Source: Hydrolagus colliei
Taxonomy: Eukaryota
Assembly: GCA_035084275.1 (NCBI GenBank)
Contig: CM068752.1
Location: 2,604,001-2,668,000 of the forward strand
Length of the DNA: 64,000 bases
Reading direction: 5' to 3'
How positions within the stretch are numbered: position 1 is the first letter of the stretch; each line of letters opens with the position of its first letter. Made by a program: the position numbers and the translations under genes. Shown piece by piece: positions 1 through 64,000 of the stretch. The notes below the pieces were generated by a model, which worked only from the letters and a program-made list of their open reading frames with translations, ran no database searches and was not told where the DNA came from.

Positions 1-289
1 TTGTGGCACTGATTTACTCATAGAATAATGGATTATAAGGAGTGATCTCAGTCTGTAATCTAACTGTGGCAATTGAGGAGGATTTTGAATGGAACAATCC
101 ATGGATATCTAATAGTGATTGCACACTGTAATCTAATGGATGGGTACAGGTGAATTTTTAGTAACTCCTGATAACTCATCACTCCGAGGGAGAAAGGATC
201 AGTGAAGAGGTAGGCATAGATCCTCCACCGCCACAAAGGGGCGCTGTGACTGATGCAAGTGCCCAGCGGAATTTGGGCGTGTTTGCTCA

Positions 290-602
290 GTAACACCGGA
301 GAAGCCTTTGCTTTATGGCCTTTAGTTTCATCCAGAACTCTGCAGCCCGCAGAGTCCTCTCCCGCACCAAGCTCCACGACCCTGTCACCCCACATATTCG
401 CCCAACTCCACTGGCTTCCCATCACTCAGAGAATTCAAGTAAAAATCCTGGTCCTCACCTTCAAAGCCCTCCATGGACTTGCCCCACCCTACCGTTACAA
501 CCTTCTAACTCCCTACTGTCCGTTCCCTCCTGCTCCATGTCCCCCAGCCCAAAGCCACTAGACAAATGTAATTTTGTGGCTGCTGTTATTGTTGTTGTTG
601 TT
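290..602 (+). mobile_element. L2 (LINE2) 3' fragment
   Basis: Encodes the L2 ORF2 C-terminal hallmark PHIFAQLHWLPITQRIQVKILVLTFKALHGLAPPY and ends in a (GTT)n tail. Confidence 0.85.
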
Positions 603-1148
603 TCTTGGAGGCCTCCCCCACCCACTCATGTCACAGGCCACAGTGCAGCCCTCAAACAGACCCAACATCTCTATGATGCATCTGAACATACTCACCCAGA
701 CTCCACTGAGACTGCCAGACAGACGGAAGGGCGGAGGCCATCTGCAATGACACCAGATGCTGCATGACACAGGTTATATGATTCTTTTGCGTTGAACGTA
801 CTCACAAGAATGTCTAGAATGTGCGACTAGTTACGTGTTAAGGGAGTGACTAGTGAAGCGGAGTCGCTTATTAACATTTTGAACTGGGAGGCGGCTGGGG
901 TATTGACGACGAGACAGCTTAAGTGTTAGCGACAAGTTCAACTAGGGTCTTGTTATCAGGAGTTTATGGTATATGTAGAACAGAAGATACCTGGAGTGAT
1001 TCCAAAGTAGTAAGTAATGCAATCCAATGGTTTCTGTGGATTGTGCAAACACTGAGGGAAAAGCCAAGGTGGAAATGAGTAAGCAAGAAAGACAGCCCGA
1101 GGGAGTAGCGAGATACTGAGCTTCAGTTTTATTAAACCTGGTGAATTG

Positions 1149-1455
1149 TAATAATAATAATAATAATAATAATAATCCTTGAATTTTGATCTAGCGCTTT
1201 TCACATCTTATCGACGTCTCAAAGCGCTTCACAGAATATACTGTAAAGTGAATTGACCGTATATTTGTGGGTGAAACGCGGCAGCCAATTGCGCACAGTC
1301 GTGGATTGAAATGACCAATTTTATTATTGTGGGTTTTTTGGACGGATTATTATTAGGTGTTTAGAGTAAGGAAACTTGCCTAAGGTTTCACCCTGACCTG
1401 CCTGGACTTGAACACATTTTCTCACGTTGTAAGGCAAGGACTCTGAGCTACAGGA
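1149..1455 (-). mobile_element. tRNA-derived SINE with L2-like tail
   Basis: Reverse complement of the window's dominant SINE: (AAT)n tail, GCGCTT..GACGTCTCAAAGCGC hairpin, decayed tRNA head (TGAGCTACAGGAGC). Confidence 0.85.
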
Positions 1456-2198
1456 GCAATAGAATTGTAGAAGGAAAGGAAGATTGAAATAGGTGAGGAG
1501 TTCATGATTGTGAGAAAGAAAGCAAGTAGGGGTTAAGGTAGATTGTTTCCATAGCATAATGCAATCTTAGGTGGGGCTGATGCCATAAAAATAATAATAC
1601 AGTAATAATAATCCTTGCATTTACAGCGCTTTTCATGTCTTTGAGATGCCTCAAAGTGCTTCACAGAATGTACTGTTTATATCACACTTTCAAAGTGGAA
1701 AAAAATCGAATTCAGGATTGATGAAAGTCTTCAGCATTTCTTCCATTTTTCATGATATGAAAACTCCAGGTTGCCAGTGGAGTTTTCAATGATTCTCTCT
1801 TGAGTGACTATCTCAGAGCTTTATCATTGTTATTACATTATATCAGGATAAGCACCATAAAGTCAAAATAACCTGATCTGTCATCCACCTATTCAGTTGT
1901 CCTAAGCAGCATTGTCAAGGATTTCCTATATTGACTTTTTGGCAAACCGCATGAGGTAAAACAATACACAGGAAGAGTGTCATGGAAAAGGTGAATAAGA
2001 CACTTTATATAGACTTTTTTTTTAACCCTCTCGGCAACAGAAATAACTAACCAAAGCAGCTGAAATATAATAATAGTATTCCCGCAAACACTCAAGCAGT
2101 GAACAACCAAATTTTTAAGATTTTTTCGGGGGGGTGGGGAGGGTTCAAGAAACCAGTAGAGAAACTCTCTTCACTTTTCAAATAGTGAGGAGTCTTTA

Positions 2199-2425
2199 CC
2201 ACAACAACAACAACTTCGATTTATATAGCGCCCTCACTCCACGCCAGACGGCATCTCAGAGCGTTTCACAATAACGGATCCCGCGACTGAGCCAGAGCCA
2301 GGGGCAGGGGGATAAAGGTGACCGAAGGTACGGTCGAAAAGAAGGTCTTGAGTTAGCCGTGACCTGAAACTAGGAAGAGAGGGAGTGAGGCGAAGGGAGT
2401 GAGGAAGGGAGTTCCAGAGCTGAAA
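2199..2425 (-). mobile_element. L2 3' end fragment
   Basis: (CAA)n tail on +; minus strand reads LWNSLPHSLRLTPSLPSFRSRL..LFDRTF, typical of the L2 ORF2 end. Confidence 0.75.
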
Positions 2426-2701
2426 GTCCACCTGAACAGAAATTCAGTTTAATTTCTCATCTGAAGCACGACACAGCTGCCATTGAATGGAGGTAAGGGA
2501 ATTAATTCCGTCTGTCAGACCCAGCTTTGAGAACTTTATGTGCTGTATATCTGAACAAAACAGGTGCTCAATTATTTGTCATGGACAACAGATGTTCTAT
2601 CAAAAATTGATACGTTTAAAACAACACGGCAAACAATAAAGTGAATTTAATATTGCAAAGAAAGGCTTTAGAGAAACAGCAAGTGGGAAAGTCTAAGAGT
2701 T

Positions 2702-2875
2702 GAATAATAATAATAATAATCATTGTATTCGATATAGCGCTTTTCACGTCTTCTAGACGTCTCAAAGCGCTTCACGGAGTATACTGTAAAGTGAATTAAT
2801 TGTATATTTACGGGTGAAAGTCGGCAGCCAATTGCGCACAGCAGCGTCCCCACAAACAGTTGTGAATTGAGTGAC
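2702..2875 (-). mobile_element. SINE 3' half
   Basis: Matches the 3' body and tail of the dominant SINE. Confidence 0.8.
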
Positions 2876-4669
2876 AAGGCAGGCTGGGGTGAATGAGTGT
2901 GATCCTCGGCCTCACCTGATTCCCACATTTGAATATGTTTTTTTAGCAGAGTTCATCAGCCAACATACAGCATCTCAACCTAACGGCCATCTTCCATGCG
3001 TGCAACTAGACGGGTTACTTGACTGTGTGTGTGTGTGTGACTGTGTGGGGGGGAAGATATCATAACTGAGTCCCCAAATCCATCTTCCACTTGCTTGCCT
3101 GCATTGTATCTCTGAACAGAACAAGTGCTGATTTTGGCTGATACGTTATCAGAAGAGTTGCAGCGTTGATAGCATCAGACAGGAGTAAATAGATAATATC
3201 TAGCAGGAAACCCAGCTGCTAATTGTAGCTTGCAGATTACCGCCCTGATTCAAATCCCAGCACACAGCAAATTCTCCTGAAGGGAAAGGCTGTAGAGTAT
3301 AATATACACGTCACGTGTAATGCCTTAATAGTATTTCTAGGAAGGTTTCATTTCTCCTGTGTTGCTAGAGCTTTGTCACTTCTTATACTTACACAGACAT
3401 TTAATCTGGCAGAGGGTGTGACCTAAAGTTGCATTTCCACGACATTTTGAGTGGGAAGAAGCTGCCCACAACATTTCTCATATAGCACGTCATCAGAATG
3501 GAACTCAATATTGTCAGAGTTCTGCTTCCTCTGGATCAGCATTTTGAAACATAAGCCTCAGCAACAAAAATAAGACCGAGTATGGTTTGCTTTTTGAACA
3601 ATATTTAGGCTTTTACGGCGCAACCTAATGGGACGCTGCTCTCTCTTAATTGTATTTTAAGCACATAAATCGAAAGGAAACCAGCAATTTCCTGGGGGTT
3701 AAAGCGAGGGATTAAGAATAACTTTACCTACTTTATGCACTTCTGGATAGGGGCAGCTGTATAAACACCGAGCTTGTTCGCAATTATCTGAAATCATCTG
3801 GAAAGGGATTTTTCTAATTTTCATCACTGTTGGCTTGATAGGAATTTCTCAGTCTCATGCCAATTCACCAACATGAAAGTGAACCCTGATCCCACGACTT
3901 TGCAGATCTGCACAAATGCGATACAAGTGGGTTTTTTTCAGGAGGCTGGATATGTCATAAATACAACTCTTCATAATGAAATGAAAGCACCTAATTAAGC
4001 GTTACTGATGACATTTGAGTGAAACAGAGAGCAACAGCGTTGTTCAACTTGAAATTCCGGCAATTCATTTCAAATGACCTAATGTGTGAGGCAAACGGTT
4101 TCTATTCATTGAGCTTGTTACATTTCTGTTATTCAAGCCGTGCTGCATTGTGTTCTACAAAACACATTGTGAATCTCCGACTGCTTAATGCGGCTGAAAT
4201 TGAATGAGTGCTCTCGGAAAAGCCCGGTTAACGTAATTAATGAGTAGATAGGTCAAAGTCAGCTAATGTACAATCCAGTAAAATAGCTTTGCATAGTTTA
4301 CAAAATCTTTTTTCTTGTAACATAATAATCCTCGCGTTTGATATAGCGGGTGAAACTCATCTTCTCGGGCCAGGGCCACTTTGTTTCGATGTGTTTGCTT
4401 ACGGGAGAGTTTCAATAGTCTGAAATCTTTTGATGAAACAAATCTCCAATAACAAATGAAATAATCAATTGTAAATGCAGGGGAATTCTCAGCAGAGCAA
4501 CTGGCATCCAACGGAGACAGATGAGTCGAACGCTGCAAGTATTAGCCCCACCCCACACTATCCGGTGTGAAATGGGTGGTTGAAAACGTTGTTGTCAAAA
4601 CTGAAACCATGAGCTCTCCATGAGGACGGTGAGAGTACAACAAGAGTGGATGTCTATTAACAGACCCAC

Positions 4670-4857
4670 CTACATCCAGTGCCTTTTCCAATCATTCCCA
4701 GATGTCGGGCTGATCCTTGTGGTAAACCAGTTCATGTGGCATTTTTCCGATGATTTTAACATATGGGACAGGAAATATCCCTTTTCAGTTAGTTCCCCCA
4801 GGGTGTTTCCCTTCATACCAGTTTTCATCTACTCTCCCGAGGAGAATCAATCTCTGA
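4670..4857 (-). pseudogene. SORBS-like pseudo-exon, SH3-2 core
   Basis: tatttcacag acceptor; [31 protein letters not shown] resembles SORBS2 [26 protein letters not shown]; TGA at 4785-4787. Confidence 0.85.
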
Positions 4858-5139
4858 CTGTGAAATACAACCCCAGCCCTTCGTTTGAGTGAAATACAAT
4901 TTGCATTTATGTAGTGCTTTTTGTATTGCCTTTCACGTAATAAATACAGCACAATGATCAAATCACATTTTCACTTGTTCTCTTGATGAATTTATCTCTG
5001 AACAGTAAGTGATTCAGTAAACTGTGTAGCTAAACCCGGGAGGATGTGTCAATATTTTGTTATTGTGGAGTGGAACTCATCTGTAATAATAACGTATTCC
5101 TGATGTAGAAGGCACTATACAAGTGTAATCTTGTTGTTG

Positions 5140-5447
5140 TTGTTAGAGCACTCGCCTTACAAGCGTAAGACCTGTGTTTCGAATCCAGGCAGGTCAGGGC
5201 AAAACTTTGGGCAAGTTTCCTTGCGCCACACTCCTAATAACAATCCGTCCAAAAAAACAACTACTGTATAATAAAAGGGGTCATTTTAATCCTCGACTGT
5301 TTGTGGGACGCAGCTGTGCGCAAATGGCTGCCGCGTTTCGCCCATAAATGTACAGTCAAATCACTTTACAGTATATTATGTGAAGTGCTTTGAGATGTCT
5401 AGCAGATGTGATAAGGCGCTAAATCAAATGCAAGGATATTATTATTT
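5140..5447 (+). mobile_element. tRNA-derived SINE (5' clipped)
   Basis: GTTAGAGCACTCGCC head, B-box TTCGAATCC, conserved body and tail. Confidence 0.85.
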
Positions 5448-5652
5448 AATTTTATATTAATAATAATAATTGTTGTGTCCCGTAATGCGAAAATAAAAAC
5501 ACGTCTTCTTACCACAGGAATTGTTTCTTTTCAGATTAGTGTAAATGCATATTCTATCTGCAAATAAATCCAGATTTAGTTTTTTTTTTAAATGAAGACT
5601 TCCACACCAGCAGCCGACAATAATATAAGTATGTGCTTAAATATATTGTGCA

Positions 5653-5810
5653 TAATAATAATCATCCTTGCTTTATCAAATCTCTGAGACGTCTCAAAGA
5701 ACTTCACAGAATATGCTCTTAAGTGAATTGACTGTATAGTTTGTGGGTGAAACGCCTCAGCCGGTTGCCCACAGCAGTGTCCCATTAAAACAGTTGTGGA
5801 TTAAGTGACC
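5653..5810 (-). mobile_element. SINE 3' half
   Basis: Dominant SINE body and tail in reverse orientation. Confidence 0.75.
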
Positions 5811-5816
5811 GCATAC

Positions 5817-5928
5817 TAAGTATGTATCTATCAGGAAGATACCACTCCCACCACTCGCCTTTGACTCCGGTCGTGATCGATCAGTCTGTAGTTCAGGACG
5901 GTGTCTCCTGTTCCTGACAGGCAATTCT
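5817..5928 (-). pseudogene. SORBS-like pseudo-exon, SH3-1 core
   Basis: tttctgcag|A GAA TTG CCT (phase 2, ELP), then GDTVLNYRLIDHD and GIF in shifting frames; donor gtatgc; 112 nt. Confidence 0.7.
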
Positions 5929-6687
5929 CTGCAGAAACATATTTCAGAGTTTTTCAGTGTCTTCATGAGGCTGAACTTTGGACATGATCATGTTTCCGGA
6001 TTAAAATAATCGATTTAATTGCACGCGGCATCTCTCAGATGTATTACGTGATTAAAGTTGGCCAGAAATCGAACTGTGTTAATGGTCTTTTTGCTAATGT
6101 GGCAAGTCAGGGTAACATTTTGGAACGGTGTTAGGGAGGGTGGCCAAAACAAAATCATCTGCTTTGCACATGGATATGCGAGCAGATGAATTCAGTACAC
6201 GGTGGGGATGGGGGGGGGGGGGGGGGGGGGAGCAACAAAAAACTTACCATTTGTATTTCAGCTATTACCACCAACGTGTATTTTAAATTGTCACACATTT
6301 TTTTAATAACACAGTCTCTATTTTTTTTTGTTGACGTGCTTGTTTTTTTGAAGCATCGAAAGTCACTGGCAGAAAGGGAGTTCAATGGTTCCGAAGGAGT
6401 TGGGGGAGAGGAGGGTGGGAGGCACTAGCAGGTCACAAAAGAGCAGCTCGATGAGGAAGGAAAGAAAGGAATAAAGAATCCAAACAGGATGTAGGGTGTA
6501 TATTATTCTGCTTCGAGGTTGTCAAACTCAGCTCGTAACAAAATACAAAGCGAGCAGATAAATAGCCTTAATCTAGAATGGCAGTGTTTTGGCGAAGACA
6601 ATTCATGTCGGTTCCTTAAGTCTTTGTTTCGATTCCTACCAAAGTTTTCTGTATTTGTCAACAGTTGTGAACTGTGAATAGTTCCTA

Positions 6688-6880
6688 TTATAATAATCCT
6701 TGCATTTGATATAGTGCTTTCCACATCTTCTAGACGTCTCAAAGCACTTCTCAGAATATACTGTAAATTGAAATGACTGTATATTGTGGGTGAAGCGTGG
6801 CAGCCAATTGCGCACAGCAGTGTCCCACAAACAGTCGTGGATAGAAATGACCAATTCTTTTTGAGGGATGATATTATTTG
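6688..6880 (-). mobile_element. SINE 3' half
   Basis: Dominant SINE body and tail in reverse orientation. Confidence 0.8.
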
Positions 6881-7177
6881 ACAATAAGCCTTGCATTTTG
6901 CCTTATGGTTTGGAGACGCGGCAACCAGTTGCACACAGCAAACCAAGATTCATTTATTTAATAAGCAAGATACAGTACAATGATTAAACCACAGTGAATG
7001 TAGAACTGGAAGAGAAAGCGATGAAGATTAGCAGCAAAAATATTGGAATGCAATGGAATATCATCTAATTTAATCGAATGCGGTCATTTTATTAAACTCT
7101 TTTGTTGAACTTTCTTTCTAATTTAAAAAATAACTTCAACATGGCATAAAACTAAAAACACATTTATTGGTACTCAC

Positions 7178-7231
7178 TTTAAAGTTGACCGTTTGACTGT
7201 AGAAATGGTACTTTGCTCGTACAGTTTGTCC
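7178..7231 (-). pseudogene. SORBS-like pseudo-exon, start of SH3-1
   Basis: ttatttcag|GGACAA...TTTAAA|gtgagta; removing a 7-nt near-duplication (ACGGTCA) gives a 47-nt phase 0-2 exon GQTVRAKYHFYSQTLK, compare SORBS1 MRPARAKFDFKAQTLK. Confidence 0.7.
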
Positions 7232-7490
7232 CTGAAATAATAAAATTCAGAGATAAAGGATAAATTCTTTCAAGAGAAATAATCCATTGTGACCATTAAA
7301 GTTAACTGATATTCATCATAACTTGTACGGGTAGACATAGCAAACGGTAATATGGAGTGTGGGTCAATTACGCTCCATGTATTCTTCATTTTATATATCA
7401 TACTTCCGTTTGATATTGATATACTGTAGTTACTTTCATATTGGAAGGATGTCTCAAAATATTTCAAAGGATGTATGGCAAATGCAGAGA

Positions 7491-7524
<34 letters not shown>

Positions 7525-7726
7525 CTATGTGTGTATACACGCTGCTCTACCATCTTTCATCGTATTCTTCAAAGGGAGGTGGATGGGGGAAGCATAACTG
7601 CCTGTGTTTTTTTATTGTTGTCACAAAAAAAAATTCTAGATGCTGTCTTAGAGTTTGTTTAATTTAATTATACTCGATTTTAAAAAAATGATGTTTGCTT
7701 TTTAACTCTGGTTCTAATATTTTCAG

Positions 7727-7974
7727 GCCAAGTGACCTCCCTTCTGCAGGATAACAGCACCGACCTGTCTCCTGATACCTTCCAGATGTGGAGATTTAAA
7801 ACCGCTGAGAGGTATTGTGTGAGCAATGCAGAAATAGACCCACTTCCCCAGTCAGCCTTTCCCCCTTTGGCTACAGGACTCACTCTGAGACACCCCTCCA
7901 GGGAAACCAAACGTGAACCCAGTGTAACTCCTGGCCTGCCAAAGAGCTTAATATTCCAGCACTTCAGGTCCGAG
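7727..7974 (+). other. Orphan coding-like exon candidate
   Basis: Strong acceptor (ttctaatattttcag), stop-free frame QVTSLLQDNSTDLSPDTFQMWRFKTAERYCVSNAEIDPLPQSAFPPL..FRSE, possible donor GAG|gttaaa, GC above flanks; no family recognised. Confidence 0.3.
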
Positions 7975-8257
7975 GTTAAACTTCCCGTTTTAATTTCCTT
8001 TTAAATTTATGAATGCACTTTATTAACAAACTCCCAAGCGATCAGGCATTTTGTGGTAATTAGCAGTTCAGGGAGTGGTGTGACCGTAACATCTAGCTTG
8101 CAATTATCCCCGTAATCATTTCACGATCTTGTTTATTGGCTGTCAAGCTCTCTGGGACGCTACCCTGCGAGAGCAACGATTATATACATGCAAGTTGTTG
8201 TTGTTGTCGTTGTCTAGGGCAACAGGCTAAGTTAAACAGAGGGTTAGGACACCAAAG

Positions 8258-8382
8258 ACACTGAAATACTGCAGATGCTGGAAATATGAAATACGAACAG
8301 AAGTGGCTGTGAACACTCGGCAGGTCAGGTAGCATCTATGGAGAGAGGATAATGAGTTAATGTTTCAGGTAGATGACCTTTC
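8258..8382 (+). mobile_element. Chondrichthyan interspersed repeat fragment (Penelope-like)
   Basis: AAATACTGCAGATGCTGGAAAT...GGCAGGTCAGGTAGCATCTATGGAGAGAG...GAGTTAATGTTTCAGG resembles a very common shark repeat (from recall). Confidence 0.5.
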
Positions 8383-8431
8383 CTAGAGGCTAGGATACTC
8401 CTAATCGGAAGGGAGGGAATATCAAAAGGCA

Positions 8432-8810
8432 AATCAAGATCTTGGTCCTCACCTTCAAGGCCCTCCAAGGCCTGGTCCCACCCTACCATTCCGACCTACT
8501 AACCCGTCAGCGGGCTCCAGTCTGTTCCACATCCCCCTCTACACCCGCCCCACCATCAGCGGGCAAGCCTTCACCCACTCTGACCTCAACATTTGGAATT
8601 CTATCCCACAATCCCTCCACTTCGCCCCCTCCCTAGCCTCCTAGACCATCCTTTCGACCGTGCCATCGATCTCCCCCTCCTCCCCGCATTCCCTCCACCC
8701 TCCTCGATCCCCGACCCCAACTGAGGTTCGAAACACTGACTGTCCAGCGCTTTGGGACGTCCTCCCGACATGAAAGGCGCTTTACAAAATGTAATTTTAT
8801 TGTTTGTTGA
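8432..8810 (+). mobile_element. L2 3' fragment
   Basis: KILVLTFKALQGLVPPY motif, 3' stem-loop GCGCTTTGGGACGTCCTCCCGACATGAAAGGCGC, GTT-rich tail. Confidence 0.85.
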
Positions 8811-9551
8811 TGTGCGTCTTGACATTTTCAAGACACAATTGAAATCTCTGCGCTGAATGCACGTGGAAAACATTATTTGGGTCACATTAGAACATTTTCC
8901 TTTGTGAGGACTCTCCTCCCCCACACCCAACCCCCAACCCACGCGCCCCCACCTTAAAAATAAATGCTGTTGTTAATTTGGCAGACTTTTCCCATTGAGT
9001 GAATGGCGCCTGCTCCACAGTGAGCATGTTCCTGTGTCAATAGAAAAAGTGTGCTCTTGGGTGGTCCGACTGCTACAGTATATCTGCTGAAAATGGCCAC
9101 AAGGTTATTTGTTTTTAAAGCCCAGACCTAAACAGTTAGACGCAATCTATTTATGTAATGGAGTCTTTCTCCGCTAAAGTGGACCTCTTTTGCAATTATT
9201 TTTTTGGCTGTGGATAATGCTTGATGATCCACGGAATGTTAATATGGTCGAGGTTTAATTAGACATCAGAGTCGCTTGCTGAACCTCAACTTTGTAATAT
9301 TCCATTGTAACAGAATGCATTAAAGAGGCTTGAATTAAGATCTAACTCCAGACCTTTTAACACGAGTCAAATGTTTATGATGGACAGCAAAAAATATTCT
9401 GGCACGTTTCATCTTCCTAATCATTCTCCAGTTATTCCTTGAAGGAATTCTTAAGCGAGGATGTCAAGAAATATAGGATTAAACTCTGCAGTGCTCTACG
9501 GTTAAATAGCTTGTGAATACGAACAATCAAGACTCGCAGATGAAGAATCCT

Positions 9552-9880
9552 GGAGCTCCGGTAGCTCAGTGGTTAGAGCTACTCGCCTTACAAGCGTGAG
9601 ACCTTTGTTCGAATCCAGGCAGAGCAGGTCGAAACCTTAGGCAAGTTTCCTTACTCCATACACACGCCTGATAATAACCCGTCCAAAAAAAAACCACAAT
9701 AATAAAATTGGTCATTTCAATCCACGACTGTTTGTGAGGACGTGCTGTGTGCAATTGGCTGCCGCATTTTGCCCACAAATATACAGCCAATTCACTTTAC
9801 AGTATAGTCTGTAAAGCGCTTTGAGACGTCGATAAGATGTGAAAAGCTCTATATTAAATGCAAGGATTATTATTATTATA
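9552..9880 (+). mobile_element. Full-length tRNA-derived SINE
   Basis: A-box TAGCTCAGTGG, B-box GTTCGAATCC, body, L2-like hairpin, (ATT)n tail. Confidence 0.9.
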
Positions 9881-10024
9881 AGAATAGCCACTTGACTGAG
9901 TTACCACAGAGTTTTGGTCACAAATGGGATGACATAAAGCTCAATACAGAGAGAGTAGACAAAAAGAACGGATTTATGTTTTGAGTTTACCTTTGAATGA
10001 AAGAATGCTTTGCACTATAGCAGT

Positions 10025-10390
10025 TCTGCAGCTCAGTGGTTAGAGCACTAGCCTCGCAAGCGAGACACCTGGGTTTGATTCCCAGCAGAGCGAAATGTTG
10101 GGCACATTGTCTTACTCCATATGGCTCTGCTTATCTAGCAGTAAGTAAGAACATGGTTGTTAGTCGATTGGCAGATCGCTTTTCCAGGGGTAATAATTCC
10201 TTAAACAAAAAATAATAATGAATTGGTCACTTCAATCCACTGTTTGTGGGACACTGCTGTGTGGTGTTTGGCTGCAGTGTTTCGCCCACAAAATATACAG
10301 TCGATTCACTTTACAGTAGATTTGAAGTGTTTTGAGATATCTTGAAGATGTGATAAGGCCTTATAATCACACAGAAGGATTATTATTATA
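10025..10390 (+). mobile_element. tRNA-derived SINE, long subfamily
   Basis: Same head and tail plus extra internal segment CTCTGCTTATCTAGCAGTAAGTAAGAACATGGTTGTTAGTCGATTGG. Confidence 0.85.
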
Positions 10391-11204
10391 TTCCAACCAG
10401 GAAATACTACATGGACCTTTTGGTATTAACACAATATTATGCATAATACTGTCAGGAAACACTCATTTCCTCCCCTGGGGAAATGCACCAGTTACAGGGA
10501 GTTCGGAGCAATGAAATAATAAAGAAAGAAATCAATTTAGTACACAATAATAATCAATGCAATCAAGTTGATCTCTAGTAAGATGGGGGAAATACGATTC
10601 ACGTCAAACGGTTGGTATGTGAAGAGCAAGGAAAAATCTACAAGGTAGTCGGAATCCTTCCCAAAACACAGGAAGGTTTCCCTGCTGCAGTCAGGGGAAG
10701 GAAAGTTCTCTCAGTCTGCACAAAACATCTGGAAAGAGACATGACCTGCCAAATTACAGATCATTCTTGGCCATCCAAACAATAATGCAATAAAGAAAGC
10801 AGCTGCAGAGTCTGTCCAGAGCGATTTTGTTCAGATTAGCTCATTAAATAGTTGTAGATCTAATAATGATGATTGACATAACACAATCTTTTTATCTATC
10901 TAAGACCCAAACATTCAACAAACTATTTTGGCAACTATGGAAATGACAGATTTCAGTGTAAATACTCTGCAAAAGACTCTGGATTTTTAACTGTCCTGTT
11001 TTGGGCTTTCTTTCACATACCCGACTAAATTATGTGTTTTCTGATTCGCAAGAACTTGCATAAGAAGTTAGAAGCTACGTGGGCTGCAGATACAAGTTAG
11101 AGACCAGCGACATGATGGCACAAATCATTCAGCCTTTTGTTTGCCTGTTTTCCACCCCCATTTGCCTCTTCCTCTTGTACCCAGCTATAGATTCCTTCTG
11201 TTAT

Positions 11205-11385
11205 AAGAGTAGGGTTCAGTGGATGCCAATAGTCATTTGATCCCTTGCCCAAGAGTGTCAGATTGGCCTCTGGCCATGGAGCACATCACTGTCAAACCAT
11301 CTCCTATTGACACCTAGTGTTTACATACATACATTTTCTACCTGGGGTCACTGATAGGAATTTGGAATGATTTATCCCGGCTATT
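11205..11385. mobile_element. Old decayed SINE fragment (Deu-domain-like)
   Basis: Weak resemblance (ACTGTCAAACC..TCC, CTGGGGTCACTGATAGG) to recalled shark DeuSINE-type sequence. Confidence 0.3.
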
Positions 11386-14300
11386 TATTAGATCTTGTGA
11401 AGGGCTGTCACAAATTTATTGGTTAAATCAGTGACATCAGTAAATAACACACTGATTACTCAAGAGGTTCTTCTTCATGGCTGTGAAAGAATGAAATATG
11501 TTACCACTGAAATATAGACTCGCTGCTGTGTGAAATCAATTATGTGGCCAATGTTCACAGCATTCGTTGACAGAAGAGTTCCATCAACATAAGGTAATTC
11601 CTATTTTGTAGCAACTGATCCATTCCTTAAGTTTTATGTAACCACTATTTTGGGCTGGATTGTAAAGAAGAATCTAACTTTTCACTGGTACATCACAAAT
11701 GCATTAAGTGCTGTTCTAGGAATGTCAGATGATAGATTAGTCCCCAGCGGATCAGTTGGTCTCTTCCTGTAAATAAATTCACTGAATATTCTTGGTGTAG
11801 CATGTAATGTATGCAAACTTTGCACAGTTGGACTTCATCCCAAATTTTAACATGATAATTCTCTTGCCAACAGCAATCCACAACAAATAACAATGCAGAA
11901 CAGAATTCCATCTGTATTGTCTTTGATTTATGGTAATCGAGCATTGACCACAACTCAGAATGATTTAATTGACTGTGCTTTGAAAATAGCCTTGCAGATT
12001 CCTATACAGATCTGTTATTGTTTGTCCACAAAAGCACAGTTCCGCCACTTGACAATACATCATATGAACTGCTTTGGGATGTCCTCCCGACTTCAAAGGT
12101 GCAATATCAAATGTAAGGATTATTATTATTATTATGATTGATAATCAAAGTGTTTCACAAATATTTTGGTGGATAGTTAGAACTCAACTAGGACTTAATG
12201 TCTGTAATGTAAGGATAGAGGCTGGGAATGCTGACATACAGTCAAAATAAGTGTTCAAGTTATATCAGTCTATCAGCTGTTACCTATCTTTCCTATCTGT
12301 TGGATTTTACATTACCAAAGATTTAGTGCCTTTGTTGGTTTGAGTTTGTGGAAATTTTAATTCAACAAAACTCCTGTTTATGAAGAGGCCACATACCTAG
12401 CTTTGCTGATGGCTGTATTTGCTGAAGTAGAGCTTTTTATCTGAAACCGAAACAAACACAGGGATTAAGTCTGTATCAATCTGCCGTTACCTTTAAAACA
12501 CAAAAGTCTCTACTCTTTAGTAATTTAAAAACTTTTAAGTTCTCGTTCAAGCAACACATTTTTCATTTCTCCTCTAAAATGATAATGAAAAATGGTTAGC
12601 AATGCATTCGGAAGGTTAGGATGGAAGCGTTTCTGCAAGAGAATGATTCTTTTGTTTTAAAAAAATCATATTATTAAAGACATCCGCCATGCTGAAATCT
12701 CAAATGATAAACAGATTTTCCAAGTGATCATCATATGAATTAGATTATTGCCTGTAATTTAGTCCTGGGCATCAATTGTTCTTAACACAAACCAACATGC
12801 CTCTTGACTATCTTAAAGTCTCATAATTATTTCCAGGCACCCATTACTCTTTACACAAACCATCTTGTTTAAATTAGTCTTGCAATCTCTCTCATACATA
12901 TCTGTCTTTGCAGAGGTAGGTACACACACTCAAATAACAGTTCTTACAGAACTGTCTAATGGTTTTCTCAGGTGCATAATCAAATATGCTCTTTGGTTCT
13001 GAGGCTGTTTTAACTGTCAGGAAATGTTTGATGGAAAACACTCAGGTACAATTAATGCTGGATTTATAATTGTAACTTCTGAAATATTTTGTATTGTTCA
13101 TATGCCTTTAAGACAGTGTGGTGGCGAGCATCTTTGTGATTGCAACAATAATAATGGAATGGTTTACCCCAATGAGTGTTAGTCAGCAGTTCAAAGCCAC
13201 CCATTAACTACAATGAAGTAACTGGCAATTAATCGGGATTTAAGATTTGATGTAGAAAGCAGCGAATTTCATATTGGTACAGTAAAGGGTAATTTGAAAG
13301 TGCTCCTGGCCAGAAAATCACATCCTCCCAGTGTTTCAAGAAGTCTCAACAACATGATAAGACGCTATCACAAATATTATTATTATTCCTAGCATCACAT
13401 CCTTTTACAGTTCCAATTATTTTATACTCACCCCTTCCTGAGATCATTTTGCAAAATTGAAGTCTAATGCGAATAAGGGCAGGTAAATTGGAGTGAATGG
13501 ATTTGCTCTTTCAAATACAATTAAATATTAATTTGCAATTATAGTGTATAGCACCTTTTCGCATTGGGAGGATGTTCACTGCCAGCTGGGGCACCCAAAC
13601 TGGAGGTAGGAGCTGAGAGCCATGGGGACTCTATCCGTGCTGTAAAGTTCCATGTATCGAAAAGACTAACATTTGCCATCAATCACTAATTGACTATTTC
13701 GCTGTGGGGTAGTTGTCATTGTTGAGTCAGAAAATCCAGCCCTTCCTGCGTCGAACAGTCTGAGCTTTTGTCAGTTGCCAGATTACGCACATGATAAACT
13801 ACTTCTGAAAAAGTTAATTAGAGGAACAGAATTACACAAGCGGTGAACTGTGTAAGCAACAGGGATTCGGGCTGAACTGGTTCACTCCTACCATCCATCT
13901 CTAATGTACAGAAAGCAATCAGACCAGCCTCGGGCAGTTTGCGTTCCTTGCACAGCAAGCCTGACCCACACTAGTGAAGCCCGACCTCTAGTGGGTTAAC
14001 CTTGTCAATAGCAACTGTAACCGGGATTTAAACTGCTCTCCACCCATTGGGACATAGATCATTGTTTGGGAACTGTCGCTCAGTGGGAAGGGACGTGGGC
14101 CTGAGCTGCGGAAGGGAAGACGGTGGCGATGCTCTCACCTATTTCATGTTGAGATGTGTTGCCCATTGGGAAACTCACAGGATGTCCTACCATCCAGCCA
14201 GTGAGGCTCAAACCCACAGCTGGCAGATGTTGAACTACCTACTGGCGATTATCGTCCAGGGAGAGGTGGGAAGTAAGCCTGGTCCACTTGAAGCTGAACT

Positions 14301-14618
14301 GGCTCCAAGCTGACATGCCTGGCAATGGAATGTCTTACATCGAGCCAGTTGTCCGTGACGGACTCTAGTCCACGTGTTGAGCTAGGCAGGTCCACAATAT
14401 TCCAGGGCACCTTTGATAACCGCCCAGCCAGCTTGGCACACTAGTAGGATCTGGAAGGACATGCCAATCACTGGGGGGGCAGGGAGTTATCCTGTTAATC
14501 CTGCAAACCAAAGCCCTAATGGGTAGGATGGTCCTAGCTAGACAAGCTGAGGGAAAGCTTGCCGGACACCGTTATCAATGACAAAGCACATTCTGTGGTC
14601 ACCAAGCCTTGGCTATGT

Positions 14619-14922
14619 GTCCTGTAGCTCAATGGTTAGAGCACTCACCTTACAAACGAGAGACCTGGGTTCAATATCAGACAGGGTGAAACCTTGGACA
14701 AGATTCCTTACTCCACATGCCTGATAATAATACCCCACACAAACAAATTGGTCATTTCAATCCACGACTGTTTGTGGGACACTGCTGTGTGCAATTGGCT
14801 CCCTCGTTTCATCCACAAATATACAATGAATTCACTTTACAGCATCACTCCTGTGAAGCAGATTGGGACGTCTAGAAGACGTGGAAAATAATGATTGTAT
14901 CAATGCAAGGATTATTATTATT
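14619..14922 (+). mobile_element. tRNA-derived SINE
   Basis: GTCCTGTAGCTCAATGGTTAGAGCAC head to GGATTATTATT tail. Confidence 0.85.
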
Positions 14923-15367
14923 GCCAACCTGCGCCTAATACTCTCTGTAATTAGGTTACAGGAAGAGAGTGCACGTTCCATTGCAACAATCTACCTCTGG
15001 GATTTCCATGTGTGGGTGGGATGCATGCAAATCTCAGCTTGGTTTGGATACTGTTAAGCACGGTGATAGGTTTCCGCATGTGTCAGACACCCGGCTAACA
15101 AAAAAAATCACTATTCTGCAATTGTAACCCGGGGGTTAGCGACATTTTACTGTGGTTAATAAACTGTATATACTGACTGTATTTCTAAAAAAATATGGTG
15201 CTACTACACCACATGCTTTGTGAAAAATGTATTGAAGCAAAATAAAATCTACATTTCAATCAATCATATTAATACTTTAAATAGAACTCAATCTGATTTT
15301 ATCAGAAGCAGTGAAACACTAGGTTTGATGTATCTGCCAATTTCAGCAACACTCAAAGTGCATAAGG

Positions 15368-15689
15368 GTCCTGTAGCTCATTGCCTTAGAGCACTCGCCT
15401 TACAAATGTGAGACCTGTTCGAATCCAGGCAGGTCAGGGCAAAACCATGGGCAAGTTTCCTTTCTCCATTCACACGTCTAATAATAATCCCCCACCAAAA
15501 AAACACAATAAATAAAATTTGTCATTTCAACCCACGACTGTTTGTGGGACACTGCTATGCACAATTGGCTGCCGCATTTCGCCCACAAATATACAGTCAA
15601 TTCACTTTACGGTATATTCTATGAAGCGCTTTGAGACGTTGATAAGATGTGAAAAGCTCTATATCAAATGCAAGGATTATTATTATTAT
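15368..15689 (+). mobile_element. tRNA-derived SINE
   Basis: A and B boxes, body and (ATT)n tail. Confidence 0.9.
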
Positions 15690-17139
15690 AAGAGATGTGA
15701 CCAGATTTCAGGTAAATGGGTAAGATTTAATGCCTTGCTCGGAGGCTGCTATTTGATATTCAGAAACGATTTCAAATGTTTCCATATTAATGATCCAGGA
15801 AGTGATTGAATGGATTGCATTTCACCACAATGTCTGCTCCTTAATGTAAGGACCCCTGATAATGTAAAAAATATTATTATTACTGAACTTTGAGATGCGA
15901 GGACTGCAAGCCCCTCACCAACTCGAAGGTGGTAGGAATTCGACAATCACATCAACATCACAAAATGCTTTGCCGAACCATTCAGTTGGAATATTCCGTA
16001 ACATGAGGATGTAACACCAGTGAATCCACCCACTGAGATTCTAGAAATAGATATTTTATAGAAATATACAGTATATATAATATATAATAGTATCATCTCT
16101 CTAACTAGTTTCAAGCAGCAAGACAAAAATACCAGAAGAACTTGAGAACAATTATGCTAAATTAGAACAGATTCACTCTCTGTGTGGCTCCACAGCTGAC
16201 CTCTGAATTATTCAAATTCATCTCAAATGTAATCTGTGCCATATCTGAGCTCTCTCGCTCACTCACTCACTATCGGAGCATAGTGAGTGAGTGAGATACA
16301 ATGCTGGCCTTTCAGTAGCGTTGCCTCTGGGTAGAAGGAAAAGAATGAGATTATTTAGGCAGATGAATTGCAGAATATTTCCAGAGATGCCCCCTCTGTG
16401 ACAGGACCTTATACAGTAATAATAATCATTATCCTTGCATTTGATATAGCGCTTTTTGCATCTTATCGACGTCTCAAATATCCTTGGGAGTGACCTAGAT
16501 TTCTGGCCATTGTTGGGAAGATCAGCCTTTGGAGACTCTTCGAACATTTACATTGGTTGGCAGATCTGGTGATTGATTCAGGACTACCAAATAGTCTTGT
16601 TTTTTTTCCCCCCAGTAACAAATCCTTTGTGAAACTCTGGAGAAAATGTCTTTGTGTGTATAGTGTCCTCCGCAAATGTTTTGCAGAGCAGTGGTTCAAC
16701 TCACTGAGGTCTCAATCTATGACCTACGACAAGCGTGAGCCTTTCTGTTGATTCAGAATCCTCCCAGTTCTTTTAGAGATAACTCACTGGGAGTACTGTA
16801 TTGTGTGAGGGTTTCACCTGTTTTAGAGGCATTGAAAATCGTTCACGGTTCGTATGTTTTAATGAGCCACATACACACACACACACACACACACACAGTG
16901 ATCGAATAATCTAGACGATTACAGACAAAATATCTGTGTGTCCACCACCAAGAACGCGATAACCAATTGACGAAGAGATATAATTTATACCTCATCGGAA
17001 GAGGGAGATCTTGCAAGGAGAGGGTGGGGGGAGTGTCATGGGCATATTGTTTTCAGTGGATTTCCTATGATTGATATTAAAATAGGCTTTAATTAAGACC
17101 CACCCCAAAAAAGGTATGAATAGTGTTCTGGGGTTTGAG

Positions 17140-17745
17140 GGGCAGAGGCTAGGGAGTGAGGGGGAGGGGCTGGGGAGTGAGGGGAGGATCTGAGAGCTGG
17201 GGGGAGGGGCTGGAAGCAGGGGGAGGGGCTGTGGAGGGGAGGGGCTGTGAGCATGGGGAGGGGCTGTGAGCAGAGAGAGGGCCTGGGGAGGGGAGGGGCT
17301 GTGAGCAGGGGGGAGGGGCTGTGAGCATGGGGAGGGGCTGGAAGCAGGGAGAGAGGCTGGGGAGGGGCGCTGGGGAGGGGCTGTGAGCAGGGGGGGAGGG
17401 GCTGGGGAGGGGCACTGGGGAGGGGCTGTGAGCAGAGGGGAGGGGCTGGGGGGGGGCTGGGAGAAGGGGGGAGGGGCTGTGAGAAGGGGAGGGGCTGGGA
17501 GCAGGGGCTTGGGAGGGGCTGGGGGAGGGCCTGGGAGCAGGAGGGAGGGGCTGTGAGCAGGGGCTGGGGTGGGGCTGAGGGGAGGGGCTGGGGTGGAGCT
17601 GGGGGGAGGGGCTGTGAGCAGGGGCTGGGGTGGGGCTGGGGGGAGGGGCTGTGAGCAGGGAGGGGCTGGGGGAGGGGCTGTGAGCAGGGGGGAGTGGCTG
17701 GGGGGAGGAGCTGGGGGGCCTGGAAGGGCGGGGGGGGGGGGGGGC
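17140..17745 (+). repeat. G-rich minisatellite (unit approx. GGGGAGGGGCTGTGAGCA) upstream of UBTD2
   Basis: Many imperfect tandem copies; explains the spurious Pro-rich ORFs. Confidence 0.9.
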
Positions 17746-18110
17746 AAAGGGCTGGTGTCGGGAGCGTGCACTGCCCGCTGCTGCGTTGTGTGTCGAGGCC
17801 GCGCTGGTGTCGGGAGCGCGGGCGGGGGGCGCGGCCTGGAGGCTGGAGCGCGCGCGCGGAGGGAGCCATGGGCGGGTGTGTGGGCTCCCAGCGCGGCTCC
17901 GCGGGCAGCCTGACCGAGGCCTCGGACACGGCGGGAGGTGAGAGCGGCAGCGGGGCCTGAGGTGGGGGCGGGCGGGGTGGAGGGAAGGTGAGGCCGGGGA
18001 CAGACACAAAGGCCTCGGGAGCCGGGGAGCCGCCAGCGGCAGCTCCGGGGCCTCGGCCTAGTGTGTGTGTGAGTGAGTGTCCCCGGCCCCGCATTGACTA
18101 AAGCCGGTCA
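17745..18110 (+). promoter_or_regulatory. CpG island at UBTD2 promoter/exon 1
   Basis: High GC and CpG density (GCGCGCGCGCGG, GGGGCGGG GC boxes) around the start codon. Confidence 0.8.
17868..17937 (+). CDS. UBTD2: Ubiquitin domain-containing protein 2, coding exon 1
   Basis: Kozak GCCATGG; MGGCVGSQRGSAGSLTEASDTAG; 70 nt, donor GAG|gtgaga. Confidence 0.92.
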
Positions 18111-18630
18111 CTGTGTGTGTGTGTGTGTGTGTGTCTGTATAATGTGTCTGTGTGTCTGTGTGTCTGGTCTAATGTCTGTGTGTCTGTATAATGTGTGTGT
18201 GTCTGTGTGTCTGGTCTAATGTCTGTGTGTCTGTATAATGTGTGTGTGTGTGTCTGTATATGTCTTTGTGTGTCTGTATGTTTGTGTCTGTCTTGTCTGT
18301 GTCTGTATATGTGTCTGTGTGTGTGTGTGTCCGTCTGTGGATGTCTATCTTGTCTGTATTTGAATGTGTGTCTATGTGTGTGTGTGTGTGTGTCTTGTCT
18401 GTATTTGGGTGTGTCACTCTATGTGTGTGTCTGTCTGCATGTGTCTCTGTAAGTGTCCGTATATGCGTGTGTGTCTCTGTATGTCTGCGTGTGTGTCTCT
18501 GTATGTCTGCGTGTGTGTCCCTGTGTGTCTATGTGTGTGTGTGTCTGTATGTGTCTCTTGTGTGTTTATATGTCTCGGTCAGTATGTCTGTCTTTGTGTG
18601 TGTGTGTGTGTCTGTATGTGTGTGTGTGGG
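18110..18630 (+). repeat. Degenerate (TG)n/(TGTC)n simple repeat
   Basis: Directly visible. Confidence 0.9.
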
Positions 18631-21600
18631 TAATAATACAATAAATACTAATGATAATCTTTGCGTTTTTTTATCTACAATTTCGCACAATTTACTGCGG
18701 TTCGGTCACGAGCAACGTTATGTACTGTTCTGTGTGACAGGCCTTGGGGTATCCACCCCCCCCCCCCCCCCCCCCCCCCGTTGAACATTGTGCATTAGTT
18801 CTGGAGGCTGGGATTCATTCGCCACAGAAGTTTCAGTGAGGTTCAAGCACTTCTTGGGCGCTACGCTGTGTGAGGTGATGCTATATAAATGCCACAATAA
18901 CAACTTGCGAGTTGTTAATCTTTTGCTGCTCCATTTCCTGCGGATTGCCAGCAAGCTGTATCCATAAAGGACGGGTATATCATTTCTGTGTGTACAGAAA
19001 GTAGTGTCTGCAGTAGATGCATTTATATTAATTATTGCTTATTACATCCAGTGGAATAAGTATCTCCTATCACTGTTACCACTACACCTGTAGTGAGACA
19101 ACTGGACCGGTTCATTTCATTATTGTTGTCAACATAGGCCTGGACTGTCTCTTCCAGTCTTCATAATAATATAATACAGTGTGTCTCTTTCTGTCTTCAT
19201 AGCAATAACGTAATACATTCATTCTCATCAACAACAGCACAAATTATATTTGTACAGCATCTTTCACGTCAAGAGGATGTCCCAAGGCGCTGGACAGTCA
19301 CAGTCTTTATTATAATAATAATAATGAAATACATTGTGTCTCTTCCCCTCTTCATTACAACGATAATAAGATATCTGTTCCTGTCTTTGTGATAGAATGG
19401 TTCACTTTGCAGCCAGAATGAGAACTCTTTCCCCCCACCCCTCCCAGGGTAGTTGATTTTGGATAAGTCAGATTAGGATCAATGATTGTGAAAGTTGAAC
19501 AAATCAGTAAAGAAAAGAGTCAAATAGTAAACGTGGTTGTTTTTCTTTTACAGGGAAGCCTTCTCTGAGGGAATTCAAATGGCCACAGGAAAGTCCAGTG
19601 TGAGAGTAGGTGATGTGTTAGTTTTAGTGAGATTTTATTACTTTTAAGAATAGTTTTAGAGAAAACGACCTTATAAGAATGGTGAGAGTGACAAAGAATA
19701 TGTGGAGGTGAGGGGTTTGAGGTAAATCCAGCTGGCACAACTTCCTTCATCCTGTGAAGTACCTTATGCTGTGCATCGCACAGGTCTGTCATTTGCGATC
19801 TTCCAGGTTTGAAAGCTCTGCGCCATTGCCAGACTTGACTGACGCACATTTCCCTCCACTTCATTCAGAAGTTTCTGGTGCTCAAGGGTCTGATTTTGGA
19901 GTAGTGCTAACATATGTCCTTTCCTATCCATTTCTCTTTTCTACTGGGTCTGTAGATTCCACTCAAAACACCTAATCAATGGGTATTGGTATGTTTTGTG
20001 CTGTTTAGCAGAGGGTTTTAAATGCTCAGTTGCTAACATGCAACAACAACAATAACAAAATTACAGGAACTTCTGTGCAGATAGCTTTAACAATGGTATT
20101 TTAATTTTTGACACAGATTTTTGCTTTATGTAATGTTTGGGTATGCAAACATTACTGAATGTTACAATATACAAGAGACAAATCCTTTGTTTTGAAATCT
20201 TTTAGCAAAGTACTCTGTGTTCAGACATGTTCAAAATGAGCCTTTTTTTTCCTCTCGGTGAACTAATAGTTCAGACAACAAACACGTAGGCAGTATGTTA
20301 TGCTCTTCATATTTGTACAGCATTTTTCCTTTCTTCCCCATGATTTTAGCATTTATGATTTCCAGACTCCCAGCTTGTGTTGCTTTCTTTTGGAATTTAA
20401 TTTTAAGATAACAATACTTCTGATGAATAGAACATGTTGGAATGCACTGCCAACTATTAAAAAAAAAGCCTTTGAACAGATAGCTGCAATATGTTCTACA
20501 GTAAAATATGCTCTTTTCTCAGCTGTTCTGCTTTGGATATGTTAGCAGCAGACTCCAGAGTAGTGATTGTAGTGCCAACAAAAGTAAATTGTATTTATCA
20601 AGAGGTTATTGTGTAATTAAATGTACTCCCCCCCCCCCCCCAAAGAAAGAACACTTGTGTGGCCATGCCAGGCCTGATGCTGAGATTGCAGCTGCATGTG
20701 TACAAAAGCAGCTGTGATGAATGCAGTGGCTTCACTATAGAGCTGGTCATGCTGTTGATTTGGGATTGTGAACAATGGTTATCAATATGAGTAAATTTAA
20801 TATTATTTTTCTCAGATGGGATAACTTCAGGTGTACAAATTCAGGTGCTTCCTAGTTTAATCACAGAAACATTTTATTTAGAATTTTCACCGTTCTATCA
20901 CTTATTGAGATAATAGATGTCATTATCTAAATTGAGTTTACAATGACCAGAATAATTAAGTCACATCCTGCTCTGAGTCATCGATAAAGGGTTATTGCTC
21001 TCAGCGCCTTGGGACGTCCTCCCGACGTGAGAGACGCTCTATCAATGTAATTTTGTTGTTATTGTTGTTCACGGGAAGCTGACCTAAAAAAAATGTTTGT
21101 GCCTTTTCATATTCACAAAGCAAGGAGATAGGGAGTGAGGAATAGTTTATTCTGGCTCAGGACAGGTGTGTAAAGCACAGAGGATTATCAGGCAAGTGGA
21201 CACAGCTCAAAATAGTACATCCCTCTACAGGTACAGTATTAGTGTTTTGTAAAAGGAAAATACAGTACAACATTGTAAAATATTCAAAGGATTCAGAGGA
21301 TGTCCCATAAACTGCCCATTCTTTGCCTGGGGTTTATCATTTGAGTTCCAACATTAGCTTGCAGCCATGTATAGTTCCATGTTGCCCATTATATTTAAAG
21401 TACTAAATAAATTGCAATGGATCAGCCGAACGCTTGAGTAAGATGTTACACTTTCCACTTTGTGGTCAAGTCTTCAGGTTTCTCATCTTTACAAATTATT
21501 GAACCAAGTGTTTTGCTTTTTTTTACAAAAAAAATCCCATGTTTTTATTGAGGTGCAGAAAAAAAGAGAAATGCTAAGTATTCAGTTGGTTTTTTTAAAA

Positions 21601-21861
21601 GAGACACATTTTGTAGTTTACAATGTATTCAATGTGAAACAGTGCTATACAGTTGCTGGTTCTTTAGTTTTATACTTCACATACTTCACAAAGTGGTTCT
21701 ATTCTTCCTGTCATCTCCAATCCTTGGCTCCCACCAATCTACACTTAATACTCTCTGGAATTAGATAAGAAGATTATCTAATTTCAGGGAGAGACTGCAC
21801 ATTCTAATCCAGATGCGCAGAAATTGCCATGTGTCGGCATATGGTTTGGATACTCTTAAGT

Positions 21862-22145
21862 AACAACAAATTGCACTTGTATAGTGCCCTTCACATTGGA
21901 AAGATGGTAGTCAAGGGTTTTTGGACCCTAGCTGGGAGTTAGGGTCAGGAGGTTGGAGGATAGGAAGGTTGGGGCTGGAGGGCAGGGTGGCCAAAGGCAT
22001 GTTGAAGAGGAAAGTCTAGACTTGGAGGAGGCAAGAGAGAGGGTGAGGCAGATGGGATTGTGGGATAGACTTTCAGGTTTGGGGGAAGAGTTGTTGAATG
22101 CCCAATCGCCAATGGTGGGGGCGGGATATACGGTGATGGATAGGA
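21862..22145 (-). mobile_element. L2 3' fragment
   Basis: ACAACAAATTGCAC tail and PTIGDWAF-type ORF2 end on minus. Confidence 0.7.
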
Positions 22146-22875
22146 TGGTGTTCTGCATTTGCTGCTTCTCTATTTGCAATGAGCCATTGAATGAGTCGGA
22201 TAGAAACCTGGATGAACCCTGGAGATGGTCTTACTTTGAAAGACTATTTCCAGCCACAGAGATCAACCACTAATTTTTAGTAGCCAATTAGGTCATTCTC
22301 CATCAAAGTAAAACCTGCGTTCTCAGGACCTTTTCTCAGTCAAGTAGCGTATCTTAGAAATCACGATTCCATTTCTTCAACAAAGACCCACTCCCATCTA
22401 ACTCTAATGTGGAATGTCAGCAAGACATTTAATTATTGAAGTGAGACTCCATTGGTTTAAAATAGTGAAAATCTAAATTAAGAGGAGTTGTTGGAGCATG
22501 CCTTGAGGTACAGCTGCTCTTGCCAACTTTAACAGTGTCGTCAGTCTCAGATGCCATGTAACTGTGAACAAGCTGCCTACAGTGCGGGGTGGATAGATCT
22601 CTGCTTGCTAAGTCAGGCTCCTTTCTGTTGTATTGAGAAGTCTAGAAGACAAAGCACTTTGAGACGTTCAGAAGACGTGAAATGCGCTGTACCAAATGCA
22701 AGGATTCTTATTATTATTGGAATCATTTTTGTTCCTATGATGGCAATTACTGTAAAGCACTTTGAAACAATTTGACATAATGTGTTATAAAAATGCAAGT
22801 TTATTCCTTCCTCTATGATATGGGGATGACCTTCACTGCCAGCAATCCACAATTCCTTTCCCTTGCATTGAACCA

Positions 22876-23045
22876 TAATAATAATAATCCTTGCATTTGT
22901 TATAGCGCTTTGCACGTCTTCTAGATGTCTCAAAGCCGTTCACAGAATAAAGTGAATTGAATTGACTGTATATTTTGTGAACAAAACGCAGCAGCCAATT
23001 GCGCACAGCAGTGTCCTGCAAACAGTCGTGGATTGAGTGATCAAA
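22876..23045 (-). mobile_element. SINE 3' half
   Basis: Dominant SINE body and tail reversed. Confidence 0.8.
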
Positions 23046-23428
23046 TTATTATTTAAGTTGCATATTTCTGTGGACCCTAGCTCTTCCTGTTTTGCGAGAT
23101 GATCCATGGGGACATATAGTGTCACAGGCAAGATGTCCTGTATCTCATTTTCTAATTGCACAGATTTCTTTTGCTGGTAATTGAGAGAAATGATTTGCTT
23201 ATAGTACATGTTTTTTGCTAATGGAGGTTTTGTGGTGGTCTTCGCTGTGATTTCAGAGGCATGTGGAGTAAGGAAACTTCCCCAACGTTTCGCCCTGTCT
23301 GGGAATTTGTACCCAGGTCCGATTGATTGCGAAGCGAGCGCTCTAACCTCTGAGCTACAGGACAGTAGGTTTTAAATATTATTAGGAATTATTACAAATT
23401 GTTTATTTTGTTCGTTCGTTTGTTTCAG

Positions 23429-23665
23429 TGGCTTTGGGGCGCAATCAACCCCTGAAGAAAGAAAAGCCCAAATGGAAGAGTGATTATCCAATGACGGACG
23501 GACAGTTACGCAGTAAGAGAGATGAATTCTGGGACACTGCCCCTGCCTTCGAAGGTCGAAAGGAGATCTGGGATGCTCTCAAGGCCGCGGCTCATGCTTT
23601 TGAAGGCAATGATCATGAACTCGCCCAAGCAATCATTGATGGTGCAAATATAACTCTACCACATG
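23429..23665 (+). CDS. UBTD2: Ubiquitin domain-containing protein 2, coding exon 2
   Basis: [59 protein letters not shown]; acceptor tttcag, donor gtaggt; 237 nt. Confidence 0.97.
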
Positions 23666-23974
23666 GTAGGTGCAGTACCGCTTCATACATGTAGCACTTT
23701 AGTTATCTTTATTACATCCTCATGTGTGGAGTCCTCAGATGAAGCTCCTGCAGTATAAAATAACCGTGTAGTAATTCAATTGTGAATCGAAGTGTAACCC
23801 ACACCAGGTTGAAATTAGTTTCCATAGGTTTTCAATCAATAACTGATTTGGTCAGTAATTATAATGCTTGCTGGAATTTTTGTTTGAGAACTTTTCATAA
23901 TACCGTTGACACTTATTGAATTTTGAGTTCAAATGTTCAGTTTGGATTGGAAGGAATACCAATCTCATATTAGG

Positions 23975-24260
23975 AGACAAAATCCGATTTAAAATGGTCA
24001 TTAAAACAATCAAGAGGGGAGGTGAGGAGAACTGTTTTCACACAGTGAGTTGTTCGGATCGGGAATGTATTGCCTGAAAGGGTGGTTGATCCGATAATAA
24101 CTTTTAAAAGAGAAGTCGATAGTTATTTTGGGAGGACGGGTTTGCAGGGTTATGGGGAGAGTGTGGGGCAGTGGGATTGATTTGGATAGCTCCTTTCAAA
24201 AAGCCAGAACAGGTACGATGGGCCAAATGGTGGAGCACTCTACAGTATAATTCTATGATG
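23975..24260 (+). mobile_element. CR1-like LINE 3' end
   Basis: GAGGTGAGGAGAACTGTTTTCACACAGTGAGTTGTT..GGGAAT..GATGGGCCAAATGG..TTCTATGAT typical of CR1 3' termini. Confidence 0.7.
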
Positions 24261-24696
24261 ACTACATGGGTCATCCAAATATTGTCATTTTGCAATGTTG
24301 TAATTGCTTTATCAAGAAGCTGCACTGTAAAATACAGCCTACTGTGATTATTAATAGTACCAGTGAAATGTGGTACCATACAATTGCAAAATGGTTTTCA
24401 AATCTTTTATGATATCGAGCTATTAAAACTTAATACAATCATAAAAAGTTATTTGGAAAAGTTATCAATCTCATGCTCAGAACAAAGTTTCCCAGAATCG
24501 TTTGATTTCACGTCAAGAAAAGGCACTTTTTTTTTTCTGTGAAGCGCTTTGAGACATCTGGAAGATGTGAAAACCACTATATCAAACGCAAGGATTGTTG
24601 TTATTAATTTTAATGTGGGTACGTGAAGGGTAGAACAGTCACTGTCTGGTGCAGACCAGAAAACAAACTGCAGAGTGCTCCACCTTGTGGTTTTGC

Positions 24697-24875
24697 CAAT
24701 AATAATCCCTGTATTTGATACAACGCCTCTCACGTCTTTGTGACGTCTCAAAGTGCTTCATAGAATATTCTGTAAATTGAGTTGTCTGTATATTTTGTGG
24801 GCAAAACTCAGCAGCCAATTGAGCACAGCAATGTCCCACAGTCGTGGATTGAAGTGACCCAATTTATTATTATAT
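24697..24875 (-). mobile_element. SINE 3' half
   Basis: Dominant SINE reversed. Confidence 0.75.
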
Positions 24876-25176
24876 TGTAACATGTGAATACAAGAAATTA
24901 AATACATACGCATCACATTTCAGCTTTAAACTCTTAATTGTATGCATGTTGACTTAACGGGTTGAGTTGAGATTCGTATCTTTGTAAACATTACAGAGAG
25001 ACCGATGTGAATGTGCTGTCTTATTTAGAACAGTGAACTGGACATTAAGTATAAATATTAGAAAGTATCCTTTTTTAAAATACATTGACATTGCCAAGTT
25101 GCTTATACGGTCACATTTGTATGTTTTGTAATCAATTATCAGATATTCACTCATAACAGTCTATCCTGTTTATATA

Positions 25177-25334
25177 CAGTAAAAACTGTTTATCCGGCTT
25201 TTTTTTCAATGCATTTTTACGGATAAATTCCAGTTAATCGAATGTGGGCCTTTTTTTTGCGTTGCCGTTTTTTTGCATTGCCGGTTATACAGAAGTTACG
25301 GTTGATGGGGTGCCGGATAAACAGGCTTTTACTG
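25177..25334. mobile_element. Tigger/pogo-like MITE
   Basis: TIRs CAGTAAAAACTGTTTATCCGGC ... GCCGGATAAACAGGCTTTTACTG, left flank TA. Confidence 0.75.
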
Positions 25335-25552
25335 AATACGTGTATATATATATATATATGCCACGTTTCACCCACAATATATAGTCAATTTACTTTAGAG
25401 TATTTTCTGTGAAGCGCTTTGAGAATTCTAGAAGATGTGAAAAGCACTATATCAAAATGCAAGGATGAATATTACCGCGAAATGTTCATAGCGAAATGTT
25501 TATATTTAATCTTTAGGATATTTTATGCTTGTTTTCCACTCTTCCAACACAG

Positions 25553-25950
25553 GAGCCCTTACCGAGTGTTACGATGAGCTGGGGAATAGGTATCAGCTTC
25601 CAGTCTACTGCCTGGCACCTCCAATCAACATGATTGAAGAGAAAAGTGACTTAGAGACACTAGACATCCCTGAACCACCTCCCAATTCTGGACACGAATG
25701 TCAGCTCAGGCTGCGTCTCTCTACGGGCAAGGACCTGAAGCTTGCCGTCCGCAGCACGGACACGGTTTATCATATGAAACGGCGTTTGCACACAGCGGAG
25801 GGAGTAGAGCCCTCCAGCCAGCGATGGTTCTTTTCTGGCCGACCTCTGACAGACAAAATGAAATTAGAGGAACTGAAAATTCCTAAGGACTATGTGGTGC
25901 AGGTCATCATCAGTCAGCCTCTGCAGACTCCAACCCCTGTGGAAAACTGA
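25553..25950 (+). CDS. UBTD2: Ubiquitin domain-containing protein 2, coding exon 3 (ubiquitin-like domain)
   Basis: [57 protein letters not shown]; CDS 70+237+398=705 nt, 234 aa. Confidence 0.97.
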
Positions 25951-27786
25951 CTATCCTTTTCTGACCCCTTTCTCCCTCCCTTTCTCCCTCCCTCTTTCTC
26001 TCTTCCCTCCCTCCCTCATTTGGCTTTTTTTTACCCTTTCTACACAAAAACTTGAGCATTGAGTATGACGTCCCATCTGTGATGAGGACTTCTGCAATGG
26101 CGATCTTGTGGATTCATTTTAAGTGTAGAGCAAACCAATCTCTAGCCAGAGAGCGACTCAGGGGAGGCTGAAGTTCATTCTGATCCTTCAATGGGATGCA
26201 TTACGTTGAACATTTCAGATTTCTTTTGTGACGACTGAAAGTGTTTCCTTAAGTCAGTAAGTTGCAGGTAGTCCTTTATTTGCTTATCTCGTCCACCTTC
26301 TTTCAATTTAGGGACATAGGCATGTCCATGGAAACGTTTTTTTTTAATAGAACGTGTGACTTTACTATTTTAGCTGTGTTCAGTTGTGAAAAGGATCCTT
26401 ACTTTTAACAATATTTTGTAGACATTTTAAGCAGCAGTTAGAATCGTCTGTGAGACTGAACCACTTGGAAGTTTTTTTCCTGCAAAGTTTTCAATTATTA
26501 TTGGTGAAATACAGTGTTACTTTCAGCAGGCGTACACGGGGGAAACTGAGCTTCTTTATTCATAAAATACTAACGTTCGAAAATTTAGAATACAGCATAA
26601 TGTATGAATCTCTACTAGAATAACCTGTTAATAAAATAAATTTAAATCACCTATAGGATCTAGGTGCATGGTGCTAGAAGCTTCTTTTACCCTAGAATAA
26701 TAGATGAGCAATGGTTACTAGTTTAAATTGACAGAAATTAATTCCTTAGATTTTAAAATTCTCAATGGAAGCACTAAGTGGAATGTCTTAACACTCTCAC
26801 AGTATTTACATTTCAGGAGAAAATGTCAAAATGCTTGCTCAAATGGACCTGGTTATTAAATAGGTCTGTCAGTGAGAGCCATTCTCAAACATTATGCAGA
26901 TGCTTGTAGAGTTTGCTTTTGCTACACATCAGAAAAACATCAATTTGAATGTTTAACATTATTTCAGCTAGTCTGCTTTTTCCACTAATTTTATTAACAA
27001 TCATTCGTTCCGTACAGTGAAAGGAAAGGTTTGTCTGAAGTGCTGCACAGTTCACTTTCCCATTTAAGTTCCTTTTTTTCAATCGACAGTATATAAAAGT
27101 ACCTGAATATCCTGCCTCTTGCACAGGACAGTCTGGTTAGATGTTTGTTACCCACATTTTTACAGTGTTAAAAGATTGTTAGCCAAATCCCTGGTGACCA
27201 ATCCTAAAAGGTTCAGTCTTACTGACTTAAACTGCTGCTAAAAAGGTTTGTGCAGTAACCATGCCAGCTTTTCTTTGCAATATTTATTCATTTGATTTTT
27301 ATGATATTTAGCATTGTGCGTTTGATAAATGAAAGAGAACACGAACAGTGATCCCAGAATAATAAAGCAGAACATTTTATTGTTGTATGTCAAAAAGATC
27401 AGTAAACATTGAAGTGCTGTAAGCATTTCTTTGACGGTTTGCTAATATTACCAGGGCTTTTGAATTGGTTTATACTCTATATCTGAGTTTCAAACAGTCT
27501 TAAAATGAATTTGAATACTGTACTGCTTTTACATTGGCCGTAATACAGGCTAGAGCTGTTTCCTCTTTAAGGCACAGCACTTTTGTATGTCTGATGGCTG
27601 TAAATTATAATTTTCACTGATGATATTGGGACAGTGTCCACTGGTAGTTTATACACTTTTGAATACAGTTTGTGCTCTAAATGTGCAGTACATGCTAACT
27701 TGTAATATCTATACATTGTAATAATTGATTTTTTTTTGTCACAGAAGACCAATGAATGTTTGGTAATGGATGCTTTATAATGGATA

Positions 27787-27796
27787 AATAAATAAA
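27787..27796 (+). terminator. Probable UBTD2 polyadenylation signal
   Basis: Overlapping AATAAA hexamers ending an approx. 1.8-kb repeat-free AT-rich 3' UTR. Confidence 0.55.
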
Positions 27797-29801
27797 CCAA
27801 AACATTGTAGCTACAGCCTTCAGTCAGTTTTCCTATTTCTACTGTTACCTATCAATGAAAAGGAAACTGAAACGGGACCGTCTTATGCAAAAAAAAACAC
27901 TCCATTATTCTGTTTCAATGAGTATATCTTGTTATAGTCTGGCAAGTTGGAATTTATCTGAACCTTACATATTTATGTGTATAATTGAACATTTACCTGA
28001 AATGAGAACAATGTTGGAAATATTAGACTGCCTTATGTATCAGTGAGGTTTTGAATAAATGCGGTACTTGTCAAACTAAAACATAATATTTGCCAGTACA
28101 TTTTTACACTTCAATCCTTAAACAATACTCCAGGATATGTGAGAACAAAAAAAAATGTTGGCTTTAACATTTGTAGCTGATGTTTTCTGCTGTTAAGATT
28201 CAAACAATTTCATTGAGCGTTTTTTTAAACGCTTGCGAGGCGAGTACTGTAACCACTAAACTACAGGACTCCCAATCGCAGTATTGATCACATCATTATA
28301 TTCTACAGATATAAGTCTGTGGGTATAACCTAAAAACTGATGTTATCAGATGATACCTTTACATTGAAAGCGAATATTAAACTTAATTTATGAATGAAAG
28401 ATTGAACCATAAAAATGAAGACCATGGTCCCTTATTTCTGATCTTGATTTACTCTAAGGCACTTTTTAACCTATTGGAATCTCAGTGCTCCCACCATGGT
28501 GTATTCAACAACAACTTGCCAGTAAAATATAGTGCCCTCCACGTAGGGTAGCGACTCAGCTTAATACTAGTGGAGCCTGACTTGAGTACAGTCAAAGAGA
28601 GAGGTTTTCAGGCAGTACTTGTAAAAAGTGGGAGAGAAGGGGGGGATTGAGAGAGAGTATTCCAGAGTTTCAGGTACTCTGATGGTGGGGCAGAGGGTAG
28701 GAGGCCGGAGCCCGGGTGGTAGAATGGGGGAGTAAGGAGGTGGGAGAGGTGTCTTCACGGATAATCTCTGTGGACGTAAGGAGATGGTGTTCATGTGGAA
28801 TAGCTTCCGGCTCGTGACTCGCCCGCTGAAGTGAACCTGTCAACATTCAGCAGCTTGAGATACCAACCGTGAAAGATTGTGTGAATTTTACAGCGGATTT
28901 TGCAATATCTTTTAACCTTCGAGCAACCGTGATTAACTTTCTATACAAACCAACATTGTTTAAGCCAAGTTGCTTGAAGGAAAGCAATGCCCATGTGCGT
29001 TTTAAAAGAAGTTATTTTTAGACAGAGTGATAGTAAGATGTGATTTCCCCAGAGAATATGAAATAGTTTTAGTCAAAAATATAATAATGCTGCAATGTCA
29101 TAATGTTTCCAAATCCCCCAAAATACATTATTGTAATAGTTGGGGGGCAAAGTGATTGTTGACTGTTACTTTAAAACTGTTAAATCACATTTGCAACCTG
29201 CCATATTTTGAAGAATAAAATGTTTCAAAGAAAGAGTGTCTCATTGATTCAAACAGCTAAATCTATTGGCATACAGTAGCTTCATATTAGTCAGCAGTTT
29301 CTCCATCTAAAACGATTGCATTTCCAAGAAGCACAAGGTTAAAGTTTGCTGTATTCCTGTTCATAGATTACGTGCCTTTTCAAGTCACACTGTAGCAAGT
29401 GCATCCCTTGCACTGTTTGACGAGATAAATGTACAGTACATGGTAATCTCATATTGTAGTTGCGTTAGAGGAGATATGGGATATGAAGAGATAAAGCTGG
29501 GATCATTAACAAGATCTTAGTGATTCAGGGGATCAGAAAACACATCTAAAATCTGACCACTGTCTAGTGAGCCTTGTTAAAGCAAAGTACAGGAACACTC
29601 ACAACAAACATTTACTGGAGGCCAAAATGTTTTTTTTTAAAAAAAGGGAACATACGGACACAAGCGGTAGGATTTTGCTTTAAGAAGTTAAATATCAATT
29701 AAGAAAGAGGCAAAGTAAAGAAACAGTAAGTATAAAAGGATCCTGGATGGAGTGGAGGCATGGGGTGGGAACCAGGGTATGGGTTTATAGTTGGAAGTCT
29801 G

Positions 29802-30118
29802 GAGCTCCTGTAGCTCAGTGGTGAGATCACTCGCCTTACAAGTGGGAGACCTGTGTTTGAATCCAGGCAGATCGGGGCGAACCTTTGGGGAAGTTTCCTT
29901 ACTCCGCACGCCTGATAATAATCCGTCGAAAAAAAATCACAATAATAAAAATTGGTCATTTCAATCCTCGACTGTTTGTGGGACGCTGCTGTGTGCAATT
30001 GGCTGCCGCGTTTCGCCCACGAATATGCAGTCAATTCACTTTACAGTATATTCTGAGAAGCGCTTTGAAATGTCGATAAGATGTGAAAAGCTCCATATCA
30101 AATGCAAGGATTATTATT
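29802..30118 (+). mobile_element. Full-length tRNA-derived SINE
   Basis: GAGCTCCTGTAGCTCAGTGG head to GGATTATTATT tail. Confidence 0.9.
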
Positions 30119-30730
30119 AAGTCATACATGGTTGAGTCATTGGGCAAATTACACAATTTGATAAGAACGGGGGGCTTATTCATATGTTTATTCAAGAGTG
30201 CCTGAACTGAAGCAGCTTCTGAGCAAGATGCAACCTGTTTGATTTCGCAGTCGACACGAAGCGCAGTCGTTGTCTGGTTATAGTTTCATTAAATCTATGT
30301 TTTGCTGCTGCTGGCAGAACGGTGCCTGCTTTTACTGCTTGACATCACAGGTAAAACAAAGGCTTTTTTCAATCTTAACCTGGTTCTGTAATAAGATGGA
30401 GGCATTTTGTCTCCAGAGATAATCTGGAAGATGTTACCTCACCCTCACCCCCCCTACCCCCCACTTACACAGTTGTACTGACTTTCTGCTAAATATCCTC
30501 CCTCGGCTGTCTTGTTTAGCTTTGAGGTTCATCTTTCATCTGTCTGGTTCATCTTGGAGGTGATGGGTGGACTGGGGCATGAGAGGACAGGGGAACCCAT
30601 CCCAGGACATATGTGTGTGTGTGTGTGCGTTATTACCTGAGGAAGTGAGTCATGAAATTGTTCCCGATAAAAATCCTTTGTAAATGGGAATTGGGCCAGG
30701 CGATTGACTCAGGAGGAGGTGGAAAGTAAC

Positions 30731-30736
30731 TTTATT
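30731..30736 (-). terminator. Probable EFCAB9 polyadenylation signal
   Basis: AATAAA on minus about 200 nt after the stop codon. Confidence 0.45.
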
Positions 30737-30942
30737 GTTCAAAGGATTGACCAAGGATATCATTAAGTACTGTATTCAGAAGACGCGCACACAATGTTTT
30801 TTTTTAATTTAACACTACAGTATAACAAACACTTCCACTGTAGGACATTTTGGCCCCTTTCTTGTGTAAAATCTGAAAGCAGGTGATGAGTAAGGCATGT
30901 GTTTTCAAAGATGTTTGAAAGATTCTCTGAATAAAATCGGTT

Positions 30943-31116
30943 TCAGTTTGATTCTGTGGTTTCCGAAGACACAGTGACCCGATGTACTTTGCGTTGATTG
31001 TCATCAGCCCTTTTCGCCTGCTTTAACCCCTGCAAGTTCCTTTTCTCTTCAATTTGACTTTCATGTTTGTCAACACAGGCCATGATAAACAGCTTGAATT
31101 CACTATAGGTTAAATG
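30943..31116 (-). CDS. EFCAB9: EF-hand calcium-binding domain protein 9, coding exon 4
   Basis: HLTYSEFKLFIMACVDKHESQIEEK..TTESN*; acceptor aaccag; compare human RLNYQEFKLYTIIYTDK. Confidence 0.85.
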   Translation of the reverse strand, partial: HLTYSEFKLFIMACVDKHESQIEEKRNLQGLKQAKRADDNQRKVHRVTVSSETTESN

Positions 31117-31200
31117 CTGGTTCACAGGAATAAACAATGAGAGAAAAAAAAAGTCAAAAATCATTCAAATAAAACTGCATTTTCTTTCACAGACAGAGAA

Positions 31201-31645
31201 CAACAACAACAAAATGACACTTGTGTAGCTCCTTTCACGTCAGGTGGATGTCCCAAGGTGCTGGACAGCCACTGTTTCAGAACCGAGCTGGGGTCGGGGA
31301 TGGGGAGGATGGAGGCAAGAGGAAGAGATTTGTGGTAACCGATGGCACCGTCGAAAAGGAGGGTCTTGAGGAAGGACTTGAAGGAGGTCAGGGAGGGGGT
31401 GAGGTGGAAGGATGGAGTTCAAGAATTTAGGGGCAGAGTGGCTGAATGCTCACCCGCCAATGGTGGGGCGAGTGGGTTGGGGGACATGGAGCAAGTGGGA
31501 GCCTGCTGAGAGTTGGTTGGGGATTAGGAGATCACAGAGGTAGTGTGGGCCGAAGCCATGGAAGGCTTTGACTGTGAGTACCCAGGATCTTGAATTGAAT
31601 CCTTTGGGTGATGGGGGCCAATGGAGTCTGGTGAGAATGGGAGAG
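31201..31645 (-). mobile_element. L2 3' fragment
   Basis: (CAA)n tail; minus strand SPILTRLHWPP..VLTVKAFHGFGPHYL. Confidence 0.85.
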
Positions 31646-31707
31646 CAGAAAGTGGTGGGGGGGTGGGTGGGGGGTGCGGATAAAAATGTCAAATTTTCCC
31701 AACTTAC

Positions 31708-31884
31708 CTCATCACCAGTTCCGGCATACTCCTGAAATAATTCGAGGTAATGTGGTCCTCTCAAGTTGAAGAGAAACCCTGAAGCACAAAATTCTGCTAT
31801 GGAGATGGTGCGACCGCCATCAATGTCAAAGAGGTCAAAAATGGGCCGGGAGTGGCGACAAAGGAACTGCTTTCCTATGCCATC
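31708..31884 (-). CDS. EFCAB9: EF-hand calcium-binding domain protein 9, coding exon 3
   Basis: DGIGKQFLCRHSRPIFDLFDIDGGRTISIAEFCASGFLFNLRGPHYLELFQEYAGTGDE; tctag acceptor, gtaagt donor; 177 nt. Confidence 0.92.
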
Positions 31885-32603
31885 CTAGACATTTCAAACA
31901 AAATAACATCTGTGTGTAGGTGTGCCAATAACTGTTAACTGTTAATCACAGAGTAATTTGATATCTAACCCAGTTATTCGAGTGATCCTGCATTCCAAAC
32001 CACTTTTTTTTTTAAACAAAAAACTCCACGCGGTCTAACATGGATTTCAATGTGCTGGTGATTACATTGCCATTTTGTTAACACTTGTCTATTGCTATTG
32101 GAAACCTGACTACAGCTCAGCTAAAGTTAATATCTCTACAAGCAATGCTTATTGAACTCTGGGCTGATTCAAATGGTGTCCCACGGCCTATTTGATTTTA
32201 ACAGCTGTCTTTAAACCTGGTCCACATATTTTTTGTGGCTGAACGTAATTTTATCGTGCTCAATAACAACAACTAATTGCATTTGTATGGCCCTGGACAG
32301 TCAGCGAGCCACGGAGGAGCTGGTGGTTGGGTCCAGAAGGGGTGGAGGGTAGGGGAGGGAGGGTGACAGAAGGCACGATCGAAGAGGAGGGTCTTGAGAT
32401 GGGTCTTGAAGGAGGCAAGGGAGGGGGAGAGATGGAGGGAACGTGGGATGAAGTTCCAGAAGCCAGGGGAAAGAGAAGGGATTGCGGTCAAACTGGGAGC
32501 TGGAGTCAAGAATGGTGGAGGGCTAACTTGTTGCTATTTCTAATATAGTAATCATACTACTGATATCTTCCTTTATTGGTCTAAATTAAACACAATACTG
32601 TAC

Positions 32604-32752
32604 CTTGTTAGCAATAATGATTGAAAGCAACATGTAAAATTCTTTAAAGCCAATTTCTCCACGACCTTCCCAATCAAACATGTCAAAAATGTGCATTATT
32701 TGGAAATCAGTCAGGTCAGTGATAGCGTGAAGAAAGTGATAAATCTGAATAT
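32604..32752 (-). CDS. EFCAB9: EF-hand calcium-binding domain protein 9, coding exon 2
   Basis: DIQIYHFLHAITDLTDFQIMHIFDMFDWEGRGEIGFKEFYMLLSIIIANK; ttacag acceptor, gtacag donor; 149 nt. Confidence 0.92.
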
Positions 32753-33317
32753 CTGTAAGGCAGAAGTAAAGGCCAGTTAATGTAATGGAAAGTGTATTGG
32801 AAAACAACAACAAAATTACATTTGTATAGCACCTTTCATGTCAGGAGGACATCCCAAGGTGCTGGACAGATACTGCTTCAGACCCCAGCTGGGGACGAGG
32901 GTAGGAGTTGCCAAAGGGTCTGAATTGGAGATAGGTCAGCTATACACAATAACATAATAAATTTCTTACACCTTCATTCTCACCCGAAGAGGATAGAGTT
33001 CAAAATACTTGTCCTTACCTTGAAGGCCCTCTTCCTTACTGCCAGGTAAACAGTCAATTCACTTTACAGTATATTCTGTGAAGCGCTTTGAGACGTCTGA
33101 AGACGTGAAAAGCACTATATCAAATTCAAGGATTATTATTATTATTGTTATTGTTCATTTATCCTTCATTGTACCTTATCCGGGACTAAAATGATGTTTG
33201 ATCAGTTCAATTTGGAAACATATACAATGTAAATCCCATCGATACATAAAGAAAATCCTGCTATAAATATATCTCGACTATTCCTCACGACCGGAAACTA
33301 ATTTACTCACGATTTTA

Positions 33318-33590
<273 letters not shown>

Positions 33591-33698
33591 TCATATGTTC
33601 CGATACAGATGATGGTGACATCGTATCCAGAGCAATCCAAATTGAATGATCGCGGCTGATTGTTTTGTCACAAATGTCTTCAGATCTTCTCATCGTGA

Positions 33699-34029
33699 AG
33701 CTCCTGTAGCTCAGTGGTTAGAGCACACTCGCCTTACAAGCGTTAAGACCTGTGTTCGAATCTAGGCAGGTCAGGGCGAAACCTTGGGCAAGTTTCCTTA
33801 CTTCACACACACGCCCTAACAATAATTTGTCCCCAAAAAACACAATAATAAAAATTGGTCACTTCAATCCACGACTGTTTGTGCGGACACTGTGCTCAAT
33901 TGGCTGCCGCGTTCTGCTCACAAATATGTCAATTCACTTTACAGTATATTCTGTGAAGCGCTTTGAGACCTCGATAAGATGTGAAAAGTGAAAAATCAAA
34001 TGCAAGGATAATTATTATTATTATTATTA
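33699..34029 (+). mobile_element. Full-length tRNA-derived SINE
   Basis: A/B boxes, body, (ATT)n tail. Confidence 0.9.
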
Positions 34030-34351
34030 CCTCTCGGACAAACAACATACAGTATTTTTAAGCGGTATTGTTTTCTTACAAAACCACATTAAATGGTTTA
34101 AAAGAAAAAAATAAATTCTCCCCTGGTAAATATATGTCTGGCAATAAGATTGCAGAACATTTCAGTTTACAGATCACAACTTCAGAGATTGGCTGCAATA
34201 TGGCCTATGGTTAGAATGTCAAATGATTACAGGTTAATTCCTGTGTGGGATTCAAGAGAAGTCATTGTTTAACTCTGTTCCTTATACCTTGAATGTTCCC
34301 TCTGTTACATTTGGCTTATTTTCAGTAAATGATTGGTGAGGAAGTGGTTGA

Positions 34352-34655
34352 AATAATAATAATCCTTGCATTTGATACAAAGCTTTACAGACGTCTCAAA
34401 GCGCTTCGCAGAATATGCTGTAAAGTGAATTGACTGTATATTTGTGGGTGAAACGTGGCAGTGAATTGCGCACAGCAGCGTCCCACAAACAGTCATGGAT
34501 TAAAATGACTAATTTTTTTATTTTTTTTTGGTGGGGGTGGGACTATTATCAGGCGTGTGAAGTTTAAAAAAAACTTGCCCAAGGTTTCGCCCCTCTGCCT
34601 GGCATCGAACCCAGGTCACTCGCCTGCAAGGAAAGAGCTCTAACGCTGAGCTGCA
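34352..34655 (-). mobile_element. tRNA-derived SINE
   Basis: Reverse copy with head and tail. Confidence 0.85.
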
Positions 34656-34681
34656 GAATAAGACTAAATCCAAAGATTGTT

Positions 34682-35045
34682 AACGACAACAAACTACATT
34701 TGTATAGCATCTTTCACATCAGGAGGATGTCCCAAGGCGCTGAGACAGTCAGCGATGCACACCCCAGCTGCTGGTTGGGATCAGGAGGGGTGGAGGATGC
34801 AGAGGATTGGGGGGAAGAGCGTGACCAAAGGCACGGTTAAAGAGTAGGGTCTTGAGATGGGTCTTGAAGGAGTCAAGTGAGGGTCTGAGATGGAGGGACT
34901 GTGGGATGGAGTTTCAGAGCATGGGGTGGCAGAGAAGCTGAAGGCCTGCCCACCAATGGTGGGGCGGGCAAGGGAAGGGGGACATGAAGCCCACTCAGCA
35001 CAGAAGGCAGGCAGGTTGGTAGGGGCTTAGGAGCTGGCAGAGGTA
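34682..35045 (-). mobile_element. L2 3' fragment
   Basis: ACAACAAACTACATTTG tail, GGATGTCCCAAGGCGCTG hairpin, purine-rich body. Confidence 0.8.
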
Positions 35046-36642
35046 GTTAGCAAATGTGTGTTAATGATTCGTATCTAGTTGGAATATTGGACACATTTCT
35101 TAACTGGTCGATCAGAAATCAACCAAGTGCACAAATGGATCCATTTCATTTAGTCAGTAGGAAAGTATTGTTCTATGTGAGTTGCTTCACTGCAGAGTTG
35201 CTGCCGAGGTCTGAAATACTTCCCCACCCCTTCAAACAGGTGCGACTGCTCATTACGTTTTAAACAAAACGTACAGTTCAAGGCATTTGTAAATTCATGC
35301 TTTGATATTATCCGTGTTTCTTTTGACGAGCATTCCTGCGTTTACAGGAATTTCAGTTCAGTATTTTAATTTTGTTGCAATCAAATCAAGAGCGGCAGAA
35401 AACCTGGCAATATGAATGCGAGTGGCCTGGGAGGTTTACTCAGGGATCATTCCTGCAATTGCACACACACACACTTCTGCAGGTTCTTACTCACTTACTG
35501 AGTAAACAGAGATGTGTGGAGTAAGGAAACTTCTCCAACGTTTCGCTCTGTCTGGGAATCAAGTCCAGATCCTTTTGCTTGCAAGACAAGTGCTCCAACC
35601 GGTAAGCTACAGGACACCACATTCAACAACAACAACTTGCATTTAAATAAAGCCCTCCACACCGGGCGGCGTCTCAAAGCGCTTCACAATGGCGAAGCCC
35701 GAGGCCGAGCCAGTGGGAGGGGGAAGGTGATTGTAAAAAAAAAAGAAGTCAAAGAGAAAAGTCAAAGAGAAAGGTGGACGAGATGCAGGGTTTGAGGGGA
35801 GGGTGTTCCAAAGTTTGCCCCTTCATTAGAGAGTTAGAATCCTTGCAGGCTGGCAGGATCAAAGCTTTCTCCCCAATAGTTTAAATCAATTGTCCAATCG
35901 CCTCTTCAGGGCTGCAAAATCACATCACACAAAAACGAATACAGGTTTAATCATAGATTGGCACAACATTGTCAGAATGATCTTGGATAAAAATATAAAA
36001 GCAACAACAGAACATCCCCCGAAAGGAGTAAATTAGGGCTGTTGTTGGATTACAGAGTTCAGAGAAGTAATCTGTCCCTACCATAGGATGTACAAAGTGC
36101 AAAAATGTTAAGCACTCCGGAACTAGAGTAACTTGCTCTGCTGCTCAGCATTCCTCGTCCATGGTATGACTGAAGCACAAATATGGTGTAACTTCTACAC
36201 AAAGGGATGGTGTTTTACATTCTTTCTACGTGTAGTCTGATGATGGGCATATGGACTCTCTGAATGGAACTTGACCAATGCAAGTGGATAGTTGCTTCCT
36301 TGCTAAATGTCTGATTTAAAACTTTCTGTCTGTTGTGAGTAGTTTCAATTGATTAAATGCAGTAACATGGTGGGTGGGTGGGTGGGGGTGATGGAGAGAC
36401 TGGATTTACTGCACATGCAACTTTTAGGGTTTAGTCTAATTCCAATCCTCTCTATTCCATTTTTGGAGATTTATTTAATAATAATTTATCGACATATAAA
36501 ATATAAGCAGATCATCTTTAGCATCAAAGTACCAGGATTCAGCAGCAAAGAGTGTAGGAATACATACTATTTAAATGTAAATATCGTTGATGTCTTCTAG
36601 ACATCTTCTAGATGTCTTCTAGACATCTCAAAGTGCTTCACA

Positions 36643-36908
36643 TAATAATAATAATCCTTGCATTTGATACAGAGCTTTTCACATCTTCTAGACGTCTCAA
36701 AACGCTTCACAAAATATACTGTAATGTGAATTGACTAAGCATTTGTGAGCAAAACGCTGCAGCCTATTGCGCTGCAGTTGAAGCGGCCGATTTATTATTT
36801 TCTTTTTTGACCCACTATTATCAAACGTGTGGAGTAAGGAAAACTTACCTAAGGTTTCGACCGGGCCGGGAATCGAACCCGGGTCTCTAGCTTGCGAGGC
36901 GAGTGCTC
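36643..36908 (-). mobile_element. tRNA-derived SINE
   Basis: GGGAATCGAACCC B-box and CTCTAACCACTGAGCTA A-box on reverse. Confidence 0.85.
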
Positions 36909-37603
36909 TAACCACTGAGCTACAAGCCTCCACCCATTCTGTTTGTGAATGGGGCGCTGGAATCCCGTGCAAACACAGTTACATATTGATCATGCCTGAG
37001 TCACAAGGCAGGAAATCTCATCAGTGTGAGTACATTATAGCAGAAATCTCAGTGAATCATTCACTTAAGTTACTCAGAGTGAGATCCCACTGATTGATAC
37101 ATGCGCTGGCAGAAGGGCAATCCCTAAATGTTCAAAGAAAACAAGTTTTGATTTGATGTTTCCTGCGCGAATCTTGTCGGTCACGCTGGTTACTCAATTG
37201 ATTGGAGTGGGAGTGGAAGGATGAGAAGGACTCGTGCAGCGAGAGGACAAATCGAGAGGAAACGAAAGTGCTCGGAAGAAAACAAACATCACAAACGGAA
37301 ACGGCCGCACCAAGAAATGGGAGGTGTGAACACTCCAGAAAAGCAAAGCAATTATTCGATGGCCGTGTTTAGTATCCGAGGGTGTGACCCATTTTAGAGG
37401 AATCTACAGCAAAACGCACATAGGGCATGTCAGCCGTGACATGTAACATTTTATATGACCTTTGCATATTTAATATATGTATAATATATTTTGCTCCACT
37501 CTCCCCGATCCCGACCCCCCAGCTCGTGTCCCAAACATTGACTGTCCAGTCGTCCTGGGACGTCCTCCCGACGCGCGAAAGGCCCTGTTGTACAATAATA
37601 ATC

Positions 37604-37605
<2 letters not shown>

Positions 37606-37655
<50 letters not shown>
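37606..37655 (+). repeat. (GA)n microsatellite
   Basis: Perfect dinucleotide run. Confidence 0.95.
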
Positions 37656-37659
<4 letters not shown>

Positions 37660-38139
37660 CGAATGAAAATCGGTCACTTCAATCCACGACCGTTTGTCCA
37701 CCGTTTGTCTTGAGACGTCCGGAAGACGTGATACGCGCTGTATCCGGTGCAAGGATTTTTATTATTATTAAGACTGTAAACGGGACTCAGTTGCAAGTAA
37801 GACTTTCGGAGATTTACGGGTCGAACAGAGAAAGAGATGGGACTTTTGCAGTTTTAATGTTGGGGGGGGGGAAAATTATATTTGGAAACTAGGGAGGGAG
37901 GGGTGGGTGGGGGGGGAATGGGTGAACGACAGGCGCTGTAGTCAATAAGCAATGGCTCTTGGCAATCGAGGCGGGCCAGGGTATTTACAGCCCTATAATT
38001 ACAGGCAGAGACAGCAGGTGTCAGTCAGTAGTTTCTCCTTCCTCCTCATCTTGCCCTGTGACTGGAGCTCACATGCTGGAGGCAGTGGATGTGACAGTAA
38101 AATCTACTTGAGTCAAACTGTGAGGTTATTGGAGTTAGT

Positions 38140-39000
38140 GGAGAGAGAGAAAATGCTGAGATGTCAGGGCCAGTGTGGCTGGGAGAGAGAGAGAGAGAGA
38201 GACTGACTGACTGACAGAGAGAAAGAGACTCAGTGAGAGAGGCTCAGTGTGGCTGAGACAGATTCAGAGCTGCCCAGCGACTGGGAGAGACTCAGATTCG
38301 CCCAGTGGCAGAGACTGAGAGCTGCCTAGTGTGTGAGTGACAGAGGCTCAGTGTGGCTGAGAGAGAGAGACTTGAGAGTAGCTCAGTGTGTGTTTTTTCT
38401 CTCTCCCTCCCCTCCCCTCCCTCTGCTATCTCTGAGTGTCTGTCTCCCCAGTGTGAGTGGCTGAGAGCTGCTCGGTGTGATTCTCCTCCCTCTCTGTCTC
38501 CCAGTCTTGAGTGTGAGAGGCTAAGAGCTGCTCAGTGGGTGTGTGTGTGGGAGAGGCCGAGAGTCACTCAGTGCAAGTGTGAGAGGCTCAGTGTGTATGT
38601 GTGTGTCTATCCTCTCTCTGTATCTCTCCCCCAGTGTCTCAGAATGAGTGAGTGAGTGTGTGAGTTACTCAGGGTAAGTGTGAGAGTCGCTCTCCTCTCT
38701 CTGGATCTCTCCCAATGTATCTCAGAGTGAGTGTGAGTTGAGAGAGGCTGAGAGTTGCTCAGTTTGTGCGTGTGTGTGTGTCTACCGCCCTCTCTCTGGA
38801 TCTCTCCCCCACTGTGTCTCAGAGTGAGTGAGGCTGAGAGTTTCTCTCTACGTGTGTGTCTCTTATCCTCTCTGAATCTCTCCCCCCCAACTGTGTCTCA
38901 GAGTGAGTGAGAGGCTGAGAGTTGCCCAGTGTGAGTGAGAGGCTGAGAGTTGCTCAGAGTGAGTGAGTGTGAGAGGCTAAGAGAGAAGAGAGAGAGAGAG
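38140..39000 (+). repeat. Degenerate GA/GT-rich tandem repeat region upstream of STK10 ATG
   Basis: Recurrent GAGAGGCTGAGAG / GCTCAGTGTG / CTCTCTGGATCTCTCCC units. Confidence 0.7.
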
Positions 39001-39096
39001 GAAACCGTGGGTTCTGGTTCCCCTAGTTTCCTGCTGTTGGGAGCTTTATTGGGTGGTGTTGGCTGTGACTGACTGGTTGGGTTGGTTTCCGGTTGA

Positions 39097-40150
<1,054 letters not shown>

Positions 40151-41029
40151 TAAACTCAGCACTAGCTACAACTCCAATTCACACCCATTCCCACCCCCCC
40201 CACTCCCCACAGATCTCCCTCTTTCTCTCTTCAACCCAATTCCTTTGCTCCCTCCTTCCTCCAAACCCTTTCCCCCCCTCTGTTGACCACTTATTGACCA
40301 CGATAAAGCTATTTATTTTTTCGATATGTGTGTGTGTGTAACTTGCTCTAAAATTGCCCATTCTTAGTATCTTTAGTGAAAGGGTGGTGGGGGTGAGAGA
40401 GAAAAACAACTCTCAAAGCAGAAGTGTTGAGATATTGTTGTTGCTGTTGATGCCTCTATGCATTACAGGAAATGAGACACAAGTCAGTTTTAAGTCTGGT
40501 TGTGAGCTAGTGTGAGTTGGTTTGTTTATTGAGGGGCTTTTTCTTCTGGGAGTGGTGTGGACACATTACTGCTGTGTGTTTTAATGGAGGGAACCCACGT
40601 TTCCTTTGACAATAACCTTTCTTTCCTGGTTTGCTGTCTGGCTGAGAGACAACCATGTGAACCGAGAGAGAAAGAGAGACCAGACCAGACATGGTTGCTG
40701 GGATAGGGCAAGACGGTTTGAGCAGAAATGGAAGAACTAATGGCTTAAAAACTGTGTGTACTTTGGTCCCAGACACTTCATGTGAACAGTAATGACGAGG
40801 GTGTTGGTGGGGACCATTGGGTAATGGGTCTCCCACCCCACACAGTGAGCTTTGGATCACTGTGTGAACTCAGCATTAGTCACTGCCTAGGGCTATGAGC
40901 AACCCAGTAGGCAATGTAAACACACAGCAATCAAGAGATGGCAGGCCAGTTGTTCAAGTTTAAATATGGCATCTATCGGGAGAGTTGCGTTGAATCATTT
41001 TGGCGAAAAGTTTTCCTGTGATCCAATAA

Positions 41030-41360
41030 AACTGGCCACTTCGCCTGGCTCTAATGGCTTTCCCACCTCCCATCCCCCCAGTGAGTTAAAAATCCACACC
41101 TTCAAGGCCCTCTCCGTGGCTTGGCTCCTTCCTATCTCAGTTTCCCGCTAAGCCCACGTCGACCTCTCCGCTCAGCGAGCCGCGGCATGCTCCACCATCG
41201 GAGGTCGGGCCCTCAGCCTCACTGCCCCCATCCTTGGGAACTCCCAGCCCACATTCCCTACGCCTCGCTCCTTCGGGCTTGCTTCAAGGCAAGCCTCGGG
41301 GCTCTCCTCTTCATCTGTGCCGTCGGCCACCGTCCTACCCTCCACCTTCCCCGATCCCAA
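41030..41360 (+). mobile_element. L2 fragment
   Basis: Decayed TFKAL..LAPSYL motif and ORF2 end. Confidence 0.65.
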
Positions 41361-41709
41361 CAGCGACAACAACAAAATTACTCTTACAGAGCGCCTTTCG
41401 CGTCGGGAGGATGTCCCAAGGCACTGATCAGTAATCCACCTGCTCGGGACCAAATCCCGGACTGTCCAGCCATGAGAGGCACTATACAAATACACGTTTG
41501 TACTGTAGAGAAATTAATCTTGTAATCGTAAATGTTTATTTTTTGGTGGTAGTTTTTTTTGGAGGAGGGCACCTGTGACTCAATACATCAAACAACAACA
41601 AATTACATTTGTATACACTACCATCACTGAATCATTGCACGTTTGTACTTAGTGTCTATTGTGAACGGAACCATTCCCGAGTCACCTATGAACATAGAAG
41701 TTCAGGACA

Positions 41710-42064
41710 AAATAATAATCATACTTGCACTTGAAATAGCGCCTTATCACGTCTTTCAGACGCCTCAAAGTGCTTCACGGAATATACTGTGATGTGAATT
41801 GACTATATTTTGTGGCCGAAATGAGGCAGCCAAATGTCCCACAAACAATCCTGGATGGAGTGACCAATTAGTATTTTTTTCCTCGATTATTATCCGAGGA
41901 AAAGCCATCCACCAATCGACTAACAACCAGGTTCCTACTTACCGCTGGGTAAACAGAGGCGTGTGGAGTAAGTAAACTTGCCTAAGGTTTCGCCCTATTG
42001 GGAATCGAACCCAGGTTCTCTTGCTTGTGAAGCAAGTACTCAAACCGCTCAGCTACAGGACTCC
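41710..42064 (-). mobile_element. tRNA-derived SINE, long subfamily
   Basis: Contains CCAATCGACTAACAACCAGGTTCCTACTTACCGCTGGGTAAACAGAGG insert; head at right end. Confidence 0.85.
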
Positions 42065-44363
42065 GCAGATGCCTTGAACACGAAGTCCCCGGTGCACGTG
42101 TGTGTTTTGCTGGTGAATTCAATCAGGATGTTTAATAGAAGTGGGTTTCTAATATGAAAGTAACACATTTTTTTCCTGTAAACCTCTCTCTGCTAAGTTA
42201 ATGAATTCACATGTAAACAGGATGCCAGACACTTAGCAGCCTCGATCTCAGCTCATTGGCGTGATCAAGGATGAAACTTTTGACCTTTCTCTTTCGGCTT
42301 ATTGTTGGATGAACCACGCAAAACATCCCTTAAACCAATTACTGGAAGATCAGAAACGTCGAGATGAACTAGAGTGCTTGAAACGTGCGGAGAGTGGACG
42401 AAAATGACATTGTCAGAAGTCCTGTGGGTGATCACTTTGGTGAATTTTTTAAAAATGATTTGATAAGGAAGCGTTTGTGTGTTACACCTACTGTACCTGC
42501 CCCATTGTGTCTATGGGAGGTTCTTGTAGCCAGACGTCATGGGAGAAGCTGCTGTCCTCACTGTGGCTTTGTGCAGGAAGGTGTACATGCATGTGGGATC
42601 ACGCCAGGAAAGGGCTGGGGCATGTTTTTAAGACAGACGTCAGTGTCTTTTAATTCCTAACTATTTGCCCTGTCTATTTGCAGTGTTCTCAAAGCCTGAT
42701 TAGATCTTTCTTTTAAGCTAATGCTGCAGTTCCTCCCAGCACCTTGGCTTATTGGCATGGGAGAGGGGGAGGAGAGAGAAATAATAATATAATAATAATC
42801 CTTGCATTTGATGTAGCGCTTTTCACATCTTATCGACGTCTGAAAGCGTTGTGGGGTAAGGAAATGTGCCCAAGGTTTCGCCCTGCCTGGAATTGAACTC
42901 AAGTCTCTTGCTTGATCAGCAATCCAAAAGTGACTGTTGTGGATTTGATTAAACATAACTGAAGCTGCTCTTCTCCCCTCGACCCCCCCCCCCCACCTCC
43001 GCCCTCCACCCCCCGCCTCACAAATTGCGAAGATTCCAGTTTAAATTTGTCAGCAAACATTTCACGAGACAACGACTTTTGACTAGGAGCCGTTTGACGC
43101 ATAATAAACCTCGTATTTCTGTGTGTATATATCAGAGTGTATATTTCTGTGTGTATATTCGAACAACTTCAAGCTTCCTCTGGCAGTGGCACAAAGTGTA
43201 TTTGACCTGTGCTGCGTAGGAAAAGTTACCAAAGAGACTTGACGATATCGTGGCTCTGGGTAGATTATTAATGTGAAGTGATACAAGCTTTTAACATTGG
43301 CAAGTCATCCCCCATTATTTAAACACAGCCGGTTCCCATAAGCTTAGCTCATTGTTAAGTTACAGATGCAATATGCTGTTAATTATACCAATATGGTCTG
43401 TGTACAATGCAGTTTCAAGGTGGGGCTTCAAGTTTTCTTCTGGTTTGTCTTAAAAGTGCGTTGAACGGAAGTAGCAGAACTAACGGATTCAAAACTATGG
43501 CCAGTTTGCTGTCTGTCTGGCTGTGAGGCCTGAACCTTAAGAAAAATGCCAACTTGTTCTGTTTACCAATGGGTTGGAATGTAACGCTTTCATTTACTGA
43601 TGGTAATTTCGGTGGAAAAAATAAACAATCTTTGAAGAACTTTAGTTCACACCTACCGTCACGGGGAAATGTGTGACTTTCTAAAAACACGTAATTTTTC
43701 TGTGCAGCAAATTGTTCCTGTGCAATACATCCTGTTAAACTAACTGTAGTTGAGGTGCTAAATGTATAATCCAGGTCAGAGAGTGAGACCATGTACATTT
43801 AATTTGGGCCTCGAAAGCCTGTTTTCAGTTTCATATTCGTGTAGCTCTACCCTGTGTGGGTGTTGCTTTGCATTGTGTCTCGTTTCTGTTAATATAATCT
43901 GCCATCAAAATGCCTTTCCTGTTTCTTAAAACCAGTGGCATTTTTCTGAGAAATACGCAATGTATGAATTGTGGGGCCAGGATGCTCGCATTACTTTCTG
44001 GGTGAATCGCATGAAGTGCAATGAACCATGGTGATGGACAAGGGGAGGAATTGCACGATCAAAACGTTGGCTGAGACGCGATGTGCAAGTTTTTGGTTGA
44101 AAGTTTATTTACCGGCCGATTTGTTTTCAAACTGAATGAAGCGCCACAATTGATAGCTCCTCAATTTCCAGAAGGCCTTTGATCACACCGTAATCCATTG
44201 TTGTCGCTGATCAGTGGACGTCATTACACAAGATGTTATATAAAATGGAATTTTTAAAAAAATCCTTGCATTTGATCTAGTGCTTTTCATGTCTTCTAGA
44301 TGTCTCTCTATTCTGTGAAGCGCTTTGAAACATCTAGAAGACTTGAAAAGCGCTATATCAAAC

Positions 44364-44680
44364 ATAATAATAATAAATGATCCTTGCATTTGGTATAGCG
44401 CTTTTCACGTCTTCTAGACTGTGTCTTAAAGCACTCACGGAATATACTGTAAAGTGAATTGACTGTATATTTGTGGGCGAAACATGGCAGCCAATTGCGC
44501 ACAGCAGTGTCCCACAAACAGCCGTGAATTGAACGGACCAATTTATCATCGTTTATTTTTGACTGATTATTATTAGGAAGTAAGGAAACTATCCCAAGGT
44601 TTCACCCTGACCTGCTTGGATTCGAACATAGGTCTCAGACTTGTAAAGCGAGTGCTCTAACCACTGAGCTACAGGACTCC
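44364..44680 (-). mobile_element. tRNA-derived SINE
   Basis: Full reverse copy. Confidence 0.85.
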
Positions 44681-44825
44681 TTTCCATCTCTGCTGAAGAA
44701 AACAGAGTAACTCATGCAAGGTTGTTGTGCTGAGGTCAAGTTTGGCATCATTTCCGGCCTAAAATGCCACCAGGGTTCATTTCATTCCCTGGAAAGACCT
44801 CACAATTCGAACCTTGCTTTTTGCA

Positions 44826-44992
44826 TAATAAATTGGTCCCCAAGTTTGTGGGACACTGCTGTGAGCAATTGGCTGCTGCGTTTTGCTCACAAAATATACA
44901 GTCAATTCACTTTACAGGAATATTCTGTGAAGCACTTTGAGACGTCTCGAAGACATGATAAGGTTCTATATCAAACTATTGATATTATTATT
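44826..44992 (+). mobile_element. SINE 3' half
   Basis: GTTTGTGGGACACTGCTGTG..GCACTTTGAGACGTCT body. Confidence 0.8.
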
Positions 44993-45149
44993 CTCCTCAC
45001 TAATTATTTCTGTTCTCCTCAAATAAAAGCTGGAAAGGTTTGTTTGAGTGGCTGAGATTTGCTGACTGTAAATGAAGGATGATTGCCAATGTGAATGCAG
45101 TAAGAGTCCAGATGTCAAATGAAAGAAAGTTGTCTGTCATTAATGTTGA

Positions 45150-45695
<546 letters not shown>

Positions 45696-48600
45696 TGAAT
45701 CCAACTGCAGTTGCAAGGCGCCTGTTTTGACTGCCTTCAGCTCTAACCTCTCTGGAGACGATTGGCACAAGTAATAAGCCTAATGCTATTATATTATAGG
45801 CTCGTACTCCTCCGTCACACTGACCCAGAACATGACTGCTGTACTTTGAAGTCTGTGACTGATACTGTCGCCAGTTGCTAAATGTTTGGGCAGAAACATT
45901 TTTGATCTATGCCCAATATAAACCCAGTTTGACGAGAAGGATTTTTGAAGGGCTTTTGTTACCTATAATCTTATATTTTTTAATGTTTTTTTGACAGTAA
46001 TTTTAATAATAATAATCCTTGGATTATATATTTCCTTATCACGCCTTTGAGATATTGCTCAGCGTTTCACAGAATGTACTGTAAAGGGAATTAACTGTAT
46101 GTTTTGTGGGTGAATATAAAGAAAGTTAAGCTCTTAGTTACAGTGGTTTCTGTTTGCGGGAGGTTTTTGGGTTCCGTCAAAGTATTCTCTCGGGATTAGA
46201 CACTGACCAATGTTTCAGGGTCCAAATACTGCCTGATAACTTTACTCCTGTGTACACCAAACAATGTTTCTCACGTGTAGTGTAAAGGCCACCGACTCTG
46301 ATTATCCACAACTCCCCTGATAAGTTTGTGATGTAAACAAACGCCGAATGACATTCCACATTAGAGCCAATAGGCTTCCAGCATACGATTATGGCATTGG
46401 CGGCGCTTGATAATGTACGCATATATGGAAAGCTGTAAACTTGGCTCTAGAATTGGTGGCACAATGCTGTGTTTATGACTCAGCAGTAAAATCTTTCTCT
46501 TTGTGTGATTAACGGTTTCAGTCCCAAGGCGTTGGACAGTCAAGGGTTTCCACCCGGACTGGGGGGTCAGAATTCAGTGGGTGGAGGCCAAAGGGGGCTG
46601 GGGATGGGAGGGTGCCTAAAGGCGTGGTCAAAGAGGAAAGTCTCAAAAGTGGCCTTGAAAGAGGTCAGCAAGTGGGCGAGGGGAAGGGGTTCCAGGATGG
46701 AGTTTCAGAGGGTGGGTAGAGAGGGGGAGAGAGGAACTGTAGCTGTTTCTTTCCCCGCCTCATCATTCTTTGCTCTCCTGTCTCAAATCAATTCGAATTT
46801 GAAGTGGGCGTTTCTCCCAATACCATACGCTACTCTCACAGAAAGTGACATTAAGGAGAAGTGACATCACCCGGGGGTCATTGTTGAGAAACAATTACTG
46901 TTGAGTATGTTTGCGCCATTGATTAACATGAAATGTTTGGGTGGGATCACAAAATTGAAGCACAAAGGCTGCTAAAGATACCCAAGTGAAAGCCAAAAAT
47001 GGGAACTGTTCTGAGACTGAATTACTCAGGAGAAAACAAAGAGGATTTTATCTTGAAAGTTGCCAATGCCTGCAAATACGATGTCTGGTTTTCCTTCAGT
47101 TACAGAAGCTCAAATGTGGCTTTTAGTAACTCAGTGCTGCGCAGAGCGAGAATTACATTGCAAGAACTCACTGGTCCCCTATCCCTTCTAGCGAAGGAAT
47201 CATTTATTCCATAAGAATTTAAAAGCAATGGTCCTGGAAAAGCTCTTGAAAAGCACATTGCAAGTAGATACAGATTATTGTGTTTGCGTTCCGATAAGCT
47301 TCGCTGTGGTTCATCACATCAATGTTTATAGGACATTGGCTTAAATATTTCAGCATTAAATTTGACGTACACTTTTGGGGGCTTTAGAAAAATCTTAACC
47401 GAGTGCAATTTGGCACGTTTGGAGGTTTGAAACAGGGGCAGATCAAGGGAAGCACGAGTGGAAGAAATGTCACAAAATGCCCCCTTTCCAGTTTGTCATA
47501 CACAGTGCAATATTTTGCAGAAATACTGTAGATGCAAGTTGCATGTAAATGTCAGTGCAAACTGCAGTAGGCTGGGAAAGTAGGCTGTATAATTGCCAGG
47601 TGTTGCATGTGGTGCTTTTCATTTGGGTACAAATAAACAGAGCCTTTGTGTTGGGATTTAATAGGTCTATCTGAGGAACCAACTCACTGCTATTTTCTTT
47701 ACTAGGAAAGTAACCTGAGGGAGATGGCTTTAATTATTAATAATAATCCTTGCATTTGATATTGCGCCGTATCACATCTTTGAGGCGTCACAAAGAGCTT
47801 CACAGAATATACAGTACTGTCAAGTGGATTGACTGTACTGTACTGTGTATTTTGTGGACGAAACGCGGCAGCCAATTGTGCACGGCAGATTTATGAGCAA
47901 TCTGAGCTGGGGATGTAGTTAGAATATGGAGTACAGCAGGCGTTCTTTGTCCACATGTTGTACTGTAGAGCAGTATTTCAACTTTCAGTCGCTAATTAGC
48001 AAACTGCTGTGTGCTGATAAACAGGATGTTGGGCAACTAGTTTCTACTTTGCTATAACGTGAGATGAAGCTTTCTCCGCTGTCCAGCAGGGTCTGGCGGT
48101 GGTGAGAAGCGGAAGCTCATCGTTTGTTCTGCATTTTAGGAATCAATTAGCAATTACTTTTGTCAAATCTAAACTGTTATTAAAGACAATGCTGCAGAGT
48201 TTGAAATCGATGCACGAAAATCATTAATATGTTACAAGGATGTGCTACTAATCATACTGATTAATAAGAAAGCAATTTGAGACTTCTCAAACAACAACAA
48301 CAACAAAATTACATTTATAGAGCGCCTTTCACGCCGGGAAGACGTCCCAAGGCGCTGGTGTGATTAGGCAACTATTATTATTATTAAATTGTGTCGTTTG
48401 TTGATCATCTCAGTCCTTGCCATTCACTATTCCTGTTTGGCAGATGTACGCACTCCAGCAGTTAATTGGAAGCTGCTCCAAGGGTTCCTTTTTTATGATA
48501 AATTAAGATACACATGGCGTTCCTGTATAAATAAATGTGTATCAAATATCAACTCTTGTGCGTTACCTTCCAAAGCCAGAGGAGATGATTTCAGCAAGTC

Positions 48601-48904
48601 CTAAAAGGGTTGGAAGTTTCTGAACACTTCCACAAATAGCTGTATCCACACTTGTAACATCCTTGTACATCTTGGCCTAGTTTTTTTGGGGTAAGATATT
48701 GGTTCAATTTTTGTTTCTTCAACACTTGATTTCACTGTGGAAACCTTGCAACTTGCTGGTCAAATGGCTGTTCAACAACAACAGCAACTTGCACTTGTAG
48801 GCATGGTCAAATAGGAAAGGGACAAGGCGGAGGGATAGAGAAAGAGAGGTAGGGAGGTGCCAGGGCATGAAAGGGTTTGAAAATAAATGCGAGCATCTTG
48901 AAAT

Positions 48905-49332
48905 CTTCCTTGCCAGACTGCACTGGCTCCCTGTCTCGCAGAGGATCGATTTCAAGATCCTCACTCTTGTTTTCTAATCCCTCCACTCCTCTGCACCCCT
49001 CTACCTCTCTGACCTCCTCTCTCCTCACAACAGTATCTGTTGCCTTCGCTCTACAAGGACTGGCCTCCTCCGTGTCCCCTGAATCCTCCGCTCTACTATC
49101 GGCAGCCGTGCCTTCAGCCACTATGCCCTGAGGCTCTGGAACTCCCTTCCTCACTCCCTTTGGCTCGCCCCCTCTCTTCCTATTTTCAGGTCTCGGCTTA
49201 AGACCGTTCTTTTTGACCTTGCTTTCGGTCACGTTTTTTCCCCCTGGCTCGGCCAAGAGATCTGTTATTGGGAAGCGCTCCGAGACGCCGTCCAGCGTGG
49301 AGGGCGCTGTATAAATCCAAATTGTTGTTGTT
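48905..49332 (+). mobile_element. L2 3' fragment (second subfamily)
   Basis: LARLHWLPVSQRIDFKILTLV motif; hairpin AGCGCTCCGAGACG..CGTGGAGGGCGCT; (GTT)n tail. Confidence 0.85.
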
Positions 49333-49488
49333 GAAATGATTGTTCGTAGCTTTTCATCTGGTTGCTGCCCCCATCTCAGCTCAGATGTCCGGTCAGCAAT
49401 ATACTGTAAAGCACTTTAAAACCAATGTGTCAAGCACAATATAAATGTAAATCGTTTAACTCTTGCTTTTTATTCTCTTCTCTTAAAG

Positions 49489-49537
49489 ATTATGATTGAG
49501 TTTTGTGCTGGCGGTGCAGTGGATGCAACAATGCTGG
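49489..49537 (+). CDS. STK10: STK10 coding exon 3
   Basis: IMIEFCAGGAVDATML; 49 nt; aaag acceptor, gtaggt donor. Confidence 0.95.
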
Positions 49538-49730
49538 GTAGGTCTCTGTCTTTCTTCTCTGTAAACATTTTAGAAATAAATAAAAGCTTATGTAATTGTG
49601 TAACAGCAAAATTATTTGTCTTCAGCGCCTTTCACTTCGGGAGAACGTCCCAAGGCGCTGAAAATGTTAATGTGGGAATGTTAATAATCTACATGGACAT
49701 TCTACTGGAACCCGAATGCTTAATGTATAA

Positions 49731-50003
<273 letters not shown>

Positions 50004-52332
50004 TAGTGGACTTCACGTCAGAAAGTTGTCCCAAGGTGCTGGACAGTCAGGAGGTTTTGGACCTGAGCTGGGAGTGGGGGCCAGTGGGGATGGGAGGGTG
50101 TCCAAAGGGGTAATTTTGTTGTTGTCTATGTGAGAGGAAACAAATGCTAGAAGAATAGAATTTTTTTTTGTAATATCTTCACTATATCACATGCAAGGAT
50201 TATTATTATATGGTTCTCCAGACGATATATACCTCTGTTTTGCTATTCAGATTTGTTCGTGGATTCTAACCCCCCTTACATACTGCTGGGTGACACTATT
50301 ACTCTGTGCATTCTCTCTGTGCATGACACCGCACACTCACACAGAGGTGTTGTAGAGCCTATATTTTGGGGAACTATTCTAATATTTAACAAAGAAACCC
50401 CAAATGAAAATTATGTAAATGCTCAATCTTTTGCCATTTTTTCAAGTTTCATACTGTAATAGCCTTTTATTGTTGGAGTTGATAAGCATATGGGCGTTTC
50501 TTGCGAATGTTAGCAAGAGATGTTAACAGTGCAATCACCCAGGGTTTGTCCACTCGCTCACTGTCTTATTGGTGTATTTATAGTGCTCTGAATTGCTTGG
50601 TGGGGCATGTTATCTTAGCTCATGCATGGAAAAACAAGATTCAAGATCAAGAGATTTGGTCAACCAGAAGCTGAATGGTGAACCAATTTTTCTCTCTCAG
50701 CAGAAATTTACAATATCAATTTAAAAAGAGGAAGAACGAAAATTAGAGAGCAATTTAATTTAATTTTTAAAAAATTCTACATTGCATCAATTCCGAGTGG
50801 CCACGGTCTAAACAAAAGTTAGGTCTTTTTTTTCCCCTGAAACTGACATTTTATTTGAGACTTGTCCGTTTCCCAATTTTAAATTGTTCTGTGTTTTTAG
50901 AAAGCTGTAGTGCGTTTTGAAAGTGTTCTCACACATGCAGTAAGAAAGGTGAGATTGTTTAAACTTAATCCAACTTTACCAGAGGAAAGTACAACAACGA
51001 CTTACTCTTATATAGTGTCCTCCACACAGGATAATGTCTCAGAGCGTTTGGCGGTGGCGGAGCCTGACTCTGAGCTCGGAGGGTGGGGGTAGATGACCGT
51101 AGTAAACAAGGTATAAAAGGAACGTTTTCAATCAGGACTCAAAAGGGGGTAAAGAGGGGGCAAGGTGGAGGGATTGAGGGTGAATGTAACTGCAGTATTA
51201 AGGGTGTACATAAAGATCTAATTATCATTTCTACACTGCTATAGTAAGCAAAGCAATGTTTAAACAACTCTACTAAATTGTGGACGCTACTAAATTCATT
51301 CCCTTACATAATTATTTGTTCGGATGTCGATCTTACAACATTTCCTGGGAGTTTCCTGTTTCAGTAAAGTTGCAACATTGCTGAAACAGTGGTTGAGGGC
51401 CAGCCTTTATGATGGCAGGAAATGGACTGAACTTATTTAAACCTCAACAGAAATCGTATAAAGTATTTTCCGTGCCCTATTTATGCGGGGGGGTGGGGGG
51501 AGGAATGGAGGTTGAAATGGTAAAGCCTTTTAGCCAAATGGCCTTCTATGCTAAAAGATTCTATTTCTACAATCGCCAAATTTTGACTCATGTTCACAGA
51601 GGATTGCAGATAAATCCCAATTTTAAAAAAAATTACCGATAATTACTGCGCAAACTTAAAATAGCGACGTTAAGACTGAGGATGGACGCTGCATAAGAAT
51701 ACCTATGCTACCCAAAGTACAGTAGTTCATTTCCACCCGCTGGCGAACGATATAATAGTGAATGTTGTGACATTAAATGGATAAATGATCCCTATTTTTC
51801 AGCAATATGATAACGAAACAACGTTGACTGAAGAAAGGTTAAGCGAGGTCTATCTGTAGTGGATATTTACCAAAACTTCACATGATTAAAGGCTCAGAGC
51901 TTTTTGCTTCCACAAATATCTTAACTTCAGAATCCGAGCCACCTTGACGGATTAATTGTTACTGTTGCCGATTTGTTGAATAACAAGATGATTACTTTAT
52001 TCTTGGAAGCCTTCAGATAAGCAAACAAAATCCCGTGGTGATAAGTTGCCAGTTATCACTATTCCTATCTCGCCATTCTTGCGAAGGAGTGCAGAACCTT
52101 TGTGTTTCGAAACTATTTATTATGACAAAACTGAGATGTGTTCAAGGTTAAAGTAGCACAAAGTTATTGTTGTCTCACTGGTTACATGAAAGCAAGCACA
52201 CTGACCATTCTCCTTATTGCTAATCAGATCGTGGGTTGCAATGCTTTTTTCCTGTTCTGTTCATGACAGATCAGGAGGTGGGGAACAAACTTGAAATCTT
52301 TCCCAAATTCCCTGCAATGGCTCGAATGGTAA

Positions 52333-52425
<93 letters not shown>

Positions 52426-52935
52426 TAAGCCGACATTGACGTGGAACCCTGAGGTTAGGGCAAGCTTGGGTTTGTGATTTCTCCCGCGGCCACTGAGACT
52501 TTTCTAACATGTGCTGAGGCATGAGGCATGAGGGTTTGTTAGAACACAAAGATACCAATGATGGGAAGTTGTAGCTGTCGACTTGACGTTGGAAAGCAGT
52601 GGAGATTCTTCGACAACTTGCACGCAGGCAATTTGCCACAAAAAACCTAGAATACAAAATTACACTTGCACAGCGCCTTTCACATCGGGAAGGTGCTGGA
52701 TAGTCAGGTATGGGGAGAGGGTGGGGGTGGAGGTGTTGGTGGAGGGCAGGGAAAGGAAAGCGGCTGGAGAGAAGCGCCTTGAGGCTTGCCTTGAAGGAGG
52801 CAAAGAGAGAAGGAAATGTGGGATGGAGGGAGGGATGGAGTTCCACAGAGGAGATCATTGGTGATTGAATCACTACAAGATTGAAGGCAAGATTCATATG
52901 TTTTTCTTCTGTAAACACACTATTTTTCTCAATGA

Positions 52936-53142
<207 letters not shown>

Positions 53143-53609
53143 TAAGAGCTGAATTTCTCCAGAGAGAGGAAAATAAACTGCAAAACCTTTGAAAAGCCAT
53201 TCATTTTGTTTGCTAATGCCAACAATTCAATACAATTTTCACTGGGTTTCATATTCTGATCGTACGGCACTATGTAATTGGCTCAAACTCTGAGCCCCCC
53301 ACCCCTTCAATGTTTTGTGTAATTGCATTAGGAAAGGTAATATCTGGATGTTTTGCTGTTCTGTCTCTCTCTTCCCTCTCCACCCCACCCTTCTCCCAAA
53401 CGTGACATAACTTCATATCAGTTGAACAACATTTTTTTTTAAATGATCTGCTTTGTTTGAAGTGGTTTTGCTAGTTATCTGTGACGGTACTTTGAAGTCT
53501 TTTTTTCTCTTATTTGTCTTCATTCCTTTGATTCAGTCGATTACTGTGATTGAATTCGTGGATCGAAACTGCTCTTTAAGCCTTTGGGAAACGCTTGTAT
53601 CTTCTCCAG

Positions 53610-53691
53610 GTCTAAAGACTTTAAAGATTTCCTCAAGCAAGTGCTGGATAAGAATCCAGAAACCCGTTTAAATGCGAGTCAGCTGTTGGAG
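53610..53691 (+). CDS. STK10: STK10 coding exon 7
   Basis: SKDFKDFLKQVLDKNPETRLNASQLLE; 82 nt. Confidence 0.95.
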
Positions 53692-55177
53692 GTAAGACGT
53701 TTGTGATGGTAATTCTGCTCAAATCCAAATGAAAGTATTTTAAAATGAAGGCAGATTGCTCTCTTCATTGAAATGAATATCTGGCAGAAAAAACAATCTG
53801 GGAGCAAACTAATCAGTTGACTTGATTAGAACTAAATCCTCGCTCTATTTGTTAACCATAAGATTTTCACCAGTTGCTGAACATTTGGGGGGCAAAATAC
53901 CTCCAACTAGTAGTGACTACTTTTGTGTAGACCTTATCTGAGCTTTCGCAAACATTATTTTCCAAGTAAATAAGACTGTTTTCAATAATCTGCTTCAGAT
54001 TTAAGTGGATGAAGTCAGACAGTGAAATATGCCATGCTAAACTGTTTAGAAATGTCTGCTGATGAACCCTGAAGGGAGTTTTAATACTTCCCATGTGCAA
54101 CGTCAGATGGAATCCGACATCTGTGGTAATGTGATGGTAGCTGTTAAACAATGAGATGTCTGTACAGTTAACTGCCGGCAATCAGATAAGAGGAGGAAGA
54201 CTTGTGTAAACGTGATCCTCCAACGATTAGCACTATTCCTACATATGGTTTATAGCAACCAAGAAAATATTTTCTTTCTGTATAGAACAGTTTGGCTAAA
54301 TAATAATAATCATCCTTGTGTTTGATATAGCACTTTTCACATCTTATCAACGTCTCAGAGCGCTTCAGAGAATAGACTGTAAAGTGAACTGACTGTATGT
54401 ATTTGTGGGTGAAAATTTCTGTATATTTTGGAAAATAACAGATTCGGGCACTTAAGGTTTGGCTATACTCAACTGTCATGAATAATATCCATCATCAAAC
54501 TCATTGAAAAGGTCGACCTTGTATGCTCTTTATAATGTGCTTTTTAAGAGTGCCTGAAGTGTTGACAAAATACACTTGACTTGGATCCATCGCGATCGGC
54601 GAGCTCTGATTTTTGGTTCTACTGGAATGTTGTTCCCACTCATTAGTATTTGACTTTATTATGGAATTAGGTTTCGTAGTTGGGATTGAATAATGTGATT
54701 GCTTGGAGAACACAATGTTCTTTATTCAGCAATATTCAAACTCATTATAATACAAATGCTGCTGAAAGTGTTTACTGTGGTCTTTTGTTGCTACCACATT
54801 CAGTTAATCACATGCAATATCCTTTAGCTTTGCATTGTACAGTGATATAGTTAATATGATGGGAGTCCTGGTGAATTCCTTCAAAACATTTGATGGTGTC
54901 AATGAATAAATACCAATCAGAGACACAATATTTCATCTGTTGTGGTTGTGTTCTTCTCCCCCCCCTCACCCCCCACGCACCACCACCACCACCCACCGCT
55001 ACTTAAAATGAGAGACATAATTAACAAAAACTACAACAAAATTACACTTGTGTAGCTCCTTTCATGTCGGGGGGATGTCCCAAGGCGCTGGGACATGACT
55101 GAAAAATGAAGTGGAACAGGCTCCCAATGTTTAAATGAATTGTGTTGTCAGCTGTTCAATCTTTCTCGTTTGAACAG

Positions 55178-55303
55178 CATCCCTTTGTGAGGAGTGTGAC
55201 TGACAGCAAGCCCCTCAGGGAGCTGGTAGCAGAGGCGAAAGCTGAAGTCATGGACGAGATTGAAGACAACCGCGAGGAAGATGATGAATCAGACCATTTG
55301 TCA
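55178..55303 (+). CDS. STK10: STK10 coding exon 8
   Basis: [42 protein letters not shown]; 126 nt. Confidence 0.95.
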
Positions 55304-55585
55304 GTAAGTGACGACTTGAAATTATCCAGATCAGGGGATGGTCAACCTGTGGGCTGAGTGTAATGCACACGTTCCTGCCGCCTATGTCTGTCTGGCCCGT
55401 TTTGAGACGTCTAGGAGATGTGAAAAGCGCGATATCAAATGCAAGTATTATTATTATCATCACGTAACCCAATGGTGGGAAACCCGCATAACTTTTCTTG
55501 ATTATTTCATGATCGATACCCCCACCATAAATATCGTCGCTCATTAGCTACTCCAAAACGCTACCCAGAGTGCAGGGCGCTATTT

Positions 55586-55908
55586 AATAATAATCCTTGC
55601 ATTTAATAGAGCGCTTTTCACATCTTCTAGACGTCTCAAAGCGCTTCACAGAATATACTGAAAAAGTGAATTGATTGTATATTTGTGAGCAAAGTGTGGC
55701 AGCCAATTGCGCACAGCAGTGTCCCCACAAACAGTCGTGGATTGAAATGACCAATTTTATTAGTTTTTTTTTTGAAGGGATTATTATTACGTGTGTGTGT
55801 GTGTGGAGTAAGGAAATTTGCCCAGGGTTTCACCCTGACCTGGCTGGATTCGAACACAAGTCTCACACTTGCCAGGCGAGCGCTCTAACCACTGAGCTAC
55901 AGGAGCTC
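55586..55908 (-). mobile_element. Full-length tRNA-derived SINE
   Basis: Reverse copy with intact head CTCTAACCACTGAGCTACAGGAGCTC. Confidence 0.9.
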
Positions 55909-56241
55909 CAATATGAATGCAAGGTGGTGGTGTTGTTCAGTAAACCAAACCTTGATTTAACACATACTCGCCTAGACGCGTGCAAATGTTCCAACAGTCA
56001 CTTCACAGGATGTGAGTTGGCCACCACTTAATGCAGTCTGTTTGTGAACAGCCTGGATACAAACTTGTGCGTTTTGATACCAGCGAGGTTTTGATGATTG
56101 TTTTGCAATCCAAATTAGGATAACCCCACTTCTAGATCTACTAACATCACATAAATGTTTTGTGAGCTAATACAGGGTAATAGGATGTTTTCTGCGAAAG
56201 TTAAAAATCCCTTAACAAAAAAATATGTTTCTCCCCATTAG

Positions 56242-56862
56242 CCATCTTCAGGTCATACTCGTGCTTTGTCTGAGCTGAGTCAGATCAGTCTGGATGCAGA
56301 AAAGCTTCCCAAGACTCCAGAACCTGCGGATGTCAATGGAGTGAAGGCTGAAGGTGCCAAGGTTCAAGCTGACAAGTCCAGCGATGAGGGCATCTGCAGC
56401 AGTGACAGTGACAAGGCGGAGAGCGAGAACTCTGTGAAGAGCAGGAGTACAGACTCGGGAATCGAAGACGGAAAAGTCAGCCCCGGCGCGCAGGACAAGT
56501 CTGAAAAGGATGCGCAGGCGGACGAGAAATCGAATGACGTCCACATTTCCGCACGAGCTTCGGAAGAGATCAAACCACCGGCGGAGAGTTCCCCTCCGCG
56601 GGAGCAAAACTTGCCGGATGTCTGTGTGTCTGCTCAGATCGATGATGCCGCCGATGCAAAGAATGGGGATGTTTTCCTGAGGGCCAGGGAAACTAAAACG
56701 GATGAAAATCTCCCTCTGAACGAAATACTGGATTCCACTGGTCAAAAATCCAAAAGGGATTCTGACTGGGGCAGTGTGTCTGCCTCCGACAGCATTGACC
56801 TGACTATCTCGCTTTCAGCGGACCTTTCAGTGAACAAGGAAACTGGTTCCATTTCCATACGG
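56242..56862 (+). CDS. STK10: STK10 coding exon 9 (acidic linker)
   Basis: 621-nt open exon ending DWGSVSASDSIDLTISLSADLSVNKETGSISIR; cattag acceptor, gtaaga donor. Confidence 0.9.
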
Positions 56863-56924
56863 GTAAGATTTCTGTTGTTCTTCTCGTGTTGAAATCCCAG
56901 GGAATCGCTGCCTTACTGACATTG

Positions 56925-57360
56925 ATCACACCAGGCCTCGCCAGACTGCACTGGCTCCCAGTCCCGGAGAGGATCGATTTCAAGATCTCACTCTTGTCTT
57001 CAAATCTCTTCACTCCTCTGCGCGCCCCCCTGCCTACCTCTCCGACCTCCTCTCTCCTCACTACTGTACCACGTTGAATTCTCTCCACCGGTGGCTGTGC
57101 CTTCAGCCACTATGCCCCGAGGCTGTGGAACTCCCTTCCTCACTCCCTTCGCCTCGTCCCCCTCTCTTCCTATTCTCGGAGCCAATATTCTCACATTGGT
57201 TTAATAATGTGTCCTACTCTCAAAATAAAAGGTCTCAAGACCGTTCTTTTCGACTGAGCTTTCGGTCACCTTTTTCCCCCTCCCCCCCCCCATCCCCGGC
57301 TCGGCCCCGGGATCCGTTATTGGGAAGCGCACCGTCTATATAAATCCAAGTTGTCGTTGA
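56925..57360 (+). mobile_element. L2 3' fragment (second subfamily)
   Basis: ITPGLARLHWLPVPERIDFKISLL; similar to 48905-49332. Confidence 0.85.
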
Positions 57361-57506
57361 GTGTCGGCATTCAAGGGAATTGTGTCATTTGCTTCTGTTT
57401 CAATTTGAAATCGTGGTTCAGAGCTTTCGTTGTTGACCACCGATCCACCTTTGCGATTTGCGTGCCGATTTCTCACCAGTAAGCAGCTATTTGTTTGCTC
57501 TCCCAG

Positions 57507-57637
57507 AACGCCAAAGCACACAACAAAACTCTGAAACGAACCCGGAAGTTTGTGGTCGACGGAGTTCAAGTGAGCGTCACAACGTCGAAGATTATTGGTG
57601 AAGATGAAAAGAAAACCGAAGAGATGCGATTCCTCAG
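57507..57637 (+). CDS. STK10: STK10 coding exon 10
   Basis: [44 protein letters not shown]; 131 nt; non-canonical GC donor AG|gcaagt. Confidence 0.94.
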
Positions 57638-57799
57638 GCAAGTGGAAAGGATTCTCTTTTGTTTCTTACATTGTCCCAAAACATCCAGTATTACTTTTGC
57701 AAAAACTCGTTTGTCTTTACTGCCATCCAGTACAATTAATGTCTGGGTCGTGCAACAACGCATTGGACGAGGACATGAAGCAAATCTGACGACAATCAT

Positions 57800-58140
57800 C
57801 GTTTCATTTGATACAGCCTTATCACGTCTTTGAGACGTCTCAAAGAGCTTCACAAAGTATACCGTAAAGTAAATTGACTGTATATTTTGTTGCCGAAACG
57901 TGGCAGCCAAATGCGCACTGCACTGTCCCACAAACAGTTGTGGATTGAGTAACCAATTTAGTATTTATTTCTCTTTAATTTGGTTTGAATGGATTGGTAC
58001 CCCCATATTTGCCAATTGACTAATAACCTGGGTTCCTACTTACTGCTAGGTAAACAGAAGCATGTGGAGTAAGGAAACCTGCTCAATGTTTTGCCCAGTC
58101 TGGGAATCAAGCCCAAGTTCTTTAACTTGGTCTAACCACC
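57800..58140 (-). mobile_element. tRNA-derived SINE, long subfamily
   Basis: Reverse copy with TTCCTACTTACTGCTAGGTAAACAGA insert. Confidence 0.8.
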
Positions 58141-58225
58141 ATAAACAGTGGGTGATAAATGAGTGGAAAATGAACAGTTCACGGTGATGTGGGGAGGCTG
58201 ATCATGAATATTTTTGAATCGATAG

Positions 58226-58349
58226 GCGACAGGAACTGCGGGAGCTGAGATTGCTACAGAAGGAGGAACATAGAGCCCAGACTCAACTGACTGCCAAACT
58301 ACAGCAGCAACAAGAGCAAATGCTTCGCCGATTTGACCAAGAGATGAAT
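58226..58349 (+). CDS. STK10: STK10 coding exon 11
   Basis: [41 protein letters not shown]; 124 nt. Confidence 0.95.
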
Positions 58350-58884
58350 GTATGATTTTATTATTTTGCCTCTTCTAATTTTCTTTTCTTTTTAAATGAA
58401 GTGACAATGACTGTTTGCTGGAGGCTTGATTTGCAGTTTCTATCTGAGGTGATCTCGGGTTGGCGATAGAAATATGGCCATCTTGTCACCCGCTATCTAT
58501 CAGCTGTCAGCGATCCTTATGCTTTCAGTCAGTAGAGTGATTTGCGCTGTTGATTTAGCAACATGTCCTTGCGTATCTGTGCCTCTGGATAGATACACAT
58601 GATTGTTAAAGATCTGGACATTCATTGCAGTCCATATTATTGATCTTCCCTTCTAAAATGCACGCTCTTAAGATACGTCGATTGAACATTTTGGTTCCAA
58701 GCCGCGCCTTTGTGTGAAAGAATAATTTAACCCGTTCCTTCGAATTTTGAAAATGGAATTGTATAACTGCAGGAATTTACTGCGCAGAAGAAAGCCTTTC
58801 GACCCATCGTGTCTGTGCTCGTTCCTTTTGCGAGTGAGGAGATATTAGAGTTGCTATGTGTTTTTTTTTAATAAATATATGCAG

Positions 58885-59064
58885 GGAAAGAAAAAGTTCT
58901 TTGACACAGAGTTGGAAAACTTGGAAAGGCAACAGAAGCAGCTGATTGAGAAGATGGAGCAGGACCACACAAGCCGTCTTCGTGACGAGGCCAAGAGAAT
59001 TAAGGCTGAGCAAGAAAAGGAATACGCCAAATTCCTGGAGCAGCTGAAAACCCAGAAGAAAGAA
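58885..59064 (+). CDS. STK10: STK10 coding exon 12
   Basis: [60 protein letters not shown]; 180 nt. Confidence 0.95.
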
Positions 59065-59935
59065 GTAAGATTCGAGCAAGTTTTAGTCCCAACGGGTGTC
59101 TGTGTGTGGGTTTTTTTTCTCCCTCCCCCCCACCCCCCCCCCCCCTTTCCCACCTAAATTTCCTGAAACTTTTATGTCGGGGTTTGAAACTTTCAGAATG
59201 GGAAACTTTCCAATCACTTGTGGTCTGGTCTCTCTGTTTGAAATGAATGCGGTGATCAAGGTAATTTACTAATCATGAATGTTGCTGTATCTCGTGGGTT
59301 TGAGAAAATTTCAACCGATGTAATCTGAGATCTTAATCTGATTTGTTTGGAAAAATGCAGGAGCATTGTGTGTGTTTAACCTCTCACTCTTTTTTCTTTC
59401 TTTGACTCGTCTATCTCTTCTGTTACTGGTTTCTGAACACTTTTAGTGAACGTCATTCTGTCCTGATCTCCTTTCAGTTGAAGCAGATGGAATTTAAGGT
59501 GCACAGGAATGTGGGGTTTTATTGTGGGAAACATTTTTATTGGGAATGAAAACAGTCATCTACATCTCATCTTTGGTGCCTGAAGTTATGTTATAACTTT
59601 GTTATCCTCTGCATCAATCGAAATACTTGGGTGTGATATAAACTGGGATTTCAGTCCTCTCCATCAGCCATTTCACTTCAAATTATGCACGCATTTCTGT
59701 TTCTCAGATGTAACGTTTTTTCGTACTGTTTTAAAATTCTGTTTCTCCCCTTCTCTTCAGGACTCCAGTACTAAAGCTAAATGGGTGGACACCCAATCTA
59801 TATAGGCTCTGTGTAGTGAGACAATATCTCGCTATAATGACAATGTGCTAGCAACAGCACATTGAAGCAATACTCTCATCTCTTCTTGTAGGGAAATTAC
59901 TTAATTTCCCTTGGTCTGGCATGATTGAGATGAGC

Positions 59936-60070
59936 NNNNNNNNNNNNNNNNNNNNNNNNNNNNNNNNNNNNNNNNNNNNNNNNNNNNNNNNNNNNNNNNN
60001 NNNNNNNNNNNNNNNNNNNNNNNNNNNNNNNNNNNNNNNNNNNNNNNNNNNNNNNNNNNNNNNNNNNNNN
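59936..60070. other. Assembly gap
   Basis: Run of N. Confidence 1.
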
Positions 60071-61150
60071 NATATGAAGAGTTTTTAAACAAAACAATTT
60101 TTAATACCTGGAGAATTCTGGGATTCTCCTCTGTAACCCCTAGGAACTTTGAGAGCACCAATATCAGACAAGATCCCGGTAGCAGAATTTCTAGGTTTCT
60201 AGCTTCATTCATATAAGCACAACCATCTCCTATCCAGTTTGTTGGTGTGATCTGATGAGGGTTGAGATCTAGTCTGGGGACACACGTGGAAGTGTCGATC
60301 CTAATCTTGTAATCATGTCCCTGAACCTTGTAGTAGTGGAGTCCGTTCAGGCAGGAACAGAGAGGTAAGTGCTTTCTTTTCAACCAGCGAGAGCTCACTT
60401 TCTATCAGTTGGGGCATCGGAGGAGAAACAGCCCAGCTTCAAAGTGTGATGGAAATCAAGGAATTTTCATAACTTCAAAAGCATTTTTTAAATGGTGCAG
60501 CATATTTGCTCTGAGACATATCCAAATTCCAGGGGCCAGAAATGACCCTAAATAGCCAAACCCAATTCTTGTCCCATATATAGCCGTATGGTTGTACCGG
60601 GGTTTATTCCTGTCGATCAGCACAGCCCCAAAATGATTCAGAGAAGAACAACTCATTTTGCCAAACCCATGAAGACTTGTGTATGTACTCTTCCTTTCCC
60701 TTGTCGTTTCAGTATCTCTCTTTATGAAATTAAAAAAAACACACCAGAAAATGAGGCACAAATTCAATTAATAAAAGAAACGTCACTCCGAGCAGACTTG
60801 TATTTTGTAAGAAATGTTGAAGTGGTGGAAGTACTTCAGCTTTGGATGATTCTTCATTTTCTTCAACTCTTTTAATGCCTTGCTTCCCTTCTCTACATAC
60901 CTCCCTTCCACCAAAACACCTTTCACTTTATGTAAAGCAATATTGTGGTAAAGGGCCTCGGTGTCTGTCACTTAAATGAACTGACAATAAAATGGCTTTA
61001 GTTTAACTTTAGGCCACGATTATTTGGCTAAGTTTCTATTTGGCTTTACTGTATTTAGTATTGCTCTTCACGCTCTCTCCTGACATCTCTACGTTCAGTG
61101 AGGATTATTAGGTTATCCGCTAAAATGTGTACTTTTTTGTTGTACATTAG

Positions 61151-61243
61151 GTAAAGAGTGAGGTTGACAAACTTCCCAGACACCAACGCAGAGACAGCAT
61201 GAAACAAAAAATGGGAGAATTTTCACAGAAGAAACATGCACAG
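61151..61243 (+). CDS. STK10: STK10 coding exon 13 (93 nt)
   Basis: VKSEVDKLPRHQRRDSMKQKMGEFSQKKHAQ; cattag acceptor, gtagca donor; gene continues beyond window. Confidence 0.9.
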
Positions 61244-62467
61244 GTAGCAGCAGTAAATAGAAATAATACATTGCAATAGCCTGAAAAATCAACTAAGTAA
61301 ACTGGTTCCAGCCCAGTCTCAAGCTGGTCAAAATCCAATGAACCCTCCTGCTCCCCTCCACCCCCCTCCTCCCCTAAACCTCTCAATCCCATAGCATCTA
61401 TTTTCCCTTTTATCCCATTAAAATATTTAATCCTGTCCCTAACTGTGGCACAGAAGCCTTTAACCACATACTGAAGGCTTAAATACCTTCCCTAACTACC
61501 CTTTATCAAAGGAAATGGTATAGTTTTTACTAATTAATATATCGATAGCCGTCCCCTCCTCGTGAAATGCCTGAATTTATAAGTAGAGATGCCAAACATT
61601 TTTCCTCATCAAGAAAGGTTCTGGTGGCCCAGCTCTAAGACACTTGAATAGGTTTGTGTTTCGAACTCTTTGGTTTAGTAGCAATGTTTTGGGGGATGTA
61701 ATGGATAGAAGGTCGTCTGCCTTTTATTTCAGTCACAAAGAAAGACTGAAACTCAAGGCAAATTTACTTTCAGCCCTCGAACAACGATGGATTCTAAGCT
61801 TGATGACGACCCCTGCTTTTGAATCGTGGGCTTCACTTGCTGCTTGTTCATTCTTTTACTGTGGAGTGAGATGGATGGTGTTGCCCAGGATCAGCTTGTG
61901 AACATGAGCTGCCCCTTTTTTTTTGTTGTTGTCCACAAGACCACCCACTGTCCTTCTGATGGATTAACCTCTTAGAGAAACGCAGGCTTTATCTGCGGTG
62001 AGGTTTTTGGCAATCCCGTGGTTGCCGGGAGTGTTTTGATCTCTTTCTCTTAACTCTGGCAATGGTAATGATCTATTTGGGCCAACCCATCTTGTGTGAA
62101 AATGAGTTGGGCCCTGTGTGTTTGTATGGAATGATTAGGTTTACAGCACAGAAGGAGGCCAATTGAACTATTCACCAGATATGCACTGTGATTGGATCAC
62201 TTTAAATAATGCCAGTATGCATTGCTAATACCTTCACCGCAATATTTTACACGACGAAAAACAGTGGCCTTGTGTTTTATTTGATATTTCCTTGACTTAT
62301 GAGAAATTAAATTCACTGTAATTTGGGTTACAAACTGATGAAGCAGGGAAGTGAATGCGGCAATTAAGTATCGATCGACCTTTTTGTTGAAGATATTTTG
62401 GTAATTTTTTTTAAAAAACAGTGATATTCTCGAATATAGCGTAACAGATAGTAATGAGGTTCCTATA

Positions 62468-62698
62468 CAGTAAAACCTTGATAAACCGACATTCCGAAAC
62501 CTAGCAACTCCCAGAAACCGGCAAGATCTCGAAATATCCAGAAGCTCACGTGTTTGGGGCAGGGCTCACGTGGCTCACGTGATGTATGGGGCAGGGCTTC
62601 CCCAGCCGTTTCTTAGGGTTGGTTTCCAAATATCGGCAAACTCCGAAATCCAGGAGGTGAGTGGGGCCCAACCATGCTGGATTGTCGAGGTTTTACTG
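62468..62698. mobile_element. Tigger/pogo-like MITE with TA target-site duplication
   Basis: TA|CAGTAAAACCTTGATAAACCGACA ... TGCTGGATTGTCGAGGTTTTACTG|TA. Confidence 0.82.
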
Positions 62699-64000
62699 TA
62701 CCAAATTCCAATAGTAGCCTGTTCTTTTTTAAAAAAAATCATAATATCATTGCTTTTGCGGGTTAAATGCCCAAATGTTCTTATTAGCAATGGACAAGGA
62801 GCTTTTAATTTGGGTTATGTATATATTTATGTATATATATATTTATGTACCTGTATATATTTATCTAGCTGTATATATTTCTGTATATATTTATCTGGGA
62901 CGCTTATGGAACGGTCGGTCATATTTGCTCTGCTCTTGTTTGCTTTTCATCCTTATTTTTGCTAAACCAACCAAATCTCGACTGACCCACACGGAGCTCT
63001 TAAAGGTTGGATAATGTCTGAAGGTTTAGTGCATCTCTCGCCAACTTGGAGGTATTTCCCACCCAATGGAAATGTTGGATGGGCTTGTTAGACTGTGCTC
63101 TTCCCAAGAGGCTCTACTGCGCATTTGTGCAATACCAGCTATGAGATCTCAACACGACCATCAACAACAAGTTACATTTGTGTTTCCTTCTGCTGTGAAA
63201 GGCGGCATCCAAATGCAAATTGTTGTTGTTGAGATGCTCGAGATGCTGACTTACAGGCTTCAGGCACTAAAAACAACAACGGCCAATTTCCAGGACTACA
63301 TGTCACCCGCGATGTCACTTCCTATGTCTTGTGTAGGAAGTGATGTGGTCGGTGGCCAAAGGTTAGCCATGTTTTCAGGATTTGTTTAATGTCCCGTCTG
63401 AGATGTTGGGACCCAAGTGATCCTGTTATAATGGTTTCCCTCGAATGGTTGTGCTTTTAATATTATATAATATTAAAAAAGTTAATTGTTCATTCTGTTA
63501 AACCCTGTTGTTTGACTTCTGTGCATTTTCCTACATGGACTATGCGGCTTCATGACCTATGTTCAGGCTGCTCTGTGAAATGGACCTTTAGTTTCCTTTC
63601 AGCTCCACTGTTCTCTCGTGATTATTACCTGCTGTGGTTCCTGTACGTCAGAAATCTCTTGTCCTTTTCTGATTCTGTATTCCCTGATCACTGGCCATGC
63701 ATCATGTGTGTTGCAAGTCGTTCGGTAATGTATTGTGTTTTGTTGTTCACTGTCTTCTTTGGATCTTTGGTGTGCTTCTTATACCTGTGCCTTCCAACCC
63801 TCAATGACTTGTGTTCTTCACAGATTAAGACGATGGAAATGAATGTTTTCGGTATATTGCAGGCAGTCAGTCCAATCTTTGACCAGTTTCCTTTTCTAGA
63901 GAGACCGTAGCTAATGAAGGCGCAGTGGACTACATTGCAAAATCTTAAATGATCATCAATGGACTTTTCTCAATGACTCCCATTAACGTCCCGAAATACC

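Follow-up and report, generated by a model that had tools for sequence, protein, structure and literature searches.

The SORBS adaptors CAP/ponsin, ArgBP2 and vinexin are treated as a three-gene family, the fourth place of their paralogon being empty, and it is a known pattern for ohnologs to survive in cartilaginous fishes but not in bony vertebrates. In Larsson et al. (2008, PMC2453138), a three-member SORB family is assigned to the Hsa4/5/8/10 paralogon, (8,10),(4,5) is the most frequent topology for this paralogon, and the family, by the definition quoted there, consists of proteins whose C-terminal end carries three SH3 domains in the family order. According to a second source (PMC6233590), SORBS3 in other vertebrates adjoins PDLIM2, FGF17 and NPM2.

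The window analyzed here, the whole stretch of 64,000 nucleotides, carries a dead, intron-containing, non-processed relic of a SORBS-family gene. Its closest relatives, as judged by sequence comparison, are a distinct group of intact three-SH3 genes, referred to below as group X (or X), and not SORBS1, SORBS2 or SORBS3.

Structure and decay of the relic

Four colinear pseudo-exons, N, A, B and C, all on the minus strand, match SORBS-type proteins. The first-pass annotation had reported A, B and C, which were recovered where it had placed them; N, with its AG and GT flanks, has been added.

12948..13013, minus strand: pseudo-exon N, coding for …EPKSIFDYAPEKT…, i.e. …(V)KTASEPKSIFDYAPEKTIRQF, conserved in SORBS proteins as …EPRSxFxYEPGKS… ahead of the SH3 domains; …ctgacag before, gtaaga after
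7178..7231, minus strand: pseudo-exon A, first strand of SH3-1, GQTVRAKYHFYSQTVNFK, in an open frame, with two more codons than in relatives (…QTSK); ...tttcag before, gtgagt after
5817..5928, minus strand: pseudo-exon B, remainder of SH3-1, ELPVRN/GDTVLNYRLIDHD/…SG/LPDRYI; ...ctgcag before, gtatgc after
5140..5452, no strand assigned: a tRNA-derived SINE within the B-C intron (basis: repeat families D1-D4 and I1-I19)
4707..4857, minus strand: pseudo-exon C, second half of SH3-2 and start of the linker, with one additional codon (GG) relative to relatives; ...ttcacag at the upstream flank

The introns of the relic measure 0.96, 1.25 and 5.7 kb and have splice signals, and a weak similarity may run on beyond pseudo-exon C to ~4605. 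SINE copies, more of which lie at 5673-5800 and 6687-6862, fill these introns, and the pseudo-exons fall outside them. The contig depths of the SINE copies are in the millions.

The earlier reading that both SH3-1 and SH3-2 are spelled out holds for SH3-1, with three frameshifts needed in exon B, and for the second half only of SH3-2. In a scan of the window with a profile built from the shark and ray relatives (group X), the first half of SH3-2, expected around the SINE-bearing B-C intron, had no match anywhere, no SH3-3 was detectable in 1-4600, and there was no trace of the SoHo domain (PF02208). The N-terminal half of the group X protein was likewise not detectable in the window copy, and its exons would in any case be hard to detect, since shark and ray sequences are only 43% identical there.

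In exon B the frame is shifted by an additional base near 5909 and by a missing base at about 5869 and again at about 5840, and the conserved Trp is replaced. Exon C contains an in-frame TGA at 4785-4787, where relatives have Arg, and its frame, when read on, meets a second stop at 4692-4694. Contigs of the same organism from another sample (X5) span 4400-5138, 5726-6197 and 6833-7400, differ only at 4871 and 5038 and carry the same lesions, which are therefore not assembly errors. A contig from a related organism (organism C, X9) covers 5699-6014 with six substitutions and no gap, so the exon B frameshifts are common to both organisms.

It is very improbable that the locus still works, coding for a shortened SH3 protein or giving rise to a regulated transcript, with the lesions being assembly errors or spliced around. 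Exons A and N do have open frames and good splice signals, and no RNA runs were found among the sequence holders, from which silence does not follow. However, the lesions recur in the independent sample and those of exon B in the related organism, both SH3 domains present are damaged, by three frameshifts, the loss of a Trp and a stop codon, and neither the first half of SH3-2 nor any of SH3-3 could be detected, though both are well conserved in relatives. The window copy, with a frameshifted SH3-1 and half of an SH3-2 with a stop, lacks the three C-terminal SH3 domains of the SORBS family, whereas intact group X has them; the relic is therefore a dead member of this family. Its disabling lesions, in a copy that retains introns and its presumed ancestral place, fit a unitary pseudogene, and the relic is now most likely without function.

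Membership in the SORBS family

Against PDB, the first half of exon C matched the second SH3 domain of human SORBS1 as a single domain (24.1 bits, E 1.3e-4) and the tandem chain 2mox, also of human SORBS1 (E 1.1e-9), while no SH3 match in PDB or Pfam was obtained singly with exon A, exon B or the second half of exon C. Among all 4036 stop-to-stop fragments of the window searched with hmmsearch and the group X profile, the two halves of exon C ranked 1 and 2 (E 1.1e-7 and 4.3e-7), exon A ranked 3 (E 0.83) and the piece at 12895-13041 ranked 5. In the profile scan, which was frameshift-tolerant and covered both strands of the window, the best match per segment fell in the expected place for A, C and N. 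Exon C scored 165.8, exon A 41.5 (next best in the window 24.5, on the plus strand), exon N 36.4 (next best 23.6) and exon B 46.9, ranked below only the paralogous SH3 of exon C. The score of any of the four pseudo-exons was reached by none of 100 whole-strand shuffles, and 200 shuffles of the 2.3-kb stretch from exon A to exon C never attained that of exon B.

A frameshift-aware alignment gave 18 of 37 residues of exon B identical to the group X consensus, and exon A shared 12 of 17 with a Heptranchias protein. In tblastn, exon C reached 61-74 bits with group X against at most 55.5 bits with SORBS1/2, and exon N was found with SORBS2 and group X proteins. The identity of exon C was 57-68% to X, 49-58% to SORBS2, 44-52% to SORBS1 and lowest, 42%, to SORBS3, with sharks and rays about equally distant.

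The closest sequence relatives are thus SORBS proteins and not other SH3 families: among 1.84 billion representatives there were 26 significant matches, and 14 of the 25 proteins looked up were SORBS-named, two had other names and nine no useful name. The feature look-alikes of a group X protein were SORBS1/2 clusters. The …EPRSIFEYEPGKS… motif upstream of the SH3 domains, taken as a family motif from our own alignment and not from a published definition, is present in the relic through exon N, as it is in SORBS1, SORBS2 and X. The introns after …YVE and before GERITL / NQTVVL / SQRLIL agree with insertions of 33 and 27 residues in a fish SORBS1 (P0024); this agreement is indirect and concerns two of three positions, P0024 being an ORF on a 3.8-kb genomic contig whose insertions are read as retained introns. 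The introns presumed in SORBS1 (CAP/ponsin) after …YVE and …FRK would coincide with the points where exon B ends and exon C begins, and SORBS1 provides exon C's best solved-structure match.

There is next to no chance that the match belongs to another multi-SH3 family (SH3RF, SH3D19 or SH3PXD2B/Tks4) or is accidental. The SH3RF1/2 E3 ligases share the 'VDENW…GIFP' SH3 core with the relic, exon C also has SH3RF1 and SH3RF2 among its PDB matches (20.5 and 18 bits), and a starfish SH3RF1-like protein is one of the 26 representative matches. These scores are nevertheless lower than that of SORBS1 SH3-2, SH3RF1/2 have nothing that corresponds to exon N or the linker, the linker after the SH3 matches group X alone, the SORBS-specific motif of exon N is present, and all four pieces beat every shuffle; no RING exon, as in SH3RF1/2, was seen. 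The first-pass annotation had named both families as candidates that might displace SORBS, and neither gave a better match in the PDB list or among the representative matches.

Intact relatives in sharks and rays

The suggestion that the gene might be intact in relatives is upheld on sequence grounds, 18 shark and ray species with group X being found among the matches listed. These genes are annotated in databases as "uncharacterized LOC" or "SORBS-like". Examples known as automatic predictions are Scyliorhinus canicula LOC119965344, Amblyraja radiata LOC116978244, Leucoraja erinacea LOC129701830, Carcharodon carcharias LOC121280791 and Rhinoraja longicauda LOC144599806, and others were automatically named 'SORBS1-like' (Pristis pectinata), 'vinexin-like' (Chiloscyllium plagiosum) and 'SORBS2-like' (Narcine bancroftii, NCBI). 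The profile search gave, among the matches listed, 17 shark and ray entries at 468-1235 bits and 103 other entries at 238-242 bits, of which the named ones were SORBS2; no holocephalan protein was among the 17 group X entries listed, a weak pointer, like the similar distance of exon C from sharks and from rays, to a chimaera as the source of the window.

The group X protein has ~640-760 residues. Its N-terminal half evolves fast, its sorbin-homology motif is vestigial, and the …EPRSxFDYEPGKS… motif is followed by three SH3 domains at the C-terminus (three stretches, E 1e-32 to 1e-35). SoHo (PF02208), for which the cut-off is 27 bits, scored 12.6 and 13.6 in two of the three proteins scanned, at …WYKSMFK…, which aligns with …DWYKNMFKQIH… of SORBS1. 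Some true SORBS1 isoforms (e.g. P0014) are also without SoHo. Skate contigs of 2.1-2.2 kb span the entire 663-residue frame and therefore represent spliced transcripts. If SORBS2 is a guide, the protein kept by elasmobranchs is most likely a cytoskeletal or adhesion adaptor whose SH3 domains would bind proline-rich partners.

Group X provides the best match of every recognizable piece of the relic, with the same order of motifs, and shares with exon C the group-specific residues …N(R)KGIFPV…, …IGK… and …H(K/R)D.P…. The difference is that the X genes are intact, whereas the window copy is broken and has no detectable SH3-2 first half, SH3-3 or N-terminal half. The undetected N-terminal exons and SH3-3 could also point to a partial copy, that is, to a secondary decayed duplicate in a genome with an intact X elsewhere, X not having stood ancestrally beside UBTD2. 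We consider this rather improbable: the poor N-terminal conservation noted above would make the N-terminal exons hard to find anyway, the recognizable exons extend across 8.4 kb or more and have splice signals, like those of a full gene, the location fits the paralogon, and the 17 X entries listed contain no chimaera-type protein, as against the annotated genomes of 18 shark and ray species.

In the trees, X forms one vertebrate clade (support 100) with a long stem, and its inner branching follows elasmobranch taxonomy. The careful tree contains (SORBS2,X) at 91/82, (SORBS1,SORBS3) at 97/95 and the vertebrates at 100/99, so that X stands outside bony-vertebrate SORBS2 (99/100) and outside SORBS1+SORBS3 (97/95). 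The support for (SORBS2,X) is moderate in this tree, and the node did not resolve in the larger quick tree; moreover, at 1.25-1.35 changes per column X has a very long stem, and branch length may have influenced where it is placed. Shark SORBS1 clusters with its bony-fish counterpart and not with X, and SORBS3 (vinexin), of the same family and the source of one automatic name within X, differs in that the coelacanth SORBS3, the sole one in the set, joins SORBS1. A recent origin of X from shark SORBS1 was rejected (X + Scyliorhinus SORBS1, AU p 0.0004, for a test group chosen after the tree was seen).

The first-pass annotation would have taken nesting of the repaired peptides inside one existing shark SORBS paralog as a sign of a recent duplicate. 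Exon C does group with shark and ray genes, at 87/89, but these are group X, a candidate fourth member and not SORBS1, SORBS2 or SORBS3.

Chromosomal setting and origin

The relic is followed in the window by three further genes.

17868..25950, plus strand: UBTD2, head-to-head with the relic, from ORFs; last exon at 25525-25950, another within 23428-23694
32589..33581, minus strand: EFCAB9 exons, from ORFs and PDB chains 9ubw and 7eeb (E 3.8e-11 and 5.4e-11)
39100..64000, plus strand: STK10/SLK-type kinase gene, from ORFs; runs off the window

The last exon of UBTD2 matched 1ttn (DC-UbP/UBTD2, E 1.4e-62) and 2ksn (UBTD2, E 1.1e-20) in PDB. An ORF starts near 17868 in a GC-rich island (GC 0.55 at 16-18 kb) with MGGCVGS…, which we take to be the start codon and N-terminus of UBTD2. 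The kinase exon at 45153-45410 scored 98.5 bits with SLK and 93.2 bits with STK10, a comparison of a single exon that does not discriminate between the two. The description of the locus as an intron-containing, non-processed SORBS relic beside UBTD2-EFCAB9-STK10(/SLK) is thus supported by PDB, tblastn, the profile scan and the neighbour matches. With UBTD2, EFCAB9 and the STK10/SLK kinase within 35 kb, the window copy has the place in a paralogous block that is a feature of ohnologs, and the order UBTD2-EFCAB9-STK10 is presumably that of human 5q35. In this neighbourhood the relic is unlike SORBS2, which we assume to lie at human 4q35. SORBS2 (ArgBP2) resembles X in the order of its three SH3 domains, in the …EPRSIFEYEPGKS… motif, in its sister position and in being the best non-X protein among the matches listed, and differs in its full SoHo (55 bits in P0036, far from the X scores above) and in the stem of 1.35 changes per column that sets X apart.

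Since X is a separate clade sister to SORBS2, its origin from shark SORBS1 is rejected, and the neighbours are UBTD2, EFCAB9 and STK10/SLK, we favour, without regarding it as proven, the view that group X and the relic are the fourth 2R ohnolog of the SORBS family. The topology of the SORBS tree is the (Hsa8,Hsa10),(Hsa4,Hsa5) pattern given by Larsson et al. (2008, PMC2453138). The trees held no chondrichthyan SORBS2 or SORBS3, and for this reason a DNA-level duplication of SORBS2 in the cartilaginous-fish stem lineage, followed by fast divergence and independent of 2R, has to be weighed as an unlikely but realistic alternative. The sister position of X to SORBS2 is equally expected under it, with bony-vertebrate SORBS2 only in the trees; SORBS2 proteins are also the best non-X matches listed, the Narcine protein carries a SORBS2-like automatic name, and the long stem of X would be the burst of change. 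On the other hand, the topology equals that expected of ohnologs, and retained introns together with a seat in a block paralogous to the SORBS1, SORBS2 and SORBS3 regions would be a coincidence for a random segmental duplicate, the paralogon being that described in PMC2453138. The relic also stands outside sharks and rays, if it is from a chimaera, which would place the origin before the split of the living cartilaginous fishes. The original claim of a fourth whole-genome-duplication copy is therefore retained as the somewhat more probable reading, on its separate clade, ohnolog-like topology and paralogon place, alongside the less probable SORBS2 duplicate, which fits the sister position as well, while the word "lost" applies to this genome and not to sharks and rays, where the gene is intact.

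Under the fourth-ohnolog reading, group X would be the fourth copy left by the two rounds of genome duplication early in vertebrate history, an Hsa5-type partner for SORBS2 (Hsa4), SORBS3 (Hsa8) and SORBS1 (Hsa10). The relic and the intact elasmobranch genes would be positionally orthologous, the common cartilaginous-fish ancestor having had the gene in the UBTD2-SH3PXD2B interval. Bony vertebrates would have lost it, and in the lineage of the relic, probably that of a chimaera, it would have died separately once selection was relaxed. Sharks and rays would, with fair probability, have kept a functional 'SORBS4', the Hsa5-paralogon partner of SORBS2, for >400 million years, with a bony-vertebrate loss and a separate loss here that left a fossil beside UBTD2. 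No description of a fourth SORBS gene of sharks and rays was found in the literature searched.

If X fills the empty place, the first jawed vertebrates had four SORBS members, the SORB family would become a complete quartet for reconstructing the Hsa4/5/8/10 duplications, and a natural fourth adaptor, its sorbin-homology region degenerate, would be available in sharks and rays. In kind the result is a modest one, the group X genes already being in public catalogues under automatic names, and the main value of the relic is that it would fix the former site of the gene in early cartilaginous fish and indicate that loss occurred more than once. In S. canicula, X and the SORBS1-like gene are located on separate chromosome-sized records, of 244 Mb and 31 Mb.

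Pseudo-exons of the SORBS-type relic

Upstream of UBTD2 and head-to-head with it, short open minus-strand stretches bordered by splice signals resembled parts of a SORBS adaptor. Four pseudo-exons of this relic were delimited:

Exon N, 12948-13013, minus strand: motif upstream of the SH3 domains; …ctgacag before, gtaaga after
Exon A, 7178-7231, minus strand: SH3-1, together with exon B; reads GQTVRAKYHFYSQTVNFK; …tttcag before, gtgagt after
Exon B, 5817-5928, minus strand: SH3-1, together with exon A; ELPVR at its start, after …ctgcag; gtatgc directly after its end
Exon C, 4707-4857, minus strand: second half of SH3-2; starts at 4857 after …ttcacag; reads (S) plus 49 residues; TGA at 4785-4787

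The first-pass annotation had described colinear minus-strand SORBS-type pseudo-exons, and exons A, B and C proved to be real, with exon N in addition. Both strands of the window were scanned in a frameshift-tolerant manner with seven C-terminal segments and 20 N-terminal tiles of a profile of group X (distinct intact SORBS-type proteins of sharks and rays with three SH3 domains), and the scores of exons A, B, C and N were reached in none of 100 whole-strand shuffles. Exon C scored 165.8, exon A 41.5 against a next best of 24.5, and exon N 36.4 against 23.6; exon B, at 46.9, stood below only the cross-match to the SH3 of exon C, and when the A-C interval was shuffled 200 times its score was never reached. 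Additionally, an hmmsearch of all 4036 stop-to-stop fragments of the window with a profile of 17 group X proteins placed the two halves of exon C at ranks 1 and 2 (E 1.1e-7 and 4.3e-7), exon A at rank 3 and a piece at 12.9-13.0 kb at rank 5, the ranked relic pieces all lying on the minus strand and in protein order. The relic and its family can be regarded as secure with high confidence.

All relic searches were run exon by exon, with no joined spliced model. Among the pieces searched singly, only the first half of exon C was significant against solved structures (human SORBS1 SH3-2, E 1.3e-4; tandem SH3 chain 2mox, 1.1e-9); SH3RF1, SORBS2 and vinexin all scored lower than SORBS1 SH3-2, so the SH3RF family, named earlier as a possible better match, was not one. 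No SH3 match in PDB came from the exon A pieces, the exon B pieces or the second half of exon C searched alone, and Pfam gave no match for any of the five pseudo-exon pieces; half-domains of this kind are too short to score alone. The 58-residue open frame spanning exon C, used as query in a homologue search, returned no candidate within the length range of that search.

In tblastn back to the window, a 'SORBS2-like' prediction of 347 residues from the electric ray Narcine bancroftii, a group X protein, stood out (69.7 bits, E 1.5e-15), the alignment running beyond the SH3 domain into the linker; the same run gave a further colinear match, to the SORBS motif …EPRSIFEYEPGKS…, at 12961-13017. 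SORBS-type matches were thus obtained at the locus as had been anticipated, but the SH3-3 looked for to the left was not above shuffles within the window: in the group X scan, neither the linker nor either SH3-3 half exceeded them, nor did the first half of SH3-2, expected at 4860-5817 where SINEs now lie. SH3-3 may lie beyond the start of the window. The linker profile also gave no support for an extension of exon C to 4605 that the Narcine protein produced in tblastn. Of the 20 N-terminal tiles, none was above shuffles except N376, which corresponds to exon N, and a borderline match at 6320-6356. The absence of the N-terminal half from the window is weak evidence, because this half evolves fast: shark-ray identity in group X is on average 69% in the SH3 region and 43% in the N-terminal half. 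The missing 5' end of the relic would fall between 13 kb and the GC-rich island at UBTD2.

Two further stretches were observed. In the A-B intron, 6320-6388 on the minus strand (…PLNSLSASDFRCFKKTSTSTKK…) is weakly like the N-terminal …NSLAAKGFRSVRPKFLT… motif of group X; its scores of 33.2 and 28.4 are borderline, near the shuffle maxima, and its order is wrong for a colinear gene. The frame of exon C is open for 38 codons upstream of the acceptor (4860-4970, minus strand), and in tblastn SORBS2 proteins align there through …KHYINANC.ISLKRRAG… to the first half of SH3-2 with a five-residue gap. The group X profile gave no support for this stretch, and the acceptor site before exon C is good; the open frame may be due to chance or be the trace of an older exon arrangement.

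The reading of exon B requires a one-base insertion near 5909 and one-base deletions near 5869 and near 5840; in the traced alignment against the group X consensus, 18 of 37 positions were identical and the conserved Trp was absent. The sole N run of the window (59936-60071) is distant from the relic. In a second sample of the same organism, the contigs spanning exons A, B and C differ only at 4871 and 5038; assembly error is therefore excluded as the source of the stop, the extra codon and the frameshifts. Of two related organisms in the sequence runs, organism C (about 2-3% different) spans 5699-6014 with no gap, so that the exon B frameshifts are common to it and to the source organism (A); inactivation of the gene therefore predates the split between at least these two. 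Organism B spans 4712-4959 with no gap and three substitutions at unlisted positions. Among the sequence runs searched, no RNA run contained the relic stretch.

Intact relatives in sharks and rays

A search with 30 residues of exon C against 1.84 billion representatives returned 26 proteins at E <= 0.001. The names of 25 were looked up: 14 were SORBS, nine carried no useful name, and two bore other names, a 'variant SH3' protein of a moth and an SH3RF1-like protein of a starfish. Group X was gathered in two steps, starting from the Narcine protein and continuing with a profile built from it and two skate isoforms; proteins of 305-970 residues were covered. Among the best 120 of 1760 matches, 17 shark and ray rows scored 468-1235 bits; below a score gap followed 103 rows at 238-242 bits, the named ones being SORBS2 of birds, crocodilians and marsupials. 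No holocephalan protein was among the group X rows in these best 120 matches. With cluster look-ups added, group X spans at least 18 species, which bears out the suggestion that the gene is possibly intact in relatives: seven batoids (Rhinoraja, Amblyraja, Leucoraja, Pristis, Mobula, Hypanus and Narcine) and 11 sharks (Heptranchias, Pristiophorus, Heterodontus, Stegostoma, Chiloscyllium, Hemiscyllium, Cetorhinus, Carcharodon, Mustelus and two Scyliorhinus).

The proteins of this group have three strong SH3 domains, and at a …WYKSMFK… motif the sorbin-homology model reaches 12.6-13.6 bits, below its cut-off of 27. The entire 663-residue frame is contained in skate contigs of 2.1-2.2 kb, which must be spliced transcripts, since the introns of the relic are kilobase-sized. 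Some predictions have odd ends: in Narcine P0005 the N-terminus is unrelated and the model breaks off within SH3-3, and the listed isoforms P0060 (Hypanus), P0065 (Mustelus) and P0069 (Pristiophorus) lack the last part of SH3-3. Annotation errors, alternative ends or, in Narcine, decay may account for this.

Automatic names conflict ('uncharacterized LOC…', 'SORBS1-like', 'SORBS1 homolog', 'SORBS2-like', 'vinexin-like'), and in the literature searched neither a fourth SORBS nor any of six group X LOC identifiers was named; text matches to 'sorbs4' were accidents such as 'absorbs^44^'. Group X is a new, so far unnamed member of the already known SORBS family.

Origin of group X

Exon C is 57-68% identical to group X, against 49-58% to SORBS2, 44-52% to SORBS1 and 42% to SORBS3. 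In a 52-column tree it joined group X at 87/89, its branching within the group not being settled, and it was about equally distant from sharks and rays. That the relic is a secondary duplicate within the Hydrolagus genome seems to us improbable.

A quick tree of 56 rows (leaving aside P0001, P0010 and P0026, most isoforms and almost all of the 103 SORBS2 rows from birds, reptiles and mammals) gave group X (100) and SORBS2 (99) as clades within a vertebrate clade (100), with SORBS1 (support 42) beside SORBS3 and a lamprey protein; the order of the three lines was not settled, and branching within group X matched elasmobranch taxonomy. A careful tree of 32 rows, additionally without fragmentary or long rows (Narcine, two Gekko, Coregonus, P0024 and several group X species) and nine unnamed invertebrate-like rows, gave (SORBS1,SORBS3) at 97/95 and (SORBS2,X) at 91/82 from rows without chondrichthyan SORBS2 or SORBS3, the group X stem being 1.35 changes per column.

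A derivation of group X from shark SORBS1 was rejected: joining group X with two Scyliorhinus SORBS1 rows, a group chosen after the tree was seen, costs 52.8 log-likelihood units (p-AU 0.0004). In S. canicula, group X and a SORBS1-like gene lie on separate chromosome-sized records. Two intron positions of the relic agree with a fish SORBS1 ORF (P0024, from a Logan contig of 3807 nt) that has insertions of 33 and 27 residues exactly after …YVE and …FRK; these are read as two short introns apparently translated through, and the support for the intron positions is thus indirect.

To the right of the relic, the following genes were recognized:

UBTD2: PDB 1ttn, 1.4e-62; 2ksn, 1.1e-20
EFCAB9: PDB E 3.8e-11
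STK10/SLK-type kinase, tested exon 45153-45410: SLK 98.5 bits, STK10 93.2 bits

The name STK10 rests on the neighbours and not on the tested exon, since the latter scores slightly higher to human SLK; in human 5q35, UBTD2 is flanked by EFCAB9 and then STK10 on one side and by SH3PXD2B on the other. Human SORBS3 lies on chromosome 8 (Hsa8), SORBS1 on Hsa10 and SORBS2 on Hsa4. Larsson et al. (2008, PMC2453138) place the SORB family, with three human members that carry a SoHo domain and three SH3 domains, in the Hsa4/5/8/10 paralogon and give (Hsa8,Hsa10),(Hsa4,Hsa5) as the commonest topology there. This pattern is matched exactly by a group X that is sister to SORBS2 and belongs to an Hsa5-type block. 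The proposal of a fourth ohnolog from the two early vertebrate genome duplications (2R) is favoured to this extent, and we consider it the best reading and a fairly probable one. The main rival is that group X is a cartilaginous-fish-specific duplicate of SORBS2; we regard it as rather unlikely.

Repeats and low-complexity tracts

At 16992-18094 and 18169-18784, a GC-rich island (GC 0.55) in which long proline-rich ORFs occur in several frames coincides with the presumed promoter and first exon of UBTD2; next to it comes a long microsatellite of (CA/TG) type. Directly after the first coding exon of the STK10/SLK-type kinase, a long (TC/CT)n-like tract (39250-40350) yields spurious Ser/Leu/Pro-rich ORFs.

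Between the relic exons, the introns carry copies of a highly abundant tRNA-derived SINE; the exons are not themselves repetitive. The copies were located as follows:

5140-5452, 5673-5800, 6687-6862: SINE copies near the relic exons
1185-1412, 2704-2850, 9606-9883, 14619-14845, 15416-15693: further SINE copies

This tRNA-headed family has a conserved core and occurs in both orientations across the window, and contig depths on it reach millions in each of the four sequence runs, those of the two related organisms included.
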